From a virus, in IMG/VR virus record IMGVR_UViG_3300032087_005129: a stretch of 64,000 nucleotides of DNA, one strand, 5' to 3'. This document shows, one piece after another, positions 1 to 64,000 of the stretch. The notes under the pieces were generated by a model. It had not been told where the DNA came from, ran no database searches, and was given only the letters and a program-made list of their open reading frames with translations. Made by a program: the position numbers and the translations under genes. Numbering within the stretch: the stretch's first letter is position 1; each line of letters starts with the position of its first letter.

Positions 1-1
1 T

Positions 2-484
2 GATTTTGTCAATGCTGATAGAACTGTTATTGGTTTACCTGATTATGTGCAAGAAAAGTACCTAGACATGGTTCAAAAACTTTTTGAGGACTCTTTCCCT
101 GATATTCCAATTTACACCATGTCATCTGACGAGTCTGAACTGGTAAAGTATAGTGCGAACTGTTTTCTTGCCACAAAGGTAATGTTTTTCAATATGATAA
201 AAATACTCAGCGAAAAACTTTATTTGGATTATGAAAAAATTCTAAACGGTGTTTTGTCAGACCCCAGAATCAGCCCATCTCACACAAAAGTTCCTGGCCC
301 TGATGGTGACTACGGATTTGGCGGCACATGTTTTCCAAAGGATGTAAATGCGTTAATTAAAACACTGGATGATCATGGTATTCCACCAAGTATCTTAGAC
401 TCTGTGTGGGAAGAAAACATGCGTTATAGAGAAAACTGGGATTGGGCTGAGAATAACTCAGCAGTCAAACGAAAGAACGATTGA
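2..484 (+). CDS. UDP-glucose/GDP-mannose 6-dehydrogenase family, 5'-truncated by window edge
   Basis: Frame is open from base 2. Motifs ESELVKYSANCFLATKVMFFN and GFGGTCFPKD (catalytic Cys). Confidence 0.85.
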   Translation, partial: DFVNADRTVIGLPDYVQEKYLDMVQKLFEDSFPDIPIYTMSSDESELVKYSANCFLATKVMFFNMIKILSEKLYLDYEKILNGVLSDPRISPSHTKVPGPDGDYGFGGTCFPKDVNALIKTLDDHGIPPSILDSVWEENMRYRENWDWAENNSAVKRKND

Positions 485-500
485 AACAATAAATATCAAA

Positions 501-1256
501 ATGGTTGATAGTGCAAACGATTTGTCTATAGAAGTGTTTCTTCTCAAAAAGAAGTATGACGTTGATACGTTTTATACTGTTGTTAACGAACTTCTAGATG
601 AGTTTGGTGTAGATGCAATTGAAGATGACTCACCAGAAAACTTGATGAGTGTTGAAGATCGTATCACGGTAAACATTGGCAAGAAAATTACAAATGAACT
701 AAAAGAGAATCGTAATAAAATGGATGACGAGACTATTGATGAGTTTGTTCAATCAAATGAGTTTGGTCATCAATTAGAAATGCAAGATAAAATTCTTAAG
801 CAAGTTTGGAATATTGCAAAAACATATCGCTATACGAACTTTGTTGAGGAATGTAATGATCTTCGAAAAAACTTTATGAAAGAAAGATCAAGTTACATCT
901 CTCATCAGTTTAGTGGCACAGCAGGAATTTTATCTGTTATTTTTGCACAGACACGAGTGCCTGAGAAACTTTTTTCTGTGTGGTTAAGAACTACGATTGA
1001 AAAGAAAGAAGGCTATGTGGCGATTCAATATGAGGGATTAGATGGTAAAATCTATAACGTCAATGTGATACACACAGATGAAGAGCCACCAAAAGAAAAA
1101 ATAGTGGGGCAAAACCCTTGCGATTCTTTCATGTTGCAGTATTTTTGGGATAGCAAAAAATGGATTGAGATACCTATTAAAATGATTATCTCAGTGGACA
1201 ATAACGACTGTATGGACATAGATTTCAACGATGATGGAGGAAATATTTTAGCATGA
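501..1256 (+). CDS. hypothetical protein
   Basis: 251-aa ORF with AATAAATA upstream; overlaps next start (ATGA). Confidence 0.6.
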   Translation: MVDSANDLSIEVFLLKKKYDVDTFYTVVNELLDEFGVDAIEDDSPENLMSVEDRITVNIGKKITNELKENRNKMDDETIDEFVQSNEFGHQLEMQDKILKQVWNIAKTYRYTNFVEECNDLRKNFMKERSSYISHQFSGTAGILSVIFAQTRVPEKLFSVWLRTTIEKKEGYVAIQYEGLDGKIYNVNVIHTDEEPPKEKIVGQNPCDSFMLQYFWDSKKWIEIPIKMIISVDNNDCMDIDFNDDGGNILA

Positions 1257-1633
1257 GTTTTGGTGATTTTTTAAACAGCATTAACTTCACAAAAGAAAAT
1301 CTCTTTCACGAAAATGAAGAGATGATGAAGAAAGAATACAATCCTTATCTGATCAACAAGTCGTTGTCCTATCACGCCGACACATTGATGTTTGCAAACT
1401 TAATGAATCAACACTCGAACCTTGACGCAAAAATGCAGTATGAGTTTTATCTGCATCAGGTGAGCAAGGGAAAGCGGTTTAGCAAGTGGCATAAAACAGA
1501 AAGCAACGACACAGTTGAACTATTGGCAAGTCACTACAAGTGTTCTAGAGCGAAGGCTGAAGACTACGCTAAGATACTCACAGAGAGTAATATCGAACAA
1601 ATCAAAAAGCAGAATAATCGCGGCTCTTGCTGA
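1253..1633 (+). CDS. gp62: clamp loader small subunit (T4 gp62-like)
   Basis: FLNSINFTK..Y.PYLINKSLSYH.D...AN.MN..QYEF....KRFSKW; lies directly before regA. Confidence 0.88.
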   Translation: MSFGDFLNSINFTKENLFHENEEMMKKEYNPYLINKSLSYHADTLMFANLMNQHSNLDAKMQYEFYLHQVSKGKRFSKWHKTESNDTVELLASHYKCSRAKAEDYAKILTESNIEQIKKQNNRGSC

Positions 1634-1638
1634 TTGTG

Positions 1639-1690
1639 TAATCTCATTGGACGTTGGTTTTGATAAATAACCACGTATCATTGGAGATTA
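1639..1690 (+). promoter_or_regulatory. hairpin pairing with the regA Shine-Dalgarno, with late-promoter-like GATAAATA in its loop
   Basis: TAATCTC(1639-45)/GAGATTA(1684-90) and ACG-TGGTT/AACCA-CGT pairings; GATAAATA at 1662-1669. Confidence 0.5.
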
Positions 1691-1694
1691 TAAA

Positions 1695-2102
1695 ATGTCA
1701 GATTATGAAGATATTGTTGAGTCGCTGGTTGAAGTTGAACTTCCCGACTCCGATGCGTTTTTGAAGGTGAAAGAAACGCTCACCCGCATCGGCATCTCCT
1801 CAAGAAAAGAAAACAAACTTTGGCAGTCATGCCATATTTTACATAAGAAGGGAAAGTATTACATACTTCACTTCAAAGAACTGTTTTTGCTTGATGGAAA
1901 AAAAACTGATTTACCAGAAGAAGATATTGCCAGAAGAAATAGAATTATAAAACTACTCGAAGAATGGGAACTTCTTCGTATTGTTGATTCGTCAAAGATC
2001 GAAGAGCCTTGTGCTTCGATTGCACAGATCAAGATTCTACCTTTTTCTGAAAAGGAAAACTGGACTTTAGAAGCCAAGTATAACATTGGAAAGAAGAAAT
2101 GA
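1695..2102 (+). CDS. regA: translational repressor RegA
   Basis: FLKVKETLTRIGISSRKENKLWQSCHILHKKGKYYILHFKELF...W.LEAKYNIG signature. Confidence 0.96.
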   Translation: MSDYEDIVESLVEVELPDSDAFLKVKETLTRIGISSRKENKLWQSCHILHKKGKYYILHFKELFLLDGKKTDLPEEDIARRNRIIKLLEEWELLRIVDSSKIEEPCASIAQIKILPFSEKENWTLEAKYNIGKKK

Positions 2103-2623
2103 AATACTATCACGATCTTGTAGAACAACTCAGTGAAAAGAAATGGTCTAAGAAATACAAAGACTCAATCGACTGTAATAATCCAAAAGGGTTTTCACAG
2201 AAGGCACACTGTCAAGGTCGTAAAAAGAATGAAAGTCTGAACGAGGATATTACAAAAAGAGAATTAAATCAGATTGAGGTTTATGTTGATAAATTGTATT
2301 CAGCAGTTGGTGTTGATGTTGAGTTTACAAGACACTTTCTAGAGCGCCTAAACGATCCAAGAAATGTTCGAGACATCACACCCGCAGAGGTGATTCGTCT
2401 GTTTAGAGAAGCCTATAAGAAGCATGGCAAGAAGATTGCCAAACTTGGTGCAAACGCAGAAGCGGTTATCAAAGATATGACAACAGATATTAATATGCCA
2501 TTCGTAATTAAATACGACCGAAGAAACGGTGAGTTGGATCTAATTGCCAAAACAGTGATGAGAAAGAAAAGTTTTAGAACACCTGATCAAGTTTTTGTGC
2601 ATGATGATTATAACGCTGGATAA
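2099..2623 (+). CDS. conserved T4-like phage hypothetical protein (possible head-internal protein)
   Basis: KWSKKYKDSIDCNNPKGFSQKAHC and VEFTRHFLERLND.RN motifs recalled from marine T4-like phages. Confidence 0.6.
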   Translation: MKYYHDLVEQLSEKKWSKKYKDSIDCNNPKGFSQKAHCQGRKKNESLNEDITKRELNQIEVYVDKLYSAVGVDVEFTRHFLERLNDPRNVRDITPAEVIRLFREAYKKHGKKIAKLGANAEAVIKDMTTDINMPFVIKYDRRNGELDLIAKTVMRKKSFRTPDQVFVHDDYNAG

Positions 2624-2638
2624 GAAGAAGGAAGAAAA

Positions 2639-3571
2639 ATGGCAGAAGAAAAAGATTGCAATTGTGATGAGTTTGATGACATACTAAGAAAACTTCGAGA
2701 GTGTGAAGAGTTACGAAGCCACGATAGAAAACAAAGAGAAGAAGAAGTCAGAGGCGCATTAGAGCGTTGTGAGCAAAAGCAAGAACAACTAAGAGAAGCA
2801 CTCGAAGAAGAAAGAGATTCGTTTCGTGAAAAGATTAACGAAGCGAGTGGTTCACAAAAAAGCAAAATTGAAAAACTACAAAAAAGAATAACAGCCATGA
2901 CAATTGCTGGTTCAGCAGGTGCCGCAGTTGTAGGTAAAGAAGTCGTTGATAATGTATCCGACAACTTTGCTTTAATTAGTGCCATACTAAGTGGCGACAT
3001 AGATGCGGTGATGAATCTGATGAACAACGCACCAGCCACTGCTAATCCTGGTGCCCAATCGGACACAGCAGACATGTCTGAAGATGGAAAAGCATCAAAA
3101 GAAAAAGGTGAAGAAGAAGGCAAAGAAGAAGATAAAGAAGAGGACAAAGAAGAAGAGAAAGAAGAGGAAGAGGAGGAAGAAGAAGAGGAAGAGGAAGAGG
3201 AAGAGGAAGAGGAGGAAGAAGAGAGTGAAGAAGAAAGCGAAGAAGATTCTCAAGATGAAGAGTCTACCGAAACGGCTTCTGAAACTCCAATGCAGGGTCT
3301 TCCCATGTCACCTGAAGTTACTCTTGAGCCAATCATAATTGAACTGGCTGATTTAGAAAAAGAAGTGGTACCCGATACGCCTCCATTGCTCCTCGCTGAC
3401 CTACCTCCATTTTTGCCTCCCATACAGGACGTGACAGATGTTGGTGAATACATACCAGATGATCCACAGTTTCCGTTTTTTCCCGCAGAACCAGAACCTG
3501 TCGTTGAACCATCAATGATATACGCATTTATGGCTGTTCTATTTTGGACACGCCGAAGAAAAAGGAATTAA
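2639..3571 (+). CDS. coiled-coil/poly-Glu protein with C-terminal PEP-CTERM-like sorting signal
   Basis: Ends PEPVVEPS-MIYAFMAVLFW-TRRRKRN (Pro-Glu-Pro motif, TM helix, Arg tail); long Glu run. Confidence 0.6.
   Translation: MAEEKDCNCDEFDDILRKLRECEELRSHDRKQREEEVRGALERCEQKQEQLREALEEERDSFREKINEASGSQKSKIEKLQKRITAMTIAGSAGAAVVGKEVVDNVSDNFALISAILSGDIDAVMNLMNNAPATANPGAQSDTADMSEDGKASKEKGEEEGKEEDKEEDKEEEKEEEEEEEEEEEEEEEEEEEEESEEESEEDSQDEESTETASETPMQGLPMSPEVTLEPIIIELADLEKEVVPDTPPLLLADLPPFLPPIQDVTDVGEYIPDDPQFPFFPAEPEPVVEPSMIYAFMAVLFWTRRRKRN
3100..3250 (+). repeat. GAA/GAG low-complexity tract encoding poly-glutamate
   Basis: Visible purine triplet run. Confidence 0.9.
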
Positions 3572-3573
3572 GA

Positions 3574-3843
3574 ATGCTTACATTTAAGTGTTTTTTAAAA
3601 GAGTCTATGAATAAATCGTTTGAAAGTGCCATTGATATGTTTGGCATTGACACTAAAAAAATTAAAACAATTAGAAACTTTTCTACAGCAGAAAGAATGG
3701 CAAAAGACCTTGCTAAGAAAAAAAGACAGACGGTTTATATTTTTCAACACACGAGAAAAGGTGATTACAAAATCGTAACTGAAAAAGGAAGATTAACTGG
3801 CCTTTTGCGTGATTACGAAATTGTTGACACCATAAAGCCCTGA
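3574..3843 (+). CDS. hypothetical protein (MLTFKCFLKES N-terminus)
   Basis: ATG at 3574 just after the previous stop; N-terminus resembles a capsid-targeting sequence. Confidence 0.55.
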   Translation: MLTFKCFLKESMNKSFESAIDMFGIDTKKIKTIRNFSTAERMAKDLAKKKRQTVYIFQHTRKGDYKIVTEKGRLTGLLRDYEIVDTIKP

Positions 3844-3851
3844 AATAAAAC

Positions 3852-3879
3852 TTGCAAAAAGCCTAGGCGGGTTTACAAT
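3852..3879 (+). promoter_or_regulatory. sigma70-like early promoter
   Basis: TTGCAA-N16-TACAAT upstream of dUTPase. Confidence 0.5.
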
Positions 3880-3935
3880 CTACTCTCTAAATATCAGGTG
3901 CCTCCCTTAATGGGGAAAAGGTTTAGGAGTATATT

Positions 3936-4463
3936 ATGATAAAATTGAATTACTATTGTAAGACAGCATTGGTAAAGGACCCAATATTTGCTACAAGTGG
4001 ATCAGCATGTTTTGATCTAAGGGCTTACTTTGGTCCTGATAGTCGAAAGATTACAATCTATACCCCAAGCAATGAAAAGATTCATCGACACTGCCAAAAA
4101 GAAAGTGTTGAAGGTGAGTTTTCTTTGTCATTGGGGCCGAATGAAAGAGCAATGATACCAACAGGACTGATCATGGATATCCCTCGTGGTTATTCTGTTC
4201 GTATTCACACGCGATCTGGAACGGCTGCCAAAAAAGGTCTTGGTATGTCTGTCTCCGAGGGCATCATCGACTCTGATTATAAAGAAGAAGTCTTCGCTTT
4301 GATTCGTAATAATTCTGATGTGGCAGTTAACATTGAACACGAAGAAAGAATTTGTCAAGGAGAATTGATAAAACAACTTGACTATTCGTTATCTTGCACT
4401 ACAATAAGACCTACGAACGACGGCGAAAGAACCGGCGGTTTTGGTAGTACAGGAGAAAAATAA
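3936..4463 (+). CDS. dut: trimeric dUTPase
   Basis: Motifs ACFDL, RSG, GIIDSDY, RICQ, RTGGFGSTG. Confidence 0.95.
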   Translation: MIKLNYYCKTALVKDPIFATSGSACFDLRAYFGPDSRKITIYTPSNEKIHRHCQKESVEGEFSLSLGPNERAMIPTGLIMDIPRGYSVRIHTRSGTAAKKGLGMSVSEGIIDSDYKEEVFALIRNNSDVAVNIEHEERICQGELIKQLDYSLSCTTIRPTNDGERTGGFGSTGEK

Positions 4464-4801
4464 TGACTAGAGATGAACTGTTAAAACATCACGAACTAAT
4501 TTGCAAGTCTGCACAAGACTTGATGAATCTAAAAAATAGAGACTACGCAGGCAATGGTGGTAAAGAACCATTTGCAAACTTCACTCGCTGTGAATCATTG
4601 GGTGTTTGCACTACAGAACAAGGTATGCTCGTTCGTGTAGTTGACAAAATTTCTCGATTGAGTTCCTTCATTGAAGCAGGAAAGATGAGCGTTGAGAATG
4701 AGTCTTTCCATGATTCGTGTATTGATATCATCAATTACATGGTAATTCTTTCTGCTTACATCACCGAACGAGATGGAGAAGAACAACAGTATGGTTGTTG
4801 A
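4463..4801 (+). CDS. nucleotide-modification-associated domain protein (DUF1599/Nmad1-like)
   Basis: KNRDYA...PFANF...G..VR..DK.SRL...ES..DS..DIINY pattern. Confidence 0.65.
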   Translation: MTRDELLKHHELICKSAQDLMNLKNRDYAGNGGKEPFANFTRCESLGVCTTEQGMLVRVVDKISRLSSFIEAGKMSVENESFHDSCIDIINYMVILSAYITERDGEEQQYGC

Positions 4802-5018
4802 GACCATTCTCGGTGTTTTATTTTTAACACACGTTTACTTTGCAAGACGTTCACGAAAGAAAATTGAAATTGAAGTTTTTGATCTTCGTGAAGAGATTGT
4901 AAATAACATGAACAAAACCACGGCGATGGTGAACAAGCACACTCAAGATCTTGTAGCATATGAGCGTGAACTTCGTCACTTCAAAAACCTCATAAAGGAG
5001 ATTTATGCAAAAGTCTGA
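4773..5018 (+). CDS. small membrane-anchored coiled-coil protein
   Basis: N-terminal hydrophobic helix; true start may be the later Met (MVVETIL). Confidence 0.5.
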   Translation: MEKNNSMVVETILGVLFLTHVYFARRSRKKIEIEVFDLREEIVNNMNKTTAMVNKHTQDLVAYERELRHFKNLIKEIYAKV

Positions 5019-7584
5019 AGTCTATACTCATGTTGCTGTTTACTCAGACAAGATTCTGTTTCGTGGTGTTGATCGAAATACAGGAGAGAGATTTTCTGAA
5101 CAGAGACAATTTTCTCCTACAATCTTTGTGACTTCAAAAGAAGATACAAAGCATAAGACACTTTTCGGTGATAGTGTAAAGCCTTTCTCGCCTGGTGGTA
5201 TGAAAGATACAAAAGAGTTTATTGACAAGTATATGGGTGTCTCTGGTTTTGATGTTCATGGCAACGACAACTGGAAACTTCAATACATCTCTGAAAACTT
5301 TCCTGGTGAGATTGACTGGTCAATCGATCAGATAAAAATTGCTTACATGGATATTGAAACAGAATGTGAGTATGGTTTTCCTAACACATCTGATCCTCAA
5401 GAAAAGATCAATCTCATTACTGTAAAGTATGTTCATGGTAAAAAGAAGTACACACATACTTTTGGTGTCGGTGTGTTTGATATTGATGGTGTGATTTGTC
5501 ATCAGTTTGAAACAGAAAAAGAAATGCTTGAAGCATTTGTCTCTCACTGGAGGGAAGAAGAACCTGATATTGTGACAGGCTGGAACATTCGCTTCTTTGA
5601 CCTTCCGTATCTTGCAAATCGAATCAAGCGTGTCTTTAATCTTACGATGATGAAGAACTTATCGCCTTGGAATATTACGATCAACAAAACGATTCATGTG
5701 ATGGGCAGAGATCAGTCTGCGATTGAGTTAGTTGGTATTTCTTCAACTGACTTTCTTGAACTATACAAAAAGTATACCACAACGAATCAAGAGTCGTATA
5801 AACTTGATCACATTGCTTTTGTTGAACTCGGTGAAAAGAAACTTGATTACTCTGAGTATGACAGCATTGCAGACTTCTATCGAAATGACTTTCAAAAGTT
5901 TGCCGAATACAACGTCAAAGATGTTGAACTCGTTGAGCGTTTAAACGAAAAGATGCAGTTGATTGAACTACATTGTTCGATGGCTTACATGGCGAAGATC
6001 AACTTTGAAGATGTGTTTTCACAAGTGCGAATGTGGGATGCAATCATCTACAATCATCTTCGTGATAAAAATATTGTTATTCCTCTTGCAAAAAGAGAAA
6101 AGGATGACAGTACCCTGATCGGTGCTTATGTGAAAGAGCCTATTGTAGGTTTTCACGAGTGGGTTGTTTCGTTTGACCTGAACTCTCTATATCCTCACTT
6201 GATTATGCAATACAATGTGAGTCCAGAGACAAAGATTGAAAGCACAGAAGAAGATAGATTTGGTATTGGTGTAGACAACATTCTAAAGAATTCACCAGAG
6301 TTATATTGGAAACCATGTCACGAAAAGTTGAAAGAGTTTGCATCTAACGACTATTCGATTGCAGCAAATGGTGTTTGCTACCGTAAAGACAAGCAAGGTT
6401 TTCTTCCTGAGTTGATGCAAAAGATGTATTCTGATCGCAAGAAGTACAAGAAGTTGATGATTGAAGCACAGAAAGAACTTGAGGATCTTCCAAACAAGAA
6501 CATGCCGTCTCTCGGTCGTGCAGGCTATACAAACAAACTGAAAGTAGAAGAACAACGAAATCATCTCAAACAAATGGCTTTGAAGATTGCTTTGAACTCT
6601 GCTTACGGTGCATTGGGTAACAAATACTTCCGTTACTATGACATTGATCTTGCTGAAGCAATTACGATGTCTGGTCAACTTTCAATTCAGTGGATTGGTA
6701 ATCATCTGAATGACTTTTTGAACAAGACTTTCTCCACTGACAATTTTGATTATGTGGTGGCGAGTGATACTGATTCTGTGTATCTTCGTTTAGGAAAAGT
6801 CGTGGAGAAGTTTTGTTCAAACAAAACGAAAGAAGAGACAATCAACTATCTTGACAAAGTGTGCAAAGAAATTATGCAACCATTCATCAATCAAAAGTAT
6901 GAAGAACTTGCGAAGATGATGAATGCTTACGATAACAAGATGGTGATGGAGAGAGAAGTGATTGCCGACAAAGGCATCTGGACAGCAAAGAAAAGATACA
7001 TTCTTCAAGTGCATGATTCTGAAGGTGTTCGCTATGAAACACCAAAACTGAAGATCATGGGTATTGAAACGACACGATCATCTACACCACAGGTTGTTCG
7101 TGACAAACTTAAAGAGTGTATCAAGTTGATTCTTACAACAGATGAGAAAACTGTAATTAATTTCATCGAAGAGTTCCGTGATAGATTTATTTCTTTGCCT
7201 GCTGAAGATGTTGCATTCCCTAGAGGTGTAAATGGTCTTGAAAGATATCGTGATGTCAAGAACATCTACTCAAAAGGAACACCAATCGCTGTGAAAGGCG
7301 CTTTGATTTACAACTACATGATTCAGAAGAAGAATCTAGATCGAAAGTATGAAGCGATTCGTGAAGGTGACAAAGTGAAGTTTTTGATGTTGAAGGTTCC
7401 AAATCCAACACCAGAAAAAGTTCTTGCTTTTACATCTAATCTGCCGAAAGAATTTGAACTTGAAAAATACATAGACTATGACACACAATTTGAAAAAGCG
7501 TTTATTGATCCAATCAAAACTATTCTTGAGACTGTTGGATGGCAACACGAACGAACAGCAACTCTTGAAGATCTTTTTGCGTAA
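5005..7584 (+). CDS. gp43: family B DNA polymerase (T4 gp43-like)
   Basis: Exo DIET, SFDLNSLYP, KIALNSAYGALGN, SDTDS, KKRY, C-terminal clamp-binding TLEDLF. Confidence 0.98.
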   Translation: MQKSEVYTHVAVYSDKILFRGVDRNTGERFSEQRQFSPTIFVTSKEDTKHKTLFGDSVKPFSPGGMKDTKEFIDKYMGVSGFDVHGNDNWKLQYISENFPGEIDWSIDQIKIAYMDIETECEYGFPNTSDPQEKINLITVKYVHGKKKYTHTFGVGVFDIDGVICHQFETEKEMLEAFVSHWREEEPDIVTGWNIRFFDLPYLANRIKRVFNLTMMKNLSPWNITINKTIHVMGRDQSAIELVGISSTDFLELYKKYTTTNQESYKLDHIAFVELGEKKLDYSEYDSIADFYRNDFQKFAEYNVKDVELVERLNEKMQLIELHCSMAYMAKINFEDVFSQVRMWDAIIYNHLRDKNIVIPLAKREKDDSTLIGAYVKEPIVGFHEWVVSFDLNSLYPHLIMQYNVSPETKIESTEEDRFGIGVDNILKNSPELYWKPCHEKLKEFASNDYSIAANGVCYRKDKQGFLPELMQKMYSDRKKYKKLMIEAQKELEDLPNKNMPSLGRAGYTNKLKVEEQRNHLKQMALKIALNSAYGALGNKYFRYYDIDLAEAITMSGQLSIQWIGNHLNDFLNKTFSTDNFDYVVASDTDSVYLRLGKVVEKFCSNKTKEETINYLDKVCKEIMQPFINQKYEELAKMMNAYDNKMVMEREVIADKGIWTAKKRYILQVHDSEGVRYETPKLKIMGIETTRSSTPQVVRDKLKECIKLILTTDEKTVINFIEEFRDRFISLPAEDVAFPRGVNGLERYRDVKNIYSKGTPIAVKGALIYNYMIQKKNLDRKYEAIREGDKVKFLMLKVPNPTPEKVLAFTSNLPKEFELEKYIDYDTQFEKAFIDPIKTILETVGWQHERTATLEDLFA

Positions 7585-7593
7585 GGAATAATT

Positions 7594-8235
7594 ATGATTA
7601 TGTTATTGAATAAAAAATGGTTGAAAAAAGGTTTATCAATACTTGCTTTGATTTTTCTTTTGTCAATACTTGCAGTTTTAGCAAGACAAAGTTTTTATCC
7701 TGCTTTTGGCAACATGAGAGATGTGTCTGTTCGTGCCACTCTGACAGAATCGTTTCAGAACATTTCACAATTGAATGTATTGAAGGTTTCTATGGCAGGT
7801 ATTGTTGATGGTGTTGATGAATCTTTCTGGGGAGACAACAAGGTACTAATTGTGGCACAAGGATATGCAAATCTTGGTGTTGATCTTTCGTATGTGAACA
7901 TTTACGTTGATGAGCAAGAAGTACAGATCATTGTTCTTGAGCCACAGGTGACTGACGCTTATATCGACATGTCACAATCAAGAATCTATGAAAGAGAACT
8001 TGGCACCTTTCGTGTTGATACGAACGGGGAACTTGAAAACTTGACATGGCAAAAAGCACATGATAAGATGATTGATATGGCTTATGATGAAAAGAATGTT
8101 TCTATGGCGAAGACAAATACGGTTGCGTTGATTCGTGCTTTGATCTCACCATACATAGGAAACAGAACATTGACGATTGAGTTTCTAAAGAACGAAAACT
8201 ACATTGAGGTAATTGACAATGAAATTAACAAGTGA
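7594..8235 (+). CDS. DUF4230-like membrane-anchored protein
   Basis: N-terminal TM; 'LIVAQG...GVDLS...P.V' and 'AKTNT...I..L' pattern. Confidence 0.6.
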   Translation: MIMLLNKKWLKKGLSILALIFLLSILAVLARQSFYPAFGNMRDVSVRATLTESFQNISQLNVLKVSMAGIVDGVDESFWGDNKVLIVAQGYANLGVDLSYVNIYVDEQEVQIIVLEPQVTDAYIDMSQSRIYERELGTFRVDTNGELENLTWQKAHDKMIDMAYDEKNVSMAKTNTVALIRALISPYIGNRTLTIEFLKNENYIEVIDNEINK

Positions 8236-8371
8236 AGAGATTGATATGATTCTAGATTGTCTTACGCAGCGAGCAGAGTCAATGCGTTTCTATGGCAGCA
8301 GTGCTGAGTATAAAGAATCGAAAAAATACTTTGACTTGATTCAAAAAGTTACTAAACTGAAAGAGCAATAA
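8219..8371 (+). CDS. small hypothetical protein
   Basis: MKLTSEEIDMILDCL...; GAGG SD upstream; below ORF-track cutoff. Confidence 0.45.
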   Translation: MKLTSEEIDMILDCLTQRAESMRFYGSSAEYKESKKYFDLIQKVTKLKEQ

Positions 8372-8377
8372 AAATAC

Positions 8378-8449
8378 GCCAACGTAGCACAACGGTAGTG
8401 CAGTTCACTTGTAATGAACAGGTTGCTGGTTCGAATCCAGTCGTTGGCT
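8378..8449 (+). tRNA. tRNA-Thr(TGT)
   Basis: Cloverleaf GCCAACG/CGTTGGC, anticodon arm GTTCA-CTTGTAA-TGAAC, GGTTCGAATCC; no CCA. Confidence 0.95.
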
Positions 8450-8463
8450 TTCGGAGATAAAAC

Positions 8464-8631
8464 ATGGCAGGAAAAGGCGATTCATATCGAAAAGTGAATC
8501 AAAAGAAATGGGAAGAAAATTGGGAAAGGGCTTTCGGTGCTAAAAACAGGAAAAGAAACACACCAACAAATGCAAAAGGCGTATCTTCGAGGAAAAAGAA
8601 AACCTCTACCCGTAACAACAACAAACACTAA
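8464..8631 (+). CDS. small basic hypothetical protein
   Basis: MAGKGDSYRKVNQKKWEENWERAFG...; GGAG SD upstream. Confidence 0.55.
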   Translation: MAGKGDSYRKVNQKKWEENWERAFGAKNRKRNTPTNAKGVSSRKKKTSTRNNNKH

Positions 8632-8664
8632 AGAGTGGATTGAAAAAATCAAAAAGGATAAACA

Positions 8665-8994
8665 ATGAGTAATGTGAAAAATGTGAGTCTTGCTACAGGT
8701 GAAAGTATTATTGCTGATTGCAGTGGTCTTGGCGAAGACAAAAAATACTTTGAAATCAAAAACGCAGCAATTGTATTGCGTAAAGATATTGCATCGCCAA
8801 TGATGCTTCTGCCTTGGATTGATCATGCAGAAAAAGATCAAACTATTTCTATTAGTTCAGATAAAGTTATTTGGTATTGTGATGTTAGTGATGAGTTAGA
8901 AGATCAGTATGATAAAGCCGTGACGAAGTGGTATTCGAACCTTGTTGTTCCTGATGCTGCAACGACACAAAGACTAAAGATTACTGAAGATTGA
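8665..8994 (+). CDS. hypothetical protein (possible Sm-like fold)
   Basis: V.LATGE.IIA...L.PW pattern typical of T4-like small proteins. Confidence 0.55.
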   Translation: MSNVKNVSLATGESIIADCSGLGEDKKYFEIKNAAIVLRKDIASPMMLLPWIDHAEKDQTISISSDKVIWYCDVSDELEDQYDKAVTKWYSNLVVPDAATTQRLKITED

Positions 8995-9000
8995 TTTTAG

Positions 9001-9073
9001 GCTCTCGTAGCATAACGGATAATGCAACTGACTTCTAATCAGTAGATTGCAGGTTCGAATCCTGCCGAGAGCG
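9001..9073 (+). tRNA. tRNA-Arg(TCT)
   Basis: GCTCTCG/CGAGAGC acceptor, ACTGA-CTTCTAA-TCAGT anticodon arm; no CCA. Confidence 0.95.
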
Positions 9074-9098
9074 TTTTGCAAATAAAAGGAGATTTATT

Positions 9099-9272
9099 AT
9101 GAAAAAAATTGCAAAGGTTTGTCACGTTTTAGGTTTTGCTTCGATTGCACTTTCTGCCTATTGCTACAATGCATATGGTATCGCTGATGCGACCTATGTT
9201 GGTCTTTGGGTTCCTTCGTTCTTTCTTGTAGGCAATTTCTTTGCTTGCAAATCACATTGTAAGAAGAAGTAA
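9099..9272 (+). CDS. small two-TM membrane protein
   Basis: MKKIAKVCHVLGFASIALS...YVGLWVPSFFLVG; AGGAG SD. Confidence 0.6.
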   Translation: MKKIAKVCHVLGFASIALSAYCYNAYGIADATYVGLWVPSFFLVGNFFACKSHCKKK

Positions 9273-9297
9273 ATAGGGGTGATTTAATCACCCAATC

Positions 9298-9371
9298 GGG
9301 AGTGTAGCCCAATTGGCAGAGGCGCAAGATTTAGGTTCTTGTTGTTGTAGGTTCGAGTCCTATCACTCTCA
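9298..9371 (+). tRNA. tRNA-Leu(TAG), short variable loop
   Basis: GGGAGTG/CACTCTC acceptor, CAAGA-TTTAGGT-TCTTG anticodon arm. Confidence 0.9.
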
Positions 9372-9373
9372 TT

Positions 9374-10000
9374 ATGAGTATTTTGTTTTTGACATTAATT
9401 TTAAATATTGAAAATAAATCGGTTTATCAAACACCGCTTGAAAGACTTGTTCATCTTGTTGAGTCTGATGGTAGACTTACAAACAACGAGCCTATACTAG
9501 GTGACTGGTGTGAAAAAAGACAAAGGTTTCTTTCGAGAGGGCCTTTGCAAATAACCAGAGATTGTCATACCGATGCTAATGTTAGTTTTCCGTATGAAGA
9601 GGTAGATAGCCTAGAAAACTCACTGATTGTTTTTCGTAAATATATGAAACGATATGCCAACAAAGATAGATTTGTGCGATTAGGCATTAATAGAGAACCT
9701 ACCGCAGAAGACATGTTAAGAATTTGGGTTGGTGGACCAAAAGGCTTTTTGAAAAAGTCAACAGATTCTTATTGGGAAAATAGTTTAAGGAGATTTTTGA
9801 TGAAACTCAATGTAGGGCAAAAAGTATTTTGTAAGAGTTCAAATAGAGAGGCAACTATTGTCTCAATCAACGAAGAAAAGATTACAATCAAGTATGAGAC
9901 ATCTGGTGAGATCACAGAAGTAACACAAGGACAGATTTCACAGTTGCTTCTTGGAAACAATGATCAATCAGATCAAACTTTTTTACAAGAGGGTCAATAA
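9374..10000 (+). CDS. invertebrate-type (destabilase-like) lysozyme domain followed by a small SH3/Tudor-like domain
   Basis: VESDG...GD...SRGPLQI...YM.RY...RIWVGGPKG..K..T..YW; in-frame internal AGGAG+ATG at 9800. Confidence 0.6.
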   Translation: MSILFLTLILNIENKSVYQTPLERLVHLVESDGRLTNNEPILGDWCEKRQRFLSRGPLQITRDCHTDANVSFPYEEVDSLENSLIVFRKYMKRYANKDRFVRLGINREPTAEDMLRIWVGGPKGFLKKSTDSYWENSLRRFLMKLNVGQKVFCKSSNREATIVSINEEKITIKYETSGEITEVTQGQISQLLLGNNDQSDQTFLQEGQ

Positions 10001-10968
10001 TGGGAAAGTGTCCATTTTCAATATTTCAAAGCAAAAAAGGTCGTGTTGAGGAAGTAAAACCCTCCATCGTACAAGATCATACAGAATCACCTTTCTTAAG
10101 AGTGAGAAGATTACATCCAACCCAAGGGATTAAAATTGTTCCAGCAAACCGTAAACTAATAGGTCCTGATGGTCAAAATGAAACAGAGCATAATTACTCT
10201 AGATCTGGAGCGATCAAAAGATGCGGCCCTTATGTTCACGCAAACAGTTTAGGTTGGTGGATCTTTCCTGCTGTCGATTTAGATGCTACTTATCACCCCA
10301 ACGGTGAATGGACAATACACGAATATAACAAGTTTGATGAAATTCAACAACATGAGTACCTGTCTAGTCTACCATCCTATGAGTATAAAACAGAGAGTGG
10401 AGAAACTCGTGAATTACCATCAAAATATTTAACTAGAAGTTATGTTAATGCAGGTCTCGCAGATGAGAATATTCTTCAAATCTGGACAGGAGTTATTCTC
10501 AGAACACCGCCTGGTTGGGGACTTTTAATTCGAAGTCCAATCAATGTGGAAGAGGACTATGATAGATCTTGGTACATTCAAGAGGGAGTCATAGAATCTG
10601 ATTGGATGGATTATGATATTTGGACAAATATTGTTTTTAAGAAGCCAAATCAGAAAGTTGAAATACGTCAAAAGATGTGGCCTCCCCTCGCACAAATTGT
10701 TCCAATTCGTCGAGAAGCCTATGATACAAAATGGGATATTGATGATCAGTTAATTACTGCTGATGATCCAGAATTTGCTTCTTGGCAAGATTATACCTTT
10801 AAAAAATGGACACAGATAAACGAAAAAGAAGGTAAAACATATTACAAAGAGCGAGCAGTTCAAAAACCACGTCCTGATGATTCAAAGATTGAGTCTCTTC
10901 GTGAAAAATATGCTACCAGTAGAAACGAACATCAGGTAAGAAAAGATGTGAAAAAGGATTCAGAATAA
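10000..10968 (+). CDS. DUF6065-like protein
   Basis: RCGPYVHANSLGWWIF...TG.ILRTPPGW.LL...P.N...EG.IE.DW. Confidence 0.65.
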   Translation: MGKCPFSIFQSKKGRVEEVKPSIVQDHTESPFLRVRRLHPTQGIKIVPANRKLIGPDGQNETEHNYSRSGAIKRCGPYVHANSLGWWIFPAVDLDATYHPNGEWTIHEYNKFDEIQQHEYLSSLPSYEYKTESGETRELPSKYLTRSYVNAGLADENILQIWTGVILRTPPGWGLLIRSPINVEEDYDRSWYIQEGVIESDWMDYDIWTNIVFKKPNQKVEIRQKMWPPLAQIVPIRREAYDTKWDIDDQLITADDPEFASWQDYTFKKWTQINEKEGKTYYKERAVQKPRPDDSKIESLREKYATSRNEHQVRKDVKKDSE

Positions 10969-10973
10969 AATCA

Positions 10974-11046
10974 GGCCCTGTAGCCCAACGGTAGAGGCAG
11001 TGGACTTAAAATCCATACAGTTCGGGTTCGAATCCCGATGGGGCTA
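10974..11046 (+). tRNA. tRNA-Leu(TAA), short variable loop
   Basis: GTGGA-CTTAAAA-TCCAT anticodon arm, GGTTCGAATCC; acceptor stem has three G-U pairs. Confidence 0.85.
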
Positions 11047-11050
11047 TTTC

Positions 11051-11575
11051 TCAAGGATTACCAAATAGATCATTGAGGAACTCATTAAATTGAGGCAACA
11101 ATGTATCAACTAGTTCTCCAAAATCAATTCCAATAATCTTAAGAATTTGTCTTTCGAGGAATGTCAGTGGTTCGCCTATCATCCACTTTAGCATTATGCC
11201 TGTCATGGTCCCGAACCACCACTCATTTTGCAAATCAGGATACATGTTTCTGATAAGTTCTAGAAGTTTTCTTCTTTGTGCTTTGCTAAGTTCAGGACGA
11301 AGTTCTTTTGGTAGACCTCTACCTTTCAAGTATCTCTTAAGAATTTTTCTTGGTCCTTGACCTGTTTGTTGTCTGATTAGATCTATAATCCATTGAGGAA
11401 GATCACTCGGCAGATTCACTGCGTCACCTAGTCCAGACTCTGTTTCAGTATCTGGAGTAACAGGTGGCACAACTGGTGGTGGTGGCATTCTATTGCCTCC
11501 GGATGGTACTTGCTCGTTGAGTGCCTGACGATATCCTGCTTCGTATGCTTCTTGTAGTTTATCTTTAAAGTTCAT
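11051..11575 (-). CDS. hypothetical protein, Pro-rich linker
   Basis: 174-aa ORF; MNFKDKLQEAYEAGY..LNE N-terminus. Confidence 0.6.
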   Translation of the reverse strand: MNFKDKLQEAYEAGYRQALNEQVPSGGNRMPPPPVVPPVTPDTETESGLGDAVNLPSDLPQWIIDLIRQQTGQGPRKILKRYLKGRGLPKELRPELSKAQRRKLLELIRNMYPDLQNEWWFGTMTGIMLKWMIGEPLTFLERQILKIIGIDFGELVDTLLPQFNEFLNDLFGNP

Positions 11576-11584
11576 TTCTCTTCC

Positions 11585-12412
11585 TTACTGGGGTGATAGT
11601 TTACCAACTAGATCAAATACTTTCTTTGCAATTGCACTGTCTGGATCTAGGTTCTGCTTACCTGATGATTTGAGTTTGAAATATTTGAAGTCTTTGATTG
11701 CAAAAGGTAGTCCCTCTTTACCATTTGTTGGTCTGCCTTTTTCATCAGAGTAGAAAACAGTGTTGTTTGGTCCACCAATAATCACATAAAACTCACCGTT
11801 GATTTCTTTTGGATATCTGCGAATGAAATAATCTGTCATGGTCTTTGCAGCACCACGGTGTGTCTGAATCAAAACTCTTTCAGGAACAGTTCTTGCTCTT
11901 TTTCTGTTTTGAACCATTGCCATTCTGTAATCAGTAAGCGCCCAAATGATATGAATATTTTCTGGTTTGTATCCTGCTTTCATTAGCGTTGGTAGATATT
12001 CATAGAAATCACCAGAGTCTTTCATTGTTTTGTCGATGACAATATTGGGTAGATTGCCAGAAGCAGTCTTTCTAAAAAGCAGTGATGTTTTCTTACCCAT
12101 CAAACCTTTGCCTTTGATTGTGGCGTGAAGTTTGGCAACATCATCAGGATTCTTCATGTCTAGGTTGGCATACTCTGGATACTTGTCAGGGTATTTTTTG
12201 CCAAGCGAAAGAGCCAAAATTTTCAACTCATCAGGATCAACAATCTTGTATGAGTCTGCTGCCACAAAGTTCTTGATGGCAAAACCCTTGCCTGAGCCTG
12301 CTCCCCCTGCGAAGAAAATAACCTGACCTTCTTTCTTGCCTTTGTTGACAACGATCAGTTTCTCGTTTAGAATGTTTCCTATCTCGCCAAGATAGTTCGA
12401 AAATGAAAGCAT
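11585..12412 (-). CDS. P-loop kinase/ATPase (zeta-toxin/AAA_33-like)
   Basis: Walker A GGAGSGKG, NIVID, RNR.R.R-like lid (QNRKRART); AATAAATA late promoter at 12431-38 on the - strand. Confidence 0.7.
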   Translation of the reverse strand: MLSFSNYLGEIGNILNEKLIVVNKGKKEGQVIFFAGGAGSGKGFAIKNFVAADSYKIVDPDELKILALSLGKKYPDKYPEYANLDMKNPDDVAKLHATIKGKGLMGKKTSLLFRKTASGNLPNIVIDKTMKDSGDFYEYLPTLMKAGYKPENIHIIWALTDYRMAMVQNRKRARTVPERVLIQTHRGAAKTMTDYFIRRYPKEINGEFYVIIGGPNNTVFYSDEKGRPTNGKEGLPFAIKDFKYFKLKSSGKQNLDPDSAIAKKVFDLVGKLSPQ

Positions 12413-12473
12413 GAAGAATCTCCTGGTTAGTATTTATTCGCAAAGGAAATTACAAAAAATGAACCGATTGCAC

Positions 12474-12501
12474 TTGACACAACAGATTGTTGCTCTATAC
12501 T
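12474..12501 (+). promoter_or_regulatory. sigma70-like early promoter
   Basis: TTGACA-N16-TATACT. Confidence 0.7.
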
Positions 12502-12574
12502 TACTTACATGGCCTAGATTAGAAATAATCACAGAAGGTCTTCTACGAACAACTTATGCATAAAGGAAATTCAA

Positions 12575-12850
12575 ATGAAAGTAGAAAATAAAAATCGACA
12601 TCGTGCCGCAGACAAAGAATACTTTTTCGCCACTTATGTAAAGTCTGACGCTGGCCCAGGCGAAGATGATGTTGTTCAACTCTTACTGACAGACAAAGAG
12701 TTGGAGCGTGCCTCAAAGCGAGCAGAAAAGAACAAAGAAGATCTCCCTAAGTATTTTGCCATCGTTCAGGGTTCAAACGAAGAGCCCGAAAAGCGAGTCA
12801 TTCAAGAGGAAAAATCTACTGGCTTCTTTAGTTGGCTGCTTGGGGATTGA
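12575..12850 (+). CDS. hypothetical protein
   Basis: 91 aa, AAGGA SD. Confidence 0.6.
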   Translation: MKVENKNRHRAADKEYFFATYVKSDAGPGEDDVVQLLLTDKELERASKRAEKNKEDLPKYFAIVQGSNEEPEKRVIQEEKSTGFFSWLLGD

Positions 12851-12914
12851 ATAAAACGAGTTTTGTGGAGTGTTTTGCTTCTGCGGCTTGTATGAAAAAA
12901 ATTGAAGTATTTAC

Positions 12915-12981
12915 TTTACTTGACTGATATAGAAGGTATACTTCATATGAATGAGGTGAGAACGACGTAGTTCTTACTTCA
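12915..12981 (+). promoter_or_regulatory. early promoter and 5'-UTR hairpin
   Basis: TTTACT-N16-TATACT followed by 12-bp stem TGAGGTGAGAAC/GTTCTTACTTCA. Confidence 0.5.
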
Positions 12982-13024
12982 AACGTACACAGCGATTTAT
13001 TCGCATTTCTAGGAGAAAGAAAAA

Positions 13025-13246
13025 ATGAGTAAGTATTATTTTCTTGGTTGGATGCTTTTTTTGATCACAGTCGCACTTTACCTCATGGGCACCCAAATGC
13101 CTGCTTGGATTGGCATTGATGCAGACTACAGCCTTAATGTGATCACGCACATCTCTTACGGGTTTGCTGGATCATTCATTGTCTGGTTGTTGAATCTTTT
13201 CATTACAGGCACCTCAAACTACTTCAACAAGTATGAGAACGCATAA
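13025..13246 (+). CDS. small two-TM membrane protein
   Basis: Two hydrophobic segments; AGGAG SD. Confidence 0.6.
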   Translation: MSKYYFLGWMLFLITVALYLMGTQMPAWIGIDADYSLNVITHISYGFAGSFIVWLLNLFITGTSNYFNKYENA

Positions 13247-13431
13247 TGGCAAAACGAGTCATTGATCGTTTTGATATTGAAGCAGAGCGAGAAGGCTCTG
13301 CCGTCTTACGACACACGGTTGTAAGACGAGGTTGGGGCAAAGGCACAATCAAGTCTAGACGAGGGCGAAAAGATGCCGAAGCAGCAATCGAACGTCGAAC
13401 AGTCAAAGGTTTTTATTCAAGGAGCGTCTAA
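13246..13431 (+). CDS. small basic protein
   Basis: TAATG coupling with upstream gene. Confidence 0.55.
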   Translation: MAKRVIDRFDIEAEREGSAVLRHTVVRRGWGKGTIKSRRGRKDAEAAIERRTVKGFYSRSV

Positions 13432-13529
13432 TGTTTACTGCAATTTTTACTCTGGGTGGTTTTACATTCGGATTGATTCTCGGTGTCTGCTTCGGTAGCG
13501 GCTTTATTGATGATCGTCGGAGGTTCTAA
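13431..13529 (+). CDS. 32-aa hydrophobic micropeptide
   Basis: MFTAIFTLGGFTFGLILGVCFGSGFIDDRRRF; AGGAG SD and TAATG coupling. Confidence 0.5.
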   Translation: MFTAIFTLGGFTFGLILGVCFGSGFIDDRRRF

Positions 13530-13618
13530 TGTTTGATGAACCAGAATTTTGGATTGTTGCCTTTGCGTTTATCATGTTTGCTCGTGCAATTCGGCACGAC
13601 TTGAATACTAAGGAGTAA
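13529..13618 (+). CDS. 29-aa hydrophobic micropeptide
   Basis: MFDEPEFWIVAFAFIMFARAIRHDLNTKE; GGAGG SD and TAATG coupling. Confidence 0.5.
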   Translation: MFDEPEFWIVAFAFIMFARAIRHDLNTKE

Positions 13619-13625
13619 TAAAAAA

Positions 13626-13814
13626 ATGTTTCCATTTCCAAATGTACCAATGGTACCAACAGGTTGGCCTCTAGGCTATTGGTGGCCAGTATCAGCCGAT
13701 AGTATAGAACACTTCTGGCTTATTTTGATTAACCTTCTCTCTAACTGGCAAGCAGGAGAACAATGGTTTTTTCAACTGATCACTCTTCTCTCAGCATGGT
13801 CGTTGTGGGGTTAA
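13626..13814 (+). CDS. Trp-rich 62-aa peptide with two LxxLLSxW helices
   Basis: AGGAG SD; LINLLSNW and LITLLSAW. Confidence 0.55.
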   Translation: MFPFPNVPMVPTGWPLGYWWPVSADSIEHFWLILINLLSNWQAGEQWFFQLITLLSAWSLWG

Positions 13815-13816
13815 CC

Positions 13817-13906
13817 ATGACAACACCTGAATTTTTTCTTTACATCTTTTTGCCTATGAATGCAATGTTCACGATGGGCTTTTGTTTGTACTACTCAAAG
13901 GATTAA
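13817..13906 (+). CDS. 29-aa hydrophobic micropeptide
   Basis: MTTPEFFLYIFLPMNAMFTMGFCLYYSKD; fills the gap between neighbours. Confidence 0.4.
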   Translation: MTTPEFFLYIFLPMNAMFTMGFCLYYSKD

Positions 13907-13907
13907 T

Positions 13908-14468
13908 ATGCTTTTGTTTGTTGCTTTGAAATTAGAAGTACCGACTCTTCACGATAAAAACAATGTGTTTTTTACTGGCGTTGGAAAGATCAATGCAACA
14001 CATGTTGTCACACGAGAGTTGATGAACTATAAACATACACACGGTAAACTTCCTAATCTTGTTGTTAACTACGGAACTGCTGGATCTATTTCCGATGCAA
14101 GTGGTCTTGTTGAATGCAAAGATTTTGTTCAGCGTGATATGGATTGTAGTGCGATTGATGTGCCAAAATATTACACACCTTACGAGTATTTGCCAGATCT
14201 CTCAACGAATTCTGGTGATGTTGTTTGTGGCACCGGCGATAGTTTTGTTACAAACAAAGATGAGTTGGTAAAAGATATGCATATCGTAGATATGGAAGCA
14301 TACGCGATTGCTAAAGTTTGCAAAAAAATGCTTGTGCCTTTTGTATGTTTCAAGTATATTAGTGACAACGCAGATCAGAAATCTGGCTCTGAGTGGCAAA
14401 ACTTTAGTATGAGAAAAGGCGAAGAGTCTTTTATTCAAGAAATGAAAAAGCGAGGTATAGAAATCTAA
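13908..14468 (+). CDS. MTA/SAH nucleosidase (purine nucleoside phosphorylase superfamily)
   Basis: TGVGKINA, NYGTAGS, GTGDSFV, VDMEAYAIA, KYISDNAD; start at ATG 13908. Confidence 0.88.
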   Translation: MLLFVALKLEVPTLHDKNNVFFTGVGKINATHVVTRELMNYKHTHGKLPNLVVNYGTAGSISDASGLVECKDFVQRDMDCSAIDVPKYYTPYEYLPDLSTNSGDVVCGTGDSFVTNKDELVKDMHIVDMEAYAIAKVCKKMLVPFVCFKYISDNADQKSGSEWQNFSMRKGEESFIQEMKKRGIEI

Positions 14469-14677
14469 TGAAATGTTCAGACTGTGGAAAAAATATTCCT
14501 TCTTTGCGATTAGAGGCTGTACCAGGCACACAACATTGTGTAGACTGTATAGATAAACATATGCCCAAAAGAAAAGGGTACATGATCTACGGCCACAAAA
14601 CTGCTGGTGAAATTGTTATGGCAACTGGTGATGAAAACATTCGTCGCCTTGAAAGAGAATATTTTAGGAGTAGATGA
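14468..14677 (+). CDS. DksA/TraR C4-type zinc-finger protein
   Basis: CxxCGxxIPxxRLEAVPxxxxCxxC. Confidence 0.85.
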   Translation: MKCSDCGKNIPSLRLEAVPGTQHCVDCIDKHMPKRKGYMIYGHKTAGEIVMATGDENIRRLEREYFRSR

Positions 14678-15063
14678 TGAATAGAAACCCGACAATTTAT
14701 GTTGCTGGCCCAATGCGTGGCTATGAAGATTATAATTATCCTGCCTTTGATCGTTGCTCTAGAGTGCTTCGAGAACAGGGTTGGAATGTTATTAACCCCG
14801 CTGAACTAGACAGAGATGCAGGCAAGCCTATGTCTGATCCTATGTCTTTTGCACCAGACACAAACTATGAAGATCACGAGTTTATGAGAAAAGCATTGCG
14901 TCGTGACATGGTTGCAATTTGCGATGAATGTACCGCAATCTACATGATGAGCAACTGGGAAAGAAGCAAGGGTGCAAACGCAGAGTTAGCATTATCAAAA
15001 GCAATGGGTCTTGACATCTATTATGAGGCACCATTACCAAAAGTAAAGGAAGAACTTAAATGA
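14674..15063 (+). CDS. DUF4406 / nucleoside 2-deoxyribosyltransferase-like protein
   Basis: IYVAGPMRG..YNYPAF...NPAE...C.AIYM..WE.S.GA.AE. Confidence 0.8.
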   Translation: MMNRNPTIYVAGPMRGYEDYNYPAFDRCSRVLREQGWNVINPAELDRDAGKPMSDPMSFAPDTNYEDHEFMRKALRRDMVAICDECTAIYMMSNWERSKGANAELALSKAMGLDIYYEAPLPKVKEELK

Positions 15064-15401
15064 AAGAAATGAAACCACAATACACTTACAAAGCGACTGT
15101 GCAGAAAGTCGTTGATGGAGACACAGTTGATCTTTTGATTGATTGTGGCTTTAATATTTTGAGAACAGAGCGTATTCGCTTTTATGGTGTTGATGCTTGG
15201 GAAACTCGTGGTGAAGAAAGAGAAAGGGGTCTAAAGGCAAAGAAGTTTGTTCAAGATCTTCTTCCTGTTGGTTCTGAGTGTGTTGTTCGCACAGGAAAAG
15301 AACAAGGTAAGTTTGGTCGCTATCTTGGAGAGATCTATGTGAATGATAAGAGCCTCAATGAAATGCTTCTTGAAGAAGGTCATGCTGAGGTGTATAAGTG
15401 A
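15060..15401 (+). CDS. thermonuclease (SNase-like)
   Basis: VVDGDTVD...RIRFYGVDAWETR...GKFGRYLG...N..L..EGHA. Confidence 0.9.
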   Translation: MKEMKPQYTYKATVQKVVDGDTVDLLIDCGFNILRTERIRFYGVDAWETRGEERERGLKAKKFVQDLLPVGSECVVRTGKEQGKFGRYLGEIYVNDKSLNEMLLEEGHAEVYK

Positions 15402-15559
15402 CTTTAGATGCAGTCACTAAATTTGTACCATTGGTTGCGGGTCTTTTGTACGCAGTTGTTGGTATTGCATACTTTATGAAAAAGGAATGGGCTTGGGGTG
15501 TTGTATGGACTTCATACTCATTCGCAAACTTTGGTTTGACAATCGCAGGTAACGAATAA
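15398..15559 (+). CDS. small two-TM membrane protein
   Basis: GTG start overlapping the stop; ...PLVAGLLYAVVGIAYF..WAWGVVWTSYSFANFGL. Confidence 0.5.
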   Translation: MTLDAVTKFVPLVAGLLYAVVGIAYFMKKEWAWGVVWTSYSFANFGLTIAGNE

Positions 15560-15572
15560 ACAGGAGAACAAA

Positions 15573-15711
15573 AATGGCAAGACAAACCACAAACGAAAAA
15601 GCACATGTTCAGGGTCTTTTGAAAGAGGGTCGTTTGCGTCCTTCTAAGAGATCAAAAAGACCAGGTGCTGCTCGAACAAGTCGATCAGGTAACGGAAAGA
15701 AAATTAAGTAA
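15573..15711 (+). CDS. small basic protein (coordinates approximate)
   Basis: MARQTTNEKAHVQGLL...RSGNGKKIK; AGGAG SD. Confidence 0.45.
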
Positions 15712-16685
15712 TGTCAAAGTGTCCTTTTGGTTTTATAGCAGAAAAGTTTAACAAGGATAATCCTGATCTGAAAACAACAAAAGAAAGTTATCCAAAAGAA
15801 ACTTTTGATGAGTCTAAACTTTCAATCATTGCACATGATGTTGGTGCTGCTGAATGGGGTATTGAAATAGAAACCGCACCATCTCAAAGAGAATGGATGA
15901 CTGACACGAAAGGTCATGCTTACAAGTGTTTACCTTTGGTTGCCGCAAATAACCTAGGTTGGGTATTGAGATGTCCATCATCTTTTTCTGCTTATTGGAC
16001 TGGTAATAAAGGATTAAACTCTGTTCGTATAATTCCACACACAAAAGAAAAAATTAATTTTGTCCAATCGCATTTTGGACATGGAACTTTAACTTTTCAT
16101 CCTGGGTTTATTTTTACAACAACAAAAAATCACGGACTCTATGTAAAAGGACCAACAAACCTTCCCGACTTTGAAAAAAAAATGGGCATAACACCATTAG
16201 AAGGTCTTGTTGAAACTGACTGGCTTCAATTTTCATTTACAATGAACTGGAAATTCACTGAGTCTCGAAGACTAGTTACTTTTTATCAAGATGACATTTT
16301 TTGTCAATTTTTTCCATATCCTAGAAGTTATGTTTCGCAGTTTGAAACAGACACAAGATTAATTGAAGACAGTAAAGGTTTTGAAAAGTCTGTGCGAAAT
16401 TACAAAGAACATCGAGATCTTGTGCAAAAGACAATTGAAGAAACAAAAGAATCGCCGCCAAAAGATATTCAACTACACTATCTTCGAGGAGAAAATATTG
16501 ATGGTACAAAAACTTCAATTTCAGAACTTGGTTTTACACATGAACCCAAGTGCGGTGCAAAAAAGTTTCCTGTGATATCTAAAGATCAATTGGTGTATGA
16601 AACTGAAGAGATACAAGATCTTTTAGACAAAGGCGCCGAACATGAAGAAATAGTTGAAAAGATTAAAGAAAAAAATGAAGATTAA
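15711..16685 (+). CDS. DUF6065-like protein (paralog of 10000..10968)
   Basis: HAYKCLPLVAANNLGW, SHFGHGTLTF, PLEGLVETDW.F.FTMNW. Confidence 0.75.
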   Translation: MSKCPFGFIAEKFNKDNPDLKTTKESYPKETFDESKLSIIAHDVGAAEWGIEIETAPSQREWMTDTKGHAYKCLPLVAANNLGWVLRCPSSFSAYWTGNKGLNSVRIIPHTKEKINFVQSHFGHGTLTFHPGFIFTTTKNHGLYVKGPTNLPDFEKKMGITPLEGLVETDWLQFSFTMNWKFTESRRLVTFYQDDIFCQFFPYPRSYVSQFETDTRLIEDSKGFEKSVRNYKEHRDLVQKTIEETKESPPKDIQLHYLRGENIDGTKTSISELGFTHEPKCGAKKFPVISKDQLVYETEEIQDLLDKGAEHEEIVEKIKEKNED

Positions 16686-16687
16686 AC

Positions 16688-16715
16688 AAGACCCCGTAAG
16701 GGGTCTTTAATTTTT
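16688..16715 (+). terminator. intrinsic terminator
   Basis: AAGACCCC-GTAA-GGGGTCTT then T-rich tail. Confidence 0.8.
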
Positions 16716-16798
16716 CACACAACGCTAATACATCCTGTACTAAAAATTAACACTCCCAATAATAAGTAATTGTTTGCCAATTTTTAGGGGAGTTTCAC

Positions 16799-18400
16799 AT
16801 GACAAATCTCGTTCTTGCTTTTACTCTGGCAGCAAACATTGATGTTACTGAAGACATCGCAACATCAACAACTTGGACTGCGGACAACACCTACAATCTA
16901 ACAAAACAAATTTATGTGTTGCCGGGGGCAACTTTGACAATTGAAGCAGGAACAATCATTGCTTCAGAAGCAACTGCAAATGGTGCAGGTGGTTTATGTG
17001 TGACAAATGGCGCACAAATTTTTGTAAACGGAGAAAGACACGCACCAGTCGTGATGACTTCAACCCTTGATGATGGGACTTGGAGAGCATCTGCGAATGA
17101 GTGGGGTAATCTTACGCTATGCGGTGATGCATATATCGGATTCGATGGTGTAACAAACTCTGGAGGTTTCCCTTCAAACACCCTGACTCCGAGTGCATCT
17201 AACCAAGCAAACATGGAAGGTCTTGTTGAAACAGCAGGCAACTCATCTCTAAATAATTATGGTGGTGGTGATGACGATTATGATGCAGGCAATTTATCTT
17301 ATCTGTCTATTCGCTATGCGGGTAGAGTTGTCGGACTATCTAATGAACTCAATGGTCTGTCTCTTGGTGCTATTGGTCGGGATACGAAAATCCATCACAT
17401 CGAAGTAATGAACAACGTCGATGACGGCATCGAGATTTGGGGTGGTACGGTTGACCTCAAGTATGTCTCTATCTGGAATGTTGGTGATGACTCGTTTGAT
17501 GTTGATCAAGGTTGGAGAGGTCGGGCGCAGTTTGGTTTGATCGTGCAAGGCTATTCACGAAACGCTTCACAAGGTTCTGGACTCGGTGACAATATCTTTG
17601 AGTTTGATGGTGCAGAAAACTCTGATGCTCAACCAAGAACTCGTGCAGCAATCTATAACTTTACCACGATTGCAAACACTGAGTCTGGCGATGGTACAAC
17701 AACTTGGAGAGACAACGCATCGGTTCAATTCCGAAACAATATCTTCATCGGTAAAGGCGACAAACTTGTTCGTGCTGATGGGGATGATGGAGATGGATCT
17801 TCTGGGTATGGTCACAACGGTTCTCTGACGCTCGCTGAACGCTTTGAGACAGATGCAGTGGGATCAAACGGGATTGCTTACATTGATCCTGTAAACGCTG
17901 GTGCTTCTTCTATGATGGACAATCTGTATCAAGCACAAACCGATGGTAAACTTGCAGAATTGTCAAACAACATTATCTCTGGTTTTGGTGATATTTCCGA
18001 TGACCCATACTACGACATCGTGCCTGCGTCAATGCGTGTCACAAATGTTGAAACCGCAGAACTTCCGATTCGCACACTGGTTCGTGCGCCGAGTGTTGTT
18101 GTCGGTGGTAAGTCTGTGAATGCTGTTGTGTCAATTGACCCGACACCGATTGACTCTGACATTATCACGACACCCGCTCCTGCACCTGCAAATGGTTTCT
18201 ATTCACCCGTCACCTATCGTGGTGGTTTTGCTCCCGATGAAAACTGGTTGCTCGGATGGTCTGCTGCTGATGAGTTTGGTTTCTTGACAGGAACAGACGA
18301 TAGCGATTGTGGAACTTGTAAGGGTGATGCAAATGCCGATGGTGTGGTTGGTTTCCTTGACCTGACTACTATTCTTGGAAACTGGGGATGCGAAGGCTAA
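16799..18400 (+). CDS. secreted beta-helix surface protein (TonB-system-associated bacterial family) with C-terminal dockerin-like anchor
   Basis: Short signal-like N-terminus; TTWT..Y.L..GATLTIEAGT...P.V.TS...WG.L...YGG...G.LSY..IRY.G...ELNGL.LG...DDGIE.WGG..DDSFD.D.G..G..QF; ends CKGDANADGVVGFLDLTTILGNWG. Confidence 0.75.
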   Translation: MTNLVLAFTLAANIDVTEDIATSTTWTADNTYNLTKQIYVLPGATLTIEAGTIIASEATANGAGGLCVTNGAQIFVNGERHAPVVMTSTLDDGTWRASANEWGNLTLCGDAYIGFDGVTNSGGFPSNTLTPSASNQANMEGLVETAGNSSLNNYGGGDDDYDAGNLSYLSIRYAGRVVGLSNELNGLSLGAIGRDTKIHHIEVMNNVDDGIEIWGGTVDLKYVSIWNVGDDSFDVDQGWRGRAQFGLIVQGYSRNASQGSGLGDNIFEFDGAENSDAQPRTRAAIYNFTTIANTESGDGTTTWRDNASVQFRNNIFIGKGDKLVRADGDDGDGSSGYGHNGSLTLAERFETDAVGSNGIAYIDPVNAGASSMMDNLYQAQTDGKLAELSNNIISGFGDISDDPYYDIVPASMRVTNVETAELPIRTLVRAPSVVVGGKSVNAVVSIDPTPIDSDIITTPAPAPANGFYSPVTYRGGFAPDENWLLGWSAADEFGFLTGTDDSDCGTCKGDANADGVVGFLDLTTILGNWGCEG

Positions 18401-19029
18401 TCAGAACATTTGTTGCTTTCATTCTTGGGTTAGTATGCACAGCATTCTTCTTTATGCTGTTGCCATTACTTCAAGCGATCAACTCTCCATTCCAAGGTGA
18501 TTCTATGGTACGAACGATGGAAATAGTCAGCGTCCCACCACCTCCACCACCACCGATGGATGAACCGGATAAGCCTGAACCCGAACCAGAGCCAGAACCA
18601 CCTCAGATAGAATTCACACCTGAACCGCTCGACATCAGCCAGTTAGAGGTTATGCTCAATCCCGGCTTTGGTGATTTTATGGGTGGTGACTTCGGTATTC
18701 AGTTGAAGAGTGCAATAGCAAATAGCGAAGAGATGAATGAAATTTTTTCTTCGTCAGAACTCGATCAGAAGGCTCGCCGTTTGAGTGTGGTACAACCTCG
18801 TGTCACCTCTACGTTACTTCGTCAAGCCCCTGCGACCGTAGTAGTAATCTTTATTGTTGATGAAAATGGCAGGGTTCAAGATCCCAAAATTCAGCGAACG
18901 ACTAATCCATCCTTTGATCGATCTGCTCTTTCTGCTATCAAGCAATGGAAGTTTGAGCCTGCCAAAGTTCAGGGTCGTGCCGTTTCAAGTCGTCTGCGAC
19001 AATCATTTTCTTTTGAAAATAACGTATAA
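18388..19029 (+). CDS. tonB: TonB energy transducer
   Basis: N-terminal TM, poly-Pro/EPEP spacer, C-terminal V.FIVDENGRV...AL.AIKQWKFEPA...G..V domain. Confidence 0.88.
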   Translation: MRRLIRTFVAFILGLVCTAFFFMLLPLLQAINSPFQGDSMVRTMEIVSVPPPPPPPMDEPDKPEPEPEPEPPQIEFTPEPLDISQLEVMLNPGFGDFMGGDFGIQLKSAIANSEEMNEIFSSSELDQKARRLSVVQPRVTSTLLRQAPATVVVIFIVDENGRVQDPKIQRTTNPSFDRSALSAIKQWKFEPAKVQGRAVSSRLRQSFSFENNV

Positions 19030-19032
19030 ATA
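19025..19032 (+). promoter_or_regulatory. T4-type late promoter
   Basis: TATAAATA directly upstream of the 19047 ORF. Confidence 0.75.
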
Positions 19033-19046
19033 AAAGCATCGAGGTT

Positions 19047-20432
19047 ATGATGCTTGAAAAATACCCTGAAAACACAAAACTTGTTCTAAGCACACAAAAC
19101 TCTTTGGGTCGAAAACTTGAATCGTTTGGCTATAAAAACAAAGATGTTTTTGTGGTTGAAAAAGAAACCAAGACGAACAACAACATCAAAATATCAACAA
19201 AAGCAAAGCAGCACACAATCTATGTGAGTGGCCCCGATGGCTATGTCTTTAAACTATCTGTATCAGAAAAAGTCTTTGAAGGTGCTTTCACAGCATCTAA
19301 AAGTGCCAAACAAAAGATTGATCCCACTCGTTTCGAAATTGACATCGTAAATGAGATTAATGAGCGAGGGGGAAAGCAAACATTTAATGGCGGCAACGAA
19401 ACAATTGCATCGTCTGAACTGGCAAAATCAATTGTTGACTCACTCGAAGACAAGATTGGCAAAGTAAAGTCTGCAAGACCTGTCTCTGGCACATCAGTCA
19501 CTTCAAATTTAACAAAACTATATCAACAGTTTGGCGTGAAAAGCGGTGAGCCTAAAACAGATATTATAGTCGATGCAGGTAAAGAGTTTCTTTGCTCAGT
19601 TAAAAAGAAAGAACGTTCTCAGTTTGCAGCAGCACAACATAATGAGATTGCTGCTGTTGTTCAGGTTGTATTTCAGAACTCAAAAGAAGAAAAGAAACTT
19701 GCCAAAGATCTTGCCTCTATTGTGAAGAACATCATCTCAAAAGAAAACTATTATGAACTTCGAAGTCGAATACCAAACTATGATGAAGTTGTCGGTAGTG
19801 TTCTTCGTTTTTCGCCAAACAAACCAAAGAAAGAAGACTTTGAAGCATTCAATTTGATTCTGAATGAAACGGGTCTTGCAAAAAAGTTTAGCACAAGCAT
19901 TCTTGAATTGATGAATCGGAAAGATACACAAAGAAGAATTTTTCAAGAACTCATTGTCGGTGAGAAACGATTTGTAAACAAAGAACATAGTCCCTCACAC
20001 ATTTTTGCTTGGTCGGAATCTACAGGTGAAATATTCATGCAGGATATTTTTGATTATGTTGACAACTCATTCAAGCGTGGTGCGTTTCGTTTTGGTATTT
20101 CAGATCGTGGAAACAGAAGAGGTGGATCATTTAGATTAGCCCCCACAGATCTTAAAGAATGGAGACTTACAAAAGAACAATTCTATAAATACCAAGAGTT
20201 AAATGAAGTGTTCGATTGTGAAATGAATCAAGTAATTCAAGAGGCAATGGTTCAAAAATTGAAATCTTTTGGTAAAGAAACAAAAGAAAAGGTTGCAAAC
20301 GCAATTCGATATCTAGCCAATCTGGCAAAAAAGATCTTTTCGTTTGTTTCTCTTCTAATTAGTAAGGGTATTGGAAAACTAAGTGAGATGTTTGGTCTTG
20401 AATATGAGGCAGAGATTAAATACTCATTCTGA
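19047..20432 (+). CDS. hypothetical protein with possible PD-(D/E)XK nuclease-like core
   Basis: EPKTDII...CSVKK motif. Confidence 0.5.
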   Translation: MMLEKYPENTKLVLSTQNSLGRKLESFGYKNKDVFVVEKETKTNNNIKISTKAKQHTIYVSGPDGYVFKLSVSEKVFEGAFTASKSAKQKIDPTRFEIDIVNEINERGGKQTFNGGNETIASSELAKSIVDSLEDKIGKVKSARPVSGTSVTSNLTKLYQQFGVKSGEPKTDIIVDAGKEFLCSVKKKERSQFAAAQHNEIAAVVQVVFQNSKEEKKLAKDLASIVKNIISKENYYELRSRIPNYDEVVGSVLRFSPNKPKKEDFEAFNLILNETGLAKKFSTSILELMNRKDTQRRIFQELIVGEKRFVNKEHSPSHIFAWSESTGEIFMQDIFDYVDNSFKRGAFRFGISDRGNRRGGSFRLAPTDLKEWRLTKEQFYKYQELNEVFDCEMNQVIQEAMVQKLKSFGKETKEKVANAIRYLANLAKKIFSFVSLLISKGIGKLSEMFGLEYEAEIKYSF

Positions 20433-20440
20433 GGAAACAC

Positions 20441-21904
20441 ATGAAAACGTATAAAGACATACTCAAAGAACAAAAAAATAAACTTGGTAGTGCGCCAACC
20501 ATCAGCACAGGTGGCTTTAGATCGCAGAATCAATTTACGAGTGCCTCTGGTAAAACTCTAACAGGTCTTGATAACCAACTTGCATTGAGTGGCAACCTTG
20601 GTACATCTTATGGTCAAGGCGTTCTTACACCAACAGCATTCACTGATATTGGCCTTGCTAATCAGAAAACATTTATAAACACAAATAAGCCTGGAACAAA
20701 AAAAGGTGGAGTAGACGTTGATCTTGGTGGTGGAAAAGGTGTGCGAGGAGATACAGACACTCGCGGAAAAGATAACACAGACAACAACGGCAACTCCCCA
20801 ATCTATGGTGAACCCTTAACATCAGTTCAAACAGGTGATGGTGGCCAAGTTTATTTCTATGAAAATGGAATGATTGGTTATGATTTTGATGGTGACGGCA
20901 CTGTTGATTTTTGGGATCCGAGATTCTTTGGCAAAGACTTTACAGGTGAGTTCAACTATGACATGCTTCTTGAGATTTTGTCATACTACTCAAGAATAGC
21001 AAGTGGTGGTGGTGGCGAAACTGAAACGCCTCCTGGTCCTCAGCCTCCTATTGGTACAACACCTGATCCTCAGCCTCCTATCGGCACAACCCCTGATCAA
21101 CCAATTTTAGATACAGAAGTGGAAACAGAAGTAGAAGATGAACCAGATCAAGAAACTGAGGAAGATATAGATCGTGCAGGTCAATTCTATGATCCTATTT
21201 CGAATACTATTGTGAACCTGAGTTATAACCCATCACAAATCAAAGCATACTACAAAGAACTTTACGCCTTTGATGGTAACGGTGATGGTATTCCTGATTG
21301 GCTTGTTGACGGTTACAAAGCACAGGTTGAAGGACTTGGTGATTTTGCTTTGCTTTTTGGACTGTTGCCAGATCTGGTGTATGACGATGCAGGTAATTTA
21401 ACACCAGAATCGTTGCAATCAATTTCTTATCTTCTCATGTTCTATCAAAGCGAATTGATGCCTGGTTATAACTCGGTGTTTGGTGAAGGTTCAACCTTCT
21501 TTAATTACTTCTTCGGGCCAGGAGGCATCTACGAGGGAAGATATGAAGAATTCTTTGGTCAACGTGATGATGAAGGTGATGTTTTACCTGATGATTATTA
21601 CGCAGAAACATTTGCAGATAGTGAATTTATTGATAATTTCTTTGCCGATCCTCTATGGGAAAATCTAGTTGGTGACCTATTCCAAGTAGGCTATACAGTT
21701 GATGATTTAGGTAACTACATCGTTCAGTTTGAATATACAATACAGTATCCCGATGACATAAGTGGACAACCAGGCCCTACTCGAACATTCACTAATCTAT
21801 ACGGTATCGACTACGCACCGCAAGACGGAATTATTGACGAGTTATTCTTCGAAAATACAGGTCAAGGTGGCCAAGGCGGCGACATCGGGACTCAACCAGG
21901 CTAA
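20441..21904 (+). CDS. acidic protein with DxDxDG Ca-binding-like loops; possible head-internal protein
   Basis: MKTYKDILKE N-terminus; DFDGDGTVD and DGNGDGIPD; PQPPIGTTPD x2. Confidence 0.6.
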   Translation: MKTYKDILKEQKNKLGSAPTISTGGFRSQNQFTSASGKTLTGLDNQLALSGNLGTSYGQGVLTPTAFTDIGLANQKTFINTNKPGTKKGGVDVDLGGGKGVRGDTDTRGKDNTDNNGNSPIYGEPLTSVQTGDGGQVYFYENGMIGYDFDGDGTVDFWDPRFFGKDFTGEFNYDMLLEILSYYSRIASGGGGETETPPGPQPPIGTTPDPQPPIGTTPDQPILDTEVETEVEDEPDQETEEDIDRAGQFYDPISNTIVNLSYNPSQIKAYYKELYAFDGNGDGIPDWLVDGYKAQVEGLGDFALLFGLLPDLVYDDAGNLTPESLQSISYLLMFYQSELMPGYNSVFGEGSTFFNYFFGPGGIYEGRYEEFFGQRDDEGDVLPDDYYAETFADSEFIDNFFADPLWENLVGDLFQVGYTVDDLGNYIVQFEYTIQYPDDISGQPGPTRTFTNLYGIDYAPQDGIIDELFFENTGQGGQGGDIGTQPG

Positions 21905-21929
21905 TAAATAAAGGAAAAGAGAAACAAAA

Positions 21930-23081
21930 ATGAGTGACTACACAGAAGAAGAATTTTTAGACGAGCAAATGATGGGCTTTCAATCAGGTCTACTTGGTCG
22001 ACCTGAAGAGGAAGAAGACGAAGATGATGACTCTTTTTCTAGCACTATGCCGGGAAAAAGACTTCTCTCTCCTTTTGACCCAGAAAGAAAACCAGACTTA
22101 AAGATTCGCGGTAAGGACGATGTTCCGCCATCAGCGAAACCTAAGTTTGGCCCCCCAACAGGTAAGCAAATGCCTGGTATGCCAAAGATGCCTGGTATGC
22201 CTCAAGTGCCTGGTATGCCAAAGATGCCTCAGATGCCTGGTATGCCTCAGATGCCTAAGATGCCTCAGCAAGGTCTTGTGCCGAAAAAAGATTTGCAGTT
22301 TCCTGTAAAGCCACCTGCCCCTCAGGCTGGTAAACCTGCTGGTATGCCTGATCTTGGTGCGTTGATGCAACAGATGATGCAAAAGAAACAACCGCAAGCG
22401 CCTCAACAACAAGCACCAATGGGTGGTCTTGGTGCTATGATGGGCGGTATGATGGGTCAGCAAGCACCGCAGCAGGCGCCCCAACAAGCACCCCAACAGC
22501 AGCAACAAGATCAGTTTGCTACAATTAAGAAGCCTGGTGATCCTGATCCAGAATTTGTTGGTGGTGACATTGATCAAATGGCAAACCCTGTTAGAGACTA
22601 TGATGCAAAACAAGGTCTTCCTCAATATGGTCAACAAAGTCAGAAGCCTTACAATCAACAAGAGATTCTTGATAAACTTGCCTTTGGTGGTCAATACGCA
22701 AAAGACGAAAATCTAGACTTCAAGCCAATGGGTGCTACGTTCAAAGTTTATGCGAATTCACCTCAGCAAAGAGATCAGATCGAGAAGTATGCTTTGAGAT
22801 TTGGTGAAACAGGATCAAAACCAAATATTTCTCTTGGTGGTATTGAAAACAAAGGTGGAAGAGAAACGTTTGTTATTGTAATCAATAGTAACAACGACTC
22901 TGTGTATCGTGAGTTAAATCGATACCTTCAGTCAATTGGTGTTGAGTTTGAAGAACAACAACTTCTTCCTGGTCAACTTGAAGATCAAGAAACTAAGCAG
23001 AAGAAAGAAATGGAAAAACAACAAGGCGGCGGCGGAGGCGGCGGTCTTGGTGCATTAGGAGCCCTCTTGGGGGGTATGTAA
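21930..23081 (+). CDS. low-complexity Met/Pro/Gln/Gly protein
   Basis: MPGMPQ/MPK tandem repeats near 22170-22265; AATAAATA upstream. Confidence 0.6.
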   Translation: MSDYTEEEFLDEQMMGFQSGLLGRPEEEEDEDDDSFSSTMPGKRLLSPFDPERKPDLKIRGKDDVPPSAKPKFGPPTGKQMPGMPKMPGMPQVPGMPKMPQMPGMPQMPKMPQQGLVPKKDLQFPVKPPAPQAGKPAGMPDLGALMQQMMQKKQPQAPQQQAPMGGLGAMMGGMMGQQAPQQAPQQAPQQQQQDQFATIKKPGDPDPEFVGGDIDQMANPVRDYDAKQGLPQYGQQSQKPYNQQEILDKLAFGGQYAKDENLDFKPMGATFKVYANSPQQRDQIEKYALRFGETGSKPNISLGGIENKGGRETFVIVINSNNDSVYRELNRYLQSIGVEFEEQQLLPGQLEDQETKQKKEMEKQQGGGGGGGLGALGALLGGM

Positions 23082-23091
23082 GGAGAAACAT

Positions 23092-23214
23092 ATGGAATTT
23101 TTAACAACTACCTACGGTATTGTCGCTCACACAGTAATTGTTTTTGTTGCTGGTACACTTATCGGTAAGCCATTGTGGGAATGGGTTCGTAAATTCTTCC
23201 CATGGAATAAGTGA
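23092..23214 (+). CDS. 40-aa membrane peptide
   Basis: MEFLTTTYGIVAHTVIVFVAGTLIGKPLWEWVRKFFPWNK; AAGGAG SD. Confidence 0.55.
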   Translation: MEFLTTTYGIVAHTVIVFVAGTLIGKPLWEWVRKFFPWNK

Positions 23215-23229
23215 GTTAGAAACTAAATT

Positions 23230-24681
23230 ATGAAAGTTATTGTTTTTTCTAGTCGTGCAAGTAATACCGAAGAGGGTGAAAACTCTGGTCTTATGCGAAC
23301 TGCCAAGAGAATTAAAGAGGAATCTAAAAAACTTGGTGTTTCGTGTCATGTTTTTTTCAAAGAAGATTTAAATTACGAAAAGAAAAACAATAAACATTTT
23401 GTAAAGAGTGAAGATAAAGCGGAAGAGATTTCTGTTGATGACACCATCATCATTGTGAGAGGTGCAACAAAAGAAGACTCATCCGCTTTGTCTATTTTAT
23501 CCTCTCTTGAAGACGAAGGGTTTTTCATTGTTAATACAAAAGAGTGTGTTGAAATATGCGAAGACAAATATCGAACACATCTTCGTCTTAGTCAAGAAAA
23601 AATACCATCACCAAAAACAGTTGCTTTACCAAAACCAATTTTTGATGAAGAAGATGATCCTAGAAAAATAGAGAATATTAAAAACTACACTGTTCAGGTA
23701 GGGTCAAAGTATCCAATGATTCTAAAAACATCAACAGGATCAAAAGGCAGTGGTGTGATGATTATTGAATCAGAAAACTCTCTTGTTTCTGTTGTTCAAA
23801 CAATACACAAAGTTGATCGAGAAGCAAATCTTTTGCTTCAAGAGTACATACCATACAAAAAAGATATGCGTGTGATTGTTCTTGGCAACGAAGTAGTCGC
23901 TGCAATGGAAAGAAAAAGTGTTGATGGCGACTTCAGAAGCAATTATTCACTCGGCGGCAAAGCAAAGTCTGTCAACATAGATGATAATCAAAAACAACTT
24001 GCCATTGATGCCGCATCGGCAGTTGAGGGTGTGTTCGTTGGTGTTGACATTCTTGAGTCTAATGGCAGAAATTATGTCATTGAAGTAAACGCTTCGCCTG
24101 GAACTGAGGGTATTGAAACTGCGACTAAAAAGAACGTGACAAAAGAGTTTCTTGAGTATTGTCTAAACAAGACAAACTGGACAAACAAAGAGACAAACAA
24201 TGTAAAACTTGACGGTGAAAGCATAGACGAAATGTATGAAAACTATGTGTATGACACGAGTTCGATGTATTTTAATAAAAGTCTGTTGGTTCGAAAAGTA
24301 GAAAATTCTAGAGTAAACGAGTCTAAGAAAATAGATCGTCTTTTAAAACTCGAAAAGCAAGGTGATTTGTTTGCTCGTTTGTGCATCGAAGAAGCGAAAA
24401 ATCGTCAAAGAAAAGAAGAATCTGAGAAGTGGCTTAATAAAACGTTTGAAGAAAACTTTAAGCAGAAAGAAAATACTTCCAAAGTAAATACCAAACGGGA
24501 TAAATACATACAAGCCTTTGGTGAGAATTGGCAAAAAGTTTATTATGCTGAAGCATGGAGAAAGTATAACGAAGAGTATGATGAAAGCGATTTAGAAGGC
24601 ACTGATGCTTCTGTGATCAAAAGGAAATCACAAACACCTGGTGAACCTTTGTATGATTTGGTCAGAAAAAGAAATGTATAA
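23230..24681 (+). CDS. RimK-like ATP-grasp ligase with C-terminal extension
   Basis: DKYRT..L...P.T, YP.ILK..GS.G.GV, LLQEYI, D.RV.V, DFRSN.SLGG, GVDI, IEVNASPG.EGIE. Confidence 0.85.
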   Translation: MKVIVFSSRASNTEEGENSGLMRTAKRIKEESKKLGVSCHVFFKEDLNYEKKNNKHFVKSEDKAEEISVDDTIIIVRGATKEDSSALSILSSLEDEGFFIVNTKECVEICEDKYRTHLRLSQEKIPSPKTVALPKPIFDEEDDPRKIENIKNYTVQVGSKYPMILKTSTGSKGSGVMIIESENSLVSVVQTIHKVDREANLLLQEYIPYKKDMRVIVLGNEVVAAMERKSVDGDFRSNYSLGGKAKSVNIDDNQKQLAIDAASAVEGVFVGVDILESNGRNYVIEVNASPGTEGIETATKKNVTKEFLEYCLNKTNWTNKETNNVKLDGESIDEMYENYVYDTSSMYFNKSLLVRKVENSRVNESKKIDRLLKLEKQGDLFARLCIEEAKNRQRKEESEKWLNKTFEENFKQKENTSKVNTKRDKYIQAFGENWQKVYYAEAWRKYNEEYDESDLEGTDASVIKRKSQTPGEPLYDLVRKRNV

Positions 24682-24684
24682 ATA
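24677..24684 (+). promoter_or_regulatory. T4-type late promoter
   Basis: TATAAATA. Confidence 0.75.
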
Positions 24685-24700
24685 AGACTGAGGTAAAAAT

Positions 24701-25255
24701 ATGTTCACAGAAAACGAACACGAAAAGTATAAAAACGTTTGCGAAGATGCATTCAAGATCTTAGAGGGTGCACCTGGTGTTCTTTCTGAGGAAGTTTTTG
24801 ACTACGCAATTTCAGTCGCAAAGGTGATTGCCGAAAGCAAATCTATCGAAGAGAAGACTGATCTCTCACGACACGCTCTTCGTAAAATAGAAGACGTTCA
24901 AGGCACACTCACAGAAGAAGAAAGAAAAGAATTCTTTAACGTTCTTCAAACAAATATTGAAGACGTATCAATGAAGCAAGTTGTCACAGAAAACTGGATC
25001 CGAAGAGGTATGTTGGTCACAAGCCCAACACAATTAGACGAAGGTGACTACTTGGTTCGTGTTGACTATGATGGAAACGAGTCAACGGTTATTATTGAAA
25101 GTGTTTACGACAGCAACCCAGGTCTTGGCTTCACATATCGTTTTGTGACAGAAGATCATACAACTGGTGAACAATTCTTTGCCGATGAGCAACAGGTTCG
25201 TGCAAGAGGCGAATGTGTTTTTTACGAAACTGTAGATCAAAACAAAAGAAACTAA
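24701..25255 (+). CDS. hypothetical protein
   Basis: 184 aa, GAGG SD. Confidence 0.6.
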   Translation: MFTENEHEKYKNVCEDAFKILEGAPGVLSEEVFDYAISVAKVIAESKSIEEKTDLSRHALRKIEDVQGTLTEEERKEFFNVLQTNIEDVSMKQVVTENWIRRGMLVTSPTQLDEGDYLVRVDYDGNESTVIIESVYDSNPGLGFTYRFVTEDHTTGEQFFADEQQVRARGECVFYETVDQNKRN

Positions 25256-25270
25256 CAAAGGAAAGATTCA

Positions 25271-26131
25271 ATGCCAAGTTGGAAAAACGACGATAAACTT
25301 AGTTCTGTGCCATCGTGGTTAACAGAAGAAGATAAAAGAAGATGTGTTAGAACAAATCGTGGCTGGGAAATGCCATTGCGTGGCGATGGTAGTACCGGCG
25401 GTTTTGAACTTATCGTGGCCATGGGTCAAAAGGGTGACCCTACAAGAGACACAGCAGGTTCATCTTCTGGTGATCAAGCAGACGCGCCATACTTTGTGTA
25501 TCCCGACTATATGGCTGGCTCTGGTGCCACTGCTACTGCAAGTGCTACTGCTGCTGGTGCAGCATTCACAGGCACCTTTGAAGATGTAAGATCTTCTACG
25601 GGTGGCTACACGCAAGGCTCTTTCTTCCCATTCGTTGCTGCATTCCCAGATCACGTTTTGAATGACGCTGGTCCTGGTCACTTCCAAAGTGCTGATGGTA
25701 GCGATACTTCAACGGTTCACTTAAGATACTTTGTTTCATTGACAGCAGGTGGTGGTGGCGACGGGCTTACTATCGGCTCACCCTCTGTTCAAGGTATTAC
25801 TGCTGCCACTGTTTCTGTTCTTCACCTTCGAGGTGGCACAGCAACACTTGGTGAAACATTCGGTGGCTCAGGCGACTTTAGCAGTGCTGGTGTAATCGGC
25901 ACAACAGGCCAAGGTGTGTTCCCTGGCGGTAGCACATTGAATGCTCTTGGTATTGTGTTACAACCAGCGGCTGGTACTATTCCGAAATCAGCAACGGGTA
26001 ATCCGTTTGTGTATATCGGTGTTGTTGCCTTCGAAGGCACAACAGGTGGCGTCGGTGGCTTGACATCTTATGCTCAAGACCTTGCAGGCGGCCTGAGTGC
26101 TTGGAAGGGTATCACGCTCGATAGAGAGTAA
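25271..26131 (+). CDS. Gly/Ala/Thr-rich putative virion structural protein
   Basis: MPSWKNDD...GW...E.IVAM N-terminus; composition. Confidence 0.55.
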   Translation: MPSWKNDDKLSSVPSWLTEEDKRRCVRTNRGWEMPLRGDGSTGGFELIVAMGQKGDPTRDTAGSSSGDQADAPYFVYPDYMAGSGATATASATAAGAAFTGTFEDVRSSTGGYTQGSFFPFVAAFPDHVLNDAGPGHFQSADGSDTSTVHLRYFVSLTAGGGGDGLTIGSPSVQGITAATVSVLHLRGGTATLGETFGGSGDFSSAGVIGTTGQGVFPGGSTLNALGIVLQPAAGTIPKSATGNPFVYIGVVAFEGTTGGVGGLTSYAQDLAGGLSAWKGITLDRE

Positions 26132-26151
26132 AATTTAAGTAAGGAAAAGAT

Positions 26152-26586
26152 ATGATCAGTTATGATAAACTTCGTTCCAGATTGATCGGAACAGTTTTGC
26201 GTGAAACATACGGTATCTCGCCTAGACCTACCAGTGTCACACATGACATAACCGATGAATCCCAACTTCAAACGTTAAACTCTTTTTTAGCGAATGTATC
26301 AAATAAAAATTATTCAAATCCACTGAACGCTCTTTCTGAAATTAGAATGAGGCTTCATACTCTTGGTTACAACTTTGACTACGAGAATGAAATGCCTAAT
26401 GAATCAGAAGAGTATGAATTAAATCGATTTGGTGGTCGTTATGGTTTTCTTGATGACTCTGGTGATGTGACAAGTGATAATGGTTTTGATGTGACTGGCT
26501 TTATTCTTCGTGTAAACTTTGAAAAAGATTTAGTTTCTCATATGTTCATTGTTTCACCAGAGGTAGTACCAGCAGATGACGAATGA
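26152..26586 (+). CDS. conserved T4-like hypothetical protein
   Basis: LN.FL...P..AL..IR.RL...G...L..FGGR.G pattern; synteny. Confidence 0.55.
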   Translation: MISYDKLRSRLIGTVLRETYGISPRPTSVTHDITDESQLQTLNSFLANVSNKNYSNPLNALSEIRMRLHTLGYNFDYENEMPNESEEYELNRFGGRYGFLDDSGDVTSDNGFDVTGFILRVNFEKDLVSHMFIVSPEVVPADDE

Positions 26587-26969
26587 AGTTCAAAGTTTTG
26601 ACAGAAGAAAACTTCATTCTATTCGCAATGAAACACTACGACAATCCATCGTGTGAAGACGCAGACGAGTTTTACTCAGATCTCAATCGAATCAAATACA
26701 TCAAAAGACTTATTCGTAAGTATCTAAATGGTGAAGAACTCAAAGAGAGACTTCTTCTCAATCATTTGATTATTTTCTTCAACGTCTTTGGCATTCAATC
26801 TGCAAAAAGAATGATATTTTTTCGCTTTGAAGAAGAGTATCACTCAATACTAAAAACTTTTTTAGTCTATCTAAACTACATCAAAGATAATGAAACAATC
26901 GACAACATTGAGTTAGTCCGAATACCTATAAATACCACTGTTGCAAATGTTCTTCGGGAGATCAAATGA
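26583..26969 (+). CDS. conserved T4-like hypothetical protein
   Basis: LTEENFILFAMKHYDNP.C...EF..DL.RIKYIKRL...LLLNH.II..NVF. Confidence 0.75.
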   Translation: MKFKVLTEENFILFAMKHYDNPSCEDADEFYSDLNRIKYIKRLIRKYLNGEELKERLLLNHLIIFFNVFGIQSAKRMIFFRFEEEYHSILKTFLVYLNYIKDNETIDNIELVRIPINTTVANVLREIK

Positions 26970-27703
26970 GCGTTGTAGATACTGTTGTCGCATACAAGTT
27001 TATCAAGATTCTCTCCACACCGTGGAAGAAGACTGACGCTTATAAACTTGGCATCATTGATGATAAAGGCACAGTTCTCAAGAAACGAAAAGATCTAAAA
27101 ACATCAAACGAGAAGAAGGCTTACACAATCTTTCATACTCTTTGTTGGAACATCAAGCGACTACTCGACAAATTGCCTCCAACAAGAACAAGACTCGGCT
27201 CTTTTGCAACTGCTTTATGGATGCTAAAAGAGTATCTTGATCTTTCAAGGCTTGATAGTCAAAAACTTTTTGAAACATCAGAAGATTACTTTAAAGCCAA
27301 GGGGCTTGACATTCGCATGAATCTTCTTGAAGGTGCCAAAAAGAAAAGAAAATTAAACAAAGGTAAATACGTTCTCAAAGCAGATGTCACTGAGGATGTG
27401 TTTATTGGCGATACAGTGATACTTGAAAACGATTCTTTTCCGATTGCTGAGATTATGAATGTGCCATTGTATCAAATGATACATGAGAAAACAAAAAGAA
27501 AAGTCGTTGTGAGTGGTTATGAAATCAAGGAGCAGCCAGCCAACAACATTGGTGGTGGCAATATTGCTGGTGCAGGCTATGGTGGACCAGACGATAAGGT
27601 TGCAGTTGATATGTCTGGTATTACTGGAAGTATAAATAGAAGAGAACGTAATCGCCAGTCTATGCAAAGTTTGACTGGTATAAACTATCCAAGAGGATCA
27701 TAA
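26966..27703 (+). CDS. conserved T4-like hypothetical protein
   Basis: D...AYKFIKIL.TPW.K.DAYKLGIID.KG...AYT.FH.L..NIKRL. Confidence 0.7.
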   Translation: MSVVDTVVAYKFIKILSTPWKKTDAYKLGIIDDKGTVLKKRKDLKTSNEKKAYTIFHTLCWNIKRLLDKLPPTRTRLGSFATALWMLKEYLDLSRLDSQKLFETSEDYFKAKGLDIRMNLLEGAKKKRKLNKGKYVLKADVTEDVFIGDTVILENDSFPIAEIMNVPLYQMIHEKTKRKVVVSGYEIKEQPANNIGGGNIAGAGYGGPDDKVAVDMSGITGSINRRERNRQSMQSLTGINYPRGS

Positions 27704-27704
27704 A

Positions 27705-28430
27705 ATGGGATTAAACTACAGACAACAAAGAAGTCTAGCCGAATCAGTTGATCATGTTCTAGACCCACAAACAAACGAAGTTCACCTAAGTGAAGATTAT
27801 AGAAACATTCGTGAAAAAGCATCTACTCGTGTTGGTTACCAAATCAAGGCCGCTGGTGATGCTAACATGGATCTTCCAGATGATGTTATTGATTATGTTA
27901 TTAACAACATCGCAATGACGGAAGAGGTTATGTCTATTGAGGAAGCGTATGATACAGCGATGAGACAATTGACCGAAAAACCGTTTGGTTTTGGTAGTAG
28001 ACCTAGCCGAGGAGGAGGTTTTGGTATTCCTCCTGGTGGTGGTGGTCAAGAAGTAGATCCTGACGTTTCTCCCGGTGCTGCTGAACCAAAAAAGAAAAAA
28101 TACAAACAAGATCCTCAATTTATTAGTGATCTTAAAAAATTGATTAAAAAAGGTTGGAAAAAAATTAGAGATATCGGTGAGGATATCATAGACTTTATCC
28201 TAAAAACAGGAAAAAGTATTGATGATTGGCTAAACGAAAACATTATTGATCCTATTCTTTCTGTGTTCTTTGAAGATTTGCCTGCTGATCCTGAAAAGCA
28301 AAGAGTCATGCGAACAGTTCTGAAAATTGCTTTGTCTTATCTCATAGGCAAATGGATTCGAGGCGGAGGCGGCGGCGGCGGTACACCGACACCACCCCCA
28401 CCGATCAATCCACCTTTCGGAGGCGGATAA
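27705..28430 (+). CDS. hypothetical protein, Gly/Pro-rich
   Basis: 241-aa ORF. Confidence 0.55.
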   Translation: MGLNYRQQRSLAESVDHVLDPQTNEVHLSEDYRNIREKASTRVGYQIKAAGDANMDLPDDVIDYVINNIAMTEEVMSIEEAYDTAMRQLTEKPFGFGSRPSRGGGFGIPPGGGGQEVDPDVSPGAAEPKKKKYKQDPQFISDLKKLIKKGWKKIRDIGEDIIDFILKTGKSIDDWLNENIIDPILSVFFEDLPADPEKQRVMRTVLKIALSYLIGKWIRGGGGGGGTPTPPPPINPPFGGG

Positions 28431-28436
28431 TTAAAA

Positions 28437-28676
28437 ATGGTATCTAAAAATCTTAGATATCTTTCAACAGTAAATAGTTTTGAAAATCCAACACAGGATC
28501 TTTCGGTTCTATTTTTTGATACACAAACACAAGAGTCGTTCGTAGAGGGTGACCTTACCGAAGATGAGATCGGTGAGGTCATTCTCAATGAAAGAAAATT
28601 GTTTCGTGGAAAATACAAACAACTACCAATAGGAAAACCAGATACGGCGAATACTTTTTATATTGAAAGAAAATAA
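28437..28676 (+). CDS. hypothetical protein
   Basis: 79-aa ORF in operon. Confidence 0.45.
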   Translation: MVSKNLRYLSTVNSFENPTQDLSVLFFDTQTQESFVEGDLTEDEIGEVILNERKLFRGKYKQLPIGKPDTANTFYIERK

Positions 28677-28700
28677 TCTGGTAATAGAGAGGTATTCGAT

Positions 28701-29150
28701 ATGCTTACAGCATTTTTAAATCCTGAGATGTTGTCCCTACTTACGGGCAGTGTCACAGGATTTATCTTTAAGAGTCTGGCAGAAAAAAGACAGCAAGAGC
28801 AAGATCGCTTTATGCGTTTGCTTGAAGCACAAAAAGCAAGTGATGATAGTGCCGACAAGGCAGCCGCAAGAGTTAGTATTTCTGCGGGTAAATGGGTAAG
28901 AAGATTGATCGTTATCTGCATTCTTTTCGCTACTATCGTAGCCCCTTTTATTATAGCGTTTTCAGATGGTATCACCACTGTTGTTGAACATACCGAAACA
29001 GTCTATGATTGGTGGGATCTGTTCAAAATGTTCCCGCATGAAACAACACTCTACACCGAAGTGGATGGTTTCTTATTTACACCAGAGAATAGAAACATCC
29101 TAGTAACAATCGTAGGATTTTATTTCGGCCAAGCAGTAAAAGGCAAATAA
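28701..29150 (+). CDS. membrane protein, holin candidate
   Basis: Amphipathic N-terminus, TM helices, C-terminal IVGFYFG motif recalled from 3TM phage holins. Confidence 0.5.
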   Translation: MLTAFLNPEMLSLLTGSVTGFIFKSLAEKRQQEQDRFMRLLEAQKASDDSADKAAARVSISAGKWVRRLIVICILFATIVAPFIIAFSDGITTVVEHTETVYDWWDLFKMFPHETTLYTEVDGFLFTPENRNILVTIVGFYFGQAVKGK

Positions 29151-29176
29151 ATACTTTTGTGAAAAGGAGTTATATT

Positions 29177-29389
29177 ATGAAAAATGTTTGTTTGTCTTTA
29201 ATCGCTTTGATGTGTTTCGGGTGTAGTTCGACACAAAAAAGTCCATTCATTTCAGTTAACGATGTGACTGATGAAACACCCGCAGATCAACTGGTGAGAG
29301 ATGAAGATGGTCTTGGTGCTGGTGATGCTTTTGGTTGGCTAACTTTACAGGACATGGAGAAAAAAAAACTTCTGGATTACTTCAAGTAA
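29177..29389 (+). CDS. putative lipoprotein
   Basis: AAGGAG SD; MKNVCLSLIALMCFG-C lipobox-like signal. Confidence 0.55.
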   Translation: MKNVCLSLIALMCFGCSSTQKSPFISVNDVTDETPADQLVRDEDGLGAGDAFGWLTLQDMEKKKLLDYFK

Positions 29390-29559
29390 ATTCAGAACAA
29401 CAGAATGAGAATGAGCAGGTCAGATATAATTGGCCTGCTATTTTTTTGTATGCTGCTCTTTGCATAGTTTGTGCGTACACAGTTATTCGTGAGTTCATAG
29501 AGCCAATGTATAAACGCCGAACTATGTATGAACAAAACCAACAAAAAACCAAAAAATAA
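29335..29559 (+). CDS. TM-containing ORF, possibly the -1 frameshift continuation of the lipoprotein
   Basis: No convincing start or SD; overlaps the A9 run at 29360-68. Confidence 0.4.
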   Translation: MANFTGHGEKKTSGLLQVNSEQQNENEQVRYNWPAIFLYAALCIVCAYTVIREFIEPMYKRRTMYEQNQQKTKK

Positions 29560-29611
29560 GAATTTTGTTTCCTAACTCCAAAACCATAATAAAAACCAAC
29601 TTAAAATAGAT

Positions 29612-29639
29612 TTGACAAGACTCTTCTAATTGCTATACT
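29612..29639 (+). promoter_or_regulatory. sigma70-like promoter (extended -10), likely leaderless primase mRNA
   Basis: TTGACA-N16-TATACT with TGn; ATG begins 7 nt after the -10 box. Confidence 0.7.
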
Positions 29640-29645
29640 TCTCTC

Positions 29646-30629
29646 ATGTCTATCTTTACTGACAAAAACTATATCAATCGTTTGTCACCTAACTTGCAAC
29701 TGTTCTCATGGAAAAAAGACGATCTAGCAAACTGTAGGTGTCCTGTCTGTGGTGACTCTAGCAAAAACAAAAGAAAAGCAAGAGGTTACTTCTATCGAAA
29801 AGCAAACAACATGTACTACAAGTGCCACAACTGCGATTTCGGTTGTTCGCTTGGCAACATGATTAAACGTCTTTCGCCTTCTCTGTTCAAAGAGTATCGT
29901 CTTGAAAACTACAGAGCGGGTGAAGTGAACAAGCCAAATGTTTCGAAGCCAGAGTTCAAGTTTGAGCCTGTGAAACTTAGAAAGAAGATAGGGGTTCCGA
30001 TACAAGACTCCCTTCTTTCAGTTTCGTTTCTTCAAGCAAGAAGAATCCCAGAGAATCTATACTCAAAGTTTCGTTTTTCTGAGTGCTTTATTGATGATGT
30101 GAAGAAGGTCAATACTGATATTTCTGTTGGCTCAGAGAGTCGTATTTTAATTCCTGTTTATGATGAAAAGAAAAATTTGATTGGCGTTCAAGGCAGAGCG
30201 ATGAATGGTGAAAAGCCAAAGTACATCACAATCAAAACAGATGGTTATCAAGATCAATTGATCTATGGCTTAGATTCTGTAAACGATCAGAAGACGGTCT
30301 GTGTGTTTGAGGGTCCGATTGACTCTATGTTCATACCCAATTCTGTTGCTGTTCTAGGAGCGAATCTAAAGGGGGTAGTAGAGAAATTTAGTGACTGTGT
30401 GTTCTGTTTTGACAATGAACCAAGAAACAAACAAATCGTGAGTAAGATGCAAGAAGCGATTGATCTTGGCGAAAAAGTTTGTATCTGGCCAGAGAGTCTT
30501 AAGATAAAAGATATCAATGACATGATAGTGTCTGGAATGACTGTAGAAATGATTCAGAACATTATCGAGTTGAACACATTCAGCGGCAATGCTGCAAGAT
30601 TGAAATTTGTAAAGTGGAGAAAAGCATGA
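29646..30629 (+). CDS. gp61: DNA primase (T4 gp61-like)
   Basis: NCRCPVCGDS.KNK.KARG, CHNC, QGR, EGPIDS.F, DNEPRN, KDINDM. Confidence 0.95.
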   Translation: MSIFTDKNYINRLSPNLQLFSWKKDDLANCRCPVCGDSSKNKRKARGYFYRKANNMYYKCHNCDFGCSLGNMIKRLSPSLFKEYRLENYRAGEVNKPNVSKPEFKFEPVKLRKKIGVPIQDSLLSVSFLQARRIPENLYSKFRFSECFIDDVKKVNTDISVGSESRILIPVYDEKKNLIGVQGRAMNGEKPKYITIKTDGYQDQLIYGLDSVNDQKTVCVFEGPIDSMFIPNSVAVLGANLKGVVEKFSDCVFCFDNEPRNKQIVSKMQEAIDLGEKVCIWPESLKIKDINDMIVSGMTVEMIQNIIELNTFSGNAARLKFVKWRKA

Positions 30630-31354
30630 ATGTATTAGACAAAGGACATGTTGAATATGTCGATCACATGGGAAGTGACTTGATGGTTGTTAACGCAGCC
30701 AGAGTTTCGTTTAGCAGTGAGAGTGAATGGGGGCTTGACTACGATGCAATCGAACGTTTAAAAAGTTCACCATACAACAAAGATGATGTTCGAAAACTAA
30801 AAGAGAAAGATGAAAAACTAATTCGTTATCTTGCAAAGCACCAGCACTGGACTCCGTTTGCTCATCCGCAGATTACGCTAAGAATCAAAGCCCCTGTGTC
30901 GATTCGAACACAACTTTTTAAACACAAAGTTGGCTTCACAGAAAATGAAATCAGCAGACGATATGTTTCGTATGAACCTGAGTTTTACCACCCTGAGTGG
31001 AGAAGTAAACCAACAGATGGTGCGAAACAGGGCAGTGATGATTTTGTAACTGAGGAAGCCAAAACAAATTTATATGATGCTATTTACAGAGAGTCATGTG
31101 AAAAGGCTCTTCATGTTTATAACACATTGATCGAAAAGGGTATTGCACCTGAGCAAGCAAGATTTGTTTTGCCGCAGGGTATGTACACAGAATGGTACTG
31201 GACAGGATCACTTGCTGCGTATGCTCGTGTTGTTCGTCAAAGAGATGATTCTCACGCACAATGGGAAGTTCGTGAGTATGCAAAAGCAATCTCAAGTTCA
31301 ATTGAAAATCTTTTTCCTGTATCATGGAAATACCTTACTGCCAACAATAAATAA
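30626..31354 (+). CDS. thyX: flavin-dependent thymidylate synthase
   Basis: VNAARVSF, HWTPFAH, Q..KH..G..ENEISRRY, PEQAR.VLPQ, HAQWE. Confidence 0.95.
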   Translation: MNVLDKGHVEYVDHMGSDLMVVNAARVSFSSESEWGLDYDAIERLKSSPYNKDDVRKLKEKDEKLIRYLAKHQHWTPFAHPQITLRIKAPVSIRTQLFKHKVGFTENEISRRYVSYEPEFYHPEWRSKPTDGAKQGSDDFVTEEAKTNLYDAIYRESCEKALHVYNTLIEKGIAPEQARFVLPQGMYTEWYWTGSLAAYARVVRQRDDSHAQWEVREYAKAISSSIENLFPVSWKYLTANNK

Positions 31355-31387
31355 AATCACACAACCAAACAATGAAGGAAAAAATAA

Positions 31388-33310
31388 ATGAATCTACCAA
31401 CACCGTATCAAGACTTTATTCACCTTTCTCGATACTCAAGATGGCTTGAGAACGAAGATCGCAGAGAAAGTTGGGATGAAACTGTAAATCGTTTTATCGA
31501 ATTTTTTGAAAATCACATTTCTGAAAATCATAGTGATTTTAATTTTTCGAGGCATCGTGAAGCGATTCGCAAGTCTATACTTGGTCTTGAGGTAATGCCT
31601 TCGATGCGTGCATTGATGACGGCTGGACCTGCGTTGCTTCGTGATTCTGTTGCAGGCTATAACTGTTCATATCTTCATATCAATAAACCAAAATGTTTTG
31701 ACGAGATGATGTACATTCTCATGTGTGGTACAGGAGTTGGATTTAGTGTTGAAAGAAACTTTGTTGAAAAATTACCAACAATTGCAGAAGACTTTACTGA
31801 GAGCGAAACTACAATTGTCGTTGCGGATTCTAAAATTGGCTGGGCAAAAGCCTATCGAGAACTCATCTCGCTACTTATTGGAGGTCAGGTGCCAAAGTGG
31901 GACTTATCAAAGATTCGTCCTGCTGGGGCAAGACTTCGAACCTTTGGTGGACGAGCGTCGGGTCCTAAACCTTTGGATGAACTTTTCCACTTTACCGTTG
32001 ACATCTTCAAAAAAGCAGCAGGTCGCAAACTCACTTCCATTGAATGCCACGACATATGCTGTAAAATTGCTGAAATCGTAGTTGTCGGTGGTGTTCGTCG
32101 ATCTGCTTTGATCTCTTTGTCAGATCTTACTGATGATCGAATGCGTCACGCAAAAAGTGGCAACTGGTGGGGAACAGAGCCACAAAGGGCATTAGCAAAC
32201 AACTCTGCTTGTTATAAATCAAAACCAGAGATTGGTACTTTTATGGATGAGTGGAACTCTTTGTACCGTTCAAAGAGTGGTGAACGGGGTATCTTTAATC
32301 GTCAGGCGGCCAAGAATCAAGTCGAAAGTATCGGTGATGATCGACGAGATTCCAATTATGACTTCGGTACAAACCCATGCTCAGAAATTATTCTTCGTGA
32401 TAAAGAGTTTTGTAACCTCTCTGAGGTTGTTGTTCGTGCAGATGACACACTTGAAACTTTGAGAGAAAAGGTTCGTGTTGCAACAATTATTGGAACGATC
32501 CAATCTACGCTGACAAACTTTAGGTATCTTTCAAGTGATTGGAAAAACAACTGCGAAGAAGAAAGACTTCTTGGTGTTTCTCTTACTGGTATTATGGACT
32601 GCTCAATTCTAAATGGTGAGCATCCTGATCTTCGTGATGTTTTATCTGAACTCAAAGATGTTGCAATCAAAACAAATAAAAAGGTTGCAAAAGATCTGGG
32701 TATTCCTGCGTCTGCTGCAATCACTTGCGTCAAGCCTTCTGGCACAGTTTCGCAACTCGTTGATGCTGCTTCGGGTATTCATGCACGACACAGCAAGCAC
32801 TACATTCGCACTGTTCGTGCAGACAATAAAGATCCATTGTGTGACTTTATGAAGCAAAAAGGATTCAAGAGTGAGCCTTGTGCTATGAAAGGCGACAAGG
32901 TTACTGTTTTCTCATTCCCCATTGAATCACCAGACAACGCAACTGTTCGTGAAGATCAAAATGCGATTGAACAACTTGAACTTTGGTTGATCTATCAAAG
33001 ATATTGGTGTGAACACAAGCCATCTATCACTGTTTCTGTTCGTGAGCATGAGTGGATGGATGTTGGCGCCTGGGTCTACAAGCACTTTGATGAAATTTCT
33101 GGCATCTCATTCTTGCCATACAGCGAACATACTTACGCACAAGCACCATACCAAGAGTGTTCAAAAGAAGAGTATGAAGCATTGTTGGCTGAAACACCTA
33201 CCAATATTGATTGGTCAGAACTACAAGACTTTGAAAAAGAGGACAACACTGCTGGCAGTCAAACATATGCTTGCTCTGGCGACTCTTGTGAAGTCGTAGA
33301 TTTGACTTGA
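31388..33310 (+). CDS. nrdJ: class II (adenosylcobalamin-dependent) ribonucleotide reductase
   Basis: MPSMR, YNCS, GTGVGFS, GGVRRSALI, TNPCSEI, FCNL, TCVKPSGT, C-terminal ACSGDSCE; no beta-subunit gene adjacent. Confidence 0.93.
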   Translation: MNLPTPYQDFIHLSRYSRWLENEDRRESWDETVNRFIEFFENHISENHSDFNFSRHREAIRKSILGLEVMPSMRALMTAGPALLRDSVAGYNCSYLHINKPKCFDEMMYILMCGTGVGFSVERNFVEKLPTIAEDFTESETTIVVADSKIGWAKAYRELISLLIGGQVPKWDLSKIRPAGARLRTFGGRASGPKPLDELFHFTVDIFKKAAGRKLTSIECHDICCKIAEIVVVGGVRRSALISLSDLTDDRMRHAKSGNWWGTEPQRALANNSACYKSKPEIGTFMDEWNSLYRSKSGERGIFNRQAAKNQVESIGDDRRDSNYDFGTNPCSEIILRDKEFCNLSEVVVRADDTLETLREKVRVATIIGTIQSTLTNFRYLSSDWKNNCEEERLLGVSLTGIMDCSILNGEHPDLRDVLSELKDVAIKTNKKVAKDLGIPASAAITCVKPSGTVSQLVDAASGIHARHSKHYIRTVRADNKDPLCDFMKQKGFKSEPCAMKGDKVTVFSFPIESPDNATVREDQNAIEQLELWLIYQRYWCEHKPSITVSVREHEWMDVGAWVYKHFDEISGISFLPYSEHTYAQAPYQECSKEEYEALLAETPTNIDWSELQDFEKEDNTAGSQTYACSGDSCEVVDLT

Positions 33311-33334
33311 CATTTATTTTTTACCCTGTATAGT
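33307..33334 (+). promoter_or_regulatory. sigma70-like promoter for HNH gene
   Basis: TTGACA-N16-TATAGT. Confidence 0.55.
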
Positions 33335-33342
33335 TGATTCTG

Positions 33343-33714
33343 ATGAGAAAAGTTTGTCGCACATGCAAGCGAAAAAGAAACGTCAATAAGTTTGCGTTTG
33401 CTGGCGTTCCTAGCGAAAAGAAATATCGTCGCACCCAATGTAAGGACTGCGACAATAAACTTCGCAAAGAAAGAATTATGAAAACGAAGCAACAATACAT
33501 CGAATACAAAAAAACATGTACTTGTTCTCGTTGTGGCTACAGCGACTATAGAGCCTTGCAGTTTCATCATCTCCGTGACAAGAAACACAATGTTTCGGAT
33601 ATGGTGAACTCAGGCTTTTCTTTTGGTGCAATTATGGAAGAAATCAATAAGTGTGAAGTAGTTTGTGCAAACTGTCACCAGATTGAACATTTAATGGAAA
33701 GTAAAGAACAATGA
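33343..33714 (+). CDS. HNH endonuclease (free-standing, homing-type)
   Basis: CxxC pairs, C..CG...ALQFHH...K...EINKC.VVCANCH.I.H. Confidence 0.85.
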   Translation: MRKVCRTCKRKRNVNKFAFAGVPSEKKYRRTQCKDCDNKLRKERIMKTKQQYIEYKKTCTCSRCGYSDYRALQFHHLRDKKHNVSDMVNSGFSFGAIMEEINKCEVVCANCHQIEHLMESKEQ

Positions 33715-34067
33715 GAAAGTATGGTATCTGGATTGAAAGTCTTCAAACTTGGGTAAAAGAAACCTATGTGAGAAATGAGAGAACCAAAAAATATCAACCA
33801 GTCTACAGTTTGTTTGCCACTCTTGATGAAGCCAATGCTGCTGCTGACGAGATTGATTGGGAGCCAGTTAATCTCAAAAGAAAGTCTTGGAAGAAAATGA
33901 ATCGATATGTCGGTAAAAAATTTACAGGCGATGACTGTGGTTCACCAATTCAGAAATACACAAAGAAGCGAAGACAAAAGGTTGAAGAAAGTACCAACCT
34001 TGAAAATCTTGAACCAGGATTTACTCAAAGAAACTTTGATGAAAATATGAAAAGGACTGCAAAATGA
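33711..34067 (+). CDS. hypothetical protein
   Basis: 118 aa, coupled start/stop. Confidence 0.55.
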   Translation: MRKYGIWIESLQTWVKETYVRNERTKKYQPVYSLFATLDEANAAADEIDWEPVNLKRKSWKKMNRYVGKKFTGDDCGSPIQKYTKKRRQKVEESTNLENLEPGFTQRNFDENMKRTAK

Positions 34068-34906
34068 TTTTGCTTGACTATAATCAAATTGCCATTGCAT
34101 CTGTAATGGCACAAACACGACAAGATAAGCCAGATGAAAATTTAATTCGTCATATGGTTTTAAATAGCATTCGAAATATTCGAAATAAATTTAAGAATGA
34201 TTATGGGGAACTTGTTATCTGTTGCGATACAGGTAACTATTGGAGAAAAGATAAGTTTCCTTTCTACAAAGCATCCAGAAAACAAAAACAAAAGAAGTCT
34301 GACTTTGATTGGGGTCTCTTGTTTTCTATTCTTGGTAAGGTTCGTGAAGAACTTGATTTGTTTTTTCCATACAAGGTCTTGCATGTAGAACGTTGTGAAG
34401 CAGATGATGTGATTGCAACGCTTTGTAAAAAGTATCATCAGTCTGAGAAGATTGTGATTGTCTCATCTGATAAAGATTTTCAACAACTACAACGCTATGA
34501 AAATGTTCGTCAATGGAATCCAATCAAAAACTCTTTTGTCAAATGTTCTGATCCAGAAAAGTTTTTGCAAGATCTGATTATTCGTGGCGACAGTTCTGAT
34601 GGTGTGCCAAATGCATTGTCTGAGGATGACTGTTTGGTTGATCCTGAAAAAAGACAAAAGCCTTTGACTAAAAAGATGTTGGCTTATTTCCATGATAACT
34701 TCTTAAACGATAAAACGCCAGATGAGTATAGGGAGACATTGGAGAGAAATCAATTACTCGTAGATTTCGGTTCTATACCAGATGAATATACTATAAATAT
34801 ACTTGAAGAGTACGATAAGAAACCACAAGGTAATCGTTCGAGACTCTTCAATTACTTCATTGCAAAAAGGTTAAAGGTTCTCATGGAGAACATACAGGAG
34901 TTTTAA
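34064..34906 (+). CDS. rnh: T4-type RNase H / 5'-3' exonuclease
   Basis: MILLD.NQI, YWR...P.YKA.R, EADDVI, SSDKDF.QL, GDSSDGVPN. Confidence 0.95.
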   Translation: MILLDYNQIAIASVMAQTRQDKPDENLIRHMVLNSIRNIRNKFKNDYGELVICCDTGNYWRKDKFPFYKASRKQKQKKSDFDWGLLFSILGKVREELDLFFPYKVLHVERCEADDVIATLCKKYHQSEKIVIVSSDKDFQQLQRYENVRQWNPIKNSFVKCSDPEKFLQDLIIRGDSSDGVPNALSEDDCLVDPEKRQKPLTKKMLAYFHDNFLNDKTPDEYRETLERNQLLVDFGSIPDEYTINILEEYDKKPQGNRSRLFNYFIAKRLKVLMENIQEF

Positions 34907-34909
34907 TTA

Positions 34910-35329
34910 ATGTATAAGATGACAATCCCAGAGATTTTAGACGAACTTGGTAAAATTACAAGTTACAGTGAAAGAGTTGGTTTCCTACGAACAAATTCTA
35001 CCAATTCCCTTAAGGATGTTCTTCGTTATATTTTTGATGAAAACATTGTCTTTCCTCTAGACGATCTTCCTCCTTATAAAAAGAATGATCAACCAGAAGG
35101 TTTGGCAGACAACAATCTCTTTCAAGAGGCAAGTAGACTTTATATCTTTGCACAACCAACGATAGATAAAATGGGTATGCTTCGCACCGAACAAAACTTA
35201 ATTCCTCTTCTTGAAAGTGTGAGTGCACCAGAAGCAGAACTTATCGGTGAGATTATCACCAATAAAGTCAAGAAAAAAAATCTAACCAAAAAATTAGTTA
35301 CGGAGTCTTTTCCAGGTTTAATCCCATGA
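34910..35329 (+). CDS. conserved T4-like hypothetical protein (follows rnh)
   Basis: FD..I...L....PY...P.G...L..E..RLY.F...E...LLE...EAE...V..FP.L. Confidence 0.65.
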   Translation: MYKMTIPEILDELGKITSYSERVGFLRTNSTNSLKDVLRYIFDENIVFPLDDLPPYKKNDQPEGLADNNLFQEASRLYIFAQPTIDKMGMLRTEQNLIPLLESVSAPEAELIGEIITNKVKKKNLTKKLVTESFPGLIP

Positions 35330-35508
35330 AAAAGAGTAAAAGTAAAGATCGACTAGATGATTCTCGTCATCGAAAAACAAAGATCTTTAAGCAAAAAAAC
35401 GTGAAGTCTCGTAGACAAACATTCAGAAATATGTCAAATGATGTGAAGACAAACACTGATGATGTTTACAACTACGATGTTGAAACGTTTGAAAAATTTA
35501 ATAATTGA
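35326..35508 (+). CDS. small basic protein
   Basis: 60 aa, ATGA coupling. Confidence 0.5.
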   Translation: MKKSKSKDRLDDSRHRKTKIFKQKNVKSRRQTFRNMSNDVKTNTDDVYNYDVETFEKFNN

Positions 35509-36070
35509 TCTGTTCGAATAGTTCTCGACACACGAAGTAAGAGTCTGCTATATCAGATATTGGACTTATAGCCTGTTTTGTATCAAAAATTTCTTTGAGA
35601 TTCAAACCGGTGTCGATTCGAAACTGTCGAACAATCTCTTCCTTGTTTGCGTTTCCTTTTCCTGACCATTTTTTCTTTATTTCAGTTGGCGTAAAAACTG
35701 AAACAGGAATAGGAATTTGATAGAGTTTATATTTTAGAATGCCAGTATTTTCAGCGATGTTAAAAACTCTGCCTTTTGCGGCAAACGCATACCCCTCGAT
35801 AGCGACCTGTTCGCACTTAGCGACCTTACTAATTGCCCAATCGGCAATTGAATCGTATCGTTGTATGTCTGTTTCCCATTCAAAGTATTTGTCGCCGAAT
35901 ATGTTGGTCTGAAATTTCTCAGCGTATTTGTTTTTGTCTATTAGATAATGGAATCTACATGCCTTTGGATCAAACTTTTTTTTGTTACCACTGTAAACAC
36001 AAATGCATGGACAGGTCATTGAGTAATCAATGCCAGCGATACAAATTTTCTGATTTTTCTGATTAGACAC
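35498..36070 (-). CDS. RuvC-like Holliday junction resolvase
   Basis: AGIDYS..P, IEGYAF, IAEN.G.LK, P..IKK..GKGNA.K, SDIADS. Confidence 0.85.
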   Translation of the reverse strand: MSNQKNQKICIAGIDYSMTCPCICVYSGNKKKFDPKACRFHYLIDKNKYAEKFQTNIFGDKYFEWETDIQRYDSIADWAISKVAKCEQVAIEGYAFAAKGRVFNIAENTGILKYKLYQIPIPVSVFTPTEIKKKWSGKGNANKEEIVRQFRIDTGLNLKEIFDTKQAISPISDIADSYFVCRELFEQINY

Positions 36071-36098
36071 TTGACAAACCTTTTTTCTATGCTATTAT
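36071..36098 (+). promoter_or_regulatory. sigma70-like early promoter
   Basis: TTGACA-N16-TATTAT with TGn. Confidence 0.65.
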
Positions 36099-36140
36099 TT
36101 AGAAGTCAACAAAAAACCTCTGAACCAAAAAGGAGAAAAA

Positions 36141-36377
36141 ATGAAATTGAAAGTTGGCGATAAAGTATGGCTTCCATCTCGAAAGAAAGAAGCCGTCGTG
36201 ACTCAGATTGATACTATGTACAACTCAAAGTATCCACAATGGAGTCCACAATTTCAAGTTATGTTCTCTTCACCCATTTGGGGCGAAGAGTGTGAGTGGA
36301 TCAAACCCACTGAACGAATCACACGTTTTAGGTCTTTCAAGAGCAGAAAAGGAGAATATTATGCTCAAAGTTCGTAA
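36141..36377 (+). CDS. hypothetical protein (SH3-like)
   Basis: MKLKVGDKVW; AGGAG SD. Confidence 0.55.
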   Translation: MKLKVGDKVWLPSRKKEAVVTQIDTMYNSKYPQWSPQFQVMFSSPIWGEECEWIKPTERITRFRSFKSRKGEYYAQSS

Positions 36378-36702
36378 TCCAAATACTGGAAAATTTATGG
36401 AGCCAACCTCCAACAACTGTCTCGACTGTCATATCCCAGAAGAGGGAATGGTTAGCCGAGTCATGGCAAAAAGAGTTCACGACAACGATGTGTTGTTTAT
36501 GAACAATGGTACTGAGGTTCTCGTTGAGAAGGTCATCGAGTTCTGTGGTGGTCAAAACGCTGAGCCAATGATTTACATTGGTTTCGAAAATGAAAATGGC
36601 GACGGTCTTAACTTCCGTGGCTATCGTCCAAATGATCGTGTTTCGATCATTGAGACTCCTGAAAATCGCAAGATTCGTCGAGACAACAGCCGTCTTGCAT
36701 AA
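36361..36702 (+). CDS. hypothetical protein
   Basis: AGGAG SD before ATG 36361 (MLKVRNP). Confidence 0.55.
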   Translation: MLKVRNPNTGKFMEPTSNNCLDCHIPEEGMVSRVMAKRVHDNDVLFMNNGTEVLVEKVIEFCGGQNAEPMIYIGFENENGDGLNFRGYRPNDRVSIIETPENRKIRRDNSRLA

Positions 36703-36705
36703 TTT

Positions 36706-36939
36706 ATGAGTCAGTATAGATTGCACATTGATATTCCTCTCAACACAGATGGGAAAGTTCCTACAGAAGTGGTCGAAAAGATTATGACTGTATTTGATAA
36801 ATCAAATTTTTGTGTTGAAGGAATACAATGTGTAAACTATCGTCTTGGTCATGATGATGACCGTCAACGTTCAAACTATCTTGACATCAACGAGAACGGT
36901 CACTGTAGTAATAGGAAATCAAAAATTGTCTATGATTGA
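36706..36939 (+). CDS. hypothetical protein
   Basis: 77 aa; YRL.HD.DRQ.SNYL motif. Confidence 0.55.
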   Translation: MSQYRLHIDIPLNTDGKVPTEVVEKIMTVFDKSNFCVEGIQCVNYRLGHDDDRQRSNYLDINENGHCSNRKSKIVYD

Positions 36940-37023
36940 ATTTATTGGTTATTGCCTCGCACCATTTTTGTGCCTAACTCTTTTGACAACATTTATTGTT
37001 TGGTATGTGAAAGATAATTCTTA

Positions 37024-37524
37024 ATGATTGAGTTTGATTACACACTGGATTTTGACAACATCGATTACCGTGAAAATCCAGAAATGTATATTATTGGTCG
37101 AGGAGAACAAGGAGTATTGCTCTGTGAACCATACAAATCTGAAATCTGCAAACACTGGAGATTTCGAACGCCTGAAATCGCGTTCGCATCGGCAAATAGA
37201 ATTTACACTATGTTTAATGACTATCTTATTCGTGATGAGTTTGTTGGGGCTGATATGGCACGCAAGTTCCTTATGATGGGATGGACAAGAGCAAGAAGGT
37301 ATGCCAATCATCGTAACGGAAAGAAATACGATGATAAAGGTAGAATCAAACCACAAGAGTCTGATCATTGGACTTGTGATAAAGCAGAGTCGGCACGAAT
37401 TTTTAAGCGTGTATACGATGCAGCAAGAACAAACAAAACTTACAGAACAATGGTTCGTGAGTGGAGAAAAAAAGAGGAGAAACGCGCCGTGGGAGGAACT
37501 GGCACTTCTCAGTGCGACTTATAA
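37024..37524 (+). CDS. DUF4385-family protein
   Basis: IGRGEQGVLL.EPYKSEI..HWRF.TP..A...DMARKFL.MG.TRARRYANH. Confidence 0.88.
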   Translation: MIEFDYTLDFDNIDYRENPEMYIIGRGEQGVLLCEPYKSEICKHWRFRTPEIAFASANRIYTMFNDYLIRDEFVGADMARKFLMMGWTRARRYANHRNGKKYDDKGRIKPQESDHWTCDKAESARIFKRVYDAARTNKTYRTMVREWRKKEEKRAVGGTGTSQCDL

Positions 37525-37558
37525 TCGTGCAAACTTGGTTCGATTCCAAGACGGCGTA
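37484..37558 (+). tRNA. tRNA-Ile(TAT), non-canonical, overlapping the DUF4385 3' end
   Basis: GCGCCGT/ACGGCGT acceptor, loop CTTATAA, CTTGG-TTCGATT-CCAAG T-arm; G at position 8. Confidence 0.75.
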
Positions 37559-37559
37559 T

Positions 37560-37625
37560 TATAAATAAAGTAGAGTCGCTGATGTTCAGGACTCAAGTAT
37601 TACTCGCTTAGAAAAGGAGAACAAG
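37560..37625 (+). promoter_or_regulatory. late promoter plus ROSE-like RNA thermometer in the hsp20 leader
   Basis: TATAAATA; stem GAGTC-g-CTGA/TCAG-GACTC; CTC-G-CTT/AAG-GAG pairing the SD with a bulged G. Confidence 0.6.
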
Positions 37626-38048
37626 ATGATTAATACACAACACTTTGTCGGTTTATCCGAAAAATTCTGGAATGATATTAGTTGGTTCGAATCGCTACAA
37701 CAATCAACACAATCATTCCCGCCTTACGACCTTTTAAGGGTCGATGAAGACAACGCAGTATTGGAGTTTGCTCTTGCGGGATATGATAAAAACACCATTG
37801 AAATTAATGTTAACCCTACTGAAACGAATGTTCGCATTCTCGAAGTTTGTGGAGGGTCAAGTAATGGTGAGAACACTGATGAATCATACGAGCATCGAGG
37901 CATCGCACGCCGAAAGTTTACTACGAGAATCCCACTCTCACAATATTGGGAAGTCTCAGACGCAAAATTCGACAACGGAATCTTATCGGTGAATCTTCAC
38001 AGAAACGTGCCAGAAGAAAAGAAGCCAATTTCAATTAATGTTCAATAA
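37626..38048 (+). CDS. small heat-shock protein Hsp20
   Basis: FPPYD, LE.ALAG, HRGIARR.F, A.F.NG.L.V.L..VPEEKKP. Confidence 0.93.
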   Translation: MINTQHFVGLSEKFWNDISWFESLQQSTQSFPPYDLLRVDEDNAVLEFALAGYDKNTIEINVNPTETNVRILEVCGGSSNGENTDESYEHRGIARRKFTTRIPLSQYWEVSDAKFDNGILSVNLHRNVPEEKKPISINVQ

Positions 38049-38121
38049 TTTTAAAACCAAATAACCCCCTCGAACGTCCAGGATGAAATACGCTTGGACG
38101 TTTCATTATAAATATTACCGC

Positions 38122-38149
38122 TTGACACGATCTGTTTTTCTGTTATACT
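38122..38149 (+). promoter_or_regulatory. sigma70-like promoter (extended -10), likely leaderless mRNA
   Basis: TTGACA-N16-TATACT with TGn; ATG at 38156; TATAAATA also at 38107. Confidence 0.7.
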
Positions 38150-38155
38150 TAAAGC

Positions 38156-38716
38156 ATGAACATATTCGCTATTGATAAAGATCCTATTGTTTCTGCCCAG
38201 TCTATGTGCGACAAGCATATTGTCAAAATGATTCTTGAGGCTGGTCAAATGCTTTCTACTTCTCATCGTTATCTTGACGGTGAACTTTATTACGAAATGA
38301 GTAAGGGCGCCAAGCCTCGAAAAATTAAACGATGGCGATTAACTGACGAGCGTGAAGACATACTCTGGAAAGCAACCTTCTTACATCACCCATGTACAGT
38401 ATGGACATTCGAAACATCTGAAAACTATTCTTGGCATCAGAAGCACGCCAAGGCGTTGTGTGAAGAATACACATATCGCTATGGTAAAAGACACAGTGCA
38501 GAAAATCTTATTGACAAACTAGAGCAGTTGCCCTACAATATCGTAAAAGGTAAACTGACAAGATTCGCTGTTGCGATGCCCGAAGAGTACAAAGTTGAAG
38601 ACGCTGTTGAATCATATCGAAACTATTACAACGGCGCAAAATCTTATTTTGCAAAATGGACTAAGCGAGATGTTCCTGCTTGGTACACTGGAGTGTTTAA
38701 TAATGCCGACGTATGA
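38156..38716 (+). CDS. pyrimidine-dimer DNA glycosylase-like conserved phage protein
   Basis: MNIF..D.DP...A...CDKH.VKMILE..QMLST.H...HPCT.W...NY.W...L..EYTYRYGK.H...YR.YY. Confidence 0.7.
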   Translation: MNIFAIDKDPIVSAQSMCDKHIVKMILEAGQMLSTSHRYLDGELYYEMSKGAKPRKIKRWRLTDEREDILWKATFLHHPCTVWTFETSENYSWHQKHAKALCEEYTYRYGKRHSAENLIDKLEQLPYNIVKGKLTRFAVAMPEEYKVEDAVESYRNYYNGAKSYFAKWTKRDVPAWYTGVFNNADV

Positions 38717-38957
38717 CTACTGTTGCGAATCATGTGATTATGTATTCGAAGAGCAACTACTTATCAAAGATCGAAACAAACCTACAAAGAGACCATGTCC
38801 TAAGTGTGGTAAAAAAGACATAAAGAAAATGGTTGGTGCACCAGGCATTGGTGACGCAGTTTCTCTCGGTCGAAAAAAGATTGATAATGGCTTCCGTGAA
38901 GTCTTATCTAAAATTGAAGAGAAAACAGGACAACAAGTGCAAAGGAAATTTGATTAA
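38703..38957 (+). CDS. FmdB-family zinc-ribbon protein
   Basis: MPTYDY.C..C...FE...CP.CG...GF.EVLSKI. Confidence 0.8.
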   Translation: MPTYDYCCESCDYVFEEQLLIKDRNKPTKRPCPKCGKKDIKKMVGAPGIGDAVSLGRKKIDNGFREVLSKIEEKTGQQVQRKFD

Positions 38958-39670
38958 TGTTTGATCATGTAAACGTGGAACTTCCAGAAAGAAAAGTTCG
39001 AACCGACGAAAGCACAGGCAAACGATACTACATCATTGATGGTGTTGATGTACATTACCCATCAGTGACCACAGTTGTCAATCACGAAAACGAAGAGTTT
39101 TTTGCAGAGTGGCGTAAGAATCCTGAGAACGCAAAAATGGCTGCTCAGGCTGCTGCAAGAGGAAACAAGTATCACAATCTAGTCGAAGATTATCTCAACA
39201 ACAAAGAGATCGAAAGTATTCCTTTGTTTGAATCCTCAAAGTTTAAACTCGACAAGATCAACAACATTCGCGCCCTTGAGGTTCCTCTTTGGGGCGATGT
39301 GTTGGAGTTGATTCGTGAAAACTATGGGTTGAGCGTCAAGGGCAACTTTGGCGTTGCTGGTCGTGTTGACTGCATTGCAGAGTACGAAGGACAACTGGCA
39401 GTGATTGACTTCAAGACAGCAAAGCGTCCGAAGAACGTAGAAGACATCGAGGGCTACTTGATGCAAGCAACATGCTACTCTCTTCTTTGGGAAGGACTTA
39501 CAGGAGAAAAGATTCACGATGGTGTTATCATCATGGCTTGTGACGATCTCTCTTGCTCTGTTTATAAATTTAGAACTAAAAAACTCAACCGTCTCAATCG
39601 GTTGGTAGACATTATCAATTCATATCAACAAAAATACGGGAGACAAAATGGGATCAATATTCACAGTTAA
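38957..39670 (+). CDS. PD-(D/E)XK exonuclease
   Basis: YPSVTT, RG..H...E.YL, AGRVDCIAEY.G.L.VIDFKT, Y..Q..Y. Confidence 0.88.
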   Translation: MFDHVNVELPERKVRTDESTGKRYYIIDGVDVHYPSVTTVVNHENEEFFAEWRKNPENAKMAAQAAARGNKYHNLVEDYLNNKEIESIPLFESSKFKLDKINNIRALEVPLWGDVLELIRENYGLSVKGNFGVAGRVDCIAEYEGQLAVIDFKTAKRPKNVEDIEGYLMQATCYSLLWEGLTGEKIHDGVIIMACDDLSCSVYKFRTKKLNRLNRLVDIINSYQQKYGRQNGINIHS

Positions 39671-39878
39671 CACACGAGACTTTTCTAAAAAGGTCGAAGA
39701 TTGTGTAAAGAAAACCAAAATGACATATATGGATGCAGTGCTACATATTTGTAATGAACATGAGATTGAACCCGAAACTGTAAAAAAGTTTCTTACAAAA
39801 CCAATTAAAGAGAAAATTGAAAATGAGGCAAGAGGTCTTAACATGCTACCACGAAAAACGGAACTGCCATTCAAATGA
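39648..39878 (+). CDS. gp33: late transcription coactivator (T4 gp33-like)
   Basis: F...VE...YMDA....C....IE.E...K.....KEKIE.EA..LN.L...LP; precedes gp59. Confidence 0.85.
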   Translation: MGSIFTVNTRDFSKKVEDCVKKTKMTYMDAVLHICNEHEIEPETVKKFLTKPIKEKIENEARGLNMLPRKTELPFK

Positions 39879-40507
39879 GAACTAAAGTGAAAGGCTTTGA
39901 AGTTTATACCCTATACGTTGCCATGAAAGCACACTTCAAAACAAAGTCGTATGACTTTGTAAAGTTTGGTGGTAAGATTCGAAGTCGTATTTCTACATAC
40001 AACAATCGTAAAGACAAATACTACTTTGAAAAATTAGCAAAGAAGTATAGCGAAAGCGAAATCAAAGAGATTCTCTTGTCGAATATTGTTGAGAATGAAG
40101 ACATCTGGATCGGTGACACGTTTGATTCTGACGCAGAAGAAACTTGGAAAAAATGGAGATCAAAGAAAGATTCACTTGAAAGAGTTTTTAACAGCGAGTT
40201 TAATTCTATTTGCGAGTTTGCTGAAGAAAACAACATGAAGTTTGATGAGTTTTTTCAATCAAACGATGGTGACCATCCAGAAATATTGAAGTGGTATCTT
40301 CGTAAAGATATTTCGGTTGAAACCTTTTTGATACTTGACTCGCTACTAAGTTTTGTTTTACGATTGAATTGTGATTTAAAAGATGATGTGGTTTGGAATG
40401 AACACTCACAACGAATTAAGAAGTACCGTTCATTCTTTACAATCGACACAAAACGATTTCGTAAAAAAGCCTTGGATATTCTCAAAAAATATGAGATCCA
40501 AAAATAA
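39875..40507 (+). CDS. gp59: helicase loader (T4 gp59-like)
   Basis: Y..Y.A.K.HF...YDF.K.GK....R.DKY.FEKL...HP.IL..YL...IS.ET..KKY..F. Confidence 0.9.
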   Translation: MRTKVKGFEVYTLYVAMKAHFKTKSYDFVKFGGKIRSRISTYNNRKDKYYFEKLAKKYSESEIKEILLSNIVENEDIWIGDTFDSDAEETWKKWRSKKDSLERVFNSEFNSICEFAEENNMKFDEFFQSNDGDHPEILKWYLRKDISVETFLILDSLLSFVLRLNCDLKDDVVWNEHSQRIKKYRSFFTIDTKRFRKKALDILKKYEIQK

Positions 40508-40564
40508 ATAATAGTATACTTAAGCACATACGGAAATATACAGCAAATACAAGGAGAAAAAATT

Positions 40565-41515
40565 ATGTCGTATGCAGATTACAAAAACAGAAAGAAGAAG
40601 AATCTTGGCAATCTTCAAAAAGAATTAGAGAAGATTAACACCAAGACCACCAAATCTTATGAAGATGATCGTTACTGGAAACTCTCTTGTGACAAGTCAG
40701 GCAATGGTTACGCAATTGTTCGTTTCCTTCCTGCTTGTGGCAACGAAGACATTCCTTGGGTTCAAATCTTCAGCCATTCTTTTCAAGGACCAGGCGGCTG
40801 GTATATTGAAAAGTCTTTGACCACACTCGGTCAAAAAGATCCTGTCTCTGAAGCAAACACACTTCTTTGGAACAGCGGTATCGAAAGCGATAAGAAAATC
40901 GCTCGTGATCGTAAGCGTAAACTTCGTTATGTCTCAAACATTCTCGTTGTCAAAGATCCTGCAAACCCTGACAATGAGGGTAAAGTGTTCTTGTTTGAGT
41001 ATGGCAAGAAGATTCACGATAAGATCATCGAGAAGTTGTCACCACCTGAAGTTCCTGATGGGTTTACTCCTGAAGATCCTGTCAATGTGTTTGACTTCGA
41101 AGACGGGGCAAACTTTATGCTTCAAGCGGCTCAAGTTTCTGGTTATAGAAACTACGACAAGTCTAAGTTTGACAATCAATCTTCGCTGTTTGATGGTGAA
41201 GATTCCAAACTTGAAAAAGTCTACAACTCACTGCACTCACTTCAAGAGTTGGTTGCACCTAGTGAGTTTAAGACCTATGACGAACTCAAGGCCAAGTTTG
41301 ACAAAGTTGTTCATGGCGTAACGACTACCTCTTCTGCTGAGACTGCTCAAGAAGAAGACGTAGATCTTGCTGAAAAGATGTATGGCTCTAAGTCTAGCGT
41401 CACTGAAGACGTTGAGCAGACAATCAGCACAGGCTCTGATGAGAGCGAAACAACTGAGTCTGTTGAGCAAGATGATGCCTTCTCTTACTTTGAGAAACTT
41501 TCTCAAGAAGACTAA
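40565..41515 (+). CDS. gp32: single-stranded DNA-binding protein (T4 gp32-like)
   Basis: DKSGNGYA.VRFLP, H.FQGPGGWYIE.SLTTLG.KDPVSE, NEGKVFL..YGKKI, GANF, YRNYDKS.F, acidic tail SYFEKL. Confidence 0.97.
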   Translation: MSYADYKNRKKKNLGNLQKELEKINTKTTKSYEDDRYWKLSCDKSGNGYAIVRFLPACGNEDIPWVQIFSHSFQGPGGWYIEKSLTTLGQKDPVSEANTLLWNSGIESDKKIARDRKRKLRYVSNILVVKDPANPDNEGKVFLFEYGKKIHDKIIEKLSPPEVPDGFTPEDPVNVFDFEDGANFMLQAAQVSGYRNYDKSKFDNQSSLFDGEDSKLEKVYNSLHSLQELVAPSEFKTYDELKAKFDKVVHGVTTTSSAETAQEEDVDLAEKMYGSKSSVTEDVEQTISTGSDESETTESVEQDDAFSYFEKLSQED

Positions 41516-41536
41516 AAAGAAACCTTCTTTCTTCTT

Positions 41537-41567
41537 AGGGGATCGGCCTAGCCGGTCCCCTTTTTTT
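41537..41567 (+). terminator. intrinsic terminator between convergent genes
   Basis: AGGGGATCGGC-CTA-GCCGGTCCCCT followed by a T run. Confidence 0.85.
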
Positions 41568-42981
41568 ATACTTGCCCGACTCTGTTCAAACCACGAAGCA
41601 TACTTGTGATTGTTGGATCTTGAACTCTTGCTGGTGGTGCTGCGATAATTGGAACTTTGTTTCCAGAACCACCTCGTGAGTTTATTTGTGTTTGTGGTGC
41701 TACAACATTCACTGCGGGTGAAGAACCAAGAGCAAAGTTTTCATTGCTCAGATTGTTTACTAACGCACCAATGTTACTTGCAGGGCCAAGATACTTGTTA
41801 AACACAGAGTCTAAACTTGGTTTCAAATACTGATCACCAAAAGAACGAAGAGGTAGGATTGCTTCTGCCTGATTGTTTTCTGCGACTCTTGCGATCATAC
41901 CATCTGGAGAACCACTAACAATACCACCCTCTGCAAACTCTGGTACTTTAAGGCCTCTGAAAAAGTTAATAGTGCTTTCTGCAAGACCATCTGGTATTAA
42001 AAGATCCCCAACCGCAGTGCTGTTCAAATACTCAACAGTTGATGCGATTCCGCCTGTGATGAGATCAAACAGAGCGGATACTGGTTTTGTAAACAAATCG
42101 ACAATATCAAACTCACCAGTAAACAGGCCGTAGATGAGATCAAACGGTGCGGTGATCGCAGTCATAATTCCATCTGTGAAACTTTTCAGATAGTCAAAGT
42201 CAATCAAACCAAAAGTCAAGAAGTTCAGAAGACCTGCAAAGGCACCGCTGATACTTCCTTTTATCTTGTCAACAATAGTTCCTTCTGTGTTCACGAAGCC
42301 ACTGATGGCACCACTAATAATATCAATAGCACCCAGAACAATGTTTAGTGGTAAGAAAAGTTTAGATAAAAACTTAAATACAACAGGTAGAAGTTTTGTG
42401 AGTGGACGAAGTATTGTGCTTGCAACTTTGATAATTGGTTTGATTGCCTTCATAATTGGGCCGAAGAATTTGCCGACACCAGCAAAAACTTTTCCTATTT
42501 GCCCAACTGTCTTACCAATAAACTCAACAATCTTGACACCGAAAGAAGATTTGAATGCTTTGATTATTGGTCCAAAAATTGACGCTTGAACGACAGCCGC
42601 GAAGTCTTCACCAAACGCAAAAACACCGCCAGCAAGAGCAGCAAAGCCAAGTGCGAGATTTTTGAGAAACCCGCTACCAACACCTTCTTTGATCGATTCA
42701 GAAATACTTTGACCAAACTTTTTCAGAGAATCACCTATACCGCTAAACATACTGAGGAGTTTTTTTTGTTCTCTTTGTGCTTCTCTTCTGTTTTCAGCCT
42801 CTTTGATGTTGTTTTTCTTCTGACTATCAATAAGTTTGTCATTGTGTTCTTTGATGCTGTCTTTAATTTCTTCCAGAACTTGTGAATCGCTATCGGTGCC
42901 ACCACCGAGAGACTTTGTGTTTTCTTTCAAAGCCTTGACCAGTTCTTCCATGACCTTTATTGTTTTTGGATCGTCAACCAT
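41566..42981 (-). CDS. tape-measure-like / baseplate hub protein
   Basis: Helical Gly/Ile/Phe-rich repeats, FAEGGIV..AE..AEA.LPL motif; downstream of gp26/gp51. Confidence 0.6.
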   Translation of the reverse strand: MVDDPKTIKVMEELVKALKENTKSLGGGTDSDSQVLEEIKDSIKEHNDKLIDSQKKNNIKEAENRREAQREQKKLLSMFSGIGDSLKKFGQSISESIKEGVGSGFLKNLALGFAALAGGVFAFGEDFAAVVQASIFGPIIKAFKSSFGVKIVEFIGKTVGQIGKVFAGVGKFFGPIMKAIKPIIKVASTILRPLTKLLPVVFKFLSKLFLPLNIVLGAIDIISGAISGFVNTEGTIVDKIKGSISGAFAGLLNFLTFGLIDFDYLKSFTDGIMTAITAPFDLIYGLFTGEFDIVDLFTKPVSALFDLITGGIASTVEYLNSTAVGDLLIPDGLAESTINFFRGLKVPEFAEGGIVSGSPDGMIARVAENNQAEAILPLRSFGDQYLKPSLDSVFNKYLGPASNIGALVNNLSNENFALGSSPAVNVVAPQTQINSRGGSGNKVPIIAAPPARVQDPTITSMLRGLNRVGQV

Positions 42982-43162
42982 TTTTCCTACTCTTTAGTTC
43001 TTTGTTTTGTTTTTCCACATGATGTATAAGTTGCTGCATGTAGATTTGCCTTTCCCAAGGAATCATGTTTTCTATATCGGTCAAAGAGTAATTGAAATGG
43101 GTCATCATGTTAAAGTTCCAGATATAGTGATTCTTCAAGTTATCATGGAAAAGGCATATCAA
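42974..43162 (-). CDS. gp51: baseplate hub assembly protein (gp51-like)
   Basis: NF.MM.H..YSLT.IENMIPWER.IY...L; no good own start. Confidence 0.8.
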   Translation of the reverse strand: MICLFHDNLKNHYIWNFNMMTHFNYSLTDIENMIPWERQIYMQQLIHHVEKQNKELKSRKNG

Positions 43163-43848
43163 AAAAAATCATAAATGTTGTCGAATACAACCTTTTCTTT
43201 TTTGTTTGTTTTTGGATCTTCATATACTACTTCGTGATATAGTTTTGGCAACGCTTCGAAATAGTCTGTTAACATCTTAAATTGTGATTGTGTTAGACTT
43301 TCTAGAAATTGTTTTAGTTCAGACTTTGTGTAATCTTTCGACGAGTACACTCCGTTTTCGTCATAGATGGATTCGACACACTCAGTTAGTATGTCAAAAA
43401 GTTTTTCTGTCTCATCCTCACCCGTGACTTTCGAAACAGAAAATGTTGGCGCCTTTAGTTTGATACCAATCTTTTCGTTGAGTTTGATATCAGACTTGAC
43501 TCTTTTCTTTTTGATACCGATTGATGTCAAATCTACTTTTAGTTTTACTTTTTCGCCAGACTTCAACTCACGAATCAATTCTACAACTTCACCGACCGAC
43601 CTTGCTCGTAGTTGTAGAAACAAATACTCAACATCAACGAGTGGTAACTCATCAATGTTTAGATCACCTTCGACGCAGTTTGTCACAACTGTTCGAAGAG
43701 AGTTTAGAATCTCGCTTTGATTTTTTGATTCGCTGGCAATAAGAAGAATCTTTTCTTCTTTTACCAAAAATGGACGAAACTTAATTTTCTTTTCTGATAC
43801 GGGTAATGTTAAATCATATGTGGGTGTTGCAACAACCGGTAAAGGCAT
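43159..43848 (-). CDS. gp26: baseplate hub subunit (gp26-like)
   Basis: MPLP...PTY.L.LP...FRPFLVKEEKILL, D.EYLFLQLRA.SVGE, ends DFF. Confidence 0.9.
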   Translation of the reverse strand: MPLPVVATPTYDLTLPVSEKKIKFRPFLVKEEKILLIASESKNQSEILNSLRTVVTNCVEGDLNIDELPLVDVEYLFLQLRARSVGEVVELIRELKSGEKVKLKVDLTSIGIKKKRVKSDIKLNEKIGIKLKAPTFSVSKVTGEDETEKLFDILTECVESIYDENGVYSSKDYTKSELKQFLESLTQSQFKMLTDYFEALPKLYHEVVYEDPKTNKKEKVVFDNIYDFF

Positions 43849-43858
43849 AATCTACTCC

Positions 43859-44656
43859 TTATTCAATCTCTTCAAGTCGACCCCTTCGCTGTCCTGTAAG
43901 TATGTTCGTTAGCGTGCTTACAACATCAATTCTTGCTTGTGAGCCTGGTTCAAAAGCAATGGGTGAATTGCCTCTAAAGAAACCAGATAAACTCTTTATT
44001 GGTTCTAAGATACCAAACGATAGTCTTCCGTCTTCAACAATTCTCGCAAGCGTTCTAGAGTTTATCAGGCCACTGAAGATGTTGTTCTGAATAATCTCGA
44101 AGGTGTTCTTTGGATCACCGAGAGGTATGTACTGATGAAAAGCAAACGTGATTGACTGCTTAATCATTTCTTTTGAACTATGATCTAAAGATATCTCACC
44201 TATTGTTTCTGGATAAACACCAGTTACAAGCGAATTAAAGATCTCTCGATCCTCGTGATCGTAAATACGAATAATGGCAACTGCGGCATACTCATCATAG
44301 AACTTTACGTTTTGTGTTTCTTTATTGATGATTGCATTTTGCCAAGATTCAAATATCAATCTTTCAAACATATCTTCGCCTACACGAAACGTGGCTTCGA
44401 ATGTGTTTGTGTAGTTTTTAGCATATGGCATCTTTTTGATTGGGCCATAAATCTTTGCTTCTGCTGTTGAGATACCTTGACCAGGCATCGAAACATTTTC
44501 ACAAGTAATGTAAAAACGTAGATTTCTTCCTGAAGTAAAAAGCGGCAACTCACCATCAAATGGTCCACCAATAAACTCAAGCGAAAAACGATTCGCCGAA
44601 CTGTAACTGAAGTTGCCAATGTTTGCGACAACATCGCTGATAAAGAACTTAGGCAT
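43859..44656 (-). CDS. baseplate-tail tube initiator (gp54-like)
   Basis: NRF...CE.VS.PG...G...KMPY...F.V....ER..FE.WQ...YP..I..I.L; start at 44656. Confidence 0.7.
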   Translation of the reverse strand: MPKFFISDVVANIGNFSYSSANRFSLEFIGGPFDGELPLFTSGRNLRFYITCENVSMPGQGISTAEAKIYGPIKKMPYAKNYTNTFEATFRVGEDMFERLIFESWQNAIINKETQNVKFYDEYAAVAIIRIYDHEDREIFNSLVTGVYPETIGEISLDHSSKEMIKQSITFAFHQYIPLGDPKNTFEIIQNNIFSGLINSRTLARIVEDGRLSFGILEPIKSLSGFFRGNSPIAFEPGSQARIDVVSTLTNILTGQRRGRLEEIE

Positions 44657-45251
44657 TCTTTGTGCTTTCTCTGTGAACCACAGACTCTTTTTCTTTCTTG
44701 AATCTTGCAAGCGGTAACGCTGCTGCGATTTCCCACTCTGTGGCAGGTATCTCAACAATCTGAGATTTTATATGCCGACTCAAGTATCGCTTTATACATG
44801 GCTTAACGCCTCTATATTTAGCAAAGTTCATTATGGTTTTGTATCTTACTCTCGCCAAACTCTTTTCTGTGGGTGGTGTCTTAGTGAGAAGTTTCATAAA
44901 CTTTGAAAGAAGATTCATTCGAAGTTTGATTGGCAAGTAATGAAGATTGACACCCAAGAAACCATCTTTGTATATCTCTAAAATAATTATCATCGGGAAG
45001 GTGTCGTAGTAAGGAAGTTTTTTCTTTGTCTTTGGATCATAGTTAAAGAAATACATCTTACCGCGTATTTGTGCTGCTGATGCTCTACCTTTTCTGACTT
45101 GGGATGCAAGAACTCTTTTTGATATAGGCTTACGCTTTAGGCTTCGTATTTTTTCTACGATCCATTTGCGAGCCTTCGTCTTGCTTGTAAACCCCTCGGC
45201 TTCAAGTTCCTTTTGAATATTTCCAATTACGTTTTCTCTTTTTTCAACCAT
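44649..45251 (-). CDS. gp2: DNA end protector (gp2-like)
   Basis: G.MYFF.YDPK.K..LPYYD.FP...GFLG.NLHYLP...KPCIKRYL..H. Confidence 0.9.
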   Translation of the reverse strand: MVEKRENVIGNIQKELEAEGFTSKTKARKWIVEKIRSLKRKPISKRVLASQVRKGRASAAQIRGKMYFFNYDPKTKKKLPYYDTFPMIIILEIYKDGFLGVNLHYLPIKLRMNLLSKFMKLLTKTPPTEKSLARVRYKTIMNFAKYRGVKPCIKRYLSRHIKSQIVEIPATEWEIAAALPLARFKKEKESVVHRESTKNA

Positions 45252-45678
45252 GTATGTGATCTTCTGTTAGAATTAGAAACTCCCAGCCTTTTTTGGTACA
45301 CACCTTTTTTGCTGCTTCCCACTTAGCATTATTTATGCCCCATGTTCTCACTTCAGAAACGTAACGCTTCGTTATCTTCTTTTGCTTTGAAGGTGGTTTA
45401 GTGTACTTCTTTGGTTTAATCTCAATCAACTTTTCAACTATCTTACCATCTTTGTTTTTTTGTCTTATCCAGAAATCTACAAAATAACGGTGATAACGAT
45501 TGTCAATAGGTGATTTGTAAGGAATTATAACTTCTTCAGAAGACCATTCGAGAATATTTGAGTTGTTATCACACAACTTCATAAATTTTCTCTCCCATAA
45601 AGAGCGATATACGATATTACTCGGATCACCCTTGTATTTCTTTGGGTTGGTCGGTTTGAATATACCTCTGTAGGCCAT
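45244..45678 (-). CDS. gp4: head completion protein (gp4-like)
   Basis: MAYRG.FKP.NP.KY.GD..NIVYRSLWER.FM...W.SEE..IPY..RYFVDF...EIKP..N.AKW.AA. Confidence 0.93.
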   Translation of the reverse strand: MAYRGIFKPTNPKKYKGDPSNIVYRSLWERKFMKLCDNNSNILEWSSEEVIIPYKSPIDNRYHRYFVDFWIRQKNKDGKIVEKLIEIKPKKYTKPPSKQKKITKRYVSEVRTWGINNAKWEAAKKVCTKKGWEFLILTEDHIHG

Positions 45679-45679
45679 G

Positions 45680-45687
45680 TATAAATA
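45680..45687 (+). promoter_or_regulatory. T4-type late promoter
   Basis: TATAAATA upstream of gp48. Confidence 0.7.
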
Positions 45688-45710
45688 TGTATACCCGAGG
45701 AACAAAAAAA

Positions 45711-46829
45711 ATGAGCGAAGAAAGAGACAGAGCATTACTAGAACAATTTAATGCAGATTCTCCAGTCAATGTATTAGAATATCCACTAAGAGGTCTTGGC
45801 GCGAAAGACAACGGCTTAGGTCATCACATTATGTTTGATATTCTTGAGATCGACGGGTTGTGCTTTGAGACTATTAGCCAATCATTCACCTCTGCCGAGC
45901 AATCGTCTGTAACAGAAAACGAAAATAGTCAAGTTCTAGATGGCCTTTCAGTAGAAGATGCACAGCAAACCGCAAACGAAACGGGTCTCGCTGGTATCGC
46001 AAATAGCATTACACAAGGAGGATCACTAAGAAATCTATCCTCGTGGCTCTCTAATTTTGGTCAAAATTTTAGTGGGCTTGCAGCAGAATCTTCAAGACTT
46101 AAGCAAGAAGGTAGAAATCTTAAAGGTAGCATTGCACTATATGTTCCTGAGGCAGTGAATGTCGCCTATGGATTAGACTGGCAAATGAGTGATGATATGG
46201 TCGGTGTCGCTCTCATTGAAGACGTATTCAAACTTATACAATCATCTGGTTCAGGAACAGAAAAGATTGCAAAGTCGATTGGTGAGCAAATAGCAATTCA
46301 AGCAGCACCAAATGTTATTGATTCGGTGGGTAGTCTCGTTGGTGTTAACTTCGGTGGACAAGCAGCAGTTGAGTCTCTTACACGAAAGGTTCGAAACCCA
46401 CATATTGCATTCTTGTTCAAAGGTGTCAATCAAAGAACATTCTCTTTTGAGTTTAATTTTACACCACAAAATTTTGAAGAAGCAAAAGTCACATACAACA
46501 TTATTAAAATGTTCAAGAAACACTCCATGCCTGAACTTGATGATAGTAAAAGGTTTTTAAGATATCCATCGTTGTTTGAGATCTCTTACTTTTCATCGGC
46601 AGGAGTGGAGAATACTTTTGTTAATAAACTAAAACCATCTGTGATAACAGGTATTAACGTCGATTACTCTGGTGGAGGAGTATATTCAACCTTTGATGAG
46701 CAACCGAGTGGCTTTGTAGACATGGATGGCAAAACGGTTAACGGTGCACCACCAACAAATGTAAAACTAACACTCACATTCTCAGAAACCAGCCTTCTCA
46801 CCAGAGGCGATATTGACGAGGGGTATTAA
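45711..46829 (+). CDS. gp48: baseplate tail-tube cap (gp48-like)
   Basis: I.LY.P, NP....F.G...R.FSF.F.F.P....EA....II..FK...P...YP..F.I, L.F.E..L....I..GY. Confidence 0.85.
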   Translation: MSEERDRALLEQFNADSPVNVLEYPLRGLGAKDNGLGHHIMFDILEIDGLCFETISQSFTSAEQSSVTENENSQVLDGLSVEDAQQTANETGLAGIANSITQGGSLRNLSSWLSNFGQNFSGLAAESSRLKQEGRNLKGSIALYVPEAVNVAYGLDWQMSDDMVGVALIEDVFKLIQSSGSGTEKIAKSIGEQIAIQAAPNVIDSVGSLVGVNFGGQAAVESLTRKVRNPHIAFLFKGVNQRTFSFEFNFTPQNFEEAKVTYNIIKMFKKHSMPELDDSKRFLRYPSLFEISYFSSAGVENTFVNKLKPSVITGINVDYSGGGVYSTFDEQPSGFVDMDGKTVNGAPPTNVKLTLTFSETSLLTRGDIDEGY

Positions 46830-47635
46830 TGTCATACTTTCGTAAAAACTTTCCAAAGACTGCGTATGATATGTTTGGCGACAAGAAGTATCGTCGTGCT
46901 GTTGATATTGTAAAAAGTTTTACTTTATCAGATCAAGTCAAGCAAGAGTCATCAGTCTTTTTTAATTATATCGTTAAAGATAGTGATCGACCAGATACCA
47001 TTGCCACAAAAATTTATGGTCGACCAGATCTTCACTGGCTAGTTCTTTTTGCAAATGACATTCAAAACATTTATGAAGAATGGCCTAAAGATCAGGTTGA
47101 ACTAGAAAACTTTGTTTCGAAGAGATATCCTGGTAAGTCTTTATTCATAACACCAGTCAATACAAACATTGCAAAGAAAACGTATGCCATTGGTAGTCAT
47201 GTAACTGGACCATACTCTTCTAGTTTGGGTGTTACTGCGCAAGCAACTGTGATTGGTTGGGATATAAATTTTGATGAGTTAATTGTTGATTCTATCACAG
47301 GCTCTTTTTCTGCGAGTGATACGATTGAAATAATCTCTACAGATAACGCTGTTAGACAAGAGACAGTTAATAAAGTCGTTGACACTACCGATGCGGTTCA
47401 TCACTTTGTAGACTCCTCAGGAAACTATCAAGATCCTTATGGCGCAACATCTGTTGCTGGCACGAGTTTAGATTTGGTTGAGGGTTACAAACAAGGCACG
47501 TTGCAATCTTTTTACAATATTCGAACAAACAGAGAATATGAAGAAGAGGAAAATGAAACGAAAAGAGGAATCAAACTGGTAAAAAGTTCATTCGTTGAGC
47601 CAATTTTGAAAGATTTGGATAGTCTGTTTACATGA
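46829..47635 (+). CDS. gp53: baseplate wedge protein (gp53-like)
   Basis: YF..FP...Y...RPD.IA.KIYG...HW.VL..N.I...EWP...N.EYE...NE.KR.IK. Confidence 0.88.
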   Translation: MSYFRKNFPKTAYDMFGDKKYRRAVDIVKSFTLSDQVKQESSVFFNYIVKDSDRPDTIATKIYGRPDLHWLVLFANDIQNIYEEWPKDQVELENFVSKRYPGKSLFITPVNTNIAKKTYAIGSHVTGPYSSSLGVTAQATVIGWDINFDELIVDSITGSFSASDTIEIISTDNAVRQETVNKVVDTTDAVHHFVDSSGNYQDPYGATSVAGTSLDLVEGYKQGTLQSFYNIRTNREYEEEENETKRGIKLVKSSFVEPILKDLDSLFT

Positions 47636-49404
47636 CCACAAAAACAAAAAACGCATTATCAAGACCAGGAGAAATCGAAATTGGATCTGTTCGTCTGATT
47701 TGCGATAATGGTTTTTCTATTGACATAAAAGAAATAATGGTTGAACTAACGCTCAACGAGGATCTTTATTCTCCATTCATATATGGTGAAGTTTCTGTTG
47801 TTGATACCTTATCTTTGGTTAAGAACGCTCCTATTATTGGTGGTGAAGAAACACTTCTTATAGAATACAATTTACCTTGCACAGAGGTAGTAAAGAATGT
47901 CTATCGTGTTTACAAAATAAAAGATAGACAAAGAACAGACCGTGATAGCACAGAGGTTTATACTTTGTGTTTTGCCTCACCTGAACTAGAAAAGAATAAT
48001 AGCATCGAGATAACAGGAACTTTTGGTGGCAAATATTCTGAAATTGCAAAACAACTATACTCTGAATATCTTGCCATACCAGATGTCACACCACCAATAA
48101 ACATTTCAGAGAGTGCTAATTTTATAAATTTTACTGCAAATAGATGGACGCCAATCGAAACATTCAATTACATGGCAAACAGAGCCATATCAAATAGCAA
48201 TCATAATGAAATGGGCTTTTTGTTTTTTAGAAGAATGGACTCTTACAACTTTATCAACATATTCGATCAGTTTGATCAAGAGCCAATTGTAATCTATAGA
48301 AGAATAAATCGATCACTTGCTTTACCAGAAAACAAGTACGATTTGTTGATTGAACAATTTAATATTGAAGACTATACAATTATTAACACGCAAGATTCTA
48401 TTCAAAATCGCTTAGATGGTGGTTATGATTCCATTACAACATCATACGACATTACATCAAAGCAGGTGCAAGAGAGTCATCACTCATACACTGATGACTT
48501 TTCTCGAACAAGAAGTATTGAGCCACACCCATTGATTTCTGATTTTCGTCAAGATGTTAATACGACAGAGGAGCCAAGAAGATCGAGACAAATTCGAACC
48601 TTAGATCAACGAGCATCTTATTCGTTTGACAACATCGAAGATAATCTATACGGAACAATATCAGAAAAAACAAACAATGAACCAGACTATCGTGAAACTG
48701 GCTCTTCACCTGAAAAATCTATCAGTCAATTACCAACAAATTCAGTTCCTATGTCTGGTGATATTGATTCTCCATTCACCTCACCATCTTCGGAGTTTGG
48801 AGGAAACATCAACGATGAAATCAGAGGTCTTGTCGATATCAGTGGACCATCTGTTTCTGTTGAGTCTATGCACGCTTTCCAGACAGAAGGAGAGGTACGA
48901 CCAGATCTTGAAAGGTATGCGGAATATTACGGCGGTTTTTACATCGAACGAGAAGAAGTGCCCAGCATTGAAGCCGTCGGTGGGGTCGCTTTTATCTATA
49001 GCATTCAACCTCCTTTGGGACTAGCAAAAGATTTACCAGAAGAAAAAGAAACTTCTGTCGGTGACGATCAACCAAAGCAGCCAAAAAATAACTTGACTCA
49101 GGCACCAAGGTTTGTGTTGCCTTTGATGAGAAGATCGCAACTCAAATCACTTCAAGGTCAAGTTATTGAAATAACTGTTCCTGGTGATTCAAGAAGAAGA
49201 GTCGGAGAAATTATTGAGGTGGATATACCATCATATGAATCTAGATTCACAGAGGATGGCACAGATCATAGCGTATCGGGTAAGTATATGATATCGCACA
49301 TAAAACATGTAATAAAGAAAGATGATTATAAATTGGTAATGGAACTCTCTAGAAACTCTAGAAAACAAAGACTGCCAGAAAATAACGAAATTATCGAGGA
49401 GTAA
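47632..49404 (+). CDS. baseplate hub / tail protein with internal insertion
   Basis: EDLYSP.I.G...D, Y.L.F.SPE, W.P....Y.A, FLFF, C-terminal VPGDS.RRVG.II...SGKY.I..I.H. Confidence 0.65.
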   Translation: MTTKTKNALSRPGEIEIGSVRLICDNGFSIDIKEIMVELTLNEDLYSPFIYGEVSVVDTLSLVKNAPIIGGEETLLIEYNLPCTEVVKNVYRVYKIKDRQRTDRDSTEVYTLCFASPELEKNNSIEITGTFGGKYSEIAKQLYSEYLAIPDVTPPINISESANFINFTANRWTPIETFNYMANRAISNSNHNEMGFLFFRRMDSYNFINIFDQFDQEPIVIYRRINRSLALPENKYDLLIEQFNIEDYTIINTQDSIQNRLDGGYDSITTSYDITSKQVQESHHSYTDDFSRTRSIEPHPLISDFRQDVNTTEEPRRSRQIRTLDQRASYSFDNIEDNLYGTISEKTNNEPDYRETGSSPEKSISQLPTNSVPMSGDIDSPFTSPSSEFGGNINDEIRGLVDISGPSVSVESMHAFQTEGEVRPDLERYAEYYGGFYIEREEVPSIEAVGGVAFIYSIQPPLGLAKDLPEEKETSVGDDQPKQPKNNLTQAPRFVLPLMRRSQLKSLQGQVIEITVPGDSRRRVGEIIEVDIPSYESRFTEDGTDHSVSGKYMISHIKHVIKKDDYKLVMELSRNSRKQRLPENNEIIEE

Positions 49405-49514
49405 GTTTAGATGAAAAAAAAGTCTATCGCATTAGGCAAAAGAAAAAGACTGAACGAACGTAGACCAAGATCTAAACTTAAAAGCATATACAATAAAGTG
49501 AGAAAACATTTAAA

Positions 49515-50516
49515 ATGAAAATAGATCCATCAACACAAAACTTTATATGGTTTCAGGGAGTAGTCGAAGACGTTTCTGATCCTCTTCGTTTAGGTCGCTG
49601 TCGTGTTCGTATTATTGGTTATCACGAACCTGATAAGATCATACTACCCACAGATCAACTGCCTTGGTCACACCCAATACAACCAATCACAAGTGCTGCT
49701 GTTAGTGGTGTCGGAACAACACCAACTGGCTTAGTACCTGGCTCACATGTTGTAGGTTTCTTTCGTGACTCAGAGACACAGCAACACCCTGTCATCTTTG
49801 GCAGCATCGGTGGCATACCAACAACAAAAGAACCAGAGAAAGGATTCAATGATCCATCAGGAACGTATCCTCTTGACACGCATCTTAATGAGCCAGACAC
49901 AAATAGACTTGCTCGAAATGAAAGTCTTGAAAATTCAATTGTACAACAAAAAATTGATACAGTTGAACAGGGTGTGCCTACTGCTTTAGGTCAAGAGTGG
50001 AATGAACCAGCGACACCTTACTCTGCTGAGTATCCGAAGAATCATGTAAAGCAAACTGAGTCTGGGCATATTCAAGAGTTTGACGATACACCAGAAGCAG
50101 AAAGAATTCACACATATCACAAGTCTGGTACGTTTGACGAAGTTCATCCTGATGGCACAAAAGTTGAAAGAATCATTGGCAACAACTACTCAATACAAAA
50201 GAAAGACTCAAATGTTTTTGTTCGAGGCGAAGCAAATCTTACTACAGAAGGAAATACAAGGCTTTTGGTAAACAAAAGCCTTGCTCTTGAAGTAAATGAT
50301 GGCAACATAGAAATAAAAGTCACAAAGGGTGACATAAATATTAGCGTTGAAAATGGAAACGTAAAGCAAAGAGTCAATGGCGACGTTAAACAACATATTG
50401 CTGGTAATGCCGAAGAAATTGTTGGCGGTAATAAGATTACGCGGGTTAGTGGCAATTACATTATCGATGCAAGCGGCTCATTAATTCTAAGGGGAAGTCC
50501 TATACTTCTAAACTAA
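49515..50516 (+). CDS. gp5: baseplate hub spike (gp5-like: OB fold plus beta-helix, no lysozyme domain)
   Basis: WF.GVVED..DP..LGRCRVR..G.H, LPW, V.GFF.D, YP.NHV..TESGHI.EFDDTP..ERIH, VxG repeats. Confidence 0.92.
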   Translation: MKIDPSTQNFIWFQGVVEDVSDPLRLGRCRVRIIGYHEPDKIILPTDQLPWSHPIQPITSAAVSGVGTTPTGLVPGSHVVGFFRDSETQQHPVIFGSIGGIPTTKEPEKGFNDPSGTYPLDTHLNEPDTNRLARNESLENSIVQQKIDTVEQGVPTALGQEWNEPATPYSAEYPKNHVKQTESGHIQEFDDTPEAERIHTYHKSGTFDEVHPDGTKVERIIGNNYSIQKKDSNVFVRGEANLTTEGNTRLLVNKSLALEVNDGNIEIKVTKGDINISVENGNVKQRVNGDVKQHIAGNAEEIVGGNKITRVSGNYIIDASGSLILRGSPILLN

Positions 50517-50517
50517 C

Positions 50518-50781
50518 ATGGCAAGTGCAGTAAGAGATGGTGACAGTGCGGGTGGTTCGATTCGGGGTTCAGCCTCGAATGTTTTTATTGGTGGTCGACC
50601 AGCGGCTCTAGATGGCGACTCTGTTATGCCCCACGGAAAAAAAAGACACAAGGCTGGGCCTAGAATGAGGGCAAGAACTTCAAATGTTCTTGTGAACAAC
50701 AAGCCTATTTGTAAAGCGGGCGATACTGCCACTTGTGGACATAAAGCAAAAGCATCACAATCGAATGTGAGAGTTAACTAA
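50518..50781 (+). CDS. PAAR spike-tip protein (gp5.4-like)
   Basis: SNVFIGGRPAALDGD...H...NV.VN..P....GD.A.CGH. Confidence 0.9.
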   Translation: MASAVRDGDSAGGSIRGSASNVFIGGRPAALDGDSVMPHGKKRHKAGPRMRARTSNVLVNNKPICKAGDTATCGHKAKASQSNVRVN

Positions 50782-51623
50782 TGAGTCAACCATTTCCCGA
50801 TACTCTTGATGTTTTTGCAGACGGCTTTACGAAAAGTCAAGTTGACATCATAGATGCAGTCTCGCAGGGAAGAGGCATACAAGATCCTACAGCAACAGCA
50901 AGAGTAGACTGTGTATCTTCTTTGAGTAGAGTGAGAAGTCAAATAAATGGTGTTCTGAGTCAATTTACTGTTGGGTCTGGTATCGGTGAAATTTCAACAT
51001 CAACAGTTATCTTAAACGACATATCTTACAACGGGCTGTCTGCCATATCACACAACATATCAGCCTTGATTTCAAACATCGACACCTACAGAGAACACAG
51101 CGAAAGAATATCTGGACTAACTGGTGTTCCAGATGGCTCAACACTGCCAGATTTTTCATCTTTGGTGGGATTAGCAACATCATATAATTTGACTAAAGCA
51201 TCTATTGATAAGGCAAAAGGTAGACCTGTCGTTGATAATTTTAGTTTAGTATTTAACAGCATAGTTGGTGACGCACAGAATCGTTTTGCTTTGGTAAAAA
51301 ACGAAAGCGATAACGCTTTCAATAACATCAAAGAAAAAGGTCGTTTCTTTTCTAATTCATACAACAGTTTAATTATAGACTCTAGCACAAAATTCAAAGG
51401 TATTTCTGCTGGTGTTGACAGTTTTGCTGCACAAGACATGAACAACTTTAATACCATCGTTGATTTTCTAAATAAGGTATCAAAAGGCACCGTCATTGCC
51501 GGTCTTGCTGGTCAAGAAAATACACACACAAGATTTCTAGTCGATAACTTTGTTGGTGGTCCAGAGTTAAAAGAATTTCTTCGTAAAGCGGATGAAGAAA
51601 GCAATCAAAGGGTTCTGTTTTAA
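50781..51623 (+). CDS. hypothetical structural protein
   Basis: 280 aa in tail operon; TAATG coupling. Confidence 0.55.
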
Positions 51624-53770
51624 TGAAAGTTCGTGTCACATCATCATCTTCAAGCAACTCTGTTAAAGTTTCTGGACAAGATACTGTAAATGTTGTAGGT
51701 TCAAGAGAGGGCCCTCAAGGTGCTTCTGGTGCAGTAGGCACAACAGGCACAACAGGCACAACAGGAGCAACTGGTACTACAGGCACTACTGGTACAACTG
51801 GGGCAACTGGCACTACAGGTGTTACTGGTACAACTGGGGCAACTGGCACAACAGGTGTTACTGGTACAACTGGAACTACAGGTGCAACAGGTAACACAGG
51901 GCCGCAAGGCACAACTGGCACAACGGGTACGACTGGAACCACAGGTAACACAGGGCCACAGGGTGTCACAGGTACAACTGGTACTACAGGCACAACTGGA
52001 ACCACAGGTACAACCGGTACTACAGGCAACACAGGTCCACAGGGTGTCACAGGTACAACTGGTACTACAGGCACAACTGGAACCACAGGTACTACTGGCA
52101 CTACAGGCACAACAGGTAACACTGGACCACAAGGTGTTACTGGTACGACAGGTACAACTGGCACTACAGGTAACACTGGACCACAAGGTGTTACTGGCAC
52201 TACAGGTACCACAGGCACAACTGGTACCACAGGCACAACTGGTACCACAGGCACAACTGGTACGACAGGTACGACAGGTGCGACAGGTGCGACAGGTTTC
52301 TTAGGATTAAGTGCTGGTCTTAGAATAGATGGTGTTACACTTTCAATCGATGAGACAACACCTAACGTAGCATTCAATAGCATAGTCACAGGAGAAGGTG
52401 CTACATTTGGTGGTCGTGTAATCATTACAGGTAGTGGGTTCACACACGGTGACTCTTTTACATTGCCAGGAACAGGAAACTTTGAGGTTCACGGAACAGC
52501 GGGTCCTCAGTTTATTGTTTCAAGTGATGATTTTACAACACTTCTTGCCAGAGGCGAAGAGTCGGCATCGACCGTTTTGTTTACACCGACACGAGCCCAA
52601 AATGGCAGTATGTTGGTGCTACAAAATGGCAGACTTGTATTTACTAACAACACATCTGCTGGGCAACTTGCAGCAGATGGATCAAGTTTAGATCCTCTAC
52701 AGCGTGTTAACAACCCAAGAGGTTTTGATACTGACGGTGTGTTTAAATCAAACAATGCCACGGGTGGTATTCAGTTTGCTGATGGATCAGGTTTATCATC
52801 TGCAAATAACATCACAGGTGGTTTAACTGCGTTTGGTCAAGTAAACTTTCCACAGACTCTTATTGTGACTGGTGAATCTACGTTCAACGGCAATGTTAAT
52901 GTAACAGGACCTCTTACTGCTGGTGGTGGTCTTTTTGTTACAGGTGGTGCAAAGATATTCAAAGATATAGAACTTACTGGTGTATTAGATCTTAAATCGA
53001 GCCCAGGAATTATAAAGCAAGGAGGTAATGATCCCGGTATTAAAATTTCTGGTAGTCTTGGAGCAGACATCACTTTAGGAGACACTGAAGAAGGTGGAAA
53101 CGCAACACTACTAACCGTTGATGAAACAAACGGCTTCATAAAACTTGCAGCGGGGGCCGTTACGATTTCATCACAAATGCAACGAGAAGGTGATAGTGAC
53201 ACAAAAGTGCAATTTAACAATGACAATCTTGTTTTATTCGCTGGTGGCAGAGAGGGTATCGATCTTACCTCAACAGAGACACAATTTAACAACGGCATTA
53301 CAGTCACGGGCGATGCTCAGTTTAATGGTGGTGTTAGCGTCACTGGTAGCGGATTAACACTAGGTGCTTTAACAGAACTTGTTTTTGGTGATGGTACAAC
53401 ACAAGACACAGCACATCGAGGCGAGAACACAGCAACATTTAGTATTCGTGCTTCAAGTGCGATTTCTACAGGTAGTAAAACAGATACCTTGTTCAGAGTT
53501 CCTTACAACGCCACATTCAAACAATTACAAATTAGATCTGGTGCGACAGGTGGATTTACAGGATCATTTACGATTGCTGGATCAGATTTCGGTGCAGTCA
53601 CAACAAACTCGATTCATGGTGCAACTTTAGGAACATTAGGATTCACCGCGAGTTCTACCTCGTTTGACTTCGCCTCTGCCACATCAGGAGATTTCTTATT
53701 CTTTAATGTAGGTTCAAACGATGCAGGAGCAACAACAGTTCAAGCCTTTGTGACATTTGAAAGGAGATAA
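51623..53770 (+). CDS. collagen-like tail fibre protein
   Basis: About 65 G-X-Y triplets dominated by GTT, then a Gly/Thr-rich beta-structured region with F.DG.TQ motifs. Confidence 0.8.
51710..52299 (+). repeat. 9-bp-period collagen repeat (GGN ACN ACN)
   Basis: Visible tandem degenerate repeat punctuated by GNTGPQGVT. Confidence 0.92.
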
Positions 53771-53773
53771 TGT

Positions 53774-54931
53774 ATGGCATTGACTGATGTATATTTTGCT
53801 GCTGGTGACGTTATTAGATCAGCACAACAAGATGGAACTACACCTGGCACTGCTTTCAATGCACTCAACGCTTCGAGCGACGACTGGGGAAATAATATCA
53901 AAAATGCGGATAGAGCAAATCGTCGCTTTATTTTTCTTGAAGGCACTTACAATGTGCAATCAGAATTAGTCTTCACAACAAGTGATCCGACTATAGCAGA
54001 TCCGAACATATGGGTTGGTGCAAAGAGTGACGGAACACTTCTTGAACCACAGTTTGACGAAACAGGTATGCACCTCGTCACAGACAACTACCCAAAAATC
54101 ATTAACTCTGCAAACACCACTCTCATCGACACTGCTGCGGTTGAAGTTTTTAAGTGTATCCACTTTGAAAATACGAATGCCAGCAGAAATGGTTTTCTCA
54201 TTAATAATGATTTTAATGAATCAAAGAATATCTCATTCATTGGTTGTTATGGTAAGATAACACCCAACGGAACGAGTTCGACTATTTTTCAAGTTTGGGG
54301 TGGGACTGCATTGATGTGTGAAGCAGTGATGAATGGCACCAACTACAAAAACATCATCAATGCAGGAGGAACAAATCAATCTGCTGTCATAAATTGTCGT
54401 GTGTATGGTGGAGGTAAAAGTGGAACCAATGAGGGTCGAGGAATCGAGTTAGGAACACTCAATGATTCTGTTGTTGAAACTTTGATTTACAATGTTCACG
54501 GTCCTGCAATTTATGATGGAACAAGTAATGATCGAAATTCTAACATGATAAATTGCACCGTCATTTCTATTGGTGGTGATGGACATGATACCTCTACTGG
54601 AACAGATGATCAGAGAGGAACTTCTATTCATGGAAATATATTCTTTGATATAGATGGTGATGGTGTGAAAGCAAATGCAAATGATGATGATATTGTTATC
54701 GCATCCTTTAATGCTTTTGGTAGCATTGGTGGATCTAACTTTGTAAATTTAGATTCGTATGAATCTATGGCAACTATCGGAAATCAAACAGTCTCGACCA
54801 GTGACTTTGTTGACTATGCTAACCAAGATTTTAGAATAGCAAAAACGTCACCCTTGTATAAGGGTATCGGTGGGACTCGAAACTTTGGTGCGATTCAAAA
54901 TCAAGACTTTGAATTTGTAGGAGCAGGATAA
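53774..54931 (+). CDS. right-handed beta-helix (pectin-lyase-like) tail-associated protein
   Basis: Repetitive Asn/Gly/Cys beta-helix pattern; D..N.DFR...S.L...GA.Q C-terminus. Confidence 0.6.
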   Translation: MALTDVYFAAGDVIRSAQQDGTTPGTAFNALNASSDDWGNNIKNADRANRRFIFLEGTYNVQSELVFTTSDPTIADPNIWVGAKSDGTLLEPQFDETGMHLVTDNYPKIINSANTTLIDTAAVEVFKCIHFENTNASRNGFLINNDFNESKNISFIGCYGKITPNGTSSTIFQVWGGTALMCEAVMNGTNYKNIINAGGTNQSAVINCRVYGGGKSGTNEGRGIELGTLNDSVVETLIYNVHGPAIYDGTSNDRNSNMINCTVISIGGDGHDTSTGTDDQRGTSIHGNIFFDIDGDGVKANANDDDIVIASFNAFGSIGGSNFVNLDSYESMATIGNQTVSTSDFVDYANQDFRIAKTSPLYKGIGGTRNFGAIQNQDFEFVGAG

Positions 54932-56091
54932 TGTCAGTCACAGATTTATTTTTTTCCCCAACAGGTGCAGGTAACAATTCAGGAGATTCTGTAGCAAATG
55001 CGATGCCGGCAACAGATGGTGCAGGTGACTGGTCTACAGAAATCAAAAGTCAAGATCGTCAAAACAAAAGATGGATCTTCTTAGAGGGAACATACAATGT
55101 AAGTTCCGAACTTGTTTCAACGGGATCAGAGGCAACAGATACGCAACCAAACTTTTGGGTGGGTGCAAAATCAGATGGAACAATACTTGAACCATCCTTT
55201 GATGAAACTGGTATGCATCTTGACACCACACACTACCCGATGATTACCAACAGTGCTGCTACAGCGATTTATGACAGCGACTCTCAGGGTCACTTTTACT
55301 GTATTGGTTTTGTGAATACAAATTCTTCGTTTGGTCGTGACGGTGTTGTAAATAATGTTTTCAGTGAGATTCTTTATGTGTCTTATCTGGGATGCTTCTT
55401 CAAGGCAAAAACAACAATCAACACAAACACATCTGTTCATAAGATGGTGGGTGGCAATCTTATCATGTGTGAAGTTGTAGCAGAACCAGACAGTGATAAT
55501 TTAGGGGCAGTTTTGGATGCAAGTGGGACGCACAATACTCTGATAGCAGATAGTCGAATATATGGACCAGGCAAGACTCAATCTATCAGTGCTTCGACTG
55601 CTCATCACATTATATCTACATCCAATGTCGTCGGAACACACATACTCTATACATTGATGGCAGATGGAGCAGCGGACGGATTTCATTTTGATGCGACATC
55701 TGCATCGAGAAATAGTGTAATCTATAAAAACACTTTTGTAAATCTTGCTGGTGATGCTATGGACTTTCAAGAGTTAGACACTTCCACACAAGGGCATCGT
55801 GTTGACGGTAACATAGCATTCAATGTAGATGGTAATTTTGTGGAGTCTGATGCAGAGGGTAAACTGTTATCGTCAAAAAATTCATACTCTGGTTCGGCAG
55901 CATACTTCAACGGCATCACAGAGTTTAGTGTGTTAAACACCGAGGTTTCGGCAGTGACCGCTGACTTTTTTGATTATGATAATGCAGACTACAGGGTAAA
56001 AAGAACATCAAACGTGTTCAACAGGTTTAAGGGTTCTGGAAACATAGGTGCATTTCAAAACGAAGATTTCGAGTTTGTTTCAGTTTCATAA
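54931..56091 (+). CDS. beta-helix protein, paralog of 53774..54931
   Basis: Shares FLEGTYNV.SELV, WVGAKSDGT.LEP.FDETGMHL and GA.QN.DFEFV with its neighbour. Confidence 0.6.
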   Translation: MSVTDLFFSPTGAGNNSGDSVANAMPATDGAGDWSTEIKSQDRQNKRWIFLEGTYNVSSELVSTGSEATDTQPNFWVGAKSDGTILEPSFDETGMHLDTTHYPMITNSAATAIYDSDSQGHFYCIGFVNTNSSFGRDGVVNNVFSEILYVSYLGCFFKAKTTINTNTSVHKMVGGNLIMCEVVAEPDSDNLGAVLDASGTHNTLIADSRIYGPGKTQSISASTAHHIISTSNVVGTHILYTLMADGAADGFHFDATSASRNSVIYKNTFVNLAGDAMDFQELDTSTQGHRVDGNIAFNVDGNFVESDAEGKLLSSKNSYSGSAAYFNGITEFSVLNTEVSAVTADFFDYDNADYRVKRTSNVFNRFKGSGNIGAFQNEDFEFVSVS

Positions 56092-56101
56092 AGGAAAATA
56101 A

Positions 56102-56392
56102 ATGTCATTCGATAGAGAAAAGATAAACAAAGAGATTGAAGATCTAATTTCTTCAGGTGAAGATGTTTTTGATTTTGACTTTAGTTTTGCTGATGATATA
56201 GAAGTGAAAGAACACACTGGCGCATCAAGTGACGAGAAAAGCAAATTGCAGGCTCTTGAGAAACTTGTTTTGCCACTTCTGTATAACCTGAAGAAGGATA
56301 CATCCAAAGATTACATTCTTTGGGATGGTGCAAAGCGTGCCGCACAATGCGAGGAGCAGATAACTAGAATCTTAGAAATTACCAGAGGGTAA
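56102..56392 (+). CDS. conserved T4-like hypothetical protein
   Basis: FDFDFSF...LPLL.NL.K...KDYI.W...R motif. Confidence 0.65.
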   Translation: MSFDREKINKEIEDLISSGEDVFDFDFSFADDIEVKEHTGASSDEKSKLQALEKLVLPLLYNLKKDTSKDYILWDGAKRAAQCEEQITRILEITRG

Positions 56393-56406
56393 TCCTAAAG
56401 TGTTAG

Positions 56407-56414
56407 TATAAATA
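56407..56414 (+). promoter_or_regulatory. T4-type late promoter for the dockerin-protein genes
   Basis: TATAAATA then AAGGAG SD. Confidence 0.75.
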
Positions 56415-56435
56415 TACTTAAGGAGATTCTTTATT

Positions 56436-57464
56436 ATGAAAAAAATTGCTTTATTGCTTTGCAGTGTTTTTACATACAATACAACTGCAAACACTGACTG
56501 CCTAGATGTTTCTGGCGATATCATCGCTGTTGACCGTGGCAGAATCACACCATTCGGTAGAACGTTTGATCTTTACATCAAAACGAACGGGCGAAGACCG
56601 CTTGGTTTGGGTGCGTCTTGGCCACGCATTCACAATGACCTTGCTGTTCCTTTTCGGTGGGAAACAGAAGGTGAGTTTTTCTTCAACCGAAATTTAAACA
56701 CCCAACCTACTCTCGAAAATTCACCAGAGGCAATGGAATATTGGCTCAACAAGTATGAGTGTCCAAACATTAATGGGGTGTATGATTGTGAACCAGGAGA
56801 ATATTTCTTCTGCATGCAAGACAATCCATACAACAACTGGCTCTACAGCAATCACGAAGTTTCACAGCGTTGGGATGTCATCGGTCCCTACGGCATTCCA
56901 CGATGGAACGAACCTTACTATGACTCATACTGGGACAAGGGAACCTCATGGTTGGTAATGAATCGTCCCGGTTACATCTTCCCCGAAAGCACCAGCGGCG
57001 ACCAAGCCACACCAAGAATCGATCAAAGTAAAGGATTGTTGTTGCAAAACGATTACTACTTTGAACAAGCACCAACGCCCTATGACGGTTATGAAAGTTA
57101 CGAATGTGGTGGGTACAACTATAACGAATTTGGTAAAGTCATTGAGTTTGGTTCTGGTGATTGGGAAGATGACGAAATGGAAAACCACTACCGCTTTGCT
57201 CGCATGACAGGTATTGATCGTATCGCAATCAGCGGTGTGATTATTTACAGTGCAGTTGATTGCCAAGATCTGAACTTTGCTGAGCCTGTTTTCTTTGAGT
57301 ATGAACCAGACAACTCTTGTCCTGCTGATTTGGACGAAGATGGTAGAGTTGGTTTTTCAGACTTGCTTACTGTACTGAGTAATAACATTTACGCACCAGG
57401 AGCAAGAAAGACACAGTTTGATGCTTTGATTGAAGTTATTTCGCAATGGGGAGATTGTCAATGA
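56436..57464 (+). CDS. secreted acidic/aromatic protein with C-terminal dockerin-like anchor
   Basis: Signal MKKIALLLCSVF...A; ends PDNSCPADLDEDGRVGFSDLLTVLS...FDALIEVISQWGDC. Confidence 0.75.
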   Translation: MKKIALLLCSVFTYNTTANTDCLDVSGDIIAVDRGRITPFGRTFDLYIKTNGRRPLGLGASWPRIHNDLAVPFRWETEGEFFFNRNLNTQPTLENSPEAMEYWLNKYECPNINGVYDCEPGEYFFCMQDNPYNNWLYSNHEVSQRWDVIGPYGIPRWNEPYYDSYWDKGTSWLVMNRPGYIFPESTSGDQATPRIDQSKGLLLQNDYYFEQAPTPYDGYESYECGGYNYNEFGKVIEFGSGDWEDDEMENHYRFARMTGIDRIAISGVIIYSAVDCQDLNFAEPVFFEYEPDNSCPADLDEDGRVGFSDLLTVLSNNIYAPGARKTQFDALIEVISQWGDCQ

Positions 57465-58465
57465 TTTTAGAATTACTTTGTGCTACAGCACTTTCACAAA
57501 CAGAAATTGTTTATAAAGATTTGGGTAGACTCACACCGTTCGGAAGAACCATTGATGTCTACATTAAGAACACTCGCGGTGATGTTCCTGTTAAATTAGG
57601 ATCTGAAGGTCCAGGCACTTCTGTTGCTTGGTGGATTGACGGAAAGGTTTGGAAGAACCACAACGATTCGCAAATGGACTTCCTACTGAATGACCCTGCA
57701 AATGTTGAATTTTTGGAACAACAAATTCCAAACTTCTCTGACTGGGAAGCAGGTGAATGGTGGGAGTGTATGCAAAACAATCCAAACCAAACTGTCTACT
57801 GGCAGAACACCGATGTTCCAAGATTCTATTATCAAACTACTAGTGTTGATGGTTTGTTCTGGGGTGATTTACAAACATCACTGATTGAACAAGATTACTG
57901 GTGGGCAGACTCATGGATCGTGATGAACGAACCGTGGCAACAAAGTGGAAACAACGCAAGCACATTCACAGTGCAACCTGAGATTCCACAGTTTGTCGGT
58001 AATCTGCTTGAAGATGACCGAGTGATTTTCTGGGCTGGTGCTGCACCCCCGAACGAATACGGCACCGTTCTTTGCCCTCCACCCGACGAAAACGGAAACT
58101 TTGGATATCCGTGGTCTTGGTCTGGTCAACTGATGCGATTCAAGAATTACGGTCCCGATGATGTGAACCCGTGGGAGTCCACTGAGTTTGACAATCACTG
58201 GCGAATTGCTCGCATCACTGGTCCCGACTATATCGGCATTGGTGGAGTGGTTCTTTACAATCCAGAGAACGAAGAAGCGTACACTGAAGCCACAGGAGCA
58301 GGGCAAATCTTCCCTGACAACTCTTGTCCATCTGACTTGAACGAAGATGGAATTGTTGGCTTTAGTGACTTGATTCAAGTTTTGTCTGATGTCTCAGCAA
58401 GACGATATCGTGTCGATGGCTTCGAAGCGATTGTTAAGGTATTGTCAGAATGGGGTTCTTGCTAA
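57461..58465 (+). CDS. secreted protein with C-terminal dockerin-like anchor (paralog of 56436)
   Basis: Shares GR.TPFGRT.D.YIK, .CMQ.NP, SW.VMN.P, NH.R.AR.TG; ends PDNSCPSDLNEDGIVGFSDLIQVLS...VLSEWGSC. Confidence 0.75.
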   Translation: MILELLCATALSQTEIVYKDLGRLTPFGRTIDVYIKNTRGDVPVKLGSEGPGTSVAWWIDGKVWKNHNDSQMDFLLNDPANVEFLEQQIPNFSDWEAGEWWECMQNNPNQTVYWQNTDVPRFYYQTTSVDGLFWGDLQTSLIEQDYWWADSWIVMNEPWQQSGNNASTFTVQPEIPQFVGNLLEDDRVIFWAGAAPPNEYGTVLCPPPDENGNFGYPWSWSGQLMRFKNYGPDDVNPWESTEFDNHWRIARITGPDYIGIGGVVLYNPENEEAYTEATGAGQIFPDNSCPSDLNEDGIVGFSDLIQVLSDVSARRYRVDGFEAIVKVLSEWGSC

Positions 58466-58491
58466 ACTTCTAAAAAACTAAATACTTACTC

Positions 58492-58532
58492 AATCGGTGG
58501 CCGTTTCACAGTTTCGGTCACCGATTTTTTTT
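58492..58532 (+). terminator. hairpin with T tract (terminator/attenuator)
   Basis: ATCGGTGGCCG/CGGTCACCGAT stem followed by a T run; CTAAATA just upstream. Confidence 0.6.
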
Positions 58533-58552
58533 GGGATTAAAAAGGAGAGATT

Positions 58553-59176
58553 ATGATGAAATACTTGGCGCTGACACTAGCGACTGCTGCTCTTGCTGAT
58601 ATCGGTGGAGACCCAGTGGCATCACTTGAGTCAGAAATTTATGGCGAGAACTGGGCTGCTACAGTTAGATCATCTGTCTACACAGAAAACGAGCAACAAG
58701 ATCAACTAGGACTACCTGACGGTTCAATACTAATCACATACACAATCTACAATAGCGAAGAATCACTGTCTGAAATTGAAGACGTTGATATTTTTGTTGG
58801 CACTAAAACCGAAGAAAATAGTCATCTTTCTGTTCCTGGATACTTTCAACAACCAACAGATGATGAAAATAGACAAGCATATAACGCACCCGACTATGTT
58901 GATTTTGCGTACGAAACAGGGTTGTACAACTGGGACTGGGGCGCCGAGGGAAACTTTTTCTCCTCAGGATTGAAACCTGGGGAATACGCAACTCTATTCG
59001 TGATATCATGGACGGATGGATGGATCGAGAATCCTGGCATCGTTCAGGGTGGAGGTGACGCAGGGATCTTTTTTGCTTTTGTTCCTGAGATTGACGGACA
59101 AGAAATACCTGCACCTGGCACACTCACCCTTCTTGGTCTTTCGATCATTGGCAACAGAACCAGAAAGCGTAGATAA
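58553..59176 (+). CDS. PEP-CTERM (IPAPG-type) sorting-signal protein
   Basis: Signal MMKYLALTLATAALA; ends IPAPGTLTLLGLSIIGNRTRKRR. Confidence 0.85.
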   Translation: MMKYLALTLATAALADIGGDPVASLESEIYGENWAATVRSSVYTENEQQDQLGLPDGSILITYTIYNSEESLSEIEDVDIFVGTKTEENSHLSVPGYFQQPTDDENRQAYNAPDYVDFAYETGLYNWDWGAEGNFFSSGLKPGEYATLFVISWTDGWIENPGIVQGGGDAGIFFAFVPEIDGQEIPAPGTLTLLGLSIIGNRTRKRR

Positions 59177-59180
59177 GTTG

Positions 59181-59188
59181 TATAAATA
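59181..59188 (+). promoter_or_regulatory. T4-type late promoter
   Basis: TATAAATA upstream of gp25. Confidence 0.75.
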
Positions 59189-59194
59189 GATGGC

Positions 59195-59575
59195 ATGGCA
59201 AGATATGTCGATCTAGATTTAGACTTTGAAAAAAACCCCTTTACGCTTGACGTTAACACCAAAGTAGATGTTGATGCTGTAAAACGATCTATTCGGAATC
59301 TGATTGTTCCTGGTAGATTTGAGAGGCTTTTTCAACCTGACCTGAGTGCTGGTGTCTCAGGTCTTCTTTTTGAGCATTTAACACCAGGTTCAAAACACAC
59401 GATTGAAAAACTCATCAGTCAAACAATCGAAAACTCTGAACCAAGGGCAAGCCTAAAAAATGTCATTGTTGTTGATGATTTTGACAATAATGGTTTGAAA
59501 GTGACCATCGACTTCACTGTTTTAAACGTATCTCAGCCAGCGACACTCGAATTCACACTTAGAAGGTTACGATAA
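59195..59575 (+). CDS. gp25: baseplate wedge subunit (gp25-like)
   Basis: DLDL.F..NP.T.D....D..AVKRSIRNL....ER.FQP....LFE...EPR...L.RLR. Confidence 0.93.
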   Translation: MARYVDLDLDFEKNPFTLDVNTKVDVDAVKRSIRNLIVPGRFERLFQPDLSAGVSGLLFEHLTPGSKHTIEKLISQTIENSEPRASLKNVIVVDDFDNNGLKVTIDFTVLNVSQPATLEFTLRRLR

Positions 59576-61530
59576 TGGCAACAAACGATCTTAAGGTAGA
59601 CGCTCTTGATTTTGATACTATCAAAACAAATTTAAAGTCGTTCTTGAAATCACAAGACAAATTTAAAGACTATGACTTTGATGGGTCAGGTCTTTCTGTT
59701 TTACTTGACATACTCGCATACAACACCCACTATCAGGGCTTCTATGCACAACAGTTAGCAAACGAAGCGTTCATTGGCACAGCAGTAACAAAGAGTGCTG
59801 TTGTTGCAAACGCAAAGACACTAGGATACACCCCAACGTCTATTACAGCACCCACAGCAGTTGTAGATGTTGAATTTGCAACGCAGCCTACAAGCGACGT
59901 AATCTCTTTCGGTACAAAATTTACCACGACAATCAATGGCACAACATACAACTTTATCGCTGACAAAGACTATTCAATTGTTTTTGATACAGTTCTTTCT
60001 AAGTATGTGGCAAAAAATGTAAACATCAAAGAGGGTGCATTTAACTTTTTCTCATACGTTGCAGATCTTAACGATCAGAATCAAAAGTTTTTGATACCAA
60101 CAAATAAAGCAGACACAAGCACGCTGATTGTTCGTGTTCAAAACTCAAAGACAGATACAACAGGTTTCACTGATGTTTGGCAAAGATCAACAAATGTTTC
60201 TGATTCTACGAGCGAGTCAAAGGTTTATTACCTTGATCAGAATCAAGACGGCAAGTACGAAGTCTATTTCGGTGATGGTATAATTAGTCAATCACTAAAC
60301 AGTGGCAACTTAGTAATCTTACAATATCTTGTGACAAGTGGTCCAGACTCAAACGGCGCGGGAAAGGCTGATGGTGAGGGTTCAAGAACATTTAGTTTTC
60401 AAGGTAATCTAGAGGCGACAGCAACAGTAAAGGTTGTGGGCGAAGCCTCTGGTGGTTCTTTGTCTGAAAGCATAGAGTCGATTCGTTTCAACGCTCCTAA
60501 AATGTATCAAACACAAAATCGTGCAGTCACCTCTGAGGACTATCAAGCGATTCTTCGTCAAGAGTATGGAGACATCGAATCTGTTTTTGTTTGGGGTGGT
60601 GAAGAAAATGATCCACCAGAATACGGCAAAGTTTTCATCGCTGTAAAGCCTGTCTCTGGCAATGAACTTACTGTAACCGAAAAAGAATCAATAGCAAGAA
60701 AAGTTGTTGACGGTAAAAATATTATTGGTATTATTCCTGTTGTTGTAGATCCAGATACTCGGTACCTAATTGTTGATACGAACGTTTACTACGATCAAAA
60801 CAAAACTGTAAAAAGTCCTGATGCAATCAAAGAATTGGTTAGAAGTAAGATTGTAAACTTCGGTGATAATAGCCTTGAGAAGTTTGGTAGAGGATTTAGA
60901 TACTCAACCTTTGTGAAAGAAATTGACTCTGCCGACGTTAGCATTCTGAGTAACAACACAACCGTAAAGGTTCAAAAGCGTTTGACACCAACACTAAACT
61001 CTACCGCATCTTACACAATTGACTTTATTACACCACTGCACAATCCACACGCAGGTCATGCCTCAATCACTGACTCTACTTCGTTTGAGTATTATGATAG
61101 TACGACCCTTTCGAACAAGACATCTTTCTTAGATGACGATGGTAATGGTAACATTCGCATTTACTACTTAGATGGTGGTGTTAAAAAATTTATCACAGAG
61201 TCGGCGGGAACAATTGATTACACCACAGGCAAAATCGAATTGGTAAACTTTAGACCAATTTCAATTTCGTCTGGCGACTCTTTTATTAAAGTTACAGTTC
61301 TTCCAGGCGAACCTGCTGGTGCTACAGATATAAAATCTATTCGTGATCAAATACTTACAATTGACAGCACAGACAGCACAGCGATTACCATTTCTGTTTC
61401 GCAGGATATTCTTGATAAAGAATACAAAAACACAGGTGTCAGTTTAAGTTCGACAACAACACAGTCTACAACTACAACACAAACAACACAAACAGAAACC
61501 AACATTTCAACTAGCGGATCATACTATTAA
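59575..61530 (+). CDS. gp6: baseplate wedge subunit (gp6-like)
   Basis: LDFD.IK.NLK.FL..Q..F.DYDF.GSGLS.LLDILAYNTHY, YFGDG, QNRAVT..DY, WGGEENDPP.YGKVFI. Confidence 0.95.
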   Translation: MATNDLKVDALDFDTIKTNLKSFLKSQDKFKDYDFDGSGLSVLLDILAYNTHYQGFYAQQLANEAFIGTAVTKSAVVANAKTLGYTPTSITAPTAVVDVEFATQPTSDVISFGTKFTTTINGTTYNFIADKDYSIVFDTVLSKYVAKNVNIKEGAFNFFSYVADLNDQNQKFLIPTNKADTSTLIVRVQNSKTDTTGFTDVWQRSTNVSDSTSESKVYYLDQNQDGKYEVYFGDGIISQSLNSGNLVILQYLVTSGPDSNGAGKADGEGSRTFSFQGNLEATATVKVVGEASGGSLSESIESIRFNAPKMYQTQNRAVTSEDYQAILRQEYGDIESVFVWGGEENDPPEYGKVFIAVKPVSGNELTVTEKESIARKVVDGKNIIGIIPVVVDPDTRYLIVDTNVYYDQNKTVKSPDAIKELVRSKIVNFGDNSLEKFGRGFRYSTFVKEIDSADVSILSNNTTVKVQKRLTPTLNSTASYTIDFITPLHNPHAGHASITDSTSFEYYDSTTLSNKTSFLDDDGNGNIRIYYLDGGVKKFITESAGTIDYTTGKIELVNFRPISISSGDSFIKVTVLPGEPAGATDIKSIRDQILTIDSTDSTAITISVSQDILDKEYKNTGVSLSSTTTQSTTTTQTTQTETNISTSGSYY

Positions 61531-63323
61531 TGTCTAGACCATTAGTATCACCATTAATCTCAAATCAGTTACCTGGTTTTTTCAAGGTGGATCACCCCAC
61601 CTTTGTTTCTTTTCTAGAAGCATATTATGAGTTTTTAGAGCAAGACAATCCAAAAACACCAACAGACTTTGCTGATATTCAAGATATGGATCAAACTTTA
61701 GATACATTCATTGAGGACTTTAGAGTCCAGTATCTCGCAGACTTTCCTGAAAGTCTTGTTTTAGATGAAAAAACAGGTAACCCTGTCAACAAAAGAAAAC
61801 TAATTAAAAATATTGATCAGTTTTACAGATCAAAAGGAACTCCAAAGGCTGTAAAGTTTTTGATTCGTGTTTTGTTAGATACGAACGTTGACATCTATGA
61901 ACCATCAAGAGATGTTTTTAGATTGTCGGACGGTAAATACATTCAGAATAAATCTATTCGAACAACTTCAACACAAGGTTCTAGTTTGTTTGATTCACCA
62001 GGCAAAGAGTTGATTCAAAGAGACTCTTCGGGCACGATAACTACAAGAGCAAAAGTTCAAACAGTAAACTTCTTTGATACTTCAACAGGTAAAATTTCAG
62101 AGTTTTTTATCAAAGACATTAATGGATCTGGGTTTCAAGCAAACAGTCCGGTTGAGTTTGTAAACAATGAAGGTTCTACGATAATAGAAAAAGAAATTTT
62201 ATCTGTCATTACTTCTGTGACACCAGATAAAAACAACGCAGGTCAAAACTATGAGGTTGGTGACAAAGTTATTTTTGAAACCGTGTCTGGTGATAAAGGT
62301 CAAAGCGTTGCAGCATCAGTAGGATCTATTGGCTCTAGTGGTGAAATAAGAACCATAAACATTGATAACTTTGGTTTCAACTATGAAAAAAATCCAAATA
62401 TCACAAAAGTAGAATCTGTTTTTGGCTCTGGTGGCGTGACAGGAATTACAACAACTATTGGTTCTCTGTGTGAGTATCCAGGATACTACTCATCAAACGA
62501 TGGTGTTTTGTCAACAAATAAAAAAGTTCAAGACAACAAGTTTTATCAAAACTTTTCTTATGTGATTCGAACAGAAGCAACAATTGATAAGTATCGTGAT
62601 GCACTTTTAAAGATTGCACACCCAGCAGGATTTGGTTTCTTTGGTCAAGTTCGTTTTATTCGTTGTGCTGAATCTGAGTTACCAAACCATAACTTAGCGT
62701 TTGTGATCCGTAACAAACTCGTTGGTAACTTTTCTGCATATACAAACAACACAAAAGATAATCTAAATGATTGGTTCAGAACAAGCGTTGATGGTGCAAC
62801 ACAAGGGTATGATCCTGCTTTTCACGATAGAGCAATAACTACAGAGTCGGGTGCAGTGAACGATCAATTTGGCACACCATTGACAGGCAACCCAATTTCA
62901 GCATCTTTGTTTTTCGAAGAGTACGGTGCATCACCAGATCCACTTTCGGGGCCAAACTTTGGTGATTTTGCAGAGCCTTTCTATATTATTGAGTCACACC
63001 CAAATGTTGAGTTAGATCAAAAAGTTGTAAATGGTCGTGTCTCAACAACATTTAAGAATCAAGTGTATAACGAATCGAACCCTGATGGTTCGACAGGCTG
63101 GAAAGAGTTTCAGCGTGTGTATGGGCCCAACGGCGAACCAGGTTTGTCAAATGGTGCTGATGGATGGTTTAACGCTTTTACTGGCGACAACGCTTTTGTT
63201 TCTCTCAAATACTTCAGAGGCGAAACAGAGATGCGAAAAATATTCATTCGCTCTTTAATTGAGGGAGCAGGTTTTACGCCAACATTTGATTGTCGTAGAA
63301 GCGATGGCTATTCCACGACATAA
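61530..63323 (+). CDS. baseplate wedge initiator (gp7-like)
   Basis: QLP.F...D.P.FV.FL.AYYEFLE, FY.SKGT, QD..FYQ.FSY.I, HPAGF..FG. Confidence 0.8.
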   Translation: MSRPLVSPLISNQLPGFFKVDHPTFVSFLEAYYEFLEQDNPKTPTDFADIQDMDQTLDTFIEDFRVQYLADFPESLVLDEKTGNPVNKRKLIKNIDQFYRSKGTPKAVKFLIRVLLDTNVDIYEPSRDVFRLSDGKYIQNKSIRTTSTQGSSLFDSPGKELIQRDSSGTITTRAKVQTVNFFDTSTGKISEFFIKDINGSGFQANSPVEFVNNEGSTIIEKEILSVITSVTPDKNNAGQNYEVGDKVIFETVSGDKGQSVAASVGSIGSSGEIRTINIDNFGFNYEKNPNITKVESVFGSGGVTGITTTIGSLCEYPGYYSSNDGVLSTNKKVQDNKFYQNFSYVIRTEATIDKYRDALLKIAHPAGFGFFGQVRFIRCAESELPNHNLAFVIRNKLVGNFSAYTNNTKDNLNDWFRTSVDGATQGYDPAFHDRAITTESGAVNDQFGTPLTGNPISASLFFEEYGASPDPLSGPNFGDFAEPFYIIESHPNVELDQKVVNGRVSTTFKNQVYNESNPDGSTGWKEFQRVYGPNGEPGLSNGADGWFNAFTGDNAFVSLKYFRGETEMRKIFIRSLIEGAGFTPTFDCRRSDGYSTT

Positions 63324-63346
63324 ATAGGATAGTTTGGAGAAAATAG

Positions 63347-64000
63347 ATGGTAGTTTGCGACCCATTTCGTCAAGGTTATAAGTATTTTCTGAATGGTATT
63401 CATTTCGATAAGTATCAGTTCTTATCTAATGAGTATTGGTTTTTAGGTATCGGCAAGTCAACACCATGGAAAGATTCTTTTGACAATAATACCGACACAT
63501 CACCCCCAACAAATTTAGACTCAGTAGAATCAAAAATTAACTTTAGCAGAAATATGTTAGCAGCGAAAAGAATCTTTCCTGCCGATGTTTCAATGATTGT
63601 GCCAAGAATAAACTGGGAAGCAAACACAGTCTACACACAATATGATGACAAAGTTGATCTTTTCGATGATGTAAGCCCAGCAAACTTTTATGTTTTAGTT
63701 GAAAACAGAAGAGTCTATAAATGTATCTTTAATAAGAATGATTCTGCAAGCACCGTAGCACCAACACACACAGACACAGCGATTCGTGAAGTTGCTGATG
63801 GTTACAAGTGGAAGTTTTTGTTTACACTCACAGAAGATAACGAAGAAAACTTTCTTCTTGATGACTTTATTCCTGTTGAATATTTAAATGATAGACCAAC
63901 AAACACAACAAAACTTCTTCAATATAACGTTCAGCAGGCTGCTGTTGACGGTGCCATAGATCATGTTGAAATTGAGTCTGTTGGGGCCACGTTTATATCG
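63347..64000 (+). CDS. gp8: baseplate wedge subunit (gp8-like), 3'-truncated
   Basis: Read by eye from ATG 63347: IGKSTPW...MLAAKRI...PRINW...Y.QY...FYV....VYKCI.N...PT...DGYKWKFL; open to window end. Confidence 0.85.
   Translation, partial: MVVCDPFRQGYKYFLNGIHFDKYQFLSNEYWFLGIGKSTPWKDSFDNNTDTSPPTNLDSVESKINFSRNMLAAKRIFPADVSMIVPRINWEANTVYTQYDDKVDLFDDVSPANFYVLVENRRVYKCIFNKNDSASTVAPTHTDTAIREVADGYKWKFLFTLTEDNEENFLLDDFIPVEYLNDRPTNTTKLLQYNVQQAAVDGAIDHVEIESVGATFIS

Follow-up and report, generated by a model that had tools for sequence, protein, structure and literature searches.

A TonB and an exported beta-helix protein, probably of planctomycete origin, encoded as a two-gene unit by an uncultured marine T4-like phage

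The sequence analyzed here, referred to as the window, is a 64,000-nt stretch of viral DNA (IMG/VR record IMGVR_UViG_3300032087_005129) from an uncultured marine T4-like myovirus. It encodes a T4-type DNA polymerase, RegA, gp32, gp59, and RNase H, as well as the baseplate proteins gp5/gp6/gp53, tail fibers, 5 tRNAs, and a class II RNR. Among its replication genes, outside the structural module and with viral genes on both sides, lie two open reading frames, one for a beta-helix protein that we call BH4 and the other for a TonB (Table 1). Both had been recognized in a first-pass annotation made from the letters alone and were confirmed at the same positions; the tonB ATG lies 13 nt inside the BH4 frame, an overlap that suggests coupled translation. 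No DNA resembling this region and no TonB resembling the phage copy was found among cultured or deposited phages, and searching them with BH4 returned just three weak beta-helix matches.

Table 1 Features of the BH4-tonB unit and its flanks (window coordinates)
Feature	Position	Strand	Description or basis
Intrinsic-terminator-like hairpin	16688-16707	+	8-bp stem, 5 GC pairs, T-run
Cassette-specific leader	16708-16798	+	two conserved motifs plus RBS
Leader motif AACGCTAAT	16721-16729	+	kept upstream of BH4 in related phages
Leader motif AATAAGTAA	16761-16769	+	kept upstream of BH4 in related phages
Ribosome-binding site AGGGGAG	16786-16792	+	within BH4 leader
BH4, 533-aa right-handed beta-helix protein	16799-18400	+	family PF28492 (Beta_helix_4)
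Putative short Sec-type signal peptide MTNLVLAFTLA/A	16799-16834	+	inferred from alignment only
Cys-flanked single dockerin-like Ca-loop module	18308-18391	+	C-x2-C-x-G-D-x-N-x-D-G ... W-G-C
TonB, 213-aa energy transducer	18388-19029	+	PF03544 / TIGR01352
TonB N-terminal membrane anchor, aa 7-28	18406-18471	+	clade motif FFMxLPLLQ; hydrophobic segment in alignment
TonB Pro-rich and Glu-Pro spacer PPPPPPP...EPEPEPEPP, aa 50-72	18535-18603	+	read from sequence
TonB C-terminal receptor-contacting domain PF03544, aa 149-210	18832-19017	+	Pfam match
T4-type late-promoter motif TATAAATA	19025-19032	+	overlaps tonB stop codon

The 5' limit of the unit is the hairpin directly 3' of a DUF6065 gene; its T-run bears out the terminator that had been noticed upstream of the 533-aa gene, and five related viral contigs have an equivalent hairpin ahead of BH4. 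The two leader motifs were considered as a general phage promoter class and rejected, as elsewhere in the window they are unique or occur at chance level. The T4 late-promoter motif is absent from the BH4 leader, and the window holds 11 copies of it, all on the plus strand, versus 1.9 expected. The copy at the end of tonB would serve as promoter for the following gene (19047-20432) and marks the 3' limit of the unit. The product of this next gene was compared with the 403-aa partner protein of the bacterial cluster described below and is not that protein.

BH4 was placed in its family through its homologs: all 120 listed, including 92%-identical ones, carry a precomputed PF28492 tag, and PF28492 makes up 100% of the nearest atlas clusters, the assignment resting on these tags as the family model itself is absent from the Pfam copy used. 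The predicted structure is a right-handed parallel beta-helix (pLDDT 85, pTM 0.87) that aligns with many beta-helix proteins in VIA-align (Z 16-21, rmsd 3-4 A, 250-310 residues). The fold named in the first-pass annotation is thus upheld by the model (Z of ~21), with generic beta-helix proteins as its sole VIA-align matches. Foldseek gave no match below E 0.01, nor did sequence and profile searches of the PDB give any. Phage BH4 keeps 118 of 118 invariant columns in a 40-sequence alignment, and its invariant acidic core motifs are NELNGLSLG, MNNVDDGxEIWGG, GDDSxDxDxGxRG, and DGxExS. The leader peptide aligns with AxA-type leaders of bacterial homologs and has no lipobox Cys; it is predicted to be of signal-peptidase-I type, and BH4 would be a secreted-type protein.

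The C terminus of BH4 (...CKGDANADGVVGFLDLTTILGNWGCEG) had been taken for a dockerin anchoring the protein at the surface, a description that we do not retain. It has one D-x-N-x-D-G loop, compared to the two tandem 22-residue Ca-binding repeats of a type I dockerin (PF00404), and Pfam Dockerin_1 gives no match to BH4 at E up to 0.01. Moreover, the module is variable, being absent, single, double, or replaced among BH4 homologs, and a dockerin domain is carried by 21% of the nearest atlas cluster. Two late phage proteins (56436-58465) and host ORFs (L056) finish with the same dockerin-like Ca-loop module.

The phage TonB matches Pfam TonB_C with an E value of 2e-13 (51 bits; cutoff, 24.6) and NCBIfam TIGR01352 with 46.2 bits (cutoff, 27.1). 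All three parts expected of an intact TonB, namely, the transmembrane anchor, the Pro-rich spacer, and the C domain, are present as first described, with the anchor and spacer assigned by reading the sequence and the alignment, and every clade-invariant position is kept in the phage copy. The anchor of Escherichia coli TonB has a conserved His in its SHLS motif. No anchor His was found in the phage TonB or in any of 30 aligned clade members; hence, its absence appears to be a trait of the clade, not a defect of the phage protein.

Where did the two genes come from? Over its full length, the phage TonB shares 83% identity with the operon TonB of one bacterial locus (L001), and it is 82 to 85% identical to the copies of two others (L007 and L008), while BH4 is 73 to 77% identical to marine Phycisphaeraceae copies. 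In the BH4 and TonB trees alike, the phage copies sit within a Phycisphaeraceae clade with 100/100 support. The proposed capture from a bacterial outer-membrane uptake locus is supported, and BH4 and tonB are both host derived, from one bacterial Ton locus. The phage probably infects planktonic Phycisphaerae (Planctomycetota), and its host is likely a streamlined marine planctomycete of the Phycisphaeraceae.

In marine Phycisphaeraceae, BH4 and tonB lie ~8 kb apart in a conserved cluster of ~10 genes, which encodes BH4, a helical 403-aa partner, a receptor with a SusC-style N-terminal carboxypeptidase-regulatory domain, TtpB (DUF3450), a TtpC-like large MotA/ExbB-like protein, ExbB (making two ExbB-like proteins), ExbD, TonB, and a TPR protein. 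Across 48 sampled bacterial loci, mostly from Planctomycetota with some from Sumerlaeota, the BH4 gene has the 403-aa partner as a neighbor in 43, a TonB-dependent receptor in 41, and each Ton gene in 34 to 39, matching the operon with a receptor and ExbBD/TonB that the first-pass annotation had described. The host-like genome G002 (2.0 Mb) encodes a single TonB_C protein and two Plug-domain receptors, the second of which sits in a Zn/Mn-type ABC operon. Gene capture by the phage was selective, with only BH4 and TonB taken. No homolog of the receptor, ExbB, or ExbD, already noted as absent from the window at first reading, is detectable in 258 kb comprising the window and related viral DNA; the same 258 kb holds no donor-operon gene besides BH4 and tonB, and three viral records are free of ExbB-family genes. 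Since ExbB and ExbD are absent from these 258 kb and present in the donor operon, the phage would have to use the copies of its host.

Both phage genes are under strong purifying selection. At dS values of 0.3 to 1.0, dN/dS is 0.03 to 0.07 among phage TonB copies and 0.05 to 0.16 among phage BH4 copies, similar to host-to-host values (0.02 to 0.09). With the invariant positions retained and dN/dS low, both proteins appear to keep their function. The GC content of BH4 and tonB (45 to 46%) lies between that of the host (56 to 58%) and that of the phage (39%), indicative of long residence in the phage. At least six viral contigs (L069-L076), all independent, have the adjacent pair with an identical overlap, and independent assemblies share the junction, whose neighbors are ThyX, class II RNR, and a RuvC-like gene. 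The first-pass annotation had weighed against itself a dN/dS near 1 with a degenerate TonB C domain, an assembly chimera, and a lack of homology to ElpS-like or receptor-linked families; what we found are ratios of 0.03 to 0.16 with a C domain that is not degenerate, recurrence in independent viral assemblies, and homology to both kinds of family.

The module varies among phages. Two related contigs (L078 and L079) have BH4 and no tonB, and a deletion of ~250 nt breaks both genes in one relative (L076/L080), so the module is dispensable in nature. The BH4 of a T7-like podovirus (L002) nests in a bacterial paralog clade, apart from the myovirus clade, which marks a separate and convergent acquisition; in the TonB tree, the inner branches among phage copies give no resolution on a single capture. 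In sister phages, a gene with a 16-strand porin fold (pLDDT 86) lies directly upstream of BH4. Its product has a match to OmpU/porin (E 6e-11) and only ~20 relatives, all metagenomic; used as a query, it found no homolog in the host-like genome.

ElpS (CC0170) of Caulobacter crescentus is a lipoprotein with an LAGC lipobox, encoded next to the TonB-dependent receptor CC0171; it has a link to type II secretion and an association with phosphatase activity, and phosphate starvation induces it (PMC2996285). The resemblance of BH4 to ElpS claimed in the first-pass annotation was assessed with a syntenic Caulobacterales protein that has the ElpS locus layout, used in place of the CC0170 sequence itself; BH4 aa 45-328 are 32% identical to it over 284 residues (E 1e-31). 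The matched locus consists of an LAGC-lipobox protein, then a TBDR, then GspD/E/F, and a homolog is present in 60 of the 81 Caulobacterales genomes that were sampled. The comparison supports real homology, at the superfamily level only. Phage BH4 and ElpS are both exported, have a homologous beta-helix core with common acidic core motifs, and have a TonB-dependent receptor of the Xanthomonas/Caulobacter subfamily encoded alongside. Unlike ElpS, the BH4 of the phage and of Planctomycetota has an AxA-type leader with no Cys and differs in its C-terminal third, with an optional dockerin-like tail. T2SS genes are present beside the ElpS-type gene in Caulobacterales, but none were noted among the annotated genes of the donor loci or beside the phage pair. 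The homology therefore stands while orthology does not, with the lipobox and the adjacent T2SS missing: by its leader of predicted signal-peptidase-I type without a lipobox, BH4 would be a relative of ElpS and not its ortholog.

A phosphorus substrate is suggested by distant alphaproteobacterial (ElpS-branch) relatives only, one of which adjoins phytase, PhoU, and PhoB genes. A search upstream of BH4 gave no Pho-box-type tandem repeat, only AT-rich palindromes and a single 7-nt repeat at a spacing of 80. The scanned ORFs of the window include neither PhoH nor PstS. Cobalamin was also considered, with the phage encoding a class II RNR and BH4 lying beside RNR in relatives. This idea lacks support because the second receptor of the host-like genome belongs to the Zn/Mn-type operon and neither of its receptor loci has a cobalamin riboswitch.

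Why would a lytic-type phage carry two parts of an uptake system? We favor, with a probability of roughly 0.55, the reading that the pair are host-derived auxiliary genes replenishing parts of host TonB-dependent uptake during infection. The phage has copies of the exported BH4, which would act outside the cytoplasm, and of TonB, the inner-membrane protein that would couple the proton-motive force of ExbB/ExbD to the receptor plug. Expressed as their own terminator-bounded unit without a late promoter, presumably at early or middle times, the two proteins would be taken up by the Sec pathway and inner membrane of the host and would cooperate with host ExbB/ExbD and host receptors. Such cross-compatibility of the phage TonB with host ExbB/ExbD and receptor is assumed here, and the 83% TonB identity makes it plausible. 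Once the phage has silenced the genes of its host, import of the cluster's substrate would continue or rise, as would import by the second, Zn/Mn-linked receptor, and phage yield may benefit. A wider proposal, to which we give a shade under even odds, is that lytic phages of marine Planctomycetota have a modular outer-envelope import kit (porin, ElpS-related beta-helix, and TonB) that would resupply the only TonB-dependent system of the host and that T4-like and T7-like phages would have assembled convergently.

Alternatively, the pair might serve interference or superinfection exclusion, with the phage TonB titrating ExbB/ExbD or filling the TonB boxes of receptors and BH4, together with the sister porin, remodeling or masking the outer membrane to block TonB-dependent entry by rivals or by progeny that adsorb to cells already dying. 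The captured parts all act at or on the envelope, presence of the cassette varies among close relatives, as is common for exclusion genes, and, with a total of only two in the host-like genome, the TonB-dependent receptors are plausible phage receptors. There are precedents both for TonB-dependent phage entry, established for coliphages T1 and phi80, and for receptor-replacing phage porins, such as Lc of lambdoid phage PA-2. Yet a dedicated blocker would need no intact anchor together with an intact receptor-binding domain, whereas the phage TonB is unchanged in length, anchor, spacer, C domain, and clade-invariant residues, has a dN/dS equal to that of the host, and is accompanied by a BH4 with all 118 invariant positions. 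The podovirus capture of BH4 alone is also easier to explain if the native activity of BH4 is useful. An intact conserved TonB would likewise be expected under titration of ExbBD, and we keep exclusion as a serious but less probable reading, at about one chance in five.

It is still less probable that BH4 serves as an enzyme acting on polysaccharides, such as a secreted or virion depolymerase clearing capsule or slime for release or entry, with TonB as a passenger or in a separate role. The pectate-lyase/tailspike fold (Z 16 to 21 to tailspikes and to alginate and pectate lyases), the atlas family name "pectate-lyase like," and a stacked ladder of invariant Asp/Glu resembling a catalytic or Ca-binding groove are what such an enzyme might have. 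However, no specific enzyme family was matched, with PDB searches empty and Foldseek E values above 0.01, and BH4 has a signal peptide, no tail-attachment domain, no late promoter, and a place outside the structural module. Its 73 to 77% identity to cellular proteins fixed in a Ton uptake cluster and its 13-nt overlap with tonB, a linkage repeated in six contigs, also argue against the enzyme. That the pair has no phage role, being passenger DNA that is neutral or in decay or else an artifact of assembly or binning, is very improbable and already largely refuted: the deletion that breaks both genes in one relative and the lack of TonB in two others could be read in this way, but strong purifying selection over dS up to ~1 among phage copies, GC partly ameliorated toward the phage value, a junction shared by independent assemblies (ThyX, class II RNR, and RuvC-like gene flanks), and phage genes on both sides of the pair in the window all speak against it.

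Auxiliary genes reveal the host process that is the bottleneck for phage production in nature. Known marine auxiliary genes serve photosynthesis, phosphate binding, and nucleotide supply, to which a phage TonB with an exported partner would add energized outer-membrane import. Such a pair would suggest that phages of planktonic Planctomycetota are limited by a scarce substrate, perhaps a metal or a phosphorus compound. To our knowledge, almost none of these phages have been studied, and the genes tie uncultured T4-like and T7-like lineages to marine Phycisphaeraceae. If the import kit proposed above is real, it would be the first characterized example of an auxiliary gene through which a virus supplies the energy transducer for active transport across the outer membrane, and it would also provide a handle on the substrate of a Ton cluster conserved across the sampled Planctomycetota and Sumerlaeota loci; this uncharacterized cluster is present in most of the 48 loci, and the phage-selected BH4 and TonB are the obvious first targets for biochemistry.

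The TonB2-type system of Vibrio, composed of TtpB (DUF3450), TtpC, ExbB2, ExbD2, TonB2, and TtpD, serves iron uptake (PMC6957404). The donor cluster has the same six-part layout (DUF3450, large MotA/ExbB-like protein, ExbB, ExbD, TonB, and TPR), but the planctomycete cluster adds the receptor, the BH4 gene, and the 403-aa partner, and of the six Ton-system parts the phage has TonB alone. In Bacteroidota, SusC/SusD-type receptor complexes work with surface accessory proteins. The cluster is similar in its receptor with a SusC-style N-terminal domain and in the conserved exported partners of this receptor (BH4 and the 403-aa helical protein), whereas it has no SusD homolog and no glycan-utilization genes nearby, and BH4 and the 403-aa partner are not lipoproteins in this clade.

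Among phages, marine T4-like cyanophages carry the nutrient-uptake auxiliary genes pstS, encoding a periplasmic binding protein, and phoA, encoding a phosphatase. These too derive from the host and encode envelope or periplasmic uptake parts in lytic T4-like phages of the sea, where they presumably keep up the flow of nutrients in infection, and their presence varies among relatives; the present phage differs in its planctomycete host and in carrying an energy transducer of outer-membrane transport and a beta-helix exoprotein, to which sister phages add a porin. Passing annotations of tonB and of genes for TonB-dependent receptors exist for lambda-like prophages or for temperate phages of ammonia oxidizers (PMC7288430; bioRxiv 10.64898/2026.05.02.722434), and phage genomes are thus able to carry Ton-system genes. 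No selection analysis, donor locus, or partner genes accompanied those reports, whereas the present phage is a lytic-type T4-like one with a defined donor operon.

Both open reading frames of the first-pass annotation, a 533-aa beta-helix protein (BH4) and a TonB whose start overlaps it, were confirmed from the ORF listing; the terminator before them was confirmed as a hairpin. In the sequence read, the TonB ATG lies 13 nt within the end of the BH4 gene. Profile searches matched the 213-aa protein to TonB_C well over the Pfam and NCBIfam cut-offs, and its hydrophobic anchor and Pro-rich spacer are present, in agreement with the intact TonB proposed. BH4 had no match in the local Pfam copy; all its database relatives carry a newer family tag, PF28492 (Beta_helix_4), and the AlphaFold model, with 40 homologues as input, is confident (pLDDT 85, pTM 0.87). 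Structure comparison identifies the modelled fold as a right-handed parallel beta-helix, with Z 16-21 against many such proteins, as the annotation had supposed. The cassette has its own ribosome-binding site and bounding terminator. The window contains 11 copies of the T4 late-promoter word TATAAATA, 11/11 on the + strand, with 1.9 expected by chance. Since a word search of the window found none upstream of the pair, and the copy overlapping the TonB stop codon would have the gene 3' of TonB as its target, the pair looks like a separate non-late unit.

Coordinates of the cassette and of other features in the window and in related viral contigs
Feature	Sequence	Position	Strand	Remarks
Hairpin, GC-rich, with T-run	window	16688-16707		directly 3' of upstream DUF6065 gene
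BH4 ORF	window	16799-18400	+	533 aa
TonB ORF	window	18388-19029	+	213 aa
TATAAATA at TonB stop	window	19025-19032	+
DUF6065 paralogue	window	10000-10968		E 1.6e-13
DUF6065 paralogue	window	15711-16685		E 5.5e-66
Zeta-toxin-type kinase protein	window	11585-12412	-	275 aa, E 1e-6
Low-complexity protein	window	21930-23081		383 aa
Class II RNR	window	31388-33310
Two late signal-peptide proteins	window	56436-58465		342 and 339 aa
Signal-peptide protein	window	58553-59176		207 aa
Porin	L070	2747-3568
Porin	L072	1911-2669
Porin	L076	5628-6479
Porin	L078	7017-7865
Porin	L079	5373-6212
BH4 without TonB	L078	8001-10388
BH4 without TonB	L079	6366-8768
Fused BH4-TonB	L076 (= L080)	6628-8588 (= 8001-9961)
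Podovirus region with class II RNR and BH4	L002	8056-11611		63.6-kb contig

BH4 and TonB are members of one cluster in marine Phycisphaerae. In a large-database search, tight BH4 relatives share 74-92% identity and the next tier 45-59% (Planctomycetota, Kiritimatiellota, Omnitrophota, Sumerlaeota); among species-representative genomes, the best matches are marine Phycisphaerae MAGs at 73-77%. The cluster runs BH4 (often as two tandem paralogues), a 403-aa partner, a 1028-aa receptor with a SusC-style N-terminal domain, DUF3450, a large ExbB-like protein, ExbB, ExbD, TonB and a TPR protein. Its occupancy across 48 bacterial loci, where missing genes mostly reflect contig ends, is 43/48 for the 403-aa partner, 41/48 for the receptor and 34-39/48 for each Ton gene, bearing out the operon context that the annotation had given. 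The Ton part has the same architecture as the Vibrio TonB2 system, TtpB-TtpC-ExbB-ExbD-TonB-TtpD (PMC6957404). Phage and bacterial operon TonB are 83% identical over the full length, and the TonB tree confirms a Phycisphaeraceae origin (100/100), with no resolution inside that clade. The 2.0-Mb host-like genome encodes one TonB and only two receptors, the second inside a Zn/Mn-type ABC-transporter operon. The helical 403-aa partner (L008:11707-12915 and ~43 other bacterial loci) has a signal peptide, invariant motifs P-x2-PH and NPN-x-RP and a PW end, without a match in Pfam and NCBIfam searches. The motif CTGAAC(A/G)GAATCTTTAC, conserved ~100-150 nt 5' of the first BH4 gene in marine Phycisphaeraceae loci L001, L005, L006, L007 and L008, may be a regulator site; it is absent from the phage leader.

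Capture from this cluster was selective. The 403-aa partner was not taken by the phage, no other cluster gene was detected in 258 kb of viral DNA (window and relatives), which extends to the relatives the reported lack of receptor and ExbBD, and three whole viral records contain no ExbB-family genes. Alignment shows that phage BH4 retains 118/118 invariant family positions and phage TonB all clade-invariant positions. Pairs of phage copies give dN/dS values of 0.03-0.07 (TonB) and 0.05-0.16 (BH4) at dS 0.3-1.0, not distinguishable from host-to-host values; a degenerate TonB C-domain at dN/dS near 1, raised earlier as a counter-case, was not found. Synonymous sites are saturated between phage and host, and the pair's GC (45-46%) lies between that of host (56-58%) and phage (39%), indicating that the transfer is old and that the genes have been maintained ever since.

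The adjacent pair with identical overlap occurs in six independent IMG/VR contigs, and an artefact is effectively excluded. Gene order in related contigs is ThyX, class II RNR, porin, BH4, TonB, a small ORF and a RuvC-like gene. The sister-phage porin (256-283 aa, with a signal peptide) lies immediately 5' of BH4; the 256-aa protein is confidently modeled as a 16-strand barrel (pLDDT 86) matching OmpU, a Rhodobacter porin and OmpF (E ~6e-11). The porin gene is absent from the window, and a search of the host-like genome with the phage porin as query gave no homologue. Two relatives, L078 and L079, have the porin and BH4 without TonB; immediately 3' of BH4 come the small ORF and RuvC-like gene. 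In one viral contig the cassette is broken: a ~250-nt deletion in L076 fuses BH4, ending after residue 468 with its C-terminus gone, to a TonB whose first 16 residues, and hence its anchor, are missing. A T7-like podovirus, L002 (DNA polymerase A, T7 portal, capsid, tube and nozzle), carries BH4 alone, immediately 3' of class II RNR and without TonB. In the BH4 tree, the myovirus copies group together (100/99) as sister to the two bacterial paralogue clades, and the podovirus copy falls inside one of the latter, beside a contig whose neighbouring genes mark it as bacterial. Because the podovirus copy is nested there, apart from the myovirus clade, the tree indicates at least two acquisitions of BH4 by phages, that of L002 being independent.

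The best-supported reading is that the pair would be a host-derived auxiliary module for nutrient uptake, with which the equal constraint on phage and host copies, the selective capture, the convergent acquisition and the sister phages' porin are all consistent. After shutting the host down, the phage would provide an exported beta-helix component and TonB; these would join the persisting host receptor and ExbB/ExbD, and the single Ton import system would stay active. In E. coli, TonB is the scarcest Ton-complex component and is unstable without ExbB. An intact TonB would also be expected if the pair interfered with TonB-dependent entry of other phages, and the cassette's patchy presence is consistent with such interference, which we consider the less probable reading. 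BH4 is unlikely to act as a depolymerase in view of its signal peptide, gene position, lack of a late promoter and fixed membership in the Ton cluster.

The annotation had likened BH4 to ElpS of Caulobacter. ElpS (CC0170 of C. crescentus) is a ~50-kDa lipoprotein induced by phosphate starvation, with its gene beside a TonB-dependent receptor and type II secretion genes; alkaline phosphatase activity is associated with it but not shown by ElpS itself (PMC2996285; PMC11208175). A 510-560-aa homologue lies ~8 kb 5' of gspF in 4/5 Caulobacterales genomes tested, and at one such locus the gene of a homologue bearing an LAGC lipobox is followed by those of a receptor, GspD, GspE and GspF. This homologue matches phage BH4 at E 1e-31 (32% across residues 45-328). 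The Hyphomonadaceae locus L050:3095-15291 encodes a receptor, beta-propeller phytase, PhoU, PhoB-type regulator, TPR protein, tandem-domain BH4 homologue (921 aa) and receptor, by gene order a phosphate-regulon setting for a distant branch. From this match, the ElpS-like locus order and the phytase-PhoU-PhoB neighbours, we take the BH4-ElpS superfamily link to be real, and the phosphorus context likewise for the alphaproteobacterial branch. Three features set the Planctomycetota/phage branch apart from the ElpS-type branch: its proteins have a signal-peptidase-I type leader instead of a lipobox, their genes are not linked to those of a T2SS, and their C-terminal third differs. No Pho-box-type repeat was found 5' of the phage pair.

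In the literature searched, phage tonB genes are passing annotations only, in lambda-like prophages (PMC7288430), and phage-borne receptors are mentioned only for temperate phages that infect ammonia oxidisers (bioRxiv 10.64898/2026.05.02.722434). No lytic-type marine phage carrying TonB, an ElpS-like partner or such a cassette was described there. The module would belong to a known kind, the host-derived nutrient-uptake auxiliary gene, for which we found no earlier account of a TonB plus ElpS-like cassette.

The description of BH4 as dockerin anchored was not sustained. Its C terminus has one Cys-flanked Ca-loop repeat, Pfam Dockerin_1 does not match, and homologues in the alignment have no such tail, one copy, two copies or other domains in its place. 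Since it varies in this way and also forms the C terminus of two late signal-peptide proteins of the window and of host ORFs, the tail is a host-clade C-terminal module; anchoring by it is a hypothesis. The two late proteins are paralogues 3' of a TATAAATA at 56407, and their dockerin-like module is interrupted by a ~20-residue insert.

The window belongs to a T4-like myovirus with T4-type DNA polymerase (only ~50% identical to cyanomyovirus polymerases), RegA, gp32, gp59, RNase H, primase, gp5/gp6/gp53 baseplate proteins and tail fibres, and also encodes ThyX, class II RNR, dUTPase and five tRNAs. The pair lies ~14 kb away from ThyX-RNR. The RNR has a B12-dependent class II insertion domain; BH4 or porin is directly 3' of class II RNR in L002, L070, L076, L078 and L079, and a search of host-like loci gave no cobalamin receptor or riboswitch. 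One of two DUF6065 paralogues is directly 5' of the cassette, and a protein with a Zeta-toxin-type kinase domain lies between the tRNA and replication genes. The low-complexity protein, with PGMP(K/Q)M and QAPQQ repeats and a Gly-rich C terminus, has no family matches. The 207-aa signal-peptide protein ends in IPAPG, a hydrophobic stretch and RTRKRR, resembling a PEP-CTERM-type sorting tail; its gene sits within the baseplate region of this lytic-type phage.

Follow-up and report, generated by a model that had tools for sequence, protein, structure and literature searches.

Organization of the locus

The DNA analysed here (the window, 64,000 nt), which comes from an uncultured marine T4-like phage, carries three open reading frames, ORFs A, B and C, which occupy the slot between fibre-like genes followed by a 96-aa gene on one side and gp25 followed by gp6 on the other (Table 1). 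The 96-aa gene is 97-98% identical among relatives that carry zero, one or two A/B-type genes (L001-L004, L014 and L015). ORFs A and B are paralogues sharing 36% identity.

Table 1 Features of the ORF A-C locus and of two host-linked genes elsewhere in the window
Feature	Position	Strand	Description
Beta-helix protein P0007	16799..18400	+	Ends in C.GDANADGVVGFLDLTTILGNWGC; third host-type dockerin-like tag in the window; 74% identity, Phycisphaeraceae link
TonB homologue P0008	18388..19029	+	82% identical to G608 TonB; second host link
96-aa gene	56102..56392	+	Conserved gene that bounds the variable slot on its upstream side
T4-type late promoter motif TATAAATA	56407..56414	+	22 nt 5' of the ORF A start
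Ribosome-binding site AAGGAG	56420-56425	+	Between TATAAATA and the ORF A ATG at 56436
ORF A, 342 aa	56436..57464	+	Signal-peptide-like N-terminus, beta-sandwich body, dockerin-like tail
ORF A tail	57291..57461	+	Cys, Ca-binding loop DLDEDGRVGFSD, helix 1, linker, helix 2, end WGDC
ORF B, 339 aa	57446..58465	+	Paralogue of ORF A; 19-nt overlap with ORF A
ORF B tail	58292..58462	+	CPSDLNEDGIVGFSDL ... VLSEWGSC
Intrinsic-terminator-like hairpin	58492..58534	+	12-bp stem and 11-nt loop ahead of a T8 run; lies in the gap separating ORF B from ORF C
ORF C, 207 aa	58553..59176	+	Predicted Sec-type signal peptide, Ig-like beta-sandwich body, PEP-CTERM-like tail
PEP-CTERM-like sorting tail of ORF C	59081..59173	+	IPAPG, 12-residue hydrophobic stretch, RTRKRR
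Second TATAAATA	59181..59188	+	Serves gp25; downstream edge of the insert slot
gp25	59195-59575	+	PF04965, E 6e-8

ORF A has the layout of a T4-type late unit: the motif TATAAATA lies 22 nt ahead of its start codon, within the range of about 20-30 nt looked for in such units, and is strand-biased in the window, with 11 copies on the + strand and none on the - strand (about five expected per strand). Judging by the promoter motif, late expression in this phage is likely for ORFs A and B at least. Such timing does not appear to be general, because TATAAATA precedes just 3 of 59 related A/B-type genes.

For the hairpin downstream of ORF B, the predicted folding energy is -19.2 kcal/mol (z -5.2), and none of 200 shuffled sequences folded equally well. 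ORF C lies behind this terminator, with no TATAAATA of its own upstream and no recognised promoter. Because the hairpin and its U8 tract separate ORF B from ORF C, A/B and C probably form two transcription units, split by a strong terminator. An earlier examination of the DNA (the sequence-only reading) had described one late promoter driving a three-gene cassette; the motifs and the ORFs are located where it placed them, but the terminator probably cuts ORF C off from TATAAATA.

ORFs A and B: leaders, dockerin-like tails and orphan bodies

The ORF A leader consists of MKK and a hydrophobic core, and the MGRLS start of ORF B is kept in relatives that are 77-86% identical to it. By a hydropathy and cleavage-site heuristic, a hydrophobic core is present in all 61 leaders of the A/B family, and an obvious basic n-region is missing in about half of them. 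A lipoprotein reading was dropped, since LLLC and ELLC are not lipoboxes.

At their C-termini, both proteins share the tail PDNSCP[AS]DL[DN]EDGxVGFSDL..VLS..(about 15 aa)..[VI][LI]SxWGxC, comprising one intact Ca-binding loop with its helix, followed by a second helix with a degenerate loop. In the predicted structure of ORF A, the two helices span residues 307-315 and 327-336. The tail had been described as a single dockerin-like module, which is correct as regards the one intact loop; a bare single repeat it is not, as a degenerate second repeat is present. Like a type I dockerin (PF00404), it has the Ca-binding loop DxDxDGxVxxxD and a helix at the C-terminus of putatively secreted proteins. 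Unlike a type I dockerin, which is a tandem pair of Ca-binding loop and helix repeats, it has only one intact loop, and it is further set apart by the flanking Cys, the WGxC end and the lack of a Dockerin_1 match. Neither A, B nor their tails matched Dockerin_1 even at E<=10, the only match being EF-hand_1 at E 0.15. Likewise, Pfam, NCBIfam and PHROGs gave no match for the whole proteins, nor did NCBIfam for the tails alone. A profile of the A/B tail searched against PDB sequences, on the other hand, returned a clostridial dockerin as its best match (E 7.6e-4), followed by EF-hands. Across the family, the tail is better conserved than the body (0.77 vs 0.59).

The A/B body constitutes an orphan family with no more than 25 representative clusters in a set of 1.84 billion proteins, found solely together with the dockerin-like tail and in viral-looking sequences. 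The AlphaFold model of ORF A (pLDDT 64.5) has a beta-sandwich core, for which Foldseek found no match in the PDB. A wide VIA search gave a best Z of 4.1, the listed matches including 12 cohesin modules (Z 2.8-4.0), a lead only. A profile of the body found nothing below E 0.1 among PDB sequences, and the ESM Atlas neighbours of ORF A all score under 0.9.

ORF C: a PEP-CTERM-like protein

ORF C starts with a predicted Sec-type signal peptide, MMKYLALTLATAALA/D (the slash marking the cleavage site). All 17 leaders of its family combine K/R with a small-x-small site, e.g. ALA/D, again by heuristic. By this heuristic, the leaders of both families resemble signal peptides, in keeping with the signal peptides that the sequence-only reading had assigned to all three proteins.

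The C-terminus of ORF C, IPAPGTLTLLGLSIIGNRTRKRR, reads IPAPG-TLTLLGLSIIG-NRTRKRR and displays the layout of a PEP-CTERM protein, in which a P-x-P-type motif is followed by a transmembrane helix and a basic cluster. The motif is a PAP variant, not PEP, and its residues P186, A187 and P188 are invariant in 18 members of the ORF C family. PF07589 scored 15.3 bits on the whole protein and 20.6 bits on the tail alone, just below the cut-off of 20.7, and TIGR02595 reached 14.7 on the tail vs a cut-off of 16. Within the family, PF07589 matched 12 of the 18 members at E<0.1, with a best value of 0.0016.

The model of ORF C (pLDDT 71.7) shows an Ig-like beta-sandwich. Foldseek returned only weak adhesin/adaptin Ig-like matches in the PDB (E ~1e-3, TM 0.3-0.4), and the best VIA match (Z 8.2) was among generic Ig-like folds. 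Taken together, the fold searches recognised no enzyme or binding fold in the bodies of A, B and C, only generic beta-sandwiches.

A putative Phycisphaeraceae host

Two phage genes have close homologues lying 8 kb from each other in G608, a 2.0-Mb marine Phycisphaeraceae genome: P0007 at 74% identity and P0008 at 82%. Among 400 sampled Planctomycetota genomes the best identity had been 59%; G608 was found via a search of the order to which one genome (G001) belongs. Based on these two shared genes, the phage host is probably a member of the planktonic Phycisphaerae. The dockerin-like tail of P0007 lies outside the 56407-59176 cassette.

G608 encodes one exosortase, PF09721 scoring above its cut-off there and in seven further planctomycete genomes that were searched. 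It also contains about 13-14 PEP-CTERM-like sites. The eight that were read all end in [IV]PAPG(A)LALLGLAGLGRRRR, i.e. the same PAPG variant as in the phage, and close in an LGRRRR-type basic end ([IV]PAPG..LGRRRR). G608 sites with the phage-type PAPG tail score 14.9-24 bits with PF07589, and just 1 of 14 lies above the cut-off. If the phage infects a G608-type host, ORF C would thus meet an exosortase in the infected cell.

There is no curated model for the Cys...WGxC tail class, and we built a tail profile (A5) from the phage sequences. Since it was built from these sequences, its matches in G608 represent an independent result. The profile matched G608 114 times (E down to 2.5e-8), four other genomes 0-14 times and one MAG labelled Isosphaeraceae 96 times. 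The tails of A, B and P0007 align with those of G608 and carry the features of Phycisphaerales-type tails, which occur many per genome: a C-terminal Cys, the DxNxDGxVGFxDL loop-helix and a WG(x)C end. One G608 tail consists of a loop, a helix and a degenerate second repeat, the same layout as in A and B. Several of the G608 ORFs with matches begin with signal-peptide-like sequences. In related Phycisphaerales genomes, Dockerin_1 has 18-111 matches at E<=0.01, most among those listed exceeding the Pfam cut-off, and where the tail exists as a double repeat, the genomes do pass this model. No match to the Pfam cohesin model PF00963 was found in five Phycisphaerales genomes, where a divergent partner is possible.

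The counts in G608 agree with the statement of the sequence-only reading that PAPG-type PEP-CTERM and dockerin-like tails are abundant on Phycisphaerae surface proteins. The reading had also looked to HMMs for a verdict on the phage tails, and there the outcome was divided: PF07589 and TIGR02595 were narrowly missed and Dockerin_1 was silent, while the tail-specific profile matched the putative host. The host resemblance is confined to the tails of A, B and C, their bodies having no counterparts in the five Phycisphaerales genomes.

Distribution of the cassette in related viruses

Relatives of the cassette were found in about 100 viral contigs or loci from many samples, including T4-like phages and four complete phages of 52-67 kb. 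In most of them, the cassette lies among non-structural genes; Hsp20, a RimK-like ATP-grasp protein and RNR are examples of its auxiliary or early-type neighbours. The 52-67 kb phages that carry cassette genes are not T4-like, and their A/B-type gene is often followed by one for a CxxC/coiled-coil protein of 150-230 aa whose C-terminus is of the TM-plus-basic type. Near-identical phages differ in the number (0, 1 or 2 of the A/B type) and in the type of these genes. Judging from this survey, A, B and C travel as a mobile, variable cassette.

None of the three proteins matched a PHROG or Pfam structural family. By the varying position of the genes and their lack of structural-family homology, the cassette is not a part of the baseplate, and its position beside baseplate genes, like its late promoter, is by the same comparison peculiar to the sub-clade of this phage. 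The placement of the cassette within the baseplate cluster, as originally described, thus holds here, ahead of gp25 and gp6, but not in most of the related contigs; similarly, the tags do recur in viral databases, mostly at other loci.

No exosortase was found in the four complete related genomes and one partial (27%) contig. A TM scan of the window likewise revealed no exosortase-like polytopic ORF, in agreement with the sequence-only reading.

Proposed role at the surface of the infected cell

On balance, we favour the view that A, B and C are phage envelope proteins bearing host address tags, which would likely remodel the surface of the infected cell. As their tails match both C-terminal tags of the putative host, the phage probably places proteins of its own on the cell that it infects. 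All three proteins would be exported by the host Sec system via their putative N-terminal signal peptides. The C-terminal helix and the basic cluster of ORF C would then hold it in the inner membrane, until the single exosortase of the host processes it at PAPG and passes the product to the cell surface or the exopolysaccharide layer, by analogy with the system described by Haft et al. (2006). A and B may be delivered to, and tethered at, the sites where the host places its large class of secreted proteins with dockerin-like tails, because their tail is the module that ends many G608 ORFs. Export, sorting and surface location are probable from the sequences of A, B and C, and the core idea of the sequence-only reading, that host machinery exports and sorts these proteins, withstood all the sequence-level tests capable of overturning it.

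Surface remodelling appears the most likely role because the bodies occur only joined to these tails, vary between near-identical phages and travel as a mobile cassette. Our guess is that it would amount to superinfection exclusion or receptor masking; the latter may prevent progeny from being lost on infected cells and debris.

As regards the bodies of A and B, the cohesin matches allow a long shot, to which we give little credence: the body may be a divergent cohesin-like module and the protein a phage-made 'adaptor scaffoldin'. Its own dockerin-like tail would dock on the host surface, and its body would capture the dockerin-like tails of host secreted proteins. If true, it would re-wire or blind the host surface protein array during infection.

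The same targeting could instead serve a metabolic purpose, with A, B and C acting as auxiliary substrate-capture proteins in a dockerin-tethered surface apparatus of the host and feeding a TonB-powered import to which the phage would also contribute its own TonB and beta-helix protein. This would suit the TonB homologue and the dockerin-tailed beta-helix protein of the window, both of host origin, as well as the auxiliary or early-type neighbours in most relatives, and Andrei et al. (2019, PMC6461901) proposed that Phycisphaerae of freshwater degrade peptides with a 'planctosome' built of cohesins and dockerins on the cell surface. A borrowed metabolic function should, however, have a host homologue, as TonB and the beta-helix protein do and the bodies of A, B and C do not, and these bodies show no recognisable enzyme or binding fold. 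Furthermore, variation of gene number and type between near-identical phages fits conflict genes better, and A and B lie behind a late promoter here. We therefore regard this purpose as rather unlikely.

Alternatively, the tails might merely retain A, B and C in the inner membrane or periplasm, their function being envelope disruption or lysis timing. The late promoter motif is compatible with this, a C-terminal transmembrane segment with a basic cluster, as in ORF C, is common in phage membrane proteins, and a holin- or spanin-like nature is conceivable for the CxxC/coiled-coil protein often encoded beside the A/B-type gene of the 52-67 kb phages. Yet a plain membrane anchor needs neither an invariant PAP nor near-identity to the exosortase-type tails of the putative host, the A/B tail is a predicted folded Ca-binding module common to many G608 ORFs, and no lysis-type domain was detected, which makes a lysis function improbable.

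Very improbable, in our judgement, is that A, B and C belong to the virion as ordinary proteins of the baseplate or fibres, with leaders that serve capsid/virion targeting or assembly. They do sit between fibre-like genes and gp25/gp6, after a late promoter, but most relatives keep these genes outside the structural modules, non-T4 phages of 52-67 kb carry them too, near-identical phages can dispense with A/B-type genes altogether, the tail of ORF C spans the membrane, and no PHROG structural family matches. The idea of a capsid-targeting leader was rejected, given the membrane tail of ORF C and leaders that are A/L-rich and signal-peptide-like, not of the MKxFxxYLxE type. Finally, we reject an assembly chimera or very recent host-DNA insert: although the GC content of the cassette (43-45%) is slightly above that of the window (39%), the junctions of the cassette with the 96-aa gene and gp25-gp6 recur in seven independent contigs from different samples (L001/L094, L002, L003/L033, L004, L014, L015 and L031), its GC3 is phage-like (0.36-0.41; phage mean 0.33 +/- 0.06, host 0.63) and its bodies have no host homologue.

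Related systems and implications

Several phages are known to make envelope proteins that use host sorting, among them Bor and Lom of lambda, Llp of T5, Cor of phi80/N15 and Imm/Sp of T4. Several of these block receptors or superinfection, and their genes count as accessory, with positions that vary. Host-route surface proteins of this kind are known as lipoproteins and porin-like proteins in enterobacterial phages. The surface-remodelling role that we propose for A, B and C is alike in that phage products would be exported by host machinery and alter the infected-cell surface. It differs in the route, which is lipoprotein (Lol) or beta-barrel (Bam) in Proteobacteria and here, in Planctomycetota, would involve an exosortase together with a dockerin-type module, and in that three tagged proteins form one cassette.

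Compared with the PEP-CTERM/exosortase (EpsH, XrtA) sorting system (Haft et al. 2006, PMC1569441; models PF07589, TIGR02595 and PF09721), ORF C has a predicted signal peptide, the small diverse body and the P-x-P motif with a short TM helix and basic cluster, and the putative host has the exosortase and multiple such proteins. Unlike the substrates of that system, ORF C is encoded by a lytic-type phage that shows no exosortase gene in the window, carries PAP and not PEP, and scores just under the HMM cut-offs.

With Pelagibacter phage HTVC008M and marine T4-like myoviruses, the phage shares gp25, gp6 and gp7-like baseplate genes, gp6 being 69% identical to that of HTVC008M over 177 bases (blastn). 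At the DNA level, blastn of the 4-kb region showed no counterpart of the cassette in HTVC008M, matching part of gp6 only. Unlike HTVC008M, this phage has host-derived genes that point to Phycisphaeraceae, not SAR11.

In the literature, we found no published case of a phage with exosortase/PEP-CTERM or dockerin-type tags. To our knowledge, viruses of planktonic Phycisphaerae are almost unknown. The tags would provide a sequence-level fingerprint of the host and, together with the host-derived genes P0007 and P0008, would assign this widespread group of approximately 100 marine viral loci to planktonic Phycisphaerae. The phage tails also mark key residues of both sorting signals, which are poorly understood, namely PAPG and Cys...DxNxDGxVGF...WGxC. 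A, B and C may serve as small portable substrates for exosortase tests and for finding the partner of the planctomycete dockerin-like module; should the cohesin-like reading of the A/B body be true, the phage protein could become the first handle on the receptor of Phycisphaerales dockerin-like tails.

Locus layout and predicted transcription

The window is part of the genome of an uncultured marine T4-like myovirus, carrying genes for a family B DNA polymerase, a primase, RNR, a gp5-like hub, gp25, gp6, a gp7-like wedge protein and collagen-like fibres. The sole cultured relative found at the DNA level was Pelagibacter phage HTVC008M, with 69% identity across 177 bases of gp6. The window also has five tRNA genes (Thr-TGT, Arg-TCT, Leu-TAG, Leu-TAA and Ile-TAT), every one for codons ending in A or T, as suits a 39% GC phage in a host of about 55% GC.

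The late promoter that the sequence-only reading had placed ahead of two paralogous genes and a third one was present, with ORFs A and B sharing 36% identity. Its motif, TATAAATA, occurs 11 times on the + strand of the window and never on the - strand, with about 5 copies expected per strand, a bias that fits real late promoters. The same reading treated the locus as a single late-promoter cassette; this holds for A and B, but a strong terminator-like hairpin splits off C, so that the cassette probably comprises two transcription units. ORF C has a ribosome-binding site, a recognisable late promoter (TATAAATA) of its own being absent, and may be transcribed by read-through from upstream or from an unrecognised promoter.

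Coordinates of the cassette, of other window features and of tagged families in related loci
Feature	Locus	Coordinates	Strand	Description
tRNA genes	window	8378-11046 and 37484-37558		five genes
P0007	window	16799-18400		beta-helix protein
P0007 and TonB homologue	window	16799-19029		local GC 45-48%
Tandem paralogues	window	53774-56091		two 385-aa genes, upstream of cassette
Variable slot	window	56102-59195		between 96-aa gene and gp25
Late-promoter motif TATAAATA	window	56407-56414	+	then AAGGAG ribosome-binding site, upstream of ORF A
ORF A	window	56436-57464	+	342 aa
ORF B	window	57446-58465	+	339 aa; 19-nt overlap with A
Terminator-like hairpin	window	58492-58534		between ORFs B and C; 12-bp stem, then U8; -19.2 kcal/mol, z -5.2
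ORF C	window	58553-59176	+	207 aa
Second TATAAATA	window	59181	+	serves gp25
278-283-aa family	L019	3905-4756
278-283-aa family	L028	9104-9952
278-283-aa family	L030	6109-
278-283-aa family	L016, L021, L023, L025			278 aa
150-230-aa proteins	L062	10914-11369
150-230-aa proteins	L076	11059-11514
150-230-aa proteins	L058	1558-2256
150-230-aa proteins	L066, L078, L045, L046

Host-type sorting features of the encoded proteins

The phage genes A, B and C encode proteins whose two termini bear sorting features of host type. ORF C ends in IPAPG, a hydrophobic stretch of 12 residues and RTRKRR; across 18 members of its family the P-A-P is invariant and the hydrophobic and basic layout is kept. The PEP-CTERM tail proposed for it stands in these respects, but membership by the generic models was narrowly missed: PF07589 scored 15.3 bits for the complete protein and 20.6 for its tail by itself (cut-off 20.7), and TIGR02595 scored 14.7 on the tail (cut-off 16). 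PF07589 matched 12 of the 18 family members at E<0.1.

In the tails of A and B, a Cys precedes a Ca-type loop (DLDEDGRVGFSD) and its helix, and some 15 residues further on comes a second helix with a WGxC end; AlphaFold predicted two helices in the tail of A. The best match of the tail profile in the PDB was a solved clostridial dockerin (E 7.6e-4), followed by EF-hand proteins. On these tails Pfam Dockerin_1 gave no match and EF-hand_1 reached only E 0.15. The earlier description as a single dockerin-like module is thus upheld for the loop, its helix and the kinship to dockerins, but has to be amended for the second helix and the silence of Dockerin_1. The match to a solved dockerin, together with Dockerin_1 matches in the order of the putative host, makes "dockerin-like" a fair name. 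Mean pairwise identity within the A/B family is higher in the tail (0.77) than in the body (0.59), as would follow from a tail constrained by a fixed host component and a body under no such constraint.

The N-termini were assessed by a heuristic (basic n-region, hydrophobic core, small-x-small cleavage site). In the C family, each of the 17 non-redundant leaders combines a basic n-region with a small-x-small site (e.g. ALA|D). Among 61 A/B family leaders, the hydrophobic core is present in every one and a candidate cleavage site in 55, an obvious basic n-region in only 27.

The putative host lineage

A third window protein, the beta-helix protein P0007, carries a short form of the A/B tail and is followed by a TonB homologue; both genes are already phage-like in GC3 (0.35-0.37). 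P0007 has hundreds of bacterial homologues, and its closest cellular cluster (74% identity) comprises proteins with the same tail from marine Phycisphaeraceae, Phycisphaerae and Phycisphaerales MAGs. By searching the order containing the tail-rich planctomycete genome G001, we found G608, a Phycisphaeraceae genome of 2.0 Mb with a full-length 74% match to P0007, which we took to represent the putative host. G608 also has a gene 82% identical to the phage TonB, 8 kb from its beta-helix gene.

The putative host lineage makes heavy use of both tags and possesses an exosortase. G608 encodes one exosortase above the Pfam cut-off and has 14 PEP-CTERM-like sites. The eight that were read lie in ORFs of 161-281 aa; seven of these ORFs start in a signal-peptide-like manner, and every one ends in [IV]PAPG(A)LALLGLAGLGRRRR, which at the level of sequence corresponds almost letter for letter to the phage PAPG variant. 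The phage-derived tail profile gave 114 matches in G608 (~57 per Mb), compared with 0, 6 and 14 in three other genomes picked for at least one tail-like match, 0 in one further planctomycete genome and 96 in a MAG labelled Isosphaeraceae. One G608 protein has the exact phage layout (intact loop and helix, second helix without loop, WGAC end), while others have two full repeats. In genomes of the same order Dockerin_1 gave 18-111 matches at E<=0.01, most among those listed lying above the Pfam cut-off. Pfam cohesin was found in none of the five Phycisphaerales genomes searched, and G608 has none despite its 114 tail matches.

Probably phage-specific bodies

In the five Phycisphaerales genomes, the only matches to full-length A/B and C family profiles were tails, and an HMM comparison of the C family with the eight G608 PEP-CTERM proteins likewise aligned only the tails. 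When only the A/B body was used as query, exhaustive HMMER searching of 1.84 billion proteins retrieved 25 representative clusters, of which none exceeds 359 aa; all five that were read end or break off within the dockerin-like tail. Searches of the five bacterial genomes revealed none of the A, B and C bodies, which are known only attached to these tails.

A chimeric host insert, the objection raised beforehand, is contradicted: GC at synonymous sites is 0.36-0.41 in A, B and C, near the phage mean (0.33 +/- 0.06) and far from host PEP-CTERM genes (0.63), as for resident phage genes, and seven independent viral contigs, which stem from different samples, have the same junctions from the 96-aa gene through the cassette to gp25/gp6.

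The beta-sandwich body of C was modelled as Ig-like (pLDDT 71.7); its structural matches, generic Ig-like proteins and adhesins, reached Z 8.2 at best. For the beta-sandwich body of A (pLDDT 64.5) the best Z was 4.1; no function could be deduced from these folds. Cohesin modules account for 12 entries (Z 2.8-4.0) among the best 50 structural neighbours of A listed, which are weak, and this modelled likeness may serve as a lead only.

A mobile and variable cassette

Scans of IMG/VR revealed at least 80 loci with relatives of A/B and 32 with relatives of C, often adjacent. T4-like contigs with these tags at the same locus, for which the sequence-only reading had suggested a survey, were found in close kin of the window phage. 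In these, the stretch from the 96-aa gene (97-98% identical) to gp25 is a hypervariable slot, with flanking genes 68-98% identical: it lacks an A/B-type gene in L014 and L015, holds one of a different subfamily in L001, L002 and L004, and two in the window and L003. C follows the A/B content of the slot in each case, its variants showing 59-97% identity. Upstream is a tandem pair of paralogous 385-aa genes in which DUF5123 (beta-helix) gives a weak signal. These too vary, with one or two copies at 39-95% identity in relatives, and probably encode exchangeable proteins that act in receptor binding or as depolymerases.

Adjacency to gp25 is confined to the close kin. On most other contigs the genes lie amid Hsp20, RimK-like ATP-grasp, DNA polymerase and RNR genes, and four complete phage genomes of 52-67 kb, G791, G792, G793 and G795 (loci L038, L095, L057 and L062), too small for T4-like phages, carry A/B-type genes as well; two have direct terminal repeats. 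The cassette is mobile and variable and not a baseplate part, although in the window it lies inside the baseplate gene cluster, as first described. The exact TATAAATA precedes only 3 of 59 related A/B-type genes. The four genomes share further genes with the window phage (RNR at 65% identity, w28701, w14674 and w3936), which suggests that phages of one host group draw on a shared gene pool.

Two further tagged groups occur in relatives. A family of 278-283 aa, represented by a 282-aa protein in L019 and L028 and absent from the window, lies between B-type and C-type genes; its members combine a hydrophobic N-terminus with a dockerin-like tail that lacks the Cys pair (..NYNGVVDFDDLLIVL..SNWGNTNS). 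The A/B-type genes of the 52-67 kb phages are followed by proteins of 150-230 aa with PEP-CTERM-like tails, unrelated to C. These have an N-terminal CxxC, a coiled-coil-like stretch and a [VL]P[EA]xG, hydrophobic and basic tail, an N-terminal signal peptide being absent; they may represent another class of exosortase-type substrate, or else a membrane protein resembling a holin or spanin.

Proposed mechanism and role

The window has no ORF with three or more predicted TM segments, in agreement with the earlier remark that it lacks an exosortase, and no exosortase turned up in the four complete genomes of related phages or in one partial contig. A, B and C would be exported by Sec; C would then be processed at PAPG by an exosortase and transferred to the surface layer, and the dockerin-like module would deliver and tether A and B.

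The lack of host homologues, the varying gene number and subfamily and the predicted late expression point to host-virus or virus-virus conflict. We favour surface remodelling, through superinfection exclusion or receptor masking on infected cells and debris; the main alternative is nutrient capture by A, B and C alongside the phage TonB module.

PEP-CTERM/EpsH was defined by Haft et al. 2006 (PMC1569441), and a cohesin/dockerin "planctosome" has been proposed for freshwater Phycisphaerae (Andrei et al. 2019, PMC6461901). Full-text literature searches retrieved no paper on phage-encoded PEP-CTERM or dockerin-tagged proteins, and viruses of Planctomycetota are barely documented in the literature searched. 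Bor, Lom, Llp and Cor are phage-encoded envelope proteins that use host sorting pathways. The proteins A, B and C would add two sorting systems and one host phylum to those of this class.
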